Program-made: the position numbers and the translations under genes
Shown here: in pieces, positions 1-32,000 of the stretch
How positions within the stretch are numbered: position 1 is the stretch's first letter
How the letters are laid out: each line of letters opens with the position of its first letter
Notes under the pieces: generated by a model
Database searches by the model: none
Told to the model about the DNA's origin: nothing
Seen by the model: only the letters and a program-made list of their open reading frames with translations
NCBI GenBank assembly: GCA_035325525.1
Contig: DAOKZR010000004.1
Coordinates: forward strand, 250,807 to 282,806
DNA: 32,000 bases
Reading direction: 5' to 3'
From: Hyphomicrobium sp.
Lineage (GTDB): Bacteria > Pseudomonadota > Alphaproteobacteria > Rhizobiales > Hyphomicrobiaceae

Positions 1-578
1 CGAAACATCTCAACGGCACGTTTCGTGTTCTCGAAGCTCTGGATACGGTTGATGGCCTGTTGAACCTCCTCGTCGAAGTCCTGCACACCCAGCGACACGC
101 GATTGATGCCAATGGCGGCAAAGGCGGCGACCTGTTCGTCGCTCAAGGAGCGCGGGTCGATTTCAACGGCGTATTCGGCTTGCGGCGCAATGCCGAACGC
201 CGACCGCAACGCCGCCCCGACGCGCGCGATGTCGTCGGGCGCAAGGGCATTGGGCGAGCCTCCGCCCCAATGCACGTGCGTGACGCGATGGTGCCCGGCG
301 AACTGGCTGACGAGCGCGATCTCGCGCAGCAGCGCCTCGACGTAGGTCCTTACCGGCTCATAGCGGCGTATCGCCTTCGTGTTGCAGCCGCAGTACCAGC
401 AAAGTTCATGGCAAAACGGGATGTGGAGGTAGAGTGACAGCTTCGTGTCGGAGGGCAACGCGCGCAGCCACGTCTCATAGACCTGCGGGCCGATCGCGGG
501 CGAAAAATACGGAGCCGTGGGATAGCTCGTGTAACGGGGTACCGGCGCGGAATAGCGCCTGATAAGGTCGGGAAGCAT
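1..578 (-). CDS. hemN: Oxygen-independent coproporphyrinogen III oxidase (radical SAM), N-terminal part; the gene runs off the left edge
   Basis: Absent from the ORF track because there is no stop in the window. Reverse-strand translation from ATG (578..576) gives MLPDLIRRYSAPVPRYTSYPTAPYFSPAIGPQVYETWL...LSLYLHIPFCHELCWYCGCNTKA...THVHWGGGSPNAL...INRVSLGVQDFD. This shows the HemN N-terminal signature, the CxxxCxxC radical-SAM motif and the GGGSP motif. Confidence 0.9.
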   Translation of the reverse strand, partial: MLPDLIRRYSAPVPRYTSYPTAPYFSPAIGPQVYETWLRALPSDTKLSLYLHIPFCHELCWYCGCNTKAIRRYEPVRTYVEALLREIALVSQFAGHHRVTHVHWGGGSPNALAPDDIARVGAALRSAFGIAPQAEYAVEIDPRSLSDEQVAAFAAIGINRVSLGVQDFDEEVQQAINRIQSFENTKRAVEMF

Positions 579-663
579 GCCGGAGTTTCCTCGCCTTCGT
601 GGCCTGTCGATATGGCCGGTCGATCCTTCAGCCTAGACATGCCCCAAGTGCGGTCCAGTCAGT

Positions 664-677
664 TTGACATTGGTCAA
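664..677. promoter_or_regulatory. FNR/FixK-type anaerobox TTGAC-ATTG-GTCAA upstream of hemN
   Basis: Perfect palindrome TTGACATTGGTCAA matching TTGA-N6-TCAA, centred about 92 nt upstream of the hemN ATG. hemN is a classical FNR/FixK target. Confidence 0.7.
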
Positions 678-1011
678 GCCACCGTGGCCTGGGCCTCACG
701 GCGAATTGTCACTGTCCGGGCGCAAATTCCCCGTCAGGGAGGGGCTCGGACCTGACGCTGACGGCCCGGCGGAGCCGACGGCGCCACCGGGGCGATGCCG
801 TGCAGGCCATCGCCTTGTAATCTCGGCCAAAACAGCCAGCGCCCGACGCCTGCCGTGTTGCACGGGTGGCCGGGCGTACCGTTGAGCGGCAATATCTGCT
901 AGACGAGCCGGCAGACCAGCCAGGTAGACGCCATCCGTCAGCGCCAAGGACGTGTTGCCCCTTGCCCCGCACCACCATCAATCTGATCATCATGGGCGCC
1001 TCCGGCTGCCG

Positions 1012-2499
1012 ATGACATCATGCTCAACCAAGGCGCCACCCCCACCGCAGGCCGCGCTATCGATCCGGCTGGTTGCCGTCTTCTTCTCCACGGCGATGCT
1101 ACTCGTTGTTGCCGCCAGCGCCATTCTCTATACGGCGACCGTTGCTGCGCTCAATCAGGCCGACGACCAAGTCGTCGACAAGCGCGCCGCGGCCATCGCC
1201 GATATTCTCAATGAACCGGCCATCAACGAAGCCCTGCTCGCTCATGAGATCAATGAGGACAACCAGGGACCCCGCCAGATCTTCATTCGCGTGATGACGC
1301 CTGCCGCAGGCGCTGCGCAGGAAACAGAAGGGATGAGTGACTACCTTCCAGCCGGCATCCTGCCAAACCCCGAAAACGCGGCCCTTGGCGCCCCGGTGCG
1401 GGCAACGGTCACGACAAAGAAAGGCCAAACCTTCCGGACCGCGAGCCGGCGCGTGCGTGTCGCAGGTGCTGGCGGCGCCGCATTCGCGATACTGCAGGTG
1501 GCCACCGACACCACGCTCGACGAGAACGCGCTTGCCCTGTTCCGCGGCATCCTGCTGGCGGTCGTCGGCGGCGCCTTTCCTCTGGCCGCCGCGCTGTCGT
1601 GGTACATCGTCAAACGGGAGCTGAAGCCGCTCGCACGCATCACGGCCGCCACGCAGGATATCGACGCCGACACCATCGGCCGGCGCTTGTCCCTCGAGAC
1701 ATTGCCCGACGAGCTTCATCGCCTTGCGCGCCAGTTCAATCTCATGCTGGACCGCCTGGAGGCCTCCTGGGAGGACCTGAAGCACTATGCCGATACCATC
1801 GCGCACGAGATGCGCACGCCCATCAATCGCATGCGCCTCAATAGCGAGATCGCGCTGGCGAAGGCTGAAACCGAAGACGAGCTGCGCGAGGTAGTGCATT
1901 CCAACCTCGCAGAATGCGAGCGTCTCACCCGGCTGCTTAACGGACTGTTGTTCCTGGCTCGCGCCGACAATCATCAGGCGGCTATTTTGCCCGAACGCTT
2001 CAGCCCGGCAAGCCAACTCGCGGTGGTCAAGGAATTCTACGAAGACGACGCCACATCGGCCGGCGTGACGTTGAAATGCGAGGCTCGACCCGAGTGCTGC
2101 GAGATTGTCGCCGACCGCGAGTTGTTCAAACAAGCGCTCGCCAATCTCGTCTCCAACGCCATCCGCCACACGCCCAAGGGCGGCTCGGTCATCCTCTCGT
2201 GCTCATCTACGCTCCACGAGATCCTCGTCCAGGTTGAGGACACAGGCAGCGGCATTGCACCGGAAGTCGGCGCCCGGATTTTCGATCGCTTCTATCGCGG
2301 CGGCGGCGCGGCGACACAAGACAGCCGGGCCGGCCTGGGCCTTGCCATTACAAAAAATATCATGAAATTGCATGGCGGCCGCATCACAATGGACAGCGCG
2401 CCGGGGCGCGGAACGCGTATGACGTTGGCGTTTCCTTTGCGCGGTAATATGCTGCCGGGACCGGCGGCTGTTTCGGGTATCGGCGAGACTGGGACTTGA
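1012..2499 (+). CDS. Two-component sensor histidine kinase, heavy-metal (CusS/CopS)-like subfamily; no cognate response regulator adjacent
   Basis: ORF track 952..2499; I prefer ATG 1012 (MTSCSTK...), which is followed by TM segment LVAVFFSTAMLLVVAASAILY. There is a second TM plus HAMP (LKPLARITAATQDID), H-box ADTIAHEMRTPINRM, X-region LNGLLFLARADN, N box LANLVSNAIRHTP and G boxes EDTGSGI / GLGLAITKNIMKLHGG. Confidence 0.85.
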   Translation: MTSCSTKAPPPPQAALSIRLVAVFFSTAMLLVVAASAILYTATVAALNQADDQVVDKRAAAIADILNEPAINEALLAHEINEDNQGPRQIFIRVMTPAAGAAQETEGMSDYLPAGILPNPENAALGAPVRATVTTKKGQTFRTASRRVRVAGAGGAAFAILQVATDTTLDENALALFRGILLAVVGGAFPLAAALSWYIVKRELKPLARITAATQDIDADTIGRRLSLETLPDELHRLARQFNLMLDRLEASWEDLKHYADTIAHEMRTPINRMRLNSEIALAKAETEDELREVVHSNLAECERLTRLLNGLLFLARADNHQAAILPERFSPASQLAVVKEFYEDDATSAGVTLKCEARPECCEIVADRELFKQALANLVSNAIRHTPKGGSVILSCSSTLHEILVQVEDTGSGIAPEVGARIFDRFYRGGGAATQDSRAGLGLAITKNIMKLHGGRITMDSAPGRGTRMTLAFPLRGNMLPGPAAVSGIGETGT

Positions 2500-3482
2500 G
2501 TGCCATTCACACGACAGACGATATTTCCGGCCAGCGCCGGAAACCACACGAGGAGACCGGCGGCCTCACACGCGCCGCGTTCGTGCGCCTGACAGGTTCA
2601 GCCTTGGCGTCGGGCCTCTGGCCGCTCCGGGTACTGGCCGCCAACTCCGAGGAGCACATGCTCACACGCCCCATTCCTTCCAGCGGACAAGCGTTGCCAG
2701 CGATCGGTCTGGGTACCTGGCAAGTGTTTGACGTAGGCAGCGATCAAGCCGCGCGCGCGCCCCTAGCGCAGGTGCTCGATACCCTTTTCATGGCAGGCGG
2801 GTCGGTCGTGGACTCCTCCCCCATGTACGGCCGCGCGGAAGCCGTCGCAGGAGATCTCATCGCGGCCGCCAATGCGCGCGACAAAGCCTTCATTGCGACC
2901 AAGGTCTGGACGACGGGGCGTGCGGAGGGCATCGCTCAGATGGAGCGCTCCATGGGGTTGCTGAAGAGCGGCAAGACCATCGACCTCATGCAGGTTCACA
3001 ATCTGGTCGACTACAAGACGCACCTCGACACGCTGCGCGGCTGGAAGGCGGACGGGCGGGTAAAGTACATCGGCGTCACCCATTACACGGCCAGTGCCTT
3101 CGATGATCTGGAAGCGGTCTTGCGCTCCGAAAAGCTCGACTTCGTACAGCTCAACTACGCCGCCGACGACCGTGCCGCAGAAAAGATCTTGTTGCCGCTT
3201 GCAGCCGACAAGGGCATTGCGGTTCTTGTCAACCGGCCCTTCGGAGGCGGCGGCGCGCTGCGCCGTCTCAAGAACAAACCGCTGCCGGATTTTGCAGCCG
3301 AGACCGGCGCAACGAGCTGGGCGCAACTTCTGCTCAAGTTCATCCTCGCGCACGCCTCGATCACGTGCGCAATTCCCGGCACGGCGAAGCCCGCGCACAT
3401 GGCCGACAACGTGAAGGCGGCCATGGGAACTTTGCCGGATGCCGCCATGCGCGAGAAAATCGCCGCCGCTGCCACAGCTTGA
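2496..3482 (+). CDS. Aldo/keto reductase family oxidoreductase (start uncertain)
   Basis: ORF track. AKR-like motifs: AIGLGTWQVF, DSSPMYGRAE, FIATKVW, LMQVHN, YIGVTHY, VLVNRPFGGG, IPGTAKPAHM. TTG 2496 overlaps the kinase stop (TTGA) and adds a signal-like N-terminus (TRAAFVRLTGSALASGLWPLRVLAA). The alternative start is ATG 2658, preceded by GAGGAG. Confidence 0.85.
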   Translation: MSAIHTTDDISGQRRKPHEETGGLTRAAFVRLTGSALASGLWPLRVLAANSEEHMLTRPIPSSGQALPAIGLGTWQVFDVGSDQAARAPLAQVLDTLFMAGGSVVDSSPMYGRAEAVAGDLIAAANARDKAFIATKVWTTGRAEGIAQMERSMGLLKSGKTIDLMQVHNLVDYKTHLDTLRGWKADGRVKYIGVTHYTASAFDDLEAVLRSEKLDFVQLNYAADDRAAEKILLPLAADKGIAVLVNRPFGGGGALRRLKNKPLPDFAAETGATSWAQLLLKFILAHASITCAIPGTAKPAHMADNVKAAMGTLPDAAMREKIAAAATA

Positions 3483-3579
3483 GCGAACGGCTTGAATTTC
3501 ACCCGGCACGGAATGAAAGCCATCGCGCCAGCGTTATGCGTTCCAGGGGAGGGCAAACGTCTCGACACGGGAGAGCGTC

Positions 3580-3771
3580 ATGCGCCTCGAGGGAGAGAAT
3601 AAAGCGTCCGCCGCGTTGGAACTTGGCGTCAATTCAAACGAGAGCTTCCGGACCAGTCCGCCGAACGCCGTCTATCGGATCAGCTGTACGCGCGAGGCGT
3701 TCGCGCAGCCCGATTGCAGTGAAGTCCGCATGATCCCGCGCCTGCCGGTACCCCATAGGGTTTCGGCTTGA
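3580..3771 (+). CDS. Hypothetical small protein (63 aa), weakly supported
   Basis: ORF track. GGGAGA Shine-Dalgarno 5 nt upstream of the ATG, third-position GC moderately high by eye, and a perfect stem-loop 28 nt after the stop. No recognisable motifs. Confidence 0.3.
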   Translation: MRLEGENKASAALELGVNSNESFRTSPPNAVYRISCTREAFAQPDCSEVRMIPRLPVPHRVSA

Positions 3772-3798
3772 CGCGCAAAAGCCAAGTCTAGGGAGAGA

Positions 3799-3832
3799 CC
3801 CCATCCGCCTTGCGAATGCGAGGCGGATGGGG
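3799..3832 (+). terminator. Perfect 12-bp stem-loop (ccccatccgcct / aggcggatgggg, 10-nt loop), weak T tail
   Basis: Inverted repeat read directly. Only TT follows, so it may be a stabiliser or a weak terminator. Confidence 0.4.
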
Positions 3833-4023
3833 TTCAGTCCGTAGAGGCTACCGTCTCACATGATTTTCGGTCCCGCACGAGGCTGCTTGAAACGGTCTTG
3901 CGCAAAGGCCATCTCCCAACGGGCGGCGCCTAGCCTGCGCCGGGGAGAACGCGTAGGCTCCTGGCCCGGTCTTCCCCTTGAGTATCACTTGAATGCCGAT
4001 CCGCCGTGGGCCAGAATGACGAC

Positions 4024-4122
4024 TTTCCGAGGGGAGCCGGTGGACCGGCTGAGATCGCGGCAATTGGAGCCCGAACACCCTTAGAACCTGATCCGGGTCA
4101 TGCCGGCGATAGGGACGGAGCC
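4024..4122 (+). promoter_or_regulatory. TPP (THI-box) riboswitch aptamer
   Basis: ccgaGGGGAGCCGGTGGACCGGCTGAGATCGCGG...CCCGAACACCCTTAGAACCTGATCCGGGTCATGCCGGCGATAGGGACGGA contains the conserved CTGAGA, ACCCTT-GAACCTGATC-GG-T-ATGCC-GCG-AGGGA cores. It lies upstream of thiC. Confidence 0.9.
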
Positions 4123-4229
4123 TCCAGCATGTCCACGCATTACACACACGTTGGGATGATCGAACCGCCCGAGGCGCGCCGTGACGAGCTTCGGGGGCTC
4201 AAAATGACCCTTTGGCGGTTTATCGCTGA

Positions 4230-6356
<2,127 letters not shown>

Positions 6357-6370
6357 GGCGTCGAGCGAGG

Positions 6371-6530
6371 GCCGTTTGCGCGTTCGTTACCTGCCGCGCA
6401 AACGGCTCCGCTCACGAGCCTCGCCGCGCTTTTTGACGGAAAACCGGTTCCCACTTTTCCTAAGAGCGCTCGGTTCTGCCTGATCGCGCTTTTTGACGGA
6501 AAACCGGTTCCCACTTTTCCTAAAAGCGCT
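6371..6530 (+). repeat. Dispersed intergenic repeat, locus 1: 12-bp hairpin (gccgtttgcgcg/cgcgcaaacggc) plus two tandem copies (60-bp period) of the core cgcgctttttgacggaaaaccggttcccacttttccta
   Basis: 6425..6462 and 6485..6522 are identical (38 nt). Hairpin arms are 6371..6382 and 6395..6406. The same core and hairpin modules recur near 9690, 18394 and 25717. Confidence 0.85.
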
Positions 6531-6743
6531 CATAAGGTCTCCCCAACGCACCCACCCTGCATCGCAGGTTTTTCCCCGGGTGCATCGCACCGTTCCGCTT
6601 GAAGGGCTCGAGCATTGCCCGCGGTTGCGGCATTTTGCCCTAAAGTTAGGTGGCGAATTGCCCAATCCAAGAGCATGCCTCAAAAACGCGCCCGCGGGAG
6701 TCGGCGCGATACTCGCGGCCCATATCGATTTGGCGAGGGAATA

Positions 6744-8087
6744 ATGAGGTTTACCAGTCTTGAAAGCTGCCTTGAGAGTGTCGCCCAGCACAATCCAGGC
6801 CAATCTGAATTCTTACAGGCCGTCACAGAAGTGATGGAGAGCATTTGGCCCTATATCGAGCGCAACCCGCGTTATAGCGAAGACAGTCTCATCCACCGTC
6901 TTGTCGAACCCGAGCGCGTGATCATCTTCCGGGTGCCATGGGTTGACGACAAAGGAGACGTCCACGTCAACCGCGGTTACCGCATCCAGCACAGTTCGGC
7001 AATCGGTCCTTTCAAGGGCGGTATCCGCTTTCACCCCAGCGTCAACCTGTCGATCCTGAAGTTCCTCGCCTTCGAACAGACATTCAAGAACGCGCTGACG
7101 ACTCTCCCGATGGGCGGCGGCAAGGGTGGCAGCAACTTCGATCCCAAGGGCCGTAGCCCGAACGAGGTGATGCGCTTTTGCCAATCGTTCGTGGCCGAAC
7201 TCTTCCGCCACATCGGCGCCGACACCGACGTGCCTGCGGGCGACATCGGCGTCGGCAGCCGCGAAGTCGGCTACATGACCGGCATGATGAAGAAGCTGTC
7301 GAACCGGGCGGACTGCGTGTTCACCGGCAAGGGCCTGAGCTTTGGCGGATCTGAGCTTCGCCCCGAGGCGACCGGCTATGGCACGGTCTACTTCGCCCAC
7401 GAGATGCTCAAGCGCTCCGGACGGTCCTTCGAAGGTGCGCGCGTTATCGTTTCAGGCTCTGGAAACGTCGCGCAATACGCAATCGAGAAGTGCCTCGATC
7501 TTGGCGCCAAGGTCGTCGCGGCGTCCGATTCCACCGGCACCGTCATCGACGAAGATGGCTTTACGCGCGAAAAACTGGCGATCCTCATGGACGTCAAGAA
7601 TGTGCACTACGGCCGCATTTCCGACTACGCGGACAAGGTCAAGGCGCGCTTTGAGCCCAACATCAATCCGTGGAGCGTCAACGCCGACATCGCTCTTCCC
7701 TGCGCCACACAGAACGAACTCGACGAGAGCGATGCCGGGATGCTCGTCAAAAACGGCGTCAAGTGCGTGGCCGAAGGCGCCAACATGCCCTCGACCGCCA
7801 GCGCGGTCCGCGTTTTCCACAAGGCCGGAACCTTGTTTGCGCCGGGCAAGGCGAGCAACGCCGGCGGCGTTGCCACATCGGGACTAGAGATGAGCCAGAA
7901 CGCCATGCGGATCGCATGGCCGCGAGAGGAGATCGATCGCCGCCTGTCGGAAATCATGTGCGGTATCCACGCCGCATGCGTGGAATACGGCCAAAGACCC
8001 GACGGCAGCGTGAACTATGTCGATGGCGCCAACATCGCTGGCTTCGTCAAGGTTGCCAACGCGATGTTGGCCCAGGGCGTCGTCTGA
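6744..8087 (+). CDS. gdhA: NADP-specific glutamate dehydrogenase
   Basis: ORF track 6615..8087. I start at ATG 6744 (GAGGGA upstream), giving 447 aa. MRFTSLESCLESV..., SEFLQAV, RVPWVDDKG..VNRGYR.Q.S.AIGPFKGGIRFHP, FEQTFKNALTTLPMGGGKGGSNFDPKG, SGSGNVAQYA. Confidence 0.95.
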   Translation: MRFTSLESCLESVAQHNPGQSEFLQAVTEVMESIWPYIERNPRYSEDSLIHRLVEPERVIIFRVPWVDDKGDVHVNRGYRIQHSSAIGPFKGGIRFHPSVNLSILKFLAFEQTFKNALTTLPMGGGKGGSNFDPKGRSPNEVMRFCQSFVAELFRHIGADTDVPAGDIGVGSREVGYMTGMMKKLSNRADCVFTGKGLSFGGSELRPEATGYGTVYFAHEMLKRSGRSFEGARVIVSGSGNVAQYAIEKCLDLGAKVVAASDSTGTVIDEDGFTREKLAILMDVKNVHYGRISDYADKVKARFEPNINPWSVNADIALPCATQNELDESDAGMLVKNGVKCVAEGANMPSTASAVRVFHKAGTLFAPGKASNAGGVATSGLEMSQNAMRIAWPREEIDRRLSEIMCGIHAACVEYGQRPDGSVNYVDGANIAGFVKVANAMLAQGVV

Positions 8088-8202
8088 GATCTGCTCAGGG
8101 GCGCGATCCGGCGGCTTCCTGCTTGTTCGGGGGTTGCCTTGAAAAGACCGCGAAGCATGGCAACATAGGTTTCGTCGTCAACAACTGAAAGGAGGTGATC
8201 CG

Positions 8203-8280
8203 ATGTCGAGTGGGAGTTGCAAGGCTGCGATGTCGCGGTCGCTGAATTCTTCGCCGGTTTGCCTTCTGGTGGCCAGCTAA
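8203..8280 (+). CDS. Candidate 25-codon small ORF (MSSGSCKAAMSRSLNSSPVCLLVAS) with an extended Shine-Dalgarno
   Basis: GAAAGGAGGTGATCC (8187..8201) is a 15-nt perfect complement of the 16S rRNA 3' tail, and the GGAGG core lies 7 nt from the ATG. A stem-loop follows 63 nt after the stop. Below the ORF-track length cut-off. Confidence 0.25.
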   Translation: MSSGSCKAAMSRSLNSSPVCLLVAS

Positions 8281-8343
8281 CGAATTGAGCTTCGCGGGCG
8301 GACAACATCATCCGCTTCACGCATGGCAGGCTTTATCTCACGG

Positions 8344-8368
8344 GGGCCGCTCGCAAGAGCGGCCCTTT
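8344..8368 (+). terminator. 9-bp GC stem with GCAA tetraloop (gggccgctc-gcaa-gagcggccc) followed by TTT
   Basis: Inverted repeat read directly. The T tail is short, so terminator strength is uncertain. Confidence 0.4.
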
Positions 8369-8509
8369 CGGAGTCTTATGCCTCACAAACACGCCGCGCC
8401 CCGCGCAACGAGAACGCGCCCCGCGCAACCAAAACGGCGGGTTGCACTGTGCAAAGCACTGTGCGAAACCGCCGCCGGCAGTTGATTTCAGAAGTGGCGC
8501 CGCCGCCGA

Positions 8510-9061
8510 TCAGGGGTTGTAGTTCACATCCACCGTGAACGTCATCTCAGCGCGCTTGCGCTCGCCGCCCGCGCGCGTCACCTCGGTCCGGCAGCGATAC
8601 TCCGAAGCCATGCCCTCGATGCGGCACGTCCGCGAGTTGACGACGAAATCGAGATCGCGCTTGGGATCGATACGATTGATGTCGATCTGATCATCCGCGG
8701 CGATGTCCTTGTCGAACACCTCGATTTTCACGTCGGTGCGGCCGGCCGGCACGATCGCGGCAAAGCGCCAATTCGGGATGATGCCATCCGTTTGGCGCAC
8801 GGGCTGCGATTTGAACACCTGCCCGCCGATGGTGACGCGCGCATAGAAATCTTCATTGCTGAAAGCGTCGCCTTTATCGAGCGCAACGAGGCGATTTATC
8901 GTCACCTGTACTTCGACGTCCCGCGAGTTGTTGTAGTAGTGATGGCTGCGCCGATGCCGCTTATGTGGATGTGCATCGGCGATAGTCGTGAAAGTCATGA
9001 GCCCCGCAAGGGCAAGAACAACCGCGGCGAACCCGCTCTCGAAAAGCTTCTGGACCGACAT
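8510..9061 (-). CDS. Secreted protein with a C2-domain-like beta-sandwich signature
   Basis: ORF track, 183 aa. AAAGGTG SD. Signal peptide MSVQKLFESGFAAVVLALAGLMTFTTIADA. The body VEVQVTINRLVALDKGDAFSNEDFYARVTIGGQVFKSQPVRQTDGIIPNWRFAAIVPAGRTDVKIEVFDKDIAADDQIDIN resembles the C2 pattern (D..g..DpYv.v.ig....kt......NP.W...f.f.v.....l.i.V.D.D...dD.ig). Confidence 0.7.
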   Translation of the reverse strand: MSVQKLFESGFAAVVLALAGLMTFTTIADAHPHKRHRRSHHYYNNSRDVEVQVTINRLVALDKGDAFSNEDFYARVTIGGQVFKSQPVRQTDGIIPNWRFAAIVPAGRTDVKIEVFDKDIAADDQIDINRIDPKRDLDFVVNSRTCRIEGMASEYRCRTEVTRAGGERKRAEMTFTVDVNYNP

Positions 9062-9689
9062 GAAAGCACCTTTCGCAACCTACACGCACCGACTTGCCTG
9101 CGGGACGGGCGCCCGCCCCGCCGCGTTCTTTACGACACTTGATTGCAGGGCGATACGGCCGGTGAGCACATCGCCCCTGCGGCGTTGCCGGAAGGCATCG
9201 TTAAGAGCCGTTCGCCATGAAAAAGAACGAGCGATCCTGCCGGAAATACCTCCGCACAAGGGCCGATAAATTTGTGCACGACTTTGCCTGAACGGATCAT
9301 GAGCGCGGACGAATGGCGTATCCAGCGGCTCGTCGGGATGCGGATGCTACATAAATGCCACAACACAAACGAATCACACTGAGACCTGCATTTTGTTGTG
9401 GATGTCAACAATGATCCGTTCTAATCTTTTTCTTGTGGGACAGCTGATCGGGGGATCGGCTGGGGGTAAGAATTCTCACAAAAAACGCCAGATGCTCGCA
9501 TCGGAATGTCATTCCGAGATGAGTTAAACCGATGGAATTCAGTCAACGTGCGTGATGCATTTTGACAACGCTGGAGGTTTGTGGCGGACCCGAAAGATCG
9601 ATGGATCTTTCAAAAAAGAGCGGGTGGCGCAAGCCGCCCGTTTCTTTTTGACAAAGACGACGGCGGGGAACCGCACCGAGGCCGCGCTT

Positions 9690-9790
9690 CCCGCCTTTTG
9701 CGCGTTTCGTGCAAATCGCGCGGGAAGACTGCGCGTATTTGTTTCCTCGCGCTTCCTTGCCGGAAAACCGGTTCCTGCTGTCCGCCAGGG
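9690..9790. repeat. Dispersed intergenic repeat, locus 2
   Basis: cttcccgccttttgcgcgtttcgtgcaaatcgcgcgggaag hairpin module, then tatttgtttcctcgcgcttccttgccggaaaaccggttcctgctgtcc. Matches the locus 1/3/4 core (tcgcgctt-N-ggaaaaccggttcc). Confidence 0.6.
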
Positions 9791-9919
9791 CTTGTCCCTG
9801 TGTCTTTATCTGTCCGCGTATGCGCCTTGGAAAGCGTGGCGCGTTGGACCTTGGGTACGAGGCCCGACGTGATGGCGGAGCGTACCGATCATCAACACGC
9901 CGTCAGCAGGCAGATAACG

Positions 9920-11230
9920 TCATTTGCCAAACCACGCCTGCCACATCTCGACAGCGCGCGCACTCCAGGTTTTGGGTGGCGCATGGGGCGCTGCAGACGT
10001 GGCTTGATCGCCTTCGGCCGCGGCTGAGGGCTCGCCTGGTGGGCTCGTTGATGCTGCGCGCGCTGCCGCGAGGGATTGGGAAATCGACCCTGTCTCGTGC
10101 GCGCTAGCGGGCTTGCCGCTCGCGCCCTGCCCACTGTCGGCCTGCGCCCGCACGGCCGGTACGCTTTCCGCCTGCGCAGCCTCGCCCTCAGCCGGCATGC
10201 CTTCCGGTTCGATCATATCGGAAGCAGCGTCCGCCGGTTCAGCCGTCTCAGGGGACGCAGCGGCGTGAGGTTTGGGAGCAGCCGGTGCGGGAGCGGCGGC
10301 AGGCGCGGGGGCCGGGGCCGGCGCGGCGTCGCGGGCGGCCTTCTCTGCTTGGGGTACTTCGCCCTCTATCGTCTTTACGATTGCGCTGACGGGGCGATCC
10401 TGCCCGACCTGCGGCAACCCCTTCGCATCCTTCTCGATGGCCGCGTCGTACTCGGCGACGGTCGTCACCGGCGCTTTAGCCGTCAGGTGCACGACCTTGT
10501 AACCACCTTGCTTGAGGGCGGCGAGCAGGAGCGGAACGGCCTTGGCCGTCTTCTTATGGATGTCGTGCATCAAGACGATGCCCTTGCCGTTCTTGGCCAG
10601 CTTGGTCATCACCGTTTTCACGATGTTCTCGGGCGACTGGATCTTGAAATCCAGGCTGTCGATGTCTGTCGAGAACATCGCGATATTGCGTTTGCCCAGG
10701 TATTCCAGCGAGTCCTTGGTGTCGACCAGCGTCGGATAGCGAAAGAAGGGGGCGATGGATCCCCCGACCGCGCGGTGAACGGCCGAGACGCCGCGCTCGA
10801 TTTCGTCCTTACCCTCATCGAAGCTCTTCAGTTTGCCGATGGCCTTGTGGCTCCAGGTATGCGTGCCGACCGTATGACCGGCGTGCGCGACCTCGCGGAT
10901 GATCTCGGGATAGCCCAACGCCATCTTGCCGATCGAGAAGAAGGTCGCCTTCACGCACTCGTCGGCGAGCGCGGCCAGAATGGCTTCTGTCGAGTACTTC
11001 TGGGGCCCGTCGTCAAATGTGAGCACAACCTCCTTGGGCTGGAGGAAGTCGTTGGCCTTGTAGTGCTCGAAGCCGAATCCGGGCCCCCCAGTCGTGTCGA
11101 TCTGCACGGTGCGCGAAACGCCCAGAGCGTTCGGATTGGTACAAGGCGGCGCGCTTTGTGCAATCGCTGCACCCGAAGAGAAGAATGCGGCCATCGCTGC
11201 AACGGCCACCGCCGCCGTGTGCGCCCTCAT
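9920..11230 (-). CDS. Polysaccharide deacetylase (NodB homology domain) with a C-terminal Ala/Pro-rich low-complexity tail
   Basis: ORF track 9920..11323. I start at ATG 11230 (GGGAGGA SD; signal peptide MRAHTAAVAVAAMAAFFSSGAAIAQS). NodB motifs: VVLTFDDGP, HTVGTHTWSH, FFRYP, VLMHD. The C-terminal ~150 aa are A/P/E-rich. Confidence 0.9.
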   Translation of the reverse strand: MRAHTAAVAVAAMAAFFSSGAAIAQSAPPCTNPNALGVSRTVQIDTTGGPGFGFEHYKANDFLQPKEVVLTFDDGPQKYSTEAILAALADECVKATFFSIGKMALGYPEIIREVAHAGHTVGTHTWSHKAIGKLKSFDEGKDEIERGVSAVHRAVGGSIAPFFRYPTLVDTKDSLEYLGKRNIAMFSTDIDSLDFKIQSPENIVKTVMTKLAKNGKGIVLMHDIHKKTAKAVPLLLAALKQGGYKVVHLTAKAPVTTVAEYDAAIEKDAKGLPQVGQDRPVSAIVKTIEGEVPQAEKAARDAAPAPAPAPAAAPAPAAPKPHAAASPETAEPADAASDMIEPEGMPAEGEAAQAESVPAVRAQADSGQGASGKPASAHETGSISQSLAAARAASTSPPGEPSAAAEGDQATSAAPHAPPKTWSARAVEMWQAWFGK

Positions 11231-11472
11231 AACCCGTCCTCCCAAGATCAAAAGTGATTCCCCAAAGCCGTCCGGCGCATGTTGTCCCGCTTGGCGCGCA
11301 CAAACGCAACCCGTTAAACACACACGCTGAAATTATGCCAAAACACGGGCGCTGCCGGCACACGCAACGCGCGCCGGGCTTAACAGAATGCGTGAGGTTG
11401 CCGTGGCTTTTCACGGCCCCAGGGGCGTTGCGTGCGCGCAGGGCGGCCCCTGCGTAGCGCGATTCGATCCGC

Positions 11473-11802
11473 TTACTTGGGGACTTCGACGCTAACCTTG
11501 AACGAGGCGAAATAGGCCGCGAGATCCGCAATATCCTGGTCCGACAGCGCTCCGGCGACCACCGTCATCTGCGGGTTCTTGCGCTCGCCGCTCTTATAGT
11601 CGTGAAGAGCCTTGGCGACATACACTTGGTTCTGGCCGGCAAGATTGGGCGCTTCGGGAAGCGTAGCGATCCCATTTGCGCCATGACAAGCGGCGCACAT
11701 CGTCGCCTTCTTCTTGCCTGCGGCCGCGTCGCCCGCAGCATCTGCGGGCCCGGTGAAAGCGAATGCAGCGATCAAAGCCGGCAGGATAATCAGCGTGCGC
11801 AA
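11473..11802 (-). CDS. Mono-haem class I cytochrome c, exported
   Basis: ORF track, 109 aa. Signal peptide [22 protein letters not shown], haem site CAACHG, distal Met in NPQMTVV. Lies directly downstream of the PQQ dehydrogenase on the same strand. Confidence 0.9.
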
Positions 11803-11846
11803 GCGGGTCTCCTATGAATGTGTCCGCGAAACGCGGCCGATAGAGG

Positions 11847-11890
11847 CCGGGCCCGCGCCATATTCGGCACGGGCCCGGCAAGCGTTTTTT
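11847..11890. other. Intercistronic 9-bp GC hairpin (ccgggcccg/cgggcccgg) between the dehydrogenase and cytochrome c genes; the T6 run sits on the + strand side
   Basis: Arms are 11847..11855 and 11870..11878. TTTTTT at 11885..11890 abuts the dehydrogenase stop codon. On the coding (-) strand it is preceded by A6 and not followed by U. Confidence 0.5.
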
Positions 11891-11891
11891 C

Positions 11892-13154
11892 TCAGTTACC
11901 GTACGAGATGCGATAGATCGCGCCCACGAGGTCGTCGGAGACCAGCAGCGATCCGTCCGCCATCTGCGTCACGCTGACCGGACGACCAGCATATTCGCCG
12001 GTATCCAGCAGCCAACCCTCGGCGAAGACTTCCGTCGCCCCGTTGGTGCCGTCCTCATTGATCGCAGTGAACATCACACGCGCACCCACCGGGTTGGTCC
12101 GGTTCCATGAACCATGCTGCGCGGAGAAGATGCCGCCCCGATACTTTTTGGGGAACATCTTACCCGTGTAGAACGTCAAGCCGAGATCGGCGGCATGCGC
12201 GTCATACTCGTGCGCGGGAAATACGACATCTGCCGGCGGCTCGCTGTCCTTGTATTCATTGGTGCGCACCTTACCGCCGCCATACCAGGGGAACCCGAAG
12301 TTCTGTCCGGCAGCCGTGGCGTGATTGAGTTCGCCCGGCGGGATTTCGTCACCCATGCCGTCGACCTGGTTGTCGTTGAACCACAGCGTGCCGTCCTTCG
12401 GGTTGAAGTCCATGCCTACGCTGTTGCGGATGCCGGTGGCGAACACTTCGCGGTTCTTGCCGTCGCGATCCATACGGATGATGCCGCCGAGACCCCACTT
12501 GTTGTAGAGTTCCAGCTTCTCCGGCGCAGGTACGTTGAAGGGCTGCCCAAGCGTAATATAGAGTTTGTTGTCGGGCCCGATACGGCACACGCGAGCGGTG
12601 TGATTGTAGCTCTCTTCCTCCGGCGGAATGAGTTCGCCCTGCTTCACGACGTTGAAGGCGGCGACGTCAGGCCCCTCATAGAAGAACTCGGCGGCCGGAA
12701 ACAGCAGAACGCGGTTCTGCTCGACGATGTAAAGGAACCCGTCCTTCGAGAAGCACACGCCGTTGGGAATGGTGAAGTTGATCGACGGAGCGAATTCCTT
12801 GACCTCGTCGGCGACGCGGTCGCGGTTGCGATCGGTAACCGCATAGACCTTGTTCTTGCGCGTGCCTACAAACGTCACGACGCCTTGTGGGCCCACAGTC
12901 ATCTCGCGCGCATCCGGCACGACCGCATAGAGCGAGATCTTGAAGCCTTGCGGCAACTTGATCTTCTTCAGGATGTTGTTGATCGCCTTAACGTTGTCAC
13001 CCTTCTGGTCGATGGTCGGAATATCCATCGACGTGCCCGTGCTCTTGAACTCTCCAAGCTTTTCCAGATTGCCAGGCGGGTTGGTGGATTGCGCCAGCGC
13101 GGGGCTCGCTAGAACGGCCGCGGCGGCAACACTGATCATGAGACGCTTCAGCAT
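11892..13154 (-). CDS. PQQ-dependent sugar (glucose/sorbosone-type) dehydrogenase, periplasmic beta-propeller
   Basis: ORF track, 420 aa. Signal peptide MLKRLMISVAAAAVLASPALAQ. GSDH-family-like blocks: GGIIRMDRDGKN, FATGIRNSVGMDFNPKDGTLWFNDNQVDGMGDEIPPGELN, GQNFGFPWY, HAADLGLTFY, GSLLVSDD. Cytochrome c partner downstream and pqqAB in the same window. Confidence 0.85.
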   Translation of the reverse strand: MLKRLMISVAAAAVLASPALAQSTNPPGNLEKLGEFKSTGTSMDIPTIDQKGDNVKAINNILKKIKLPQGFKISLYAVVPDAREMTVGPQGVVTFVGTRKNKVYAVTDRNRDRVADEVKEFAPSINFTIPNGVCFSKDGFLYIVEQNRVLLFPAAEFFYEGPDVAAFNVVKQGELIPPEEESYNHTARVCRIGPDNKLYITLGQPFNVPAPEKLELYNKWGLGGIIRMDRDGKNREVFATGIRNSVGMDFNPKDGTLWFNDNQVDGMGDEIPPGELNHATAAGQNFGFPWYGGGKVRTNEYKDSEPPADVVFPAHEYDAHAADLGLTFYTGKMFPKKYRGGIFSAQHGSWNRTNPVGARVMFTAINEDGTNGATEVFAEGWLLDTGEYAGRPVSVTQMADGSLLVSDDLVGAIYRISYGN

Positions 13155-13536
13155 CTGATTTTCATCTCCCTGGAATTTTCTAGTTCTTTTGCAAACAAAC
13201 CATCGTGATACGGGCCCTCAGGAGGCTATCCATCCTCGGGTTGATCCAAGGATCGTGACGTGCCGGAATGCGTGGCGCCCACAGACGCCGCACCTGAAGG
13301 TCCTATTACCTCAATACCCCCGCACCGACCCGAACATGTATTACCCGGATACCACCAAAGTCGAATTTTTAGGCTTTTGGTCAGATTTTCTCACCACACC
13401 CCTAACAACCCGTTCTTGAACGAGAAATGGCCCCTCCCGCGATGTTCCAGGCAAGCGGCCATGCCGTCCGGCTTGCGCTGCGCTGCACAAACCCCGTAGA
13501 TGCTGCGTACTTCAGTTTGTTTTGGAGCAAAGCGTT

Positions 13537-13860
13537 ATGACCCGATTGATTTCACGGATCCTCGCCGCCGCAATATCGGCGGCTGCGGCAGCCTCGGCGG
13601 TGGCTCCCGCTTCCGCGGGGCCCGCCCGGGGGGGGGCGGTGGCAAAAAGCTTTTCCGCCCCCCCCGCAGTGCTAAAGGTTCATGACCGCCGCTACCATCA
13701 CCGTCAGTACCCGCGCTACGAACGCCACGTCGATGCGCCGTTCACGCACGTGGAGACGGGTCGCCGCGTTGTCGTCGAGGCCCCCTTCGCAACGGTCTAC
13801 GCCGGCCGTCGCGGCCGCTACGTCCGCGCGCCGTTCGTCGATCTGTGGATCCCGCGCTGA
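13537..13860 (+). CDS. Hypothetical small exported protein with three (D/E/R)APF-x-x-V repeats
   Basis: ORF track 13522..13860. ATG 13537 gives signal peptide MTRLISRILAAAISAAAAASAVAPASA. The C-terminal half is His/Arg/Tyr-rich with VDAPFTHV / VEAPFATV / VRAPFVDL. Confidence 0.55.
   Translation: MTRLISRILAAAISAAAAASAVAPASAGPARGGAVAKSFSAPPAVLKVHDRRYHHRQYPRYERHVDAPFTHVETGRRVVVEAPFATVYAGRRGRYVRAPFVDLWIPR
13629..13665. repeat. Inverted homopolymer hairpin GGGGGGGGCGG-N15-CCGCCCCCCCC inside the CDS
   Basis: G9 run at 13628..13636 and C8 run at 13658..13665. The 11-nt arms are perfectly complementary. The spacer contains the palindrome AAAAGCTTTT. Confidence 0.9.
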
Positions 13861-14111
13861 TCCCTATCTGCACCTTGGGTGTTTCGCTCGGCCGGCTGTG
13901 CCATCAAGGATCGACCCGATGACATGCCGGCGCGGCGTTGCTTGTCCCCGTCCCGGCGCGCTGCGGCCACAGTTTGTCGAAAATGCTGTGACGGATTTTG
14001 CATTTGTCCCCTCTGGCCCGAAACAGAGTTCGACATTTCGACATAATGTGCTCTTACTGGTGACTCCGGATGCGGGCCATCGTCTAAGTCAAGCGTTTTT
14101 GGGGGTTACAA

Positions 14112-14624
14112 ATGTTCAATCGCGTCTCGACGCCAGATCCGCGCGCTGGCGAGTCCGCCCGCGCCAACGGCACTCTCTCCGTCCCATCGACGAAATCCAC
14201 GCCGCCGCCGCCATTCGCGCAGGCGACGTCGCAATCTGGCGCACAGAGCGGACAGGTGACGATGCGTGCGCCCGATGCCCCGACTTCGGTCCTGGGACCG
14301 GACATTACCATCATCGGCCAGCAACTGGTGCTCAAGACCAAGGGCTCGCTGCTGATCGCCGGACAGATCCAGGGCGACGTGCACGGTGAAAGCGTCACGG
14401 TGGGCGAAAGCGGCGCGGTGACGGGAACGATCACCGCGCGCACGATTGCCGTTCAGGGAGAGGTGCGCGGCGCGCTCAAGGGATCGGCTGTCTACCTTCA
14501 TGCGACGTCGCGCGTCGACGGGGACATCGTCAAGCAAACGCTGGCCATCGCGGAAGGCGCGCAGTTCGATGGCAGCGTGCGCCGTGCGCGCGACGTGAGC
14601 GAAGTCACGCCCGACCTCGCGTGA
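14112..14624 (+). CDS. Bactofilin (polymer-forming cytoskeletal protein, DUF583)
   Basis: ORF track, 170 aa. Disordered Pro/Ser-rich N-terminus, then the bactofilin beta-helix pattern SVLGPDITIIGQQLVLKTKGSLLIAGQIQGDVHGESVTVGESGAVTGTITARTIAVQGEVRGALKGSAVYLHATSRVDGDIVKQTLAIAEGAQFDGSV. Confidence 0.9.
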   Translation: MFNRVSTPDPRAGESARANGTLSVPSTKSTPPPPFAQATSQSGAQSGQVTMRAPDAPTSVLGPDITIIGQQLVLKTKGSLLIAGQIQGDVHGESVTVGESGAVTGTITARTIAVQGEVRGALKGSAVYLHATSRVDGDIVKQTLAIAEGAQFDGSVRRARDVSEVTPDLA

Positions 14625-14663
14625 GCTAAACTTTTCAGGGCCGATTTATTGATCAATATCGGG

Positions 14664-14691
14664 ATGCCGGGTCACAGCCCGGCATTTTTTT
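14664..14691 (+). terminator. Rho-independent terminator after the bactofilin gene
   Basis: atgccggg-tcacag-cccggcat followed by TTTTTTT. Confidence 0.8.
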
Positions 14692-14703
14692 GTCCTAAGT
14701 CAA
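14690..14703. promoter_or_regulatory. FNR/Dnr/NnrR-like box TTGTC-CTAA-GTCAA upstream of the CCP/qNOR-like operon
   Basis: One mismatch to TTGA-N6-TCAA, and it shares the GTCAA half-site with the hemN box. TATTATAAA (14721..14729) lies about where the -10 of a class II (-41.5) promoter would be. The operon ATG is at 14801. Confidence 0.4.
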
Positions 14704-14800
14704 ACACGCTTCCTCGCAAGTATTATAAAGGTTCCCTCAGGGTTAGATTAACTGACAAGCTCAGTCCGCAATAAGAAACTGAGATTGGAGGGAGGAAACT

Positions 14801-16036
14801 ATGATTGCAGGCCGATTGCGCGTTGCGCAAAGCCGGAAGACGGCTCGTTGGCTGGGGCGGGTTGGCCCGATGGTATTCATCGCGGTCCTCGCACTGGTGT
14901 CCTTGAAGTTCACGCAGCAGCAGACGGTTGCGGCCGACCAACAATCCACGTTGAGCCCGCTCGAACAGCTCGGCGCCGAATTGTTCGTCGACGTGAACCT
15001 CTCACTTAATCGAAAGCAAGCGTGCGCGACCTGCCACGACCCCGACCATGCGTTTGCTGATCCGCGCACCTCGAAAGCCGGGCGCGCTGTTTCAACAGGC
15101 GACGACGGACAATCGATTGGCGACCGGAATGCGCCGACGCTGTCGTACGCCCACCTCACACCGCCTTTGACCAAGCGGCCCGACGGGACCCTGATGGGGG
15201 GATTTTTCTGGGATGGCCGCGCGGATACTCTCGAGGACCAGGCCAAGGGGCCCTTCTTGAACCCTGTCGAGATGGCAATGCCTGATGGTGCGTCCGTAGG
15301 AAAACGCATCTTGGAAAACGAAAAATACGTCGCCCGTTTCAAGGAGCTGTTCGGTCCAGACGTCGTGCTAGATCCCGAGCAGACGTTCGATGCGGCAGCC
15401 AAGGCTTTGGCCGCATACGAGCGCACGAGCGTGTTCTCGCCCTTCGATTCAAAGTACGATCGCTGGTTGCGCGGAGAGGCGACGCTCACCCCGCAGGAGG
15501 AATTCGGGCGGATCGTGTTCGCAACGTGGAACTGCGAGAACTGCCATAGGCCGAGGCGGCTGGGCGATCCTGGCACGGAGCTTTTTACCAACTTCGAGTA
15601 CCATAATATCGGGGTCCCGGCGAATGCACGTGTGCGCACGCTGAACGGCAAGGGCGAACGTTTTGTAGACGCAGGATTGCGCGATGGTGCGGCTGCGTCG
15701 GACACGACGCAGGCCGGCAAGTTCAAGGTTCCCACGCTGCGCAACATCGCCGTTACCGGTCCCTATATGCACAACGGCGTGTTCGAAAAGCTGAGAACTG
15801 CAATTGAGTTCTACAACAAATACACCAGCAGCCGCTCGACTTTGCAGATCAATCCTGAAACCGGAGCCGCCTGGGGCGAGCCGGAGGTCGCAGACAACAT
15901 CTCCAACGCCCAGCTCAAGACTGCGCTCTCGATGAACAACATGAGAGTTGTTGCGCTCGAAGCGTTCCTCAAAACGTTGACCGATAAGCGGTACGAGCAT
16001 CTGCTCACCGCCGAAAGTGGTGGAGAGCAGCAATGA
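14801..16036 (+). CDS. Di-haem cytochrome c peroxidase / MauG family protein, N-terminally membrane-anchored
   Basis: ORF track, 411 aa. GGAGGGAGGA SD. TM/signal anchor MVFIAVLALVSLKF. Two haem sites, CATCH and CENCH. CCP blocks: DRNAPTLSYA, FFWDGRADTLEDQAKGPFLNPVEM, FKVPTLRNIAVTGPYMHNG. Confidence 0.9.
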   Translation: MIAGRLRVAQSRKTARWLGRVGPMVFIAVLALVSLKFTQQQTVAADQQSTLSPLEQLGAELFVDVNLSLNRKQACATCHDPDHAFADPRTSKAGRAVSTGDDGQSIGDRNAPTLSYAHLTPPLTKRPDGTLMGGFFWDGRADTLEDQAKGPFLNPVEMAMPDGASVGKRILENEKYVARFKELFGPDVVLDPEQTFDAAAKALAAYERTSVFSPFDSKYDRWLRGEATLTPQEEFGRIVFATWNCENCHRPRRLGDPGTELFTNFEYHNIGVPANARVRTLNGKGERFVDAGLRDGAAASDTTQAGKFKVPTLRNIAVTGPYMHNGVFEKLRTAIEFYNKYTSSRSTLQINPETGAAWGEPEVADNISNAQLKTALSMNNMRVVALEAFLKTLTDKRYEHLLTAESGGEQQ

Positions 16037-18375
16037 GCGCCGTCGGGAGATTCTGGAACCGTTTTGTGATGAGCCGCCGGAACTGGTGGCTGCCCCTCGC
16101 GATCGTGCTCGGTATCGGCATCGGAAGCATGCTGTTCATGGGCACGCGTACCTACCAGGACGCGCCGCCAATTCCGAGCTTCGTCGATGAGCAAGGCGGG
16201 ACGGTGATCTCAGCCGACGCGGTGACCCGCGGACAGGTCGTCTTCCTTAAGAAGGGGCTGATGAACTACGGCAGCATGTTCGGGGACGGCGCCGGCCGCG
16301 GCCCCGACTTCACCGCCTACGCGCTGCATCAGGTGGCTCGCGCGATGCGAGACCACTATGTGTCCTCCGGTGGCGCGGACGCCGACGCGGCGCTCGCTGC
16401 CACGCAACGCGAGATCAAACGCAACCGCTATGATGAACAGGCCAACACGGTAACGATCAGCGCGGCGCAGGCCTACGGCGCGCGCGAACTCGAGCGGCGT
16501 GTGGCTGCGATGTTCCGTGGCGGGGACAGCGAGGCGTTCCAGCCGGCCGGCTATATCACCGACGAAGCCGAACTGCGCGACCTCTCGGCATTCTTCTTCT
16601 GGGGCGCCTGGGTGTGCGGCGTCGAGCGGCCCGGCAAGAGCTATAGCTACACGCACAACTGGCCCTACGACGAGATGGCGGGCAATCGGCCCAGCCCGCA
16701 GGTCATGCTGTGGAGCGTCCTCGCGTTGCTCGGATTGGTCGGCTCGCTCGGCACGGTGCTCTTCCTGTACGGCCGCTATTCGTCGATCGCGGGATGGCAA
16801 CCGGCATCTCGGCGTGCCGATGCACCGCCGGACGGCAGCGCGGCGGCCACCGTCATTCAAGTCGATACGATGCGGCCTACCATGCTGCAGCATGCCACCT
16901 ACCGGTACTTTGCTGCGGCGGCAGTTCTGTTCGTACTGCAGATCGTGGCGGGCGTGCTGACGGTTCACGACTTTCTGGGAATAACGCGGGTGGCGGGAGT
17001 TGATCTTGCGGAAATCCTGCCCCTCCCGGTCGTACGCGGCTGGCACCTGCAGCTGGCGTTGCTATGGATCAGCGCATGCTGGGTGGCTGCATCGATCTTT
17101 GCTATCTCGACCGCCGCTCCCCAGACCCCGGCCGGACAGCTGCGCCTGGTGGATGCCCTATTCTGGCTGTTCATCGTCACCGTCGTCGGCGGATTGGCCG
17201 GTATCGCACTCGGGGCGCATGGCCTGCTTGGCGACTGGTGGTACCTGTTGGGCGGCCAGGGCTGGGAGTTCGTCGAGCAGGGCAAGCTGTGGCAGGCATT
17301 GTTGTTCGCCGTGTTCGCGCTGTGGTGCGTGATCCTGGCGCGCGCGGTACGGCCGATCTGGCGGTCCGGCGACGCATGGATCCTGCCCAAATGGCTCCTC
17401 TATTGCGTCATGTGCGTGCTGGTGATGTTCGTCTGCGGCTTCGTCGCCACGCCTGAAACCAACTTCGTCGTGGCCGATTTCTGGCGTTGGGCCGTGATCC
17501 ACATGTGGGTCGAGGCGTTCTTCGAGGTCTTCACGACGGCCGTGCTTGCCTATTTCATGGTCCTCATGGGACTGGTGAGCCACGCTGCCGCCTCGCGCAT
17601 CGTCTATCTGGCCACGCTTCTGTTCCTCGGCTCGGGCCTGCTGGGTATCTCGCATAACTTCTATTGGAATGCGAAGCCCGTCGTGACGCTGGCTGTCGGC
17701 AGCGTGTTTTCCACCCTCCAAGTGGTGCCGCTGATCCTGCTCACCTTGGAAGCCTGGCAGTTCCGCAACGCACCCGAACGCGTGTCCGGCTCGTCCTCCG
17801 GCGCTGGCTTCGGCCAGTCAGAGGCGTTCCTGTTCCTGCTTGGCGTGAACTTCTGGAACTTCTTCGGCGCCGGCTTGTTCGGCTTCATGATCAATCTCCC
17901 GATTGTCAACTACTACGAACACGGCACGTATCTCACCGTGAACCACGGCCACGCGGCGTTGATGGGCGTCTATGGCAACCTGGCGATTGCGATGATGCTG
18001 TTCTGTGCGCGCTGTCTGATCGTACCGGAACGCTGGAACAGGGCGCTGCTGCGCCGTGTGTTCTGGTCGCTCAACGTCGGCCTGATTTTGATGGTGGCGC
18101 TCGATCTGCTACCCGTTGGCATCGCGCAACTGCTCGATGTGCTCGAAAACGGCTTGTGGCACGCACGTTCGCAAGTCTTCGTACAAGGAGACTTGTTCCA
18201 AACGCTCACCTGGGCGCGGATCGTTGGCGGCGCACTGTTCGTGCTGGGCGGCGTGCTTCCCCTGGCGTGGTTCATGGTGACGCGCGCAAGCTCGCTCAAG
18301 GCGCCCCTGCCTGAGCCGGCGGGCGCGGCCGAGCCAGGTTTGGCCAGACCCATGCCGGAGGTTGGCCGCGCCTGA
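16033..18375 (+). CDS. qNOR-like haem-copper oxidase (nitric oxide reductase large-subunit family) with non-canonical, NO-dismutase-type active-site residues
   Basis: ORF track, 780 aa. The ATG overlaps the CCP stop (ATGA). N-terminal TM plus a haem-less periplasmic domain (no CxxCH), then a polytopic core with RGWHLQLALLWI, ADFWRWAVIHMWVEAFFEVF, GISHNFYWNAKP, GSVFSTLQVVPL, LTVNHGHAALMGVYGN. Confidence 0.9.
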   Translation: MSAVGRFWNRFVMSRRNWWLPLAIVLGIGIGSMLFMGTRTYQDAPPIPSFVDEQGGTVISADAVTRGQVVFLKKGLMNYGSMFGDGAGRGPDFTAYALHQVARAMRDHYVSSGGADADAALAATQREIKRNRYDEQANTVTISAAQAYGARELERRVAAMFRGGDSEAFQPAGYITDEAELRDLSAFFFWGAWVCGVERPGKSYSYTHNWPYDEMAGNRPSPQVMLWSVLALLGLVGSLGTVLFLYGRYSSIAGWQPASRRADAPPDGSAAATVIQVDTMRPTMLQHATYRYFAAAAVLFVLQIVAGVLTVHDFLGITRVAGVDLAEILPLPVVRGWHLQLALLWISACWVAASIFAISTAAPQTPAGQLRLVDALFWLFIVTVVGGLAGIALGAHGLLGDWWYLLGGQGWEFVEQGKLWQALLFAVFALWCVILARAVRPIWRSGDAWILPKWLLYCVMCVLVMFVCGFVATPETNFVVADFWRWAVIHMWVEAFFEVFTTAVLAYFMVLMGLVSHAAASRIVYLATLLFLGSGLLGISHNFYWNAKPVVTLAVGSVFSTLQVVPLILLTLEAWQFRNAPERVSGSSSGAGFGQSEAFLFLLGVNFWNFFGAGLFGFMINLPIVNYYEHGTYLTVNHGHAALMGVYGNLAIAMMLFCARCLIVPERWNRALLRRVFWSLNVGLILMVALDLLPVGIAQLLDVLENGLWHARSQVFVQGDLFQTLTWARIVGGALFVLGGVLPLAWFMVTRASSLKAPLPEPAGAAEPGLARPMPEVGRA

Positions 18376-18393
18376 GGCGGCTCACACGGGAAG

Positions 18394-18430
18394 AAAAGAG
18401 CCGTTTGCGCCACGCGCAAACGGCTCTTTT
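18394..18430 (+). terminator. Strong bidirectional-type terminator: 17-bp perfect stem aaaagagccgtttgcgc-cac-gcgcaaacggctctttt
   Basis: Read directly. A-run on the 5' side, U-run on the 3' side, 19 nt after the stop at 18375. The hairpin sequence is related to the one after thiC (6371..6406). Confidence 0.85.
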
Positions 18431-18510
18431 CATTTGTTCTGTCATTCATTTTTCTGTCGCGCTTCCTGGTGGAGAACCGGCTTTCCACTTTTCCGGGGCG
18501 CGCGCTCATT
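18431..18510 (+). repeat. Dispersed intergenic repeat, locus 3
   Basis: catttgttctgtc...ctgtcgcgcttcctggtggagaaccggctttccacttttccgg matches the core at loci 1, 2 and 4. Confidence 0.65.
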
Positions 18511-18672
18511 CGTCTTGCCGCGCTTGCTAGTGGCCTCGCTCCGGCAAATCCGCCGCTTATTGAGGCAGGCGGATCATGCTGCAACGTGAGCCAAGAACCT
18601 ACGGGCCACATGCGCACGCCGCGCTGATTGCGAGGCGTTGACTCTGGAACGCGCGTCCGCGCGGTGTTGACG

Positions 18673-18987
18673 CTAGAATGCGCGTCCGCGCGATCTTGGG
18701 CTTTCGTTCATGCAGTGCTCAGAAACGCGGATGTCGGCGCCGACGAGCCGGCAGACCTCGCGCTTGTAATTCGGGTTGTTGCGGATGCGCGCCGCCGAGG
18801 CCCGCATCCCGTACTCGCGCGCCACCTCGGCGAGCAGCTCGTCCTGGCAGTAGGGCGTCGAGATGAGGTTGCCGCCGACCTTCTGGAAGCCGTTATGACA
18901 TATGATGCGCGCCTGCGCGGGACTGGCGAGCGCGCTCAGGCCGGCCAACACGGCTGCCGCGCCAAAGCTCTTGCTGGGCTGGAACAT
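18673..18987 (-). CDS. Small exported Cys-rich protein (104 aa), unknown function
   Basis: This is the 3' part of the 18673..20028 track ORF. ATG 18987 is preceded by GAGGAG. Signal peptide MFQPSKSFGAAAVLAGLSALASPAQA. Four Cys in the mature part (RIICHNG...TPYCQDE...REVCRLV...SEHCMNE). Confidence 0.6.
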   Translation of the reverse strand: MFQPSKSFGAAAVLAGLSALASPAQARIICHNGFQKVGGNLISTPYCQDELLAEVAREYGMRASAARIRNNPNYKREVCRLVGADIRVSEHCMNESPRSRGRAF

Positions 18988-19161
18988 CGATCGTCTCCTC
19001 GTACTGGCGCCTTCCACGGCCCGGGCGCCGACCCGGCGGGGTCGGGTATCTTCAGACCGGACCACAGTAATACACGATCTCCAAGGGCGGGTCCCTCGCC
19101 TAAAGCTGATCGCAAGGCTATAGAACGCCAGCCACCGACAACACTCCGGCAGGGTGCATAT

Positions 19162-20133
19162 ATGATCACGGTCTACGACATCGCGGGCAAATGCCTGGTG
19201 CGGAAAGATGGCAGCACGCCGATTACCGACAGTACCGTGTGGATCGATCTGCTCAATCCCGATGGCGAAGAGGAGCAGGCCGTCGAGCAGGCTGCGGGCG
19301 TAGACGTTCCCACGCGCGAGGAGATGCGCGAGATCGAAGTTTCCAACCGCTTCTATACGGAGGGCGATGCACACTACATGACAGCGTTGCTGATGCAGGC
19401 GGTCAATCAGAACGCACCCGTCCTGACGAACGTCACCTTCATCCTGACCGGCAACCGTCTCATCACCGTGCGCTACAGCGATCCGCGCTCGTTCTCGATC
19501 TTCGCCGACAAGGCCTGCCGCGGCGATCCGGGATGCGCCAACGGGCTCCAAGTTCTGACCGGGCTGCTTGAGATCCTGGTGCAGCGCCAAGCCGATCATA
19601 TCGAGCGCATCCAGGACGAGGTCGAAAGCGTCGCGACCCAGATTTTCGGACAGCAGGCCGATGGCAGGTCGCGCGGCCGCCGCCTCGACGTCCTTCTCAG
19701 AACAGTCGGTAAGACGGGTCACTTGACGTCGCGCGCGCTGGAGTCCGCAGTCTCGCTCCACCGGACCCTGCATTACTTCGCCGAAGCCGCCAAAGCCAAA
19801 GGGGCCGGGGAGATGCTTATGGCGCGGGTGGATAGCGCCACGCGCGACATGCGTTCGCTGGCCGACCATCTCAAGGCCCTGTCGGGGCGCATCGCGTTCC
19901 TTCTCGATGCGACGCTGGGGATGATTTCCAACGAACAGAACCAGATCATCAAGCTCTTCTCGGTGATGGCCGTAATGCTGATGCCGCCGACGCTGGTCGC
20001 CTCCGTCTACGGCATGAACTTCAGGCACATGCCCGAGCTGGACTGGCCGTTCGGATATCCCATGGCCTTGGTGTTAATGTTCGTCTCCGCGCTCGTGCCG
20101 TTCCTTTATTTCCGCCGCAAGGGCTGGCTGTAG
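19162..20133 (+). CDS. corA: Magnesium/cobalt transporter CorA
   Basis: This is the 3' part of the 18628..20133 track ORF, started at ATG 19162 (MITVYD...), giving 323 aa. The C-terminal region has two TM helices with the YGMNF (GMN) signature. Confidence 0.93.
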   Translation: MITVYDIAGKCLVRKDGSTPITDSTVWIDLLNPDGEEEQAVEQAAGVDVPTREEMREIEVSNRFYTEGDAHYMTALLMQAVNQNAPVLTNVTFILTGNRLITVRYSDPRSFSIFADKACRGDPGCANGLQVLTGLLEILVQRQADHIERIQDEVESVATQIFGQQADGRSRGRRLDVLLRTVGKTGHLTSRALESAVSLHRTLHYFAEAAKAKGAGEMLMARVDSATRDMRSLADHLKALSGRIAFLLDATLGMISNEQNQIIKLFSVMAVMLMPPTLVASVYGMNFRHMPELDWPFGYPMALVLMFVSALVPFLYFRRKGWL

Positions 20134-20575
20134 GGGGCCTGCTGCGTTCGGATTCCTCTTGAACCCGGCGCCGGGGACACTGGCCAGGGGACACCAACCA
20201 GGGAACCCGGGCCGAGGAAACCCGGGCCAATGCCTGCTTTAGCGCGCCCGTAGCCCGCCGATTGCCTGCGTCGCGCCGTCGCGGGCATGGTCATGGCGCA
20301 ATTTTTTCCGCAAGCCGCTCAGCGTTGTGCTCGTTAAGCAAATATCTGCGGCGCGAATCATCGATTGACCTCAATCTACATATTGAGCTTTTGCGCCGCC
20401 TGAGGCGAGCGCTCGCTCGCTTCCAACCGGTGGCAACGAGGGACTGCACTTTTTCTGACGCCTGACGCGTGAACCGAGCACTGGCCCGACGAGCGGGCGC
20501 GGCGGACACGAAGCGGCGTTGCAACCCTCAAGCGCACGAAAGTCCGCGTTGCCGCCTTAACAGAGGAGTTCAGTC

Positions 20576-21136
20576 ATGCGGATCTTGACAAAAGCCCTGC
20601 TCGCTGTCGTAGCCGGCGCATTTGTTTCCGCCTCCGGCGCCAACGCTGCCAATATCTGGAATTGCACCGCGCCGGCTAACGTGTGCGCAAAGAGACTGGC
20701 CAAGGCTGCCAAAGCGAAATCCGTCAAGCACCACCATCATGCAAAGACGGCCAAGTCCAAGCATCACCACGCCAAGGCCTGGCATAAGAAGTCGCGTAAA
20801 GGGGCACACAAGCCCCACAAGAGGAACAAGGCTGCCAGCTACGGCGGCGGCCAGTCCGGCATCGCTTCGTGGTACGGCGGCAAGTTCCATGGCCGCAAGA
20901 CGGCTAGCGGCGAACGCTACAATCAGAATGCCCTGACCGCGGCCCATCGCTCGCTGCCCTTCGGAACGCGCGTGCGCGTCACCAACACGACCAACGGCAA
21001 CGCCGTCATCGTTCGCATCAACGATCGCGGCCCCTTCGTGGGCGGGCGTGTCATCGACCTGTCGCGTGCGGCCGCCAACTCGATCGGCATCAACGGCCTT
21101 GGCCGCGTGAAGCTGGCGGTACTCAGCGGCGGCTGA
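20576..21136 (+). CDS. RlpA-like lipoprotein / DPBB (double-psi beta-barrel) protein, paralogue 1, with a His/Lys-rich linker
   Basis: ORF track, 186 aa. Signal peptide [24 protein letters not shown], linker [39 protein letters not shown] block [73 protein letters not shown]. Confidence 0.88.
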
Positions 21137-21185
21137 GGCTTCCACCATCGCAAGCCAAGTTCTCCGGGCGTCGAATGGCGTCATG

Positions 21186-21221
21186 AAGCAGCGTGTCCCG
21201 AAAGTGGCCACGCTGCTTTTT
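21186..21221 (+). terminator. Rho-independent terminator after RlpA-like paralogue 1
   Basis: aagcagcgtg-N13-cacgctgctt followed by TTT. Confidence 0.7.
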
Positions 21222-21709
21222 CATGTCCCTCCCATTATTGCCCCCAGTGCGCCGCCAGCCTTTCACTTGAATGCTGCACCGCACCCACCGCCACGGCTTC
21301 CACGTGCGGCAGGCTGTCGCTCGCCTCACGTATGTGTCTTATTAAATCAAGCAAGATCAGCACGCTGCCGATTGTGTTTAAAATCCGGCATTAAGATTGG
21401 CTTGACGGCTCCTGGGACCCGATGTTGCTCTCCGCGCGCCGGAGCGAACTCTGCACACGGGGACCCTCCGGCACGGCAATGAAACAAACCGAGGCACTCG
21501 GTTTCACGCACCGCCGGCACAAAGAGGAGATCGGTACACCGACGGCACTTGGAAGCGTTCGCGCGCCCCGCACAGGCGCCGCTGCCTGACACGTTTGCGC
21601 CAATTGCGCCCGAACGGCAGGGTGCGCTCTCAGTACCGCGTGGGTAACGGCCAGATCTCATCGCGCCGACTGTCACTGCCAACGAAACTCGAAACGAGGA
21701 GTTCAAACG

Positions 21710-22240
21710 ATGCGTAAGACACTCGCGATGGCGGCCGTGGCGCTTGCAGCCCTTACCACCACCACGATCTCTGCCAGCGCCTGGGAATGCCAGGGTCCGG
21801 CCTACGCTTGTAACGGCGCGAAATCCAACAAGGTTTCCTACAAGCCCTCGAAAAAGTCCGTCCATAGGGCTTCCCACAAGAGTTCCAAGTCGGCCAAAAC
21901 CGCTCACAAGAGCTTCAAGAAGAGCGGCCACTATGCCGCCAACGGCTCAGGCGGCGGCTACTCGGGAAAGGCGTCCTACTACTGGCAGCCCCAGCGCGTC
22001 GCTTCGGGCGGCTGGTTCAACCCGAACGCCATGACGGCTGCGCACAAGACGCTGCCGTTTGGCACCAAGGTCCGCGTCACCAACCGCAACAACGGCCGGT
22101 CGGTCGTCGTCACCATCAACGACCGCGGACCTTATGTTGCCGGCCGCGTCATCGATCTGTCGCGTGCGGCCGCCCAGGCCATCTCAATGACGGGGGCAGG
22201 CGTCGCGCCGGTGACGGTCGCCGTGCTCGGTAGGGACTGA
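21710..22240 (+). CDS. RlpA-like DPBB protein, paralogue 2, with a Lys/Ser/His-rich linker
   Basis: ORF track, 176 aa. Signal peptide MRKTLAMAAVALAALTTTTISASA. DPBB block [70 protein letters not shown]. The RBS region (GAGGAGTTCA) is shared with paralogue 1. Confidence 0.88.
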   Translation: MRKTLAMAAVALAALTTTTISASAWECQGPAYACNGAKSNKVSYKPSKKSVHRASHKSSKSAKTAHKSFKKSGHYAANGSGGGYSGKASYYWQPQRVASGGWFNPNAMTAAHKTLPFGTKVRVTNRNNGRSVVVTINDRGPYVAGRVIDLSRAAAQAISMTGAGVAPVTVAVLGRD

Positions 22241-22257
22241 AAGCGATGGAGCCGTCT

Positions 22258-22287
22258 TCTGGGGCCGAGTGTTCTGGGGCCGAGTGT
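22258..22287. repeat. Perfect 15-bp tandem duplication ttctggggccgagtg x2
   Basis: Read directly, just downstream of the paralogue 2 stop. Confidence 0.9.
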
Positions 22288-22342
22288 TGCGAGGGCGTGT
22301 GCGCTGGCAGCATCCCCAGCGTAGGTTCTAATAACCTTACGA

Positions 22343-22383
22343 GCAAGCGGCGGCGCCCATGGCCCGCCGCTTGCCTTATTTTG
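22343..22383 (+). terminator. Rho-independent terminator after RlpA-like paralogue 2
   Basis: gcaagcggcgg-N10-ccgccgcttgc followed by cttattttg. Confidence 0.7.
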
Positions 22384-22438
22384 CCCCCGTCGAATCACCT
22401 AAGTCTCTGGCTCAGGTTCGCAATCCGGGGGGAGCGCG

Positions 22439-23011
22439 TTGTACACTTCGACACACTGCGGCGCCGTTGCAGTGCCGCGCGTGCGCCGCGTGCGGCCACA
22501 AATCGCGGGATTTGTCCTCGCTGCCTCATGCAGCGGCGCGCTCATCGCCAGCCCGTCGCAGGCACTCGCGGAAAGCCAGCCCGAGGCTGCCGCTTCGGCC
22601 TGGCGCATCACCGCAAGAGTGGCGCGTCCGGACCCGGTCCCAACCTATGCCATGAACGTGGGCGTGGCATTGCCTGCCGGCTTGACCTCGCGGCCGGGCG
22701 CCGGCTCGAGCCTGACGGGCAAAGGTCACACACTCGAAGGCATCGCATCCTATTATTGGCAGGGCCAGATGACGGCGACCGGCGAGCGCTTCGATCCGAG
22801 CCAACTCACGGCCGCCCACAAGACGCTCCCCTTCGGCACGCGCGTGCGCGTGACGCGGGTCGACACGGGCTCCAGCGTGATCGTGCGGATCAATGACCGG
22901 GGCCCCTTCAAGCCTGGGCGGGTCATCGACCTGTCAAAGCGCGCCGCAGAGGAAATCGGCATGACCGGAAAGGGTCTTTCCCAGGTCAAGCTTGAAGTGC
23001 TCGGCAAATGA
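22439..23011 (+). CDS. RlpA-like DPBB protein, paralogue 3 (start uncertain, TTG)
   Basis: ORF track, 190 aa. GGAG lies 4 nt upstream of TTG 22439. Signal-like [35 protein letters not shown] block [70 protein letters not shown]. Confidence 0.85.
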
Positions 23012-23057
23012 GGCCCGCTCCAGCACCGCGCCGGCATCGCCGGAGCGCGCGTCGCGG

Positions 23058-23726
23058 TCAATCCGTCGCGAAGCAGTAGAACAGGCCGTCGCCGCCCGTG
23101 CTGCGCAGATTATCCTGCGAGCATCCCTTGGAGCCGTGCGAAGAATTCCATGACTTCATGGGCGCACTGTCGTTGAGGCCCATGCGGTCGTGATGGCCCA
23201 CTATGGCTGACCCTTCCGCATTCTTCGTCCAGTTCCCGCAGGTTTTGTCTTCATCACCCGCAAACGCGGCGCCATCGGCCTGCGACCCGGTGAGGATGTC
23301 GTGTCGGTTAGGCTTGTCGCCACGTCCCGAGATTACGTTACCGTTTTCGTCGACGGCCGTCTCCTTCGACAGCTTGTTGTTGGCGCTATGAAGATCCTCG
23401 ACGCTGGCTGCGATGACAACGCCGTTGGCGTTGGTCCAGGGACCGTTGCCGATGCGGTCGCGCGCATTGACGGCGGCCCCACCGCCCGCGGCGCTCGCGC
23501 TGAGATAGGCGCGCCAGATATGTTGTCCCGCCCCGGCCGTGTCCGCCAGCTTCTTGCAGTGAGCATCCGCACCCGCAAGGCCACCGAGATTGGCGCCGTC
23601 GCCCGGCCCGGCGCTCGTGACGAAGAAAGTCATTGACGCGGGCTCGGCCCGTGCGGCGCTAGCCGGCAGCACACACGCGAGCGCAGCGGCGAACGCGCGC
23701 CCGGCATGCCAGTTCATGTTGGTCAT
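23058..23726 (-). CDS. Secreted endostatin-like / DUF1554-type (C-type-lectin-fold) protein
   Basis: ORF track 23058..23765. I start at ATG 23726 (GGAGGA SD; signal peptide MTNMNWHAGRAFAAALACVLPASAARA). FFVTSAGPGDGANLGGLAGADAHCKKLADTAGAGQHIWRAYLSAS...CGNWT...YCF parallels the collagen XVIII endostatin blocks (GG.[29 protein letters not shown]...CETW...VLC). Confidence 0.75.
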   Translation of the reverse strand: MTNMNWHAGRAFAAALACVLPASAARAEPASMTFFVTSAGPGDGANLGGLAGADAHCKKLADTAGAGQHIWRAYLSASAAGGGAAVNARDRIGNGPWTNANGVVIAASVEDLHSANNKLSKETAVDENGNVISGRGDKPNRHDILTGSQADGAAFAGDEDKTCGNWTKNAEGSAIVGHHDRMGLNDSAPMKSWNSSHGSKGCSQDNLRSTGGDGLFYCFATD

Positions 23727-23823
23727 CGGATTCCTCCATCGGTTTTTGTGCGTTGGGCACAGCATAACGCCCGCGGCGGCTTTTTGTTACCGCAAGCAGG
23801 AGGCCGGGCGGCAAGCAGCCTTA

Positions 23824-24075
23824 TCAGCGCGCAACGTCGCCGAAGTCGGCAATATCCAACTTGCTCAGATCCAACTTGCGGGTCGCGGTTGTGACGAACC
23901 CGCTGGCGCGCGCGGCCTTCTTGCCTGTCGCCCGCACAGCGGCATCCGGGGCGTCCGGCTTTACGCTCGCTATCGCGTAGGCGTCAGGGCCGAGTGCGCT
24001 TGCCGGCGGACTGAGGGCAACCAGGGCGCCCAGCACGCCCGCCGAAATTCGCAGACACAACTTGATACGAGACAC
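23824..24075 (-). CDS. Hypothetical small exported protein (weak call; start uncertain, GTG 24075 or TTG 24120)
   Basis: ORF track 23824..24120. Signal-like SRIKLCLRISAGVLGALVALSPPASA. Lies downstream of dksA on the same strand. No motifs. Confidence 0.3.
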   Translation of the reverse strand: MSRIKLCLRISAGVLGALVALSPPASALGPDAYAIASVKPDAPDAAVRATGKKAARASGFVTTATRKLDLSKLDIADFGDVAR

Positions 24076-24257
24076 GGGGAGCACATCCTTGACCAGCCCG
24101 CGACAGCGCGGGGACGACAACCGGGCCGGGCCCGGCGAACGGCGCCGGGCTGCGGGCTATCGCCAGCATGCGGCGCCCAGGTTAAGGCGGCGTGAAAATC
24201 CGTAGCAAATTGCGACGTCGCACGGCGTCCATGGACACGCCGCGCGAGCGCTGCGTG

Positions 24258-25067
24258 CTACTCCTCGCGGTAGACCCGTTCGCGGCGCTCGTGGCGTTCC
24301 TGGGCCTCGAGCGACAAGGTTGCGATCGGACGGGCATCGAGGCGCTTCAAGCCGATCGGTTCGCCGGTCTCCTCGCAATAGCCGTATGAGCCGTCCTCGA
24401 TGCGCGCCAGGGCAGCGTCGATCTTGGCGATCAGCTTGCGCTGACGGTCACGCGTGCGCAATTCCGTGGCGCGATCGGTTTCGGAGGTCGCGCGATCGGC
24501 GAGGTCGGCGTGCTGCGTGGAGTCCTCATGCAGAATGGCGAGCGTCTCGCGCGTCTGGCGCAGTATTTCATCCTTCCATTCGAGAAGCCGCTTGCGAAAG
24601 TACGCGCGGTGCATCTCGTTCATGAAGGGCTCGTCCTCCGAGGGCCGGTAGTCTGGCGGCACCACAATCTCCGAAACCTTGGCGCGAGCAGCCATCTTTT
24701 TCTGTCCCCCTTCGGTTTTCTTCGATTGCCCGGACTTCGACACCGCTAGGGTGCGTGCGGGGGTCTTTACCCCTCCCGCAGCTGCTTTGGAAGCCGGGAC
24801 TGCCTTTGCGGCGGCCGCCGGCTTCGCGGGCGACTTGGCTTTGGCCGATGGCGCAGCCTTAGATGTCCTGCTGGTTCTGCCGGGTTTAGCGGCCGCCGCT
24901 TTAGGAGCGGCCTTTGCCGCCGGCTTGGCCGATGTGGCCGCAGGCTTGCCGGACTGTTTGCCGGCAGCAGGGGTCCTGGCAGGAGCCGATGCGCTCCGGC
25001 CGCCAGTGGAGCCAGACCCAGTGGAGCCAGACTTGGCGCCGGATCTTGCGTTTTGCTTCTTGCTCAT
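24258..25067 (-). CDS. dksA: RNA polymerase-binding transcription factor DksA with a 124-aa Lys/Ala/Pro/Ser-rich N-terminal extension
   Basis: ORF track 24258..25163. ATG 25067 is preceded by GGGAGG (6-nt spacing) and a sigma70-like promoter. The C-terminal 145 aa (from the internal ATG 24695) are canonical DksA: coiled-coil tip DLADRA (DxxDxA) and the alphaproteobacterial single-Cys finger DGSYGYCEETGEPIGLKRLDARP. Confidence 0.85.
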   Translation of the reverse strand: MSKKQNARSGAKSGSTGSGSTGGRSASAPARTPAAGKQSGKPAATSAKPAAKAAPKAAAAKPGRTSRTSKAAPSAKAKSPAKPAAAAKAVPASKAAAGGVKTPARTLAVSKSGQSKKTEGGQKKMAARAKVSEIVVPPDYRPSEDEPFMNEMHRAYFRKRLLEWKDEILRQTRETLAILHEDSTQHADLADRATSETDRATELRTRDRQRKLIAKIDAALARIEDGSYGYCEETGEPIGLKRLDARPIATLSLEAQERHERRERVYREE

Positions 25068-25173
25068 CGTCTGCCTCCCATGAGGCCACGTGCGCCATTC
25101 TTGACAGCCAGGGCGCCGGGCAAATGGATCTCCCGAATGTGCGACTCGTGTCCCCGCCAACAAGGCCGCACCG

Positions 25174-25201
25174 TATTTAGGCGGGGCGGGCTTCCTGTCA
25201 A
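25174..25201 (-). promoter_or_regulatory. Sigma70-like promoter TTGACA-N16-TAAATA reading toward dksA
   Basis: The minus strand reads cTTGACAggaagcccgccccgccTAAATAcgg. This is about 100 nt upstream of the dksA long-form ATG (25067). Confidence 0.55.
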
Positions 25202-25325
25202 GCTGGGGAACGCGATTCCATGCCTTATCCGTGCTAGATAACGTAACTGTGACAATATCTTAGCCGGAAAGAGGCAAAGCTCGCCCCACCGAACGCAGTG
25301 CGAAGGGGCAAATTTCTCCATAGCC

Positions 25326-25341
25326 TTAACGCGGTGTTAAC
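25326..25341 (+). promoter_or_regulatory. Full CtrA box TTAA-CGCGGTG-TTAAC
   Basis: Exact match to TTAA-N7-TTAAC, and the only one I found in the window. It lies in the 740-bp dksA/moxR-like intergenic region. Confidence 0.6.
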
Positions 25342-25571
25342 CTGTTTGATGCACTCTAAGGTTGTTCTTTGAATATCACTCTCTTTCTGATTGCGCACGG
25401 ACTCCGCTCCCATGAGGCCCGCAGCACCCGCAGATCCAGACGAGACGTGAACAAAGAAGACTGGCGCAATCGAGCCACGCGCAAGTCCGCCCCGCCCCCC
25501 AGCCCACACCGGAGGCGGACATGGGCCTAAGCCGGTTGCGCCTCTCGGGTGGGCTTCTGTCAGGCCGCCCG

Positions 25572-25618
25572 AAGCGCCGCTCCTTGGCCCACACAAGGAG
25601 CGGCGCTTTCGTTTCTTG
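25572..25618 (+). terminator. Strong orphan rho-independent terminator (14-bp stem aagcgccgctcctt / aaggagcggcgctt, 9-nt loop, tcgtttctt tail)
   Basis: Read directly. No credible + strand CDS ends upstream of it. Confidence 0.75.
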
Positions 25619-25716
25619 CCAAGGCCCATTCAGCCCCCATGACGTTCAGGCGCGCTGCGCCAGCCGCCACTCCCGGCGCGGCGCGATGCTCCGTTCTCTT
25701 GCGGCGGGAAGCTTAC

Positions 25717-25874
25717 TAGAGCCATTTGCGTGTTTCGTGGGTCATTTGCACGTTTCGTGGAATGGCTCTACGCGTTTGTTCTGTCGCGCTTGTGATCGGA
25801 AAGCCGGTTCCCGCTGTTTCCAAAAAACGCTCTTTGTTTCATCGCGCTTCTGGCTGGAAGACCCGCTGCCCCAG
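25717..25874 (+). repeat. Dispersed intergenic repeat, locus 4: 10-bp hairpin enclosing a 20-bp tandem duplication, then one good and one degenerate core copy
   Basis: tagagccatt (25717..25726) pairs with aatggctcta (25761..25770). Inside it are catttgcgtgtttcgtgg and catttgcacgtttcgtgg. Then tttgttctgtcgcgcttgtgatcggaaagccggttcccgctgtttcc and tcgcgcttctggctggaagacccgctgcccc. Confidence 0.7.
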
Positions 25875-25903
25875 AACGCGCCCTAAACCCGAGGCCACAT
25901 CCC

Positions 25904-26749
25904 ATGCAATTCGAAGGCACCAAGAGCTACGTCGCGACCGACGATCTGAAAATCGCCGTCAACGCCGCGATCACGCTGCAAAGGCCCCTGCTCATCAAGG
26001 GCGAGCCGGGCACGGGCAAGTCGGTGCTTGCCGCCGAGGTGGCGGGCGCGCTCGGCGTTCCCTTGATCGAATGGCATATCAAATCGACGACCAAAGCCCA
26101 GCAGGGCCTCTATGAGTATGACGCCGTTTCGCGACTGCGCGATGGCCAGCTCGGCGATGCGCGCGTCAAGGACATCGCCAACTACATCAAGCGCGGCAAG
26201 CTGTGGGACGCCTTTGTGCGCGATCAGCGTCCCGTGCTGCTCATCGACGAGATCGACAAGGCCGACATCGAGTTTCCAAACGACCTGCTCCAGGAGCTCG
26301 ATCGCATGGAGTTCTTCGTCTACGAGACCGGCGAAACGATCAAGGCCAGGAACCGCCCGATCGTGATGATCACGTCCAACAATGAAAAAGAACTGCCCGA
26401 CGCCTTCCTGCGCCGTTGCTTCTTCCATTTCATCAAGTTCCCCGATGCCGAGACCATGGCGCGCATCGTGGAGGTGCATTTTCCGGGACTCAAGGGCCGT
26501 CTCGTGCAGGAGGCGCTGCGCGTGTTCTACGAGTTGCGCGATGTGCCGGGCCTAAAGAAAAAACCGTCGACGTCCGAGCTTCTTGATTGGCTGAAGCTGC
26601 TCCTGAATGAGGACATCGATCCTGCGCTGCTGCGCGAAAGCGATCCGCGCAAACTCGTTCCCCCGCTTGCGGGCGCGCTGATCAAGAACGAGCAGGATAC
26701 CCACCTGCTCGAGAGGCTCGCGTTCATGGGCCGCAGACGCGGTGAGTAG
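25904..26749 (+). CDS. MoxR-type AAA+ ATPase (AAA_5)
   Basis: ORF track, 281 aa. Walker A GEPGTGKS, Walker B VLLIDEIDKA, sensor/arginine region ITSNNEKELPDAFLRRC. No VWA-domain partner gene follows. Confidence 0.88.
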   Translation: MQFEGTKSYVATDDLKIAVNAAITLQRPLLIKGEPGTGKSVLAAEVAGALGVPLIEWHIKSTTKAQQGLYEYDAVSRLRDGQLGDARVKDIANYIKRGKLWDAFVRDQRPVLLIDEIDKADIEFPNDLLQELDRMEFFVYETGETIKARNRPIVMITSNNEKELPDAFLRRCFFHFIKFPDAETMARIVEVHFPGLKGRLVQEALRVFYELRDVPGLKKKPSTSELLDWLKLLLNEDIDPALLRESDPRKLVPPLAGALIKNEQDTHLLERLAFMGRRRGE

Positions 26750-26848
26750 CCCCAGAGCGCTTGTCGGGAACGAGAGCGCTCGTGGGAAAAGCGGCAAGCG
26801 CGCCACAGCGCCAGAATGCCTTCCAGGGAGTAGAGGCCTTCGTGCAGC

Positions 26849-28645
26849 TCATAATGAGGCGAGTTTGACGTCCGCGTGGAACTGATTACTGACCGTCGTC
26901 GGGTTTACATAACCCGCACGGATGCAGAAATCGCCGAAGTGCTCGCCATCCTTGCGGTCCTTGGCATAGGCTTTGAAGATGGGGTCCAGAAGCGCCAGGA
27001 TCCGCTCCTCGTTCACGTCTTGCGCGTAGAGCTTCGACAGGCGCGAACCGTCGAACGCCGCGCCCAGGTACATGTTGTAGAGACCTGGATTGCGGCCCGC
27101 AAAGCCGATCTCGGCGAGATAGGGCCGTGCGCATCCGTTAGGGCAGCCCGTCATGCGTATGACGATATCCTCTTGGCGCAAGCCGGCCTTGTCGAGGCTG
27201 TCTTCCAACTTGGTGATGAGGCTCGGCAGGTAGCGCTCGCTTTCGGCCAGGGCGAGGCCGCAGGTTGGCAGCGCCACGCACGCCATGGCATTGGCCCGCA
27301 GCCGCGAGGAAACCTCGAGCGAAACGCCATTGGCTTTCAGAATGCCTTCGATCTTCGCCTTCGACTTGGCGGCGACCTTCGCCATCGTCACGTTCTGATT
27401 GGCCGTGGCGATGAACTCGCAAATGCCCAGATCCGCGATCTCGCGCAGCGCCTTCTTGAGCGCGCGCCCTTCGACGTCCTTGATGCGTCCGTTCTCGATG
27501 AACAAGGTAAGGTTCCAGTTCTTGTCCTCGCCCTGCCGCCATCCAAGCACGTCGCTCGTGCCCTCGAACTTGAAGGGGCGAGGTTCACCGAGCTTGAAGC
27601 CGCAGCGATTCTCGACCTCGGTACGGAAGTTCTCCAACCCCTTGTCTTCGATAGTGTATTTCAGGCGCGCGCGGGCGCGGTTCTCGCGATTGCCCCAGTC
27701 ACGCTGCGTGGTCATCACGCATTCGGCAACCTTTATGACCTGATCGGGCGTGCAAAACGCCATGAGGTCACCGGTGCGCGGGAAGGTATTGGTGTCACCG
27801 TGCGTCATGCCCATGCCTCCGCCCACCGTCACGTTCCAGCCGGCGATCTCGCCCTTCTCGATGATGGCGATGAAGCCGAGGTCATGGGCAAAAACGTCCA
27901 CGTCGTTGCTCGGCGGGACCGCAAACACGATCTTGAACTTGCGCGGCAGGTAATGGACTCCGTAGAAGGGCTCCTCGTTCTTCTTGGCCGACCGCGAAGC
28001 CTCCTCGACCTTCTCCCCATCGAGCCAGATCTCGTGATAGGCGCCGGTCTTGGGCAGAAGGTGTGCGCTGACGGCAAGGCCCAGCTCGTAGGCTTGCTTG
28101 TTCGCCTTTGAAAGATAGGGATTGGACACCGTCATCACGTTGCGGTTGACGTCGCCGCACGCCGCACGGGTGTCGAGCGCGGCCTTGTTGATGGCCTGCA
28201 TCGTGCGCTTCAGGTTCGACTTAATGACGCCATGATACTGGAACGTCTCGCGCGTCGTCAGGCGCATCGAGTTGTTCGCGTAGGTGGTGGCGATGCCGTC
28301 GAGCGCGATCCATTGCTTGGCCGTGAGCACCCCGCCGGGAATGCGCAAGCGCAACATGAAGATGTAGGCCTTCTCGAGCTTCTTTTTTGCGCGTTCGGCG
28401 CGAACGTCGCGATCATCCTGCAGGTAGGATCCGTGGAACTTGAGGATCTGGGTATCCTCCTCCACGATGCTTCCGGTGGATTGAACCTTGATCTCTTCGG
28501 CCAGCGTGCCGCGAAGCTGGCGGCTGGCTTCCTTGACGAACTCGTTCCTTGAGCGCTTTTCGGTCATGTCTTGACGTGTCCTGAGGTCGTTTGCCCCTTC
28601 GCTCGGAAGGGTCGCGGGATGGGCGGAACAAGTTTGTCCGCTCAT
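26849..28645 (-). CDS. cysI: Assimilatory sulfite reductase (NADPH) haemoprotein beta-component
   Basis: ORF track, 598 aa. LRGTLAEE...ILKFHGSYLQDDRD, MLRLRIPGG, TTRETFQYHG, siroheme/4Fe-4S Cys motifs ACGDVNRN, CVALPTCGLA and TGCPNGCARP. ATG 28645 has a GGGGAGA SD. ATG 28567 is an alternative start. Confidence 0.93.
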   Translation of the reverse strand: MSGQTCSAHPATLPSEGANDLRTRQDMTEKRSRNEFVKEASRQLRGTLAEEIKVQSTGSIVEEDTQILKFHGSYLQDDRDVRAERAKKKLEKAYIFMLRLRIPGGVLTAKQWIALDGIATTYANNSMRLTTRETFQYHGVIKSNLKRTMQAINKAALDTRAACGDVNRNVMTVSNPYLSKANKQAYELGLAVSAHLLPKTGAYHEIWLDGEKVEEASRSAKKNEEPFYGVHYLPRKFKIVFAVPPSNDVDVFAHDLGFIAIIEKGEIAGWNVTVGGGMGMTHGDTNTFPRTGDLMAFCTPDQVIKVAECVMTTQRDWGNRENRARARLKYTIEDKGLENFRTEVENRCGFKLGEPRPFKFEGTSDVLGWRQGEDKNWNLTLFIENGRIKDVEGRALKKALREIADLGICEFIATANQNVTMAKVAAKSKAKIEGILKANGVSLEVSSRLRANAMACVALPTCGLALAESERYLPSLITKLEDSLDKAGLRQEDIVIRMTGCPNGCARPYLAEIGFAGRNPGLYNMYLGAAFDGSRLSKLYAQDVNEERILALLDPIFKAYAKDRKDGEHFGDFCIRAGYVNPTTVSNQFHADVKLASL

Positions 28646-28678
28646 CCAGGTCTCCCCCAGCGGGGGACGTGATGGCCT

Positions 28679-30466
28679 TTAATAGACGTCGCGCTGATAG
28701 CGGCCGGCCTTGGCGAGTTCTTTCAGCTTGGCTTTGCCGGCCTCTTCATCGCCCTGCGCATTCTCGGCAAGGATCTTGACGAGCGCTGCGTCCACGTCCT
28801 TGGCCATGCCTTTCTCGTCGCCGCACACGTAGATGTGCGCCCCGTCCCCGATCCAGCGCTGCAGGTCCGCGCGGCGCTCCCACAAGCGATGCTGCACGTA
28901 GATCTTCTCAGGCTGGTCGCGCGAGAAGGCGACGTCGATGTTGGACAAGGCGCCCGATGCCAGATGGTCCTGCCATTCGAGCTGATAGAGGAAGTCGTTG
29001 GTGAAGTTGCGCTCACCAAAGAAGAGCCAGCTCTTGCCGGTGGCGCCCGTCTCCGCGCGCTCTTCCACGAAGCCGCGGTAGGGTGCAACGCCGGTACCCG
29101 CGCCGATCATGATGATGGGCATACCGCCGTCCGCGGGGAGCCGGAAGTGCCGGTTCGGCTTGACGTAGATCCGCGCGCTGGCGCCGGGCTTGCGCCGGTC
29201 GGCAAGGTAGGTCGAGGCAACGCCCTTGCGCATCTTGCCATGGCTTTGCCAGCGCACCGTGCCAACCGTGAGATGCGCTTCGCCCGGATGCGCCTTGATG
29301 CTTGAAGCAACCGAATAGAGTCTGCCCGGCAGCGGACGCAGCAGCGACAGAAGCTGCTCGGCATTCAAAGTTTCCCGATGGGTCTCGAACAGATCGATGA
29401 GTTGCCGGTCGGCGGCAAAGCGTGCCAGGGCATCGCCCTCCAGCAACGCCTTGACGTCGGCGCGGCCCGTCAGCCTGGCGTAATTTTCAACCAGCGGCTT
29501 CGATAGCGTGGTGACGTCGTAGGACTTCTGAATTTTTGCCGACAGCGCCCCATCCGATGACAGACCCGTCGCCTCCAGAAGCTGATGGACGAGGACAGGA
29601 TCGTTCTCAGGCAGAATGCCGATGGCATCGCCCGGCGCGTAAGTGAAGGCCGGATCTTCGGTCGCGAACTCGACGTGCCAGGTCTCACGCGTTGAGCCAG
29701 TGCCGTTGAGATTGATGAGAGTCGAGATCTCCGCCTCCAACGGGCTCTCGGCAGTGAAGGCCGGTTCGGTGTCATCATCCTCGCCGGCCGCGGCGGCGCC
29801 TTTGAAATCGACGTGGACCACGGTCGCCCCGCCGCCGGTGTCAGCGGGCGCCAACTTGGAGAGCGCCTTATCCGTCCAATCCGCGGCCTGCTTGGCGAAA
29901 TCGAGGTCGCAATCGACGCGGTCGGCGGCGCGGATGCCGCCCAGCGCCTCCAGCCGGGCATCGATGCGCTTGCCGGCTTCGCAGAATTGCGCATACGCGG
30001 TATCGCCCAGCGCCAGAACGGCGAAGCGAACGCCGTCGAGCCGCGGCGCGTTATCGCCCATGAGTCCCTGATAGAAATCGGCGGCGCGGCTGGGCGGATC
30101 GCCCTCGCCCCAGGTTGCAGCATAAACGACGATGTTCTTGGCCTTGCCAAGCAGCGCCATGTCGGCGTCCGCCATGTCGTAGATCTTGGCCTCGAAGCCG
30201 TGCTTGGCGGCGGCCTTCTTGGCCTTCATCGCCAACCCCTCGGCGTTGCCGCTCTCGCTCGCATAGAGGATCGTGAGCGGCGTACGCGGCTTGGGCGGAG
30301 CCACAGGTGCAACGGCGCCGGCGCCTTGCGCGGCCTCGAAGCCCGCAAAGAAGCCCGACAGCCAACTGCGCTGCAGGGGTGTCGATTTGGCGACGACCTT
30401 ATTCAAGGTGTCGATGTCTTCAGCCGTAAACGGCGCGTTCTTCGGCAACAATGGAATAGTCGTCAC
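28679..30466 (-). CDS. cysJ: Assimilatory sulfite reductase (NADPH) flavoprotein alpha-component
   Basis: ORF track 28679..30490. I start at GTG 30466 (GGAGAG SD), giving MTTIPLLPKNAPFTAEDIDTL. Flavodoxin block ILYASESGNAEGLA, FAD/NADPH blocks RLYSVASS, GAGTGVAPYRGF, and the C-terminal RYQRDVY. Confidence 0.93.
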   Translation of the reverse strand: MTTIPLLPKNAPFTAEDIDTLNKVVAKSTPLQRSWLSGFFAGFEAAQGAGAVAPVAPPKPRTPLTILYASESGNAEGLAMKAKKAAAKHGFEAKIYDMADADMALLGKAKNIVVYAATWGEGDPPSRAADFYQGLMGDNAPRLDGVRFAVLALGDTAYAQFCEAGKRIDARLEALGGIRAADRVDCDLDFAKQAADWTDKALSKLAPADTGGGATVVHVDFKGAAAAGEDDDTEPAFTAESPLEAEISTLINLNGTGSTRETWHVEFATEDPAFTYAPGDAIGILPENDPVLVHQLLEATGLSSDGALSAKIQKSYDVTTLSKPLVENYARLTGRADVKALLEGDALARFAADRQLIDLFETHRETLNAEQLLSLLRPLPGRLYSVASSIKAHPGEAHLTVGTVRWQSHGKMRKGVASTYLADRRKPGASARIYVKPNRHFRLPADGGMPIIMIGAGTGVAPYRGFVEERAETGATGKSWLFFGERNFTNDFLYQLEWQDHLASGALSNIDVAFSRDQPEKIYVQHRLWERRADLQRWIGDGAHIYVCGDEKGMAKDVDAALVKILAENAQGDEEAGKAKLKELAKAGRYQRDVY

Positions 30467-31169
30467 GGATCTCTCCAATGGGCAGCGCACACGCCATCAC
30501 GCGAAAACCGCCCCCTCGTTCTTGCGCGCCTCGACGCACAGCTGTCCGGGCAGCAGAGAATTTGCCGCCCCGTCAAATGGCTCAAGGCGCAACACCCAGT
30601 CGCTGACAGGGAATTATTTTTCAAATATCACGAACATTGGACCCTATCAATAGTATGTAAATCCAATTATAGGCACTCGTAGGTACAATATTTCTTCTTA
30701 TTGCCGCTTTCGGAGACGGCAGCGCCCTTTCGGGTCCCGACCGTACCGGCGACGCCAGCCGAATACCTTAGCCGGCGCAGCCTCCTCTATCGCGCAAGGC
30801 TGGCGCCTGACGGCCCTTCCGGGACATCGTCGCCGGGTCATTGCAACGTTATCGGATCATCCGATGTCTCATTGGTCGCGCCGGCTTTGCGTGAAGCCTT
30901 CCGCCCGTGATCCGCGCAAAGTGTAATGATACAAAATTACATAGAGATCGCACATACTTACACACGTAGACGTGAAGCGCCTTGAGTTGCCCGGCGGGTC
31001 CCTTTCGTGATCTAAAGATTTCGAGACGGATGGATCTTGACTTCTCGAGATCGATCCGCAGAGTGGGCCGGCACACGGAGAATGTGTCTGCCCCAGGGTC
31101 GATCCCCGACCAGCTTGAGTCTGGGTTTGGGTCTGAGACGGCAGCTTTTTTGAAATTGGAGGAAACCAC

Positions 31170-31259
31170 ATGAAGACCTGGTCGAAGCCCGAAGTTCGTG
31201 AGCAGGAAGTTGGCCTCGAAGTGACGAGCTACCTCCCCGCCGAGATCGACGTCATCTAA
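31170..31259 (+). CDS. pqqA: Coenzyme PQQ precursor peptide
   Basis: Below the ORF-track cut-off. GGAGGAAACCAC then ATG. MKTWSKPEVREQEVGLEVTSYLPAEIDVI (29 aa) with the invariant E-x3-Y (E17...Y21). pqqB follows. Confidence 0.93.
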   Translation: MKTWSKPEVREQEVGLEVTSYLPAEIDVI

Positions 31260-31274
31260 GCGTGATGCTCTCGG

Positions 31275-31293
31275 ACTCACGCAAACCGTGAGT
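31275..31293 (+). terminator. pqqA-proximal stem-loop (actcacg-caaac-cgtgagt) followed by TT; a likely partial terminator or attenuator
   Basis: 7-bp stem 16 nt after the pqqA stop. pqqA-pqqB hairpins that give excess short pqqA transcript are described in other PQQ producers. Confidence 0.45.
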
Positions 31294-31334
31294 TTCCGGC
31301 GCGGCGGTCGATGTTCGTCATCGGCCGCCGCAGT

Positions 31335-31379
31335 CATTTCAGGCTCTCCCATTTCAGGCACTCCCGGTTCAGGCACTCG
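31335..31379. repeat. 15-bp tandem repeat x3 in the pqqA-pqqB spacer (catttcaggctctcc / catttcaggcactcc / cggttcaggcactcg)
   Basis: Read directly. The shared core is TTCAGGC(A/T)CTC. Confidence 0.85.
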
Positions 31380-31426
31380 GCGACTCCGGTCCGGCCGGTG
31401 CAGCCGCATCGGATTTGGCTATCCAA

Positions 31427-32000
31427 ATGATCATCAAAATTCTCGGCTCCGGGGCGGGAGGCGGTTTCCCGCAGTGGAACTGCAACGGCATCCACTCCTC
31501 TGCCGTTCGTGCAGGCAAGCCCGGCTACAGGGCGCGCACGCAATCCTCCCTGGCGGTCTCGGCGGACGGGCGCAATTGGGTTTTGCTCAATGCCTCGCCC
31601 GATCTGCGCCAGCAGATCGCCGACAACCCAGAACTGCATCCCGATAAGACGGGACCGCTGCGCAACAGCCCGATCAAAGCGGCCGTGCTCACCAACGCCG
31701 ACGTCGATCACATCGTCGGCCTCATTAATCTGCGCGAGCGCCAGCCCTTTTCGATCTACGGCTCCGATCGTGTGCTCGCGACGATCAAGGCAAATTCCAT
31801 CTTCGACGTGTGCGCCCAAGATATCGTGCCTCGCATAACCCTGCCGCTCGGCGAGAAGATCGAGCTAACGGGCGACGGCGCCGATCTGGGCCTGACGGTG
31901 GAAGCGTTCGCGGTTTCCGGCAAGATCGCGCTCTTTCTGGAAAAGGGCGGAGAGGATACCAACTACGGCAGCCGTGACGGCGATACGATCGGCCTTGAGA
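31427..32000 (+). CDS. pqqB: PQQ biosynthesis protein B (metallo-beta-lactamase fold), N-terminal part; runs off the right edge
   Basis: Absent from the ORF track (no stop in the window). Translation from ATG 31427 gives MIIKILGSGAGGGFPQWNCNGIHSSAVRAGKPGYRARTQSSLAVSADGRNWVLLNASPDLRQQI...AAVLTNADVDHIVGL, the classic PqqB N-terminus. Confidence 0.93.
   Translation, partial: MIIKILGSGAGGGFPQWNCNGIHSSAVRAGKPGYRARTQSSLAVSADGRNWVLLNASPDLRQQIADNPELHPDKTGPLRNSPIKAAVLTNADVDHIVGLINLRERQPFSIYGSDRVLATIKANSIFDVCAQDIVPRITLPLGEKIELTGDGADLGLTVEAFAVSGKIALFLEKGGEDTNYGSRDGDTIGLE

What the first reader, a model, noticed from the sequence alone, without database searches (positions are those of the whole stretch)
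16033..18375. qNOR-like haem-copper oxidase carrying nitric-oxide-dismutase-type active-site substitutions (FeB His to Asn, helix-VIII Glu to Gln, quinol-site Glu absent)
Seen in sequence: the protein has qNOR architecture (N-terminal TM helix, a ~200-aa periplasmic domain with no CxxCH anywhere, then a polytopic core). Haem ligands are present (RGWH-LQL; NHGH-AALMG). Helix VI is canonical: H490-MWV-E494-AFF-E498 (nt 17500..17526). Helix VII reads S-H541-N542-FYW (nt 17653..17658), where NorB/qNOR proteins have two consecutive His. Exactly 21 residues later, the conserved SALE(V/P) motif reads STL-Q563-VVPL (nt 17719..17721). The spacings (+4, +8, +51, +21) reproduce, as I remember them, P. 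aeruginosa NorB H207/E211/E215/H258-H259/E280 and Geobacillus qNOR H508/E512/H559-H560/E581. N542 and Q563 therefore occupy the third FeB-ligand His and the essential helix-VIII Glu. Around the position expected for the Geobacillus quinol site (H328/E332), the sequence is TV-H312-DFLG, with no Glu at +4. Established knowledge (from memory; verify): this combination of His to Asn, Glu to Gln and a degraded quinol site is what led to the unusual qNOR paralogues of Methylomirabilis oxyfera and gammaproteobacterium HdN1 being proposed as NO dismutases (2 NO to N2 + O2). That activity has not been proven with a purified enzyme. Inference: this is a NOD-type or closely related non-canonical NOR. It sits in a PQQ-using, apparently aerobic alphaproteobacterial context and has a dedicated CCP partner, which is not the classical NOD setting.
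Basis: partly seen in the sequence, partly recalled or inferred. Interest (0 to 1): 0.85.

Follow-up and report, generated by a model that had tools for sequence, protein, structure and literature searches.

The report
NOD-type nitric-oxide enzyme beside MauG
This gene encodes a relative of bacterial nitric-oxide reductase with the active-site changes of the proposed oxygen-making "NO dismutases". It belongs to a branch of that family that is already recognised but has never been purified, and its tight pairing with a MauG-type haem enzyme suggests a concrete way to test what these enzymes do.

Summary
ORF 16033..18375 encodes an intact 780-aa qNOR-fold protein. The third FeB histidine is Asn (N542) and the helix-VIII Glu is Gln (Q563). 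The quinol site has lost Glu332, Asp746 and Phe336 (Geobacillus numbering) but keeps His328. These changes are fixed in every close homologue and the gene is under purifying selection.

In a bootstrapped tree it falls in the His-to-Asn/Glu-to-Gln (NOD) superclade. It is in the deep sister branch (published as "Planctomycetia-type Nod"), about 44% identical to the branch I infer to be the M. oxyfera/HdN1 one. More than 500 species genomes carry this branch, so it is a new member of a known, biochemically untested kind.

The "CCP partner" is really a MauG-type enzyme: 61% identical to Paracoccus MauG, with Tyr294, Trp93 and Trp199 kept. It is translationally coupled to nod in a two-gene unit. 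Related nod genes in Hyphomicrobium, Sulfuritalea and a gammaproteobacterium sit beside methylamine-dehydrogenase genes. A 2026 paper reports two peroxidases plus mauABED next to nod in Burkholderiales.

The product (N2+O2 or N2O) remains unproven. Because MauG needs O2 or H2O2, the pairing offers a test. Interest is moderate.

The parts
14661..14688 (+). Terminator-like hairpin followed by a T-run, after the bactofilin gene. It marks the upstream boundary of the mauG-nod unit.
   Evidence: 12-bp stem; sequence
14787..14795 (+). Shine-Dalgarno-like GGAGGGAGG, 5 nt before the ATG of the MauG-type gene
   Evidence: read directly; supports the 411-aa start rather than the 388-aa JGI gene call
14801..16036 (+). 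MauG-type di-haem enzyme, 411 aa. It has an N-terminal hydrophobic signal or anchor at aa 15-39. The CxxCH motifs are at nt 15023-15037 and 15533-15547. Equivalents of MauG residues: Trp93 at 15209-15211, Gln103 at 15239-15241, Pro107 at 15251-15253, Glu113 at 15269-15271, Trp199 at 15527-15529 and Tyr294 at 15812-15814.
   Evidence: Pfam CCP_MauG; phmmer against PDB gives P. denitrificans MauG, E 5e-136; 61% identity over 349 aa with all listed residues conserved; Tyr294 is diagnostic of MauG versus CCP (PMC7567364)
16033..16036 (+). ATGA overlap of the mauG stop codon and the nod start codon (translational coupling). A GGTGGAGAG Shine-Dalgarno-like sequence lies just upstream.
   Evidence: the same 4-nt overlap occurs in Hyphomicrobium loci L003 and L005 and metagenome loci L083 and L084
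16033..18375 (+). NOD-type qNOR homologue, 780 aa. TM1 is at aa 17-38, the haem-less cytochrome-c-like periplasmic domain at aa 50-212 (nt 16180-16668), and the COX1 core at aa 289-734 (nt 16897-18234).
16966..16980 (+). Remnant of the quinol site. H312 corresponds to Geobacillus His328 and is retained. G316 replaces Glu332.
17044..17046 (+). H338, the haem b axial ligand (RGWHLQL)
   Evidence: invariant in 119/119 homologues; aligned to KGYHLQL of 3AYF
17500..17526 (+). Helix VI, canonical: H490 (FeB ligand), E494 (Glu512) and E498 (Glu516)
17653..17658 (+). H541-N542. The second FeB His is kept and the third FeB His (His560) is replaced by Asn.
17719..17721 (+). Q563, replacing Glu581 of Geobacillus qNOR (Glu559 in AxqNOR, Glu280 in P. 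aeruginosa cNOR)
17944..17952 (+). H638 and H640, the haem b3 and haem b axial ligands (NHGHAALMG)
18229..18231 (+). G733, replacing the quinol-binding Asp746 of Geobacillus qNOR
   Evidence: Gly in 34/34 of the query branch and 15/15 of the inferred classical NOD branch; Asp in 20/20 canonical qNORs
18393..18431 (+). Strong terminator-like hairpin (18-bp stem) 18 nt after the nod stop codon. It marks the downstream boundary of the bicistronic unit.

Best explanation
**Shown.** The gene encodes an intact, selected member of the NOD branch of the qNOR family. It has the full qNOR fold. Both haem-ligand sets and the Ca-binding Glu are present. The FeB site is built from His490, His541, Glu494 and Asn542, where qNORs have a third His. 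Gln563 replaces the proton-relay Glu. There is no haem c, and only His328 survives of the quinol site.

It belongs to the deep sister branch of the branch I infer to be the M. oxyfera/HdN1 one. Its organism appears Hyphomicrobium-like. It is co-transcribed and translationally coupled with a MauG-type di-haem enzyme in a self-contained two-gene unit.

**Inferred.** NO binds at the haem b3/FeB centre and is converted without quinol-derived electrons. I commit to NO dismutation (2 NO to N2 + O2) as the most likely chemistry.

The oxidant made in this way is then used by the co-encoded MauG-type enzyme. MauG needs O2 or H2O2 for the six-electron oxidation that builds the TTQ cofactor of amine dehydrogenases. 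The pair would therefore let TTQ enzymes mature under denitrifying anoxia.

**How likely.**
- family and branch assignment: about 0.9
- O2-forming dismutation: about 0.4 (this is the confidence given for the explanation)
- O2 hand-off to MauG: about 0.2-0.25
For: **Active site and fold.**

**Fixation and selection.** His-Asn and Gln occur in 119/119 close homologues and in 34/34 query-branch plus 15/15 inferred classical NOD sequences, against His-His and Glu in 20/20 canonical qNORs. dN/dS is 0.13-0.17.

**Phylogeny.** The superclade, the inferred classical branch and the query branch each have 100/100 NJ bootstrap support.

**Loss of electron and proton entry.**
- Glu332 to Gly, Asp746 to Gly, Phe336 to Val
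- the Ca-ligand Tyr (Ax78) is lost
- no CxxCH
- the lost Glu is the proton donor of cNOR (PMC6713497). Dismutation needs neither protons nor electrons.

**Published definition and physiology.** Ettwig 2012 defines NOD by these changes and gives the physiological basis for O2 production.

**The partner is a true MauG type.** E 5e-136 and 61% identity to PdMauG, with Tyr294, Trp93, Trp199, Gln103, Pro107 and Glu113 kept. MauG chemistry is driven by H2O2 (PMC6405878).

**Operon.** ATGA overlap, an SD sequence, and flanking terminator-like hairpins.

**Synteny.**
- A di-haem CCP/MauG-family gene abuts nod in 25 of 29 loci with nod at least 63% identical to the window, and in 0 of 40 below that.
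- The flanks of the Hyphomicrobium-type pairs differ between genomes.
- MADH genes lie beside nod in Hyphomicrobium L003 (mauG-nod-ORF-mauB-E-D-A), in gammaproteobacterial L043 and in five Sulfuritalea loci.
- The same was reported independently for Burkholiderales MAGs (PMC13386854).
- Three loci of the inferred classical NOD branch have no such neighbours.
Against: - No NOD has been purified, and opposing physiological results exist (PMC13386854). In oxygen-deficient zones nod abundance tracks modelled N2O production (Elbon et al.).
- This branch is only 37-46% identical to the branch I infer to be the one where O2 production was inferred.
- It keeps His328 and the cytoplasmic proton-path residues Glu494, Glu498, Asn609 and Glu573. 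A pure dismutase would not obviously need them.
- The window itself has no mauA/B/D/E anywhere in 32 kb, so the TTQ link is by analogy to relatives.
- In the Burkholderiaceae loci fetched here, no mau genes lie within 6 kb.
- Di-haem c proteins could equally be electron donors.
- I could not obtain the M. oxyfera or HdN1 sequences themselves. The "classical" branch was identified indirectly.
Confidence: 0.4

Rival explanations
1. It is an N2O-forming NO reductase that has swapped quinol for periplasmic c-type haem donors. The MauG/CCP-type di-haem proteins, fed by amine dehydrogenase via cytochrome c or amicyanin, dock on the haem-less periplasmic domain and pass electrons to haem b. NO would then be the electron sink for amine oxidation.
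For: - Di-haem genes are the only conserved neighbours.
- In Betaproteobacteria the distal di-haem protein lacks the peroxidatic Gln and Glu, so it looks like a pure electron carrier.
- The proton-path residues Glu494, Glu498, Asn609 and Glu573 are retained.
- Residues specific to the CCP-linked sub-branch cluster in the periplasmic domain (R106, R151, R155, G75, N78, G114), as expected for a docking surface.
- MADH and aldehyde dehydrogenase genes are adjacent in relatives.
- nod abundance in oxygen-deficient zones correlates with N2O production.
Against: - The third FeB His and the Glu used for proton delivery are replaced in every member.
- No haem c sits in the periplasmic domain, so electron transfer to haem b would be long-range.
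- The window partner keeps the complete MauG oxidising machinery (Tyr294, Trp199), not features of an electron shuttle.
- Most of the branch (0 of 40 loci below 63% identity) has no di-haem neighbour at all.
Confidence: 0.3
2. It is an NO-scavenging or NO-tolerance device, or carries out other chemistry, with no respiratory or O2-supplying role. The adjacency to mauG reflects co-regulation or chance within a mobile two-gene cassette.
For: - NsrR/Rrf2-type and OxyR-type regulators next to nod genes in other taxa suggest a nitrosative-stress role.
- The flanking genes in the window are housekeeping genes with no denitrification genes in 32 kb.
- No FNR/NnrR-type box stands out upstream.
Against: - The stop/start overlap with mauG is conserved in four further loci whose flanks differ.
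- Independent lineages pair nod with different di-haem peroxidase-family genes and with mau genes. This is hard to explain without a functional link.
Confidence: 0.12
3. The MauG-type enzyme acts on the NOD protein itself, installing an oxidative post-translational modification (a Trp/Tyr-derived cofactor or cross-link) that replaces the lost quinol or haem-c electron entry.
For: - MauG and MbnH are protein-modifying di-haem enzymes.
- The surface hole-hopping residue Trp199 is kept.
- The two genes are translationally coupled.
- The nod-linked MauG lineage is distinct from mau-cluster MauGs. It is 53-54% identical to them, whereas they are 70-78% identical to PdMauG.
Against: - No Trp, Tyr, Cys or His is specifically conserved in the CCP-linked sub-branch. 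The conserved periplasmic aromatic residues checked against 3AYF (FFFW..AW, Y.NNWPY) are also present in that ordinary qNOR.
- In L003 the same mauG-nod pair sits directly upstream of mauB-E-D-A, so MADH is the simpler substrate.
- The betaproteobacterial partners lack Trp199, and the proximal one lacks Tyr294.
Confidence: 0.06
4. It is an ordinary quinol-dependent NO reductase, or an inactive relic, and the substitutions are functionally neutral or degenerative.
For: Overall qNOR fold (TM-score 0.85-0.88); His328 is retained.
Against: - 21 of 21 canonical qNORs have His-His, Glu and Asp746, whereas this clade never does.
- The clade is monophyletic with 100/100 support.
- dN/dS is 0.13-0.17 and the changes are invariant across more than 500 genomes, which excludes decay.
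Confidence: 0.04

Closest known systems
"Planctomycetia-type Nod" (OTU I of Fuchsman 2017; Elbon et al., bioRxiv 10.1101/2023.11.21.568154) and the nod genes reported in Sediminibacterium and other Bacteroidota
   Same: It is the same monophyletic branch, with 100/100 support. That branch contains Scalindua, Planctomycetota, Sediminibacterium, Hydrotalea and Obscuribacterales sequences. All share the HNFYWN and STLQVVPL motifs, retain His328 and have Gly at position 746. The branch is about 40-46% identical to Alpha-type and other classical Nod.
   Different: The window protein lies in a terminal proteobacterial sub-branch (Hyphomicrobium plus Burkholderiaceae and Rhodocyclaceae). That sub-branch, unlike the Planctomycetia and Bacteroidota members, has di-haem CCP/MauG genes fused into the operon: 25 of 29 loci against 0 of 40.
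Burkholderiales nod loci with two cytochrome c peroxidases and mauABED (PMC13386854, mSystems 2026)
   Same: It is the same NOD sub-branch (63-80% identical). The arrangement is also the same, with CCP-family di-haem genes immediately upstream and overlapping nod, and there is the same association with TTQ amine-dehydrogenase genes.
   Different: The window has one gene of true MauG type (Tyr294, Trp199) where those loci have two CCP/MbnH-like genes about 30% identical to it. No mauABED lies within the 32-kb window. The paper did not connect MauG's oxidant requirement with NOD.
Putative NO dismutases of Ca. Methylomirabilis oxyfera (DAMO_2434/2437) and gammaproteobacterium HdN1 (Ettwig et al. 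2012, PMC3413370)
   Same: It has the defining changes: one FeB His to Asn, the catalytic Glu to Gln, and loss of the quinol-site Glu and Asp. The haems and the other His ligands are kept and there is no haem c. It is sister within one superclade.
   Different: It is in a different sub-clade, 37-46% identical. The inferred classical branch has Thr, Ile or Met at position 328, Arg near 332, the motifs HNFYWI and STLQVLPL, and Lys where this branch has Tyr647. Its neighbours are LuxR-type regulators, cytochrome b561 and ferredoxin rather than CCP or MauG. The M. oxyfera and HdN1 sequences themselves were not retrieved.
Canonical qNOR (Geobacillus 3AYF; Alcaligenes 8BGW/6QQ5; Neisseria 6L3H)
   Same: Full-length fold with TM-score 0.82-0.88. 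It shares the N-terminal TM helix, the haem-less cytochrome-c-like domain, the haem b and b3 ligands, His508, His559, Glu512, Glu516, Asn622 and the Ca-binding Glu.
   Different: His560 is Asn, Glu581 is Gln, Glu332 is Gly, Asp746 is Gly, Phe336 is Val and the Ca-ligand Tyr is lost. Identity is 33% on average. It lies outside all canonical representatives in the tree.
Paracoccus denitrificans MauG (PDB 3L4M/4Y5R), compared with the upstream gene
   Same: 61% identity over 349 aa. It keeps both CxxCH motifs, His35, His205, Tyr294, Trp93, Trp199, Gln103, Pro107 and Glu113.
   Different: In the window it is not in a mauFBEDACJGMN cluster but is coupled to nod. It forms a lineage separate from mau-cluster MauGs (53-54% identity to them). 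Only the two closest of 80 metagenomic relatives are followed by nod. Some of the others lie next to mauJ or mauM/N-like genes, or in imelysin clusters.

Membership tests
Canonical quinol-dependent NOR (qNOR) | HCO core with an N-terminal TM helix and a haem-less cytochrome-c-like domain; His ligands of haem b and haem b3 | tested here: met
Canonical quinol-dependent NOR (qNOR) | FeB bound by three His (His508, His559, His560) plus Glu512 | tested here: not met
   His560 is Asn542. It is invariant in the clade, whereas canonical qNORs have His in 20/20.
Canonical quinol-dependent NOR (qNOR) | Conserved Glu581 (Pa cNOR Glu280) next to the binuclear centre | tested here: not met
   Gln563
Canonical quinol-dependent NOR (qNOR) | Quinol site: His328, Glu332, Phe336, Asp746 | tested here: not met
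   His is kept (H312), but Glu is Gly316, Phe is Val320 and Asp is Gly733.
NOD family in the broad sense (His-to-Asn / Glu-to-Gln qNOR-derived clade) | One FeB His replaced by Asn | tested here: met
   N542; definition from PMC3413370 and PMC10286720
NOD family in the broad sense (His-to-Asn / Glu-to-Gln qNOR-derived clade) | Catalytic Glu replaced by Gln | tested here: met
   Q563
NOD family in the broad sense (His-to-Asn / Glu-to-Gln qNOR-derived clade) | No proper quinol-binding site and no haem c | tested here: met
   Three of the four site residues are lost and there is no CxxCH. Caveat: His328 is retained, unlike in the inferred classical branch.
NOD family in the broad sense (His-to-Asn / Glu-to-Gln qNOR-derived clade) | Falls in a clade separate from qNOR | tested here: met
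   NJ tree of 69 sequences and 716 columns, 100/100 bootstraps. Limits: no ML tree, no cNOR outgroup, and no M. oxyfera or HdN1 sequences.
NOD family in the broad sense (His-to-Asn / Glu-to-Gln qNOR-derived clade) | Converts 2 NO to N2 + O2 | not testable with these tools
   No NOD has been purified. There is no NOD structure among the PDB matches.
Classical NOD sub-clade (NC10 / HdN1 / Alpha-type) | Placement within that sub-clade, with its motifs (Thr or another non-His residue at 328, Arg at about 332, HNFYWI) | tested here: not met
   It is in the sister branch (100/100), 37-46% identical, with H312, G316 and HNFYWN. The sub-clade was identified indirectly: members named "nitric oxide dismutase" by JGI, a Magnetovibrio member, the published Thr/Arg signature, and LuxR/cytochrome b561 neighbours.
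MauG (TTQ-biosynthesis di-haem enzyme), for the upstream gene | Two c-haems with His-Tyr ligation of the six-coordinate haem (Tyr294), Trp93 between the haems, and surface Trp199 | tested here: met
   diagnostic value of Tyr294 from PMC7567364
MauG (TTQ-biosynthesis di-haem enzyme), for the upstream gene | Encoded with its substrate genes mauA and mauB | tested here: not met
   There are no mauA/B/D/E hits in the 32-kb window. The feature is met in the closest relative, L003/L084.
MauG (TTQ-biosynthesis di-haem enzyme), for the upstream gene | NCBIfam equivalog TIGR03791 scores above its cut-off | tested here: inconclusive
   The score is 92.9 bits against a cut-off of 443.85. The authentic P. 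denitrificans MauG scores only 95.7, so the model does not cover this MauG type.
cNOR (NorCB) | Separate NorC haem-c subunit and a short NorB | tested here: not met
   It is a fused qNOR-type protein of 780 aa. cNOR NorB matches only the core, with TMq 0.50.

The most novel reading that the evidence does not exclude
NOD and MauG form an "intra-aerobic cofactor-maturation" module. NOD dismutates denitrification-derived NO to N2 + O2 in or at the membrane. The co-translated periplasmic MauG-type di-haem enzyme uses that oxidant to carry out the O2/H2O2-dependent six-electron oxidation that builds TTQ in amine dehydrogenases. In Betaproteobacteria a CCP/MauG-like pair would play the same part. 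Methylamine and other primary amines could then be oxidised during strictly anoxic, nitrate-driven growth. This would be a second physiological use of NO-derived oxygen, beside methane and alkane mono-oxygenation. It would also provide a genetic readout for the disputed O2-forming activity.
Probability: 0.2. Interest if true: 0.85.

Novelty: new member of a known kind. Interest (0 to 1): 0.5.

Why it matters
Whether NOD enzymes really make O2 from NO has been open since 2010-2012, and no enzyme has been purified. The answer affects N2O budgets and the idea of "dark oxygen".

This locus does not settle that question. It does show, in minimal form, a two-gene terminator-bounded unit that couples a NOD-type enzyme to an enzyme whose only known chemistry requires O2 or H2O2. 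Relatives place the same pair next to methylamine-dehydrogenase genes.

That gives a simple prediction. Anaerobic TTQ maturation and amine growth should depend on nod and should be rescued by traces of O2 or H2O2. The alternative is also testable: MADH-derived electrons are dumped on NO through the di-haem proteins.

The locus also shows that the proteobacterial nod sub-branch moves between Alpha- and Betaproteobacteria.

Tried and rejected
**1. Retrieving the M. oxyfera and HdN1 NOD sequences for the tree.** All three homologue searches and two cluster look-ups returned no organism-named NC10 or HdN1 protein. The classical branch therefore had to be identified indirectly.

**2. NCBIfam on the NOD.** It matched no family at E 1e-5 or better.

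**3. A generic CCP reading of the partner.** Rejected because of its similarity to PdMauG and the conserved Tyr294. The low TIGR03791 score is uninformative because real MauG scores equally low.

**4. A MauG target residue in NOD.** I looked for Trp, Tyr, Cys or His residues specific to the CCP-linked sub-branch and found none. Only 14 discriminating positions exist, several of them Arg or Gly in the periplasmic domain.

**5. Other conserved neighbours of the CCP-nod module.** None is consistent. Aldehyde dehydrogenase appears in 5 loci and class-III aminotransferase in 4.

**6. FNR/NnrR-type box or sigma-70 promoter upstream of mauG.** Nothing convincing.

**7. Compositional evidence for a recent island.** None.

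**8. Conserved flanks among Hyphomicrobium-type loci.** None are shared with the window.

**9. Pseudogene or sequencing-error reading.** Rejected.

**10. Literature link between MauG and oxygenic denitrification, or between Hyphomicrobium and NOD.** Both searches found no paper. A first search on "MauG" was swamped by author names.

Full report
**1. The observation**

The ORF 16033..18375 (+) is open from ATG to TGA and encodes 780 aa.
- H312 (16966-16968) and G316 at +4
- H490/E494/E498 (17500-17526)
- H541-N542 (17653-17658)
- Q563 (17719-17721)
- no CxxCH anywhere

phmmer against all PDB chains returns Geobacillus stearothermophilus qNOR 3AYF as best hit (E 1.1e-145). Alcaligenes and Neisseria qNORs follow, then cNOR NorB.

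I rebuilt the 3AYF sequence from that alignment. Its numbering reproduces the literature residues exactly: His328, Glu332, Phe336, His508, Glu512, His559, His560, Glu581 and Asp746. The register is therefore not in doubt. SHNFYW lies under GHHYYY, STLQVVPL under SALEVIPL, and TVHDFLG under LAHYYTE.

PMC6713497 equates Geobacillus Glu581 with AxqNOR Glu559 and with P. aeruginosa cNOR Glu280, the proton donor to the FeB glutamate. My alignment puts Q563 on that column.

Pfam finds the haem-less NorB cytochrome-c-like domain (aa 50-212) and COX1 (aa 289-734). Hydropathy gives TM1 at aa 17-38. An AlphaFold2 model (pLDDT 81, pTM 0.85) superposes on 3AYF with TM-score 0.85/0.88. No NOD structure exists among the PDB matches.

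**2. Not chance, error or decay**

An identical protein is already in public collections. It comes from JGI metagenome 3300009868, contig Ga0130016_10000020 (347.5 kb), and from a Logan assembly.

- In 119 full-length homologues of at least 56% identity, H541, N542, Q563 and the haem ligand H338 are invariant. H312 is present in 106.
- In the library clustered at 50% identity, only two full-length representatives carry His-Asn/Gln. These are P0121 (56% to the query) and P0122 (41%). The other 19 aligned full-length representatives and both PDB qNORs carry His-His/Glu and Asp746.
- dN/dS against Hyphomicrobium and Lautropia orthologues is 0.13-0.17.

**3. Where it sits in the family**

A scan of one genome per GTDB species with the peptide HNFYWNA found at least 523 genomes encoding relatives.
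- Nearest are two Hyphomicrobium MAGs (82%).
- Next come Burkholderiaceae, Lautropia and Limnobacter (72-80%), then Sulfuritalea and Rhodocyclaceae (67-71%).
- Further out are Gammaproteobacteria, Acidobacteria, Planctomycetota, Scalindua, Obscuribacterales and Bacteroidota, including Sediminibacterium and Hydrotalea flava (52-63%).

Relatives of P0122 form a second large His-Asn/Gln group. It has Thr, Ile or Met at position 328, Arg near 332, and the motifs HNFYWI and STLQVLPL. I take this group to be the classical NC10/HdN1/Alpha-type NOD branch, on four indirect grounds:
- It contains proteins that JGI names "nitric oxide dismutase".
- It contains a Magnetovibrio sequence. Elbon et al. list a Magnetovibrio Nod at 75% identity to Alpha-type Nod, with HdN1 and Methylomirabilota at 66%.
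- It carries the Thr/Arg signature published for the NC10 and aquifer clusters.
- One member has the LuxR, cytochrome b561 and ferredoxin neighbours described for Gamma-type nod.

I did not obtain the M. oxyfera sequence itself.

A neighbour-joining tree (69 sequences, 716 columns, Kimura distances, 100 bootstraps) gives 100% support to three groupings: the His-Asn/Gln superclade, the inferred classical branch, and the query's branch. The window protein groups with Hyphomicrobium, next to Burkholderiaceae.

The query is 37-46% identical to the inferred classical NODs and 33% on average to canonical qNORs. This matches the published "Planctomycetia-type Nod", which is about 40% identical to Alpha-type Nod. 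Sediminibacterium nod genes, which are in this branch, are also treated as nod in the literature.

**4. Residue comparison**

Derived states shared by both NOD branches against canonical qNOR:

| Geobacillus/Ax residue | NOD branches |
|---|---|
| His560 | Asn |
| Glu581 | Gln |
| Asp746 | Gly |
| Glu332 | lost |
| Ca-ligand Tyr (Ax78) | lost |

Retained in both branches: His508, His559, Glu512, Glu516, Asn622, Ca-binding Glu429, Gly91 and all haem ligands.

Specific to the query branch: His328 is kept in 32 of 34 sequences. Tyr647 stands where the inferred classical branch has Lys, and Glu573 where it has Asp.

**5. The partner gene**

The gene at 14801..16036 matches Pfam CCP_MauG. Against PDB its best hits are all Paracoccus denitrificans MauG entries (E 5e-136). 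BthA, MbnH and true CCPs are far behind.

Identity to PdMauG is 61% over 349 aa. With numbering anchored on Trp93, the CxxCH histidines fall on His35 and His205. Tyr294, Trp199, Gln103, Pro107 and Glu113 are all conserved. [quoted passage not shown]

The NCBIfam MauG equivalog scores only 92.9 bits. It scores authentic PdMauG at 95.7, so this says nothing.

The gene has a strong SD sequence (GGAGGGAGG). Its stop codon overlaps the nod start (ATGA). Terminator-like hairpins lie at 14661-14688 and 18393-18431, bounding a bicistronic unit.

**6. Synteny from the NOD side**

Among genome loci with at least 1.3 kb upstream sequence, a CCP/MauG-family gene ends at the nod start in 25 of 29 loci where nod is at least 63% identical to the window. 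It does so in 0 of 40 below that.

- Hyphomicrobium loci have one MauG-type gene, 66-71% identical to the window's.
- Betaproteobacteria have two tandem di-haem genes, about 30% identical to the window's, closest to CCPs and MbnH.
  - The proximal one keeps the peroxidatic Gln and Glu but has Phe at the Tyr294 column.
  - The distal one lacks Gln and Glu and has Tyr or His at that column.

No other neighbour family is consistent. The window's flanks (bactofilin, GSDH-like dehydrogenase, cytochrome c, CorA) are not shared with the other Hyphomicrobium-type loci. Three loci of the inferred classical NOD branch have no CCP neighbour.

**7. Synteny from the MauG side**

Of the 80 best metagenomic relatives, only the two closest (71-73%) are followed by nod. 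Among the neighbours of 27 of the others, MauJ occurs in 5 and MauM/N-type ferredoxins in 6, indicating genuine mau clusters. Imelysin or DHOR genes occur in several more.

Mau-cluster MauGs are 70-78% identical to PdMauG but only 53-54% identical to the window protein. The nod-linked genes therefore form a separate MauG lineage.

**8. Link to amine dehydrogenase**

I took MauB, MauE, MauD and MauA from a canonical metagenomic cluster (L092) and searched all fetched DNA with tblastn.

- Hyphomicrobium L003 (identical to metagenome L084) reads: mauG-type, nod, a 288-aa ORF, MADH heavy chain (Pfam E 7e-156), MauE, a thioredoxin-like MauD, then MADH light chain.
- Gammaproteobacterial L043 has mauB-E-D-A divergently abutting nod.
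- Five Sulfuritalea loci have a MADH-heavy-chain-like gene divergent from aldehyde dehydrogenase, CCP, CCP and nod.
- Lautropia has aldehyde dehydrogenase, CCP, CCP and nod, with a class-III aminotransferase downstream on the opposite strand.

The window has no mau structural gene in 32 kb.

[quoted passage not shown] It also states that no O2-consuming system was evident near nod and that NOD has not been isolated. Searches of the held literature found no paper linking MauG with oxygenic denitrification, or Hyphomicrobium with NOD.

**9. Interpretation**

Shown:
- an intact NOD-family enzyme of the deep sister branch
- a true MauG-type partner in a two-gene operon
- recurrent association of this nod sub-branch with di-haem peroxidase-family and TTQ amine-dehydrogenase genes

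Inferred: the chemistry.

Arguments for dismutation:
- The quinol site and any haem c are lost.
- An FeB ligand and the proton-relay Glu are replaced in every member.
- Physiological evidence exists for M. oxyfera and HdN1.
- The partner's only known chemistry needs H2O2 or O2 (plus established MauG biochemistry recalled from memory).

Arguments against:
- There is no biochemical proof, and contrary field correlations exist.
- The branch is only about 44% identical to the inferred classical branch.
- His328 and the cytoplasmic proton-path residues are retained.
- Di-haem cytochromes are equally plausible electron donors. In that case NOD would be an NO reductase serving as the sink for amine-derived electrons.

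My estimates are about 0.4 for dismutation, 0.3 for a c-haem-fed reductase, and the remainder for detoxification, other chemistry or self-modification.

**10. Novelty and score**

The protein is a new member of a known kind. The family, this branch and even the peroxidase/mau neighbourhood in Burkholderiales are published.

Not found in the literature searched:
- the recognition that the Hyphomicrobium partner is a bona fide MauG
- the minimal mauG-nod cassette
- the mauG-nod-mauBEDA arrangement
- the idea that MauG's oxidant requirement makes the pair a test of O2 production

Interest is 0.5.

Noticed in passing
window 4020-4132 (+), upstream of thiC at 4380-6356: TPP riboswitch (Rfam RF00059, 65.8 bits, E 5.5e-11) in front of a ThiC gene. 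This is the ordinary arrangement.
   Followed up: yes
window 20576-21136, 21710-22240, 22439-23011 (+): Three tandem paralogues with a C-terminal RlpA-like DPBB_1 domain and His/Lys-rich N-terminal regions. They are 47-61% identical to each other.
   Followed up: no
window 11473-13154 (-): A GSDH-family (soluble PQQ-type) dehydrogenase, Pfam E 6e-15, followed by a mono-haem cytochrome c.
   Followed up: partly
window 18628-20133 (+): The CorA ORF is open from a TTG at 18628 (501 aa), but the Pfam CorA domain covers only aa 202-497 and JGI called a 323-aa product. The long N-terminal extension is probably not translated.
   Followed up: partly
NCBIfam TIGR03791 (TTQ_mauG equivalog): The biochemically characterised P. 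denitrificans MauG scores 95.7 bits against a cut-off of 443.85. Paracoccus-type MauGs are therefore invisible to this model and are annotated as generic peroxidases.
   Followed up: yes
nod in the window versus L004 (Lautropia) and L003/L005 (Hyphomicrobium): Synonymous divergence of nod is lower to the betaproteobacterial Lautropia copy (dS 0.72) than to the Hyphomicrobium copies (0.81-0.94). mauG dS between the Hyphomicrobium-type copies is 1.5-1.7. This suggests nod moved between Alpha- and Betaproteobacteria and was joined to different di-haem genes.
   Followed up: partly
L030 3723-5915 (+): In one Burkholderiaceae MAG the two CCP-like genes upstream of nod appear fused into a single ORF with four CxxCH motifs.
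   Followed up: no
L102 5001-8155: A MauG relative (53% identical to the window's) lies about 0.75 kb upstream of a COX1-family gene that is only 28% identical to NOD. This may be another di-haem/HCO pairing.
   Followed up: no
metagenome loci L085-L121: Several Paracoccus-type MauG relatives sit beside imelysin (Peptidase_M75), DHOR and DUF1513 genes, which form an iron-uptake-like cluster, rather than beside mau genes.
   Followed up: no
L004 1148-3349 and 8359-10152; L021 1400-3298: An aldehyde dehydrogenase upstream and a class-III aminotransferase downstream recur around the betaproteobacterial CCP-CCP-nod units. This fits an amine-catabolic island.
   Followed up: partly
window 26849-30490 (-): Sulfite/nitrite reductase haemoprotein and flavoprotein genes (cysI/cysJ-like). 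They look assimilatory and are not part of the nod unit.
   Followed up: no

Follow-up and report, generated by a model that had tools for sequence, protein, structure and literature searches.

A MauG-type di-haem gene translationally coupled to a putative NO dismutase gene in Hyphomicrobium, and the di-haem neighbours conserved in one NO dismutase subclade

The DNA analyzed here, a stretch of 32,000 nucleotides from a Hyphomicrobium sp. genome (the window), contains an operon of two translationally coupled genes, mauG and nod, encoding a MauG-type di-haem protein and a qNOR homologue of the NO dismutase (NOD) type (Table 1). The stop codon of the first gene (TGA, 16034..16036) overlaps the start codon of the second (ATG, 16033..16035), and the GGAGG core of a strong Shine-Dalgarno sequence, GGAGGGAGGA, lies 5 nt 5' of the ATG of the MauG-type gene; a GGAGGG element is the sole conserved feature upstream of the related pairs at loci L006 and L009. 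Because terminator-like hairpins flank the pair on both sides, mauG-nod constitutes a self-contained unit. An earlier sequence-only reading had described both reading frames, their overlap, the Shine-Dalgarno sequence and the terminator downstream of nod, all of which were confirmed. The shared promoter that it placed upstream of 14801 did not hold up: no sigma-70 match was found upstream of the MauG-type gene, and an FNR-type core at 14690..14703 occurs at a frequency not above chance and is not conserved upstream in relatives. The window operon contains no gene for a cytochrome c donor.

Table 1. Coordinates of the genes, signals and motifs of the mauG-nod operon within the window.
Feature	Position	Strand	Basis or remark
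Bactofilin ORF, 5' neighbour of the operon	14112..14624		
Terminator-like hairpin closing the bactofilin gene; isolates the operon's 5' side	14661..14688	+	12-bp stem, then T-run
Shine-Dalgarno GGAGGGAGGA of the MauG-type gene	14787..14796	+	Read from sequence
MauG-type di-haem gene	14801..16036	+	411-aa precursor; Pfam CCP_MauG 1e-45
Predicted Sec signal peptide	14801..14935	+	Basic n-region, h-region, then cleavage site
h-region MVFIAVLALVSL of the signal peptide	14870..14905	+	
Predicted cleavage after V-A-A	14927..14935	+	
Haem motif 1, CATCH	15023..15037	+	MauG Cys31/Cys34/His35; five-coordinate, oxidant-reactive haem
TWNCENCH	15524..15547	+	Trp199 equivalent (surface hole-hopping residue), then haem motif 2
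Haem motif 2, CENCH	15533..15547	+	MauG Cys201/Cys204/His205
PYMHNG	15761..15778	+	
FYNKY	15809..15823	+	Holds the Tyr294 equivalent, distal ligand of the six-coordinate haem in MauG
ATGA stop/start overlap, translational coupling	16033..16036	+	Read from sequence
NOD-type qNOR homologue gene	16033..18375	+	780 aa; Pfam PF22085 and PF00115
SHNFYW, FeB pair His-His to His-Asn (Asn542)	17650..17667	+	Aligned to 3AYF His559/His560
STLQVVP, Gln563 in place of qNOR active-site Glu581	17710..17730	+	Alignment
Intrinsic-terminator-like hairpin, operon end	18393..18431	+	18 pairs

Judged by its sequence, the 411-aa protein is a true enzyme of the type of MauG, which forms TTQ by converting preMADH to TTQ-MADH. 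Along its whole length it shares 57-61% identity with MauG of Paracoccus denitrificans, which is also its best match among solved structures (3L4M, E = 7e-136), against only about 1e-24 for bacterial CCPs. Both haem sites of the sequence-only reading, CATCH and CENCH, are present, and alignment to MauG places the two proximal ligands, His35 and His205, along with all the other hallmarks: Trp93 between the haems, the distal Gln103, Pro107 and Glu113, the surface Trp199 for hole hopping, Tyr294, and the residues of the Ca2+ site. The protein reaches 92.9 bits on the NCBIfam model TIGR03791, whose cut-off is 443.85, and since P. denitrificans MauG itself has only 96.8, the model does not cover MauG proteins of this type. 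The conserved Tyr294 leads us to expect His/Tyr ligation of the six-coordinate haem, which is probably not His/Met; the PYMHNG block, previously taken to supply a Met ligand, also occurs in P. denitrificans MauG, yet its Met is unligated there. Identity as a His/Met bacterial cytochrome c peroxidase was rejected on this unligated Met and on the match values (1e-24 to CCPs versus 1e-136 to MauG). The N-terminus had been interpreted as a membrane anchor, but its hydrophobic stretch spans only about 15 residues before V-A-A/D, and the equivalent site reads A-A-A/D in nearly all members of the nod-linked MauG clade and V-A-A/D in three. The short h-region and this conserved, canonical signal-peptidase site (AXA/D) favour cleavage, and the protein is probably secreted and soluble.

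The 780-aa product of the second gene is a putative NO dismutase that carries the full NOD signature as defined previously (PMC3413370). It matches Geobacillus qNOR (3AYF) with E = 1e-145 and comprises a periplasmic domain that resembles NorC, holds no haem and is rich in invariant Trp, followed by a haem-copper oxidase subunit I fold. Its GISHNFYW and STLQVVP segments align to GIGHHYYY and SALEVIP of 3AYF, respectively. The quinol site is degenerate (Glu332 and Asp746 are both replaced by Gly; His328 is kept), and there is no CxxCH motif in the protein, in line with the earlier description of an oxidase that appeared to lack the quinol-site Glu and had no fused or adjacent NorC. With neither a quinol site nor haem c, the NOD has no evident electron input. 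The HN/Q signature was found in all 120 best database matches and all 79 genome loci, the FeB His-to-Asn replacement being invariant (79/79 NOD loci and 120/120 homologues). In the literature, we found no biochemical demonstration of NO dismutation to N2 and O2 by any NOD.

Conservation of the arrangement is confined to one NOD clade. In this subclade, a di-haem gene lies directly 5' of nod in 25 of 27 assessable species genomes, and the identical 4-nt overlap recurs at the junction in 20 of the subclade's species genomes, which places the ATGA junction beyond chance; in two members, L013 and L023, the partner is gone from the locus. One outlier (L033) also has the partner; no further NOD locus of the scan has one adjacent, and canonical qNOR loci had none (0/4). 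The sequence-only reading had staked its pairing on adjacency in related genomes, and the survey bears it out. Coupling of nod to a di-haem gene of the peroxidase family is ancestral to the whole subclade. A sole candidate for a CCP-NOD fusion turned out to be a frameshifted gene call, and no such fusion protein was found. The neighbourhood study of Elbon et al. reported no consistent neighbourhood for nod; the consistent di-haem neighbour in one subclade corrects this published view. Our literature search returned no paper describing a di-haem/MauG-nod pairing, which agrees with the earlier assertion that it is undescribed.

In the betaproteobacterial majority of the subclade, the partner is a cassette of three genes (small cytochrome c, CCP1 and CCP2), standing before nod in the order small cytochrome c, IdrP2-like, IdrP1-like, with all cassette genes joined by 4-nt overlaps. 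The cassette is orthologous, in the same order, to that of the idr-like clusters L096-L098: CCP1 is 43-60%, CCP2 57-66% and the cytochrome c 45-51% identical. The nearest solved structures of both CCPs are bacterial di-haem CCPs (P. aeruginosa CcpA, Geobacter MacA); CCP1 lacks the Gln103/Glu113 pocket, and CCP2 lacks Trp199 and Tyr294. MauG-type proteins and CCP2 are only 25-31% identical and represent non-orthologous partners, yet the 4-nt overlap with nod is kept, and the nod-adjacent gene, be it CCP2 or MauG-type, always retains the peroxidatic Gln103/Glu113 pocket. The window itself has no Idr-type tandem of CCP paralogues, only the single MauG-type gene. Hyphomicrobium, nested within the cassette clade, has swapped the cassette for a MauG of its own and rebuilt the ATGA junction. 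The idr cassette has been assigned to the detoxification of H2O2 or other oxidants that the reductase produces, and co-migrates with IdrA (PMC8692401, PMC10149662).

The surroundings of the pair vary within Hyphomicrobium. In one lineage (L006/L099/L103), mauG-nod heads a genuine mauFBEDA cluster, in the order mauG-nod-mauF-mauB-mauE-mauD-mauA and with mauM/N-like genes close by. No mau gene occurs in the 32-kb window, that is, within about 14 kb on either side of the pair, or within 10 kb on either side at L102/L009, and the pair with its ATGA overlap persists in at least three different contexts. The close stand-alone relatives on long Hyphomicrobiaceae contigs lie beside a class I cytochrome c gene (three loci) or alone (one), and the relatives examined from the Hyphomicrobium group of the window gene are orphans.

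The explanation we favour, tentatively and with a probability of roughly 0.4, is that the di-haem partner consumes or uses oxidant released by the putative NOD. The NOD would release O2 or peroxide-level oxygen species from NO at the periplasmic face, and the partner would act on them; a MauG-type enzyme would offer one five-coordinate haem reacting with H2O2 or O2 and one His/Tyr haem. In the betaproteobacterial form, the small cytochrome c would give the peroxidases the electrons to reduce these species, and in the Hyphomicrobium form MauG would take them as oxidant toward its bis-Fe(IV) state. The partner would be an oxidant sink or user next to the source, not the electron donor of NOD. 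Several observations point this way: the adjacency holds in 25/27 genomes of the subclade and at none of the four canonical qNOR loci, the 4-nt overlap survives the change to a non-orthologous partner, the cassette is orthologous to one assigned to oxidant detoxification, the nod-adjacent gene always has the Gln103/Glu113 pocket, and the stand-alone Hyphomicrobiaceae relatives are placed like ordinary periplasmic peroxidases. MauG requires O2 or H2O2, as established by the Davidson laboratory, and its pair with nod heads mauFBEDA in the L006 lineage. Since related bacteria keep the link through the idr peroxidase trio, a putative O2-making NOD apparently requires a partner reactive toward peroxide or oxygen. 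Peroxide or by-product removal, one of two roles proposed by the sequence-only reading, is closer to the comparative evidence than the other, electron delivery. Several points weigh against an oxidant sink. No NOD is known from experiment to make O2 or peroxide. Bacterial CCPs reduce H2O2 and not O2, and MauG is a poor cytochrome c peroxidase. Translational coupling as tight as that along the whole cassette is seen more typically in genes for the parts of a single complex than in those for detoxification. No cytochrome c donor is encoded in the window operon, L013 and L023 lack the partner at the locus, and the function of IdrP1P2 is itself "still unclear" (PMC10149662).

As the main rival, and the leading idea of the sequence-only reading, the partner would deliver electrons to NOD, which we consider rather improbable: the di-haem protein, or in Betaproteobacteria a chain from cytochrome c through CCP1 to CCP2, would dock on the periplasmic domain of NOD and feed it the electrons that quinol can no longer provide, implying a new NOR/NOD subunit composition or a reductive activation system. 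Such a relay would suit an enzyme devoid of Glu332, Asp746 and haem c, the 4-nt overlaps throughout the cassette are common among complex subunits, and CCP1, with its catalytic Gln/Glu lost, resembles a pure electron carrier. Idr proteins migrate together as a complex that includes the homologous peroxidases (PMC10149662), "electron shuttling" is mentioned by Reyes-Umana et al. (PMC8692401), and ferredoxin and cytochrome b561 genes lie near gamma-type nod (Elbon et al.). A simple wire, however, has no need of the full H2O2/O2-reactive catalytic pocket found in the nod-adjacent gene; the partner was ancestrally the peroxidase cassette that accompanies iodate reductase; and no CCP-NOD fusion protein was found. 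The haems of MauG are low-potential, and we know of no recorded electron-carrier role for it. Linked-clade NODs carry no specialised residues: they have neither an aromatic or Cys residue confined to the clade nor a docking signature. In most NOD clades the enzyme stands without any partner. Both points make the partner an accessory to the chemistry of NOD and not a part of its core.

Historical accident, in which nod landed behind a MADH-maturing MauG in a Hyphomicrobium mau cluster and became co-transcribed with it without any interplay, appears unlikely. The gene order of the L006 lineage and its mauM/N-like genes would fit such an origin, the window protein keeps every residue for TTQ synthesis, Trp199 included, and the absence of mau genes covers the 32-kb window of the source genome. 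However, of the contexts in which the pair and its ATGA are kept, two have no nearby mau gene, the MauG-type gene occupies the exact position of the non-orthologous CCP2 of the parent clade, and mauG of canonical clusters lies downstream of mauA and not upstream of mauF. A role as NOD maturase, in which the di-haem enzyme would oxidise Trp/Tyr of the haem-less periplasmic domain into a cross-link or redox cofactor, much as preMADH is modified by MauG and MbnP by MbnH, is very improbable: Trp93, Trp199 and the Tyr294 ligand are kept, the NorC-like domain abounds in invariant Trp, and MauG-superfamily enzymes are usually encoded beside their protein substrates, but linked NODs have no aromatic or Cys residue of their own, the ancestral CCP2 lacks Trp199 and Tyr294, and unlinked NOD clades keep the same conserved residues with no such enzyme near.

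Beyond the partner as oxidant sink or user, NOD could supply oxygen on the periplasmic side to haem enzymes dependent on O2 or H2O2, an idea we regard as doubtful. In denitrifying Hyphomicrobium, mauG-nod(-mauFBEDA) would let NO-derived oxygen drive MauG to bis-Fe(IV), and anoxic synthesis of the O2-dependent cofactor TTQ, or of some other product of MauG, would then become possible. In Betaproteobacteria, cytochrome c, CCP1, CCP2 and NOD together would turn 2 NO to N2 and water, with respiratory electrons entering via the peroxidases; a dismutase and a peroxidase module would then add up to an NO reductase that makes no N2O.

NO dismutase serves widely as the marker of "dark oxygen" and of denitrification without N2O, and a conserved, co-translated partner that needs O2 or H2O2 provides indirect genomic evidence that NODs release oxygen species. 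Readouts of NOD activity could come from the bis-Fe(IV) signal of MauG in the near infrared or from turnover by the CCP pair. One cytochrome c-CCP-CCP cassette common to iodate reductase and NOD suggests that an "oxidant-handling" module is portable among respiratory enzymes at risk of making reactive oxygen.

Among known systems, we compared the IdrABP1P2 iodate reductases of Pseudomonas sp. SCT, Denitromonas sp. IR-12 and Azoarcus sp. DN11. In both cases an enzyme for strongly oxidising nitrogen or iodine oxy-species is encoded right after two di-haem CCP paralogues, of which betaproteobacterial nod operons carry the orthologous pair in the same order (43-66% identity), together with the small cytochrome c of the idr-like locus L096. 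One paralogue has no Gln/Glu pocket, the other keeps Gln, plus Glu when nod-linked, and the role is likewise debated between detoxification and electron shuttling. The downstream enzyme, in contrast, is a soluble Mo/Rieske reductase there and a membrane haem-copper NOD here, and the window has one MauG-type gene (25-31% identical), with neither an Idr-type pair nor a cytochrome c gene.

MauG of P. denitrificans (3L4M) shares the hallmark and Ca2+-site residues at 57-61% identity, and mauFBEDA adjoins in the L006 lineage; the window gene, however, is joined by ATGA to nod and does not follow mauJ, with no mau gene within about 14 kb. CcpA of P. aeruginosa and MacA of Geobacter belong to the same Pfam family, with a Ca2+ site, an inter-haem Trp and distal Gln/Glu, whereas the window protein has MauG's Tyr ligand and Trp199 (about 1e-24 versus 1e-136 to MauG). 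In cNOR (NorCB) and cbb3 (CcoNOP), a haem-copper catalytic subunit is likewise encoded with periplasmic c-type cytochromes, CcoP being di-haem, but NorC, CcoO and CcoP are electron carriers of cytochrome c fold, six-coordinate and anchored in the membrane; the window partner has a CCP/MauG fold, an open catalytic haem and a signal peptide that is probably cleaved. Finally, the putative NODs of Ca. Methylomirabilis oxyfera and strain HdN1 share the FeB His-to-Asn and Glu-to-Gln replacements and the degenerate quinol site. In those organisms the oxygen is believed to supply monooxygenases, and reports of a conserved neighbour are lacking (Elbon et al.), whereas the subclade of the window operon has a di-haem partner that looks obligatory.

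The di-haem gene (ORF A) and the downstream nod gene (ORF B) are translationally coupled, the stop codon of the first and the start codon of the second sharing four nucleotides as ATGA, as the sequence-only reading had stated. Its description of a two-gene operon with a strong Shine-Dalgarno sequence and a 3' terminator also held, and hairpins flank the pair, which therefore constitutes a self-contained unit. The promoter that it placed upstream of position 14801 was not borne out: a sigma-70 match is absent upstream of the operon, and an FNR/CRP-type core in the 112-nt gap 5' of the operon was rejected as a regulatory site, given that such cores occur at chance level (9 found vs 6.3 expected) and are absent upstream of the orthologous operons of two other Hyphomicrobium loci, L006 and L009. 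No conservation was found when the sequence upstream of the pair was compared among the window, L006 and L009, and base composition across the operon revealed no anomaly.

Coordinates of the coupled pair and of surrounding features in the window
Feature	Position	Strand	Detail
ORF A, MauG-type di-haem gene	14801..16036	+	411 aa
ORF B, NOD-type qNOR homologue	16033..18375	+	780 aa
Strong Shine-Dalgarno of ORF A	14787..14796	+	GGAGGGAGGA
Terminator-like hairpin closing the upstream bactofilin gene	14661..14688
Hairpin 3' of ORF B	18393..18431		18 pairs
FNR/CRP-type core	14690..14703		TTGTCCTAAGTCAA
TATAAA-like box	14722-14731
Small secreted Arg/His-rich ORF	13522-13860		112 aa
NIR_SIR and CysJ-like gene pair	26849-30490	-

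The TATAAA-like box lies about 30 bp downstream of the FNR-type core, at a spacing that would suit a class II promoter. Elsewhere in the window, the small secreted ORF upstream of the bactofilin gene has no family match and is also gene-called by JGI (107 aa), and a NirA/sulfite-reductase-like haemoprotein gene (NIR_SIR) adjoins a CysJ-like flavodoxin/FAD/NAD reductase gene; these two constitute an assimilatory reductase pair, apparently unrelated to the operon.

ORF A belongs to the Pfam family CCP_MauG, and its best match among solved structures is the MauG of Paracoccus denitrificans, aligned over the full length with E = 7e-136, against only ~1e-24 for bacterial cytochrome c peroxidases. 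A multiple alignment showed that all MauG hallmarks are kept, namely His35, Asn66, Trp93, Gln103, Pro107, Glu113, Met114, Trp199, His205, Thr275, Pro277 and Tyr294. The PYMHNG block singled out earlier as supplying a Met ligand is indeed present, but its Met occurs equally in MauG, where Tyr294 and not this Met is the haem ligand. By sequence, ORF A is a MauG-type enzyme and not a His/Met peroxidase. The N-terminal membrane anchor also claimed for it is unsupported: a basic region of ~20 residues is followed by a hydrophobic core of ~15 residues and by V-A-A|D, replaced by A-A-A|D in nearly all relatives, which is the pattern of a predicted cleavable Sec signal. NCBIfam TIGR03791, the TTQ_mauG equivalog model, rejects ORF A; this is uninformative, because the biochemically defined P. 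denitrificans MauG likewise fails the cut-off (96.8 bits vs 443.85) and is ranked below Idr-type CCPs (167-223 bits). Paracoccus-type MauG is outside what this model represents.

ORF B aligns end to end with the Geobacillus qNOR structure 3AYF (E = 1e-145) and carries four substitutions: Asn for the FeB ligand His560, Gln for the active-site Glu581, and Gly for both Glu332 and Asp746 of the quinol site. The same substitutions define the putative NO dismutases of Ettwig et al., who judged these enzymes 'unable of accepting external electrons' (PMC3413370). A NorC-like domain is present, with no CxxCH motif in ORF B, and the HN and Q residues are carried by all of the 120 best database homologues and by 79/79 full-length genome loci. 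These residues place ORF B among the NOD-type qNOR homologues, in the putative NO dismutase family.

The sequence-only reading had called for a survey of nod neighbourhoods against those of canonical qNOR genes. We sampled one genome per species, obtaining 80 NOD loci, which were searched with the window MauG-type protein, inspected for upstream ORFs and placed in a neighbour-joining tree. Partner-linked loci form one betaproteobacterial clade (Burkholderiaceae, Rhodocyclaceae/Sulfuritalea, Limnobacter, Polaromonas, Lautropia), within which the Hyphomicrobium nods (window, L006, L009) nest. A di-haem CCP_MauG-family gene lies directly 5' of nod in 25 of the 27 clade loci with enough upstream sequence, the exceptions being L013 and L023, and at one further locus just outside the clade (L033); the partner overlaps nod by 4 nt at stop and start in 20 species genomes. 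No such gene was found within 4 kb of four canonical (HH/E), plasmid-borne qNOR loci, nor adjacent to nod in the other clades (Planctomycetota, Scalindua, Bacteroidota, Gammaproteobacteria, Obscuribacterales, Acidobacteria), where CCP-family genes occur at a distance of 4 kb at one locus, L056. Closer inspection of two NODs that do not belong to the partner-linked clade showed both to be monocistronic. The only published neighbourhood analysis that we found describes the nod neighbourhood as not consistent.

Residues specific to partner-linked NODs are limited to Asn9, Gly114, Ala361 and Ala698, none aromatic or Cys, and were rejected as clade-specific target or docking sites. Among 1.84 billion representative proteins there was no genuine CCP-NOD fusion: the 741-aa database protein P0457 is a gene call that runs, riddled with frameshifts, through a Lautropia-like CCP1-CCP2-nod locus, and P0374 is a qNOR from haloarchaea that carries an acidic extension. 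One Rhodocyclaceae MAG (CAYYXS01) has two NOD paralogues, one with the cytochrome c-CCP1-CCP2 cassette and one without it (L022 and L039).

The betaproteobacterial operon runs small monohaem cytochrome c, CCP1, CCP2, nod, with 4-nt overlaps at most junctions. Both CCPs are closer to bacterial CCPs and MbnH than to MauG, sharing only 25-31% identity with the window protein; the distal Gln and Glu are kept in CCP2, which adjoins nod, and both are gone from CCP1. The nearest relatives of these CCPs away from nod occur in clusters of two CCP genes, then a Rieske subunit gene and that of an AioA-like molybdoenzyme, the architecture that defines the idrABP1P2 iodate reductase clusters of Reyes-Umana et al. 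(PMC8692401). Identity is 43-60% between CCP1 and the first Idr CCP and 57-66% between CCP2 and the second, against about 40% between CCP1 and CCP2. By sequence comparison, the CCPs of the two cassettes are pairwise orthologous, in preserved order, and the small cytochrome c is common to an idr-like locus, L096 (45-51% identity).

Several other genes recur at these loci. The gene immediately 5' of the cytochrome c-CCP1-CCP2-nod operon encodes an aldehyde dehydrogenase at L003 (1662-3149), L025 (1400-3304), L026 (1733-3313) and L037; Ycf48-like BNR propellers (L016, L021) and an Aminotran_3 and HAD hydrolase pair (L003, L033) are also found. Me-amine-dh_H-family propeller genes recur near Sulfuritalea nod operons (L025-L028, L037; ~175-1370, minus strand), and also occur, together with MauE, beside L096 (11636-13146); they share 23-26% identity with the MauB of L006 and represent a different subfamily.

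In the window, L006 and L009, the partner is a single MauG-type gene. Since the Hyphomicrobium nods are nested in the betaproteobacterial clade, yet have this partner, a distant paralogue with a shared fold took the place of the cassette, and the ATGA junction arose anew. Compared with the window protein, the other copies linked to nod (L006, L009, metagenome proteins) are 66-73% identical, stand-alone Hyphomicrobiaceae genes (L086, isolated; L088, L100 and L101, each with a class I cytochrome c gene after it) 61-66%, and the MauGs of canonical mauFBEDA(CJ)G clusters (L104-L111, Paracoccus) 53-61%. The regions flanking the pair are not alike among the window, L006 and L009/L102, and neighbours of the window pair were not found in L006 or L009. 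A conserved, Cys-rich, cytoplasmic 330-aa protein is encoded upstream of the pair in L006 (3607-4599), L009 (3709-4698) and L099 (3836-4828), that is, in two of three Hyphomicrobium contexts and not in the window; it matched nothing in Pfam or the PDB.

In a second, independent case, on a metagenome contig (L121, JGI Ga0160421_1000015, 9860-15844), a MauG-type gene adjoins the genes of an NO-reducing haem-copper enzyme: it lies directly 5' of a canonical norC-norB-norQ-norD operon, with a DUF2249/TusA gene before it. Its 395-aa product is 51-53% identical to the window protein and keeps Tyr294, Gln103 and Glu113, with Trp93 replaced by His and Trp199 by Thr.

The coupled translation, its retention throughout the subclade, what the partners are and the exchange of one partner type for the other are regarded as shown. 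What the nod-adjacent genes have in common, we infer, is that they encode di-haem enzymes whose H2O2/O2-reactive pocket is intact. The reading that we prefer, at a probability of roughly 0.4, is that the partner acts downstream of NOD. NOD would release oxygen species, which the betaproteobacterial peroxidase cassette would consume with electrons from the small cytochrome c, and which MauG would exploit in Hyphomicrobium. A downstream role is favoured because of the intact pocket and because oxidant removal is ascribed to relatives in the iodate system: there, the two peroxidases are proposed to clear H2O2 or another oxidant made by the reductase, activity gels show them migrating together with IdrA, and their function is still called unclear (PMC8692401; PMC10149662).

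The main rival is electron delivery from the partner to NOD, with which the overlapping cassette genes, the degeneracy of CCP1 and the lack of a quinol site are all consistent; we consider it unlikely. Less probable still is that the adjacency is a relic of insertion into a mau cluster. In one Hyphomicrobium lineage (L006, 8673-12480; L099, 8900-11236; L103), mauG-nod heads a complete, genuine methylamine dehydrogenase cluster, mauF-mauB-mauE-mauD-mauA, in which the mauF position encodes a MauF-like membrane protein and MauA has a Tat signal and the motif CDYWRHCS...C.C.GG, with genes for MauM/N-like ferredoxins and for a two-component system upstream. No mau genes occur within ~14 kb on each side of the window pair or 10 kb on each side of the L102 pair. 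The least supported rival, a maturase acting on NOD, is very improbable; linked NODs lack special residues, and a partner is dispensed with in other NODs, which also favours the downstream role.

Both gene families, MauG/CCP and NOD, are already known. In the literature searched, we found neither the operon nor its conservation throughout the clade described, and nothing on its relationship to the idr peroxidase cassette or on the MauG replacement.
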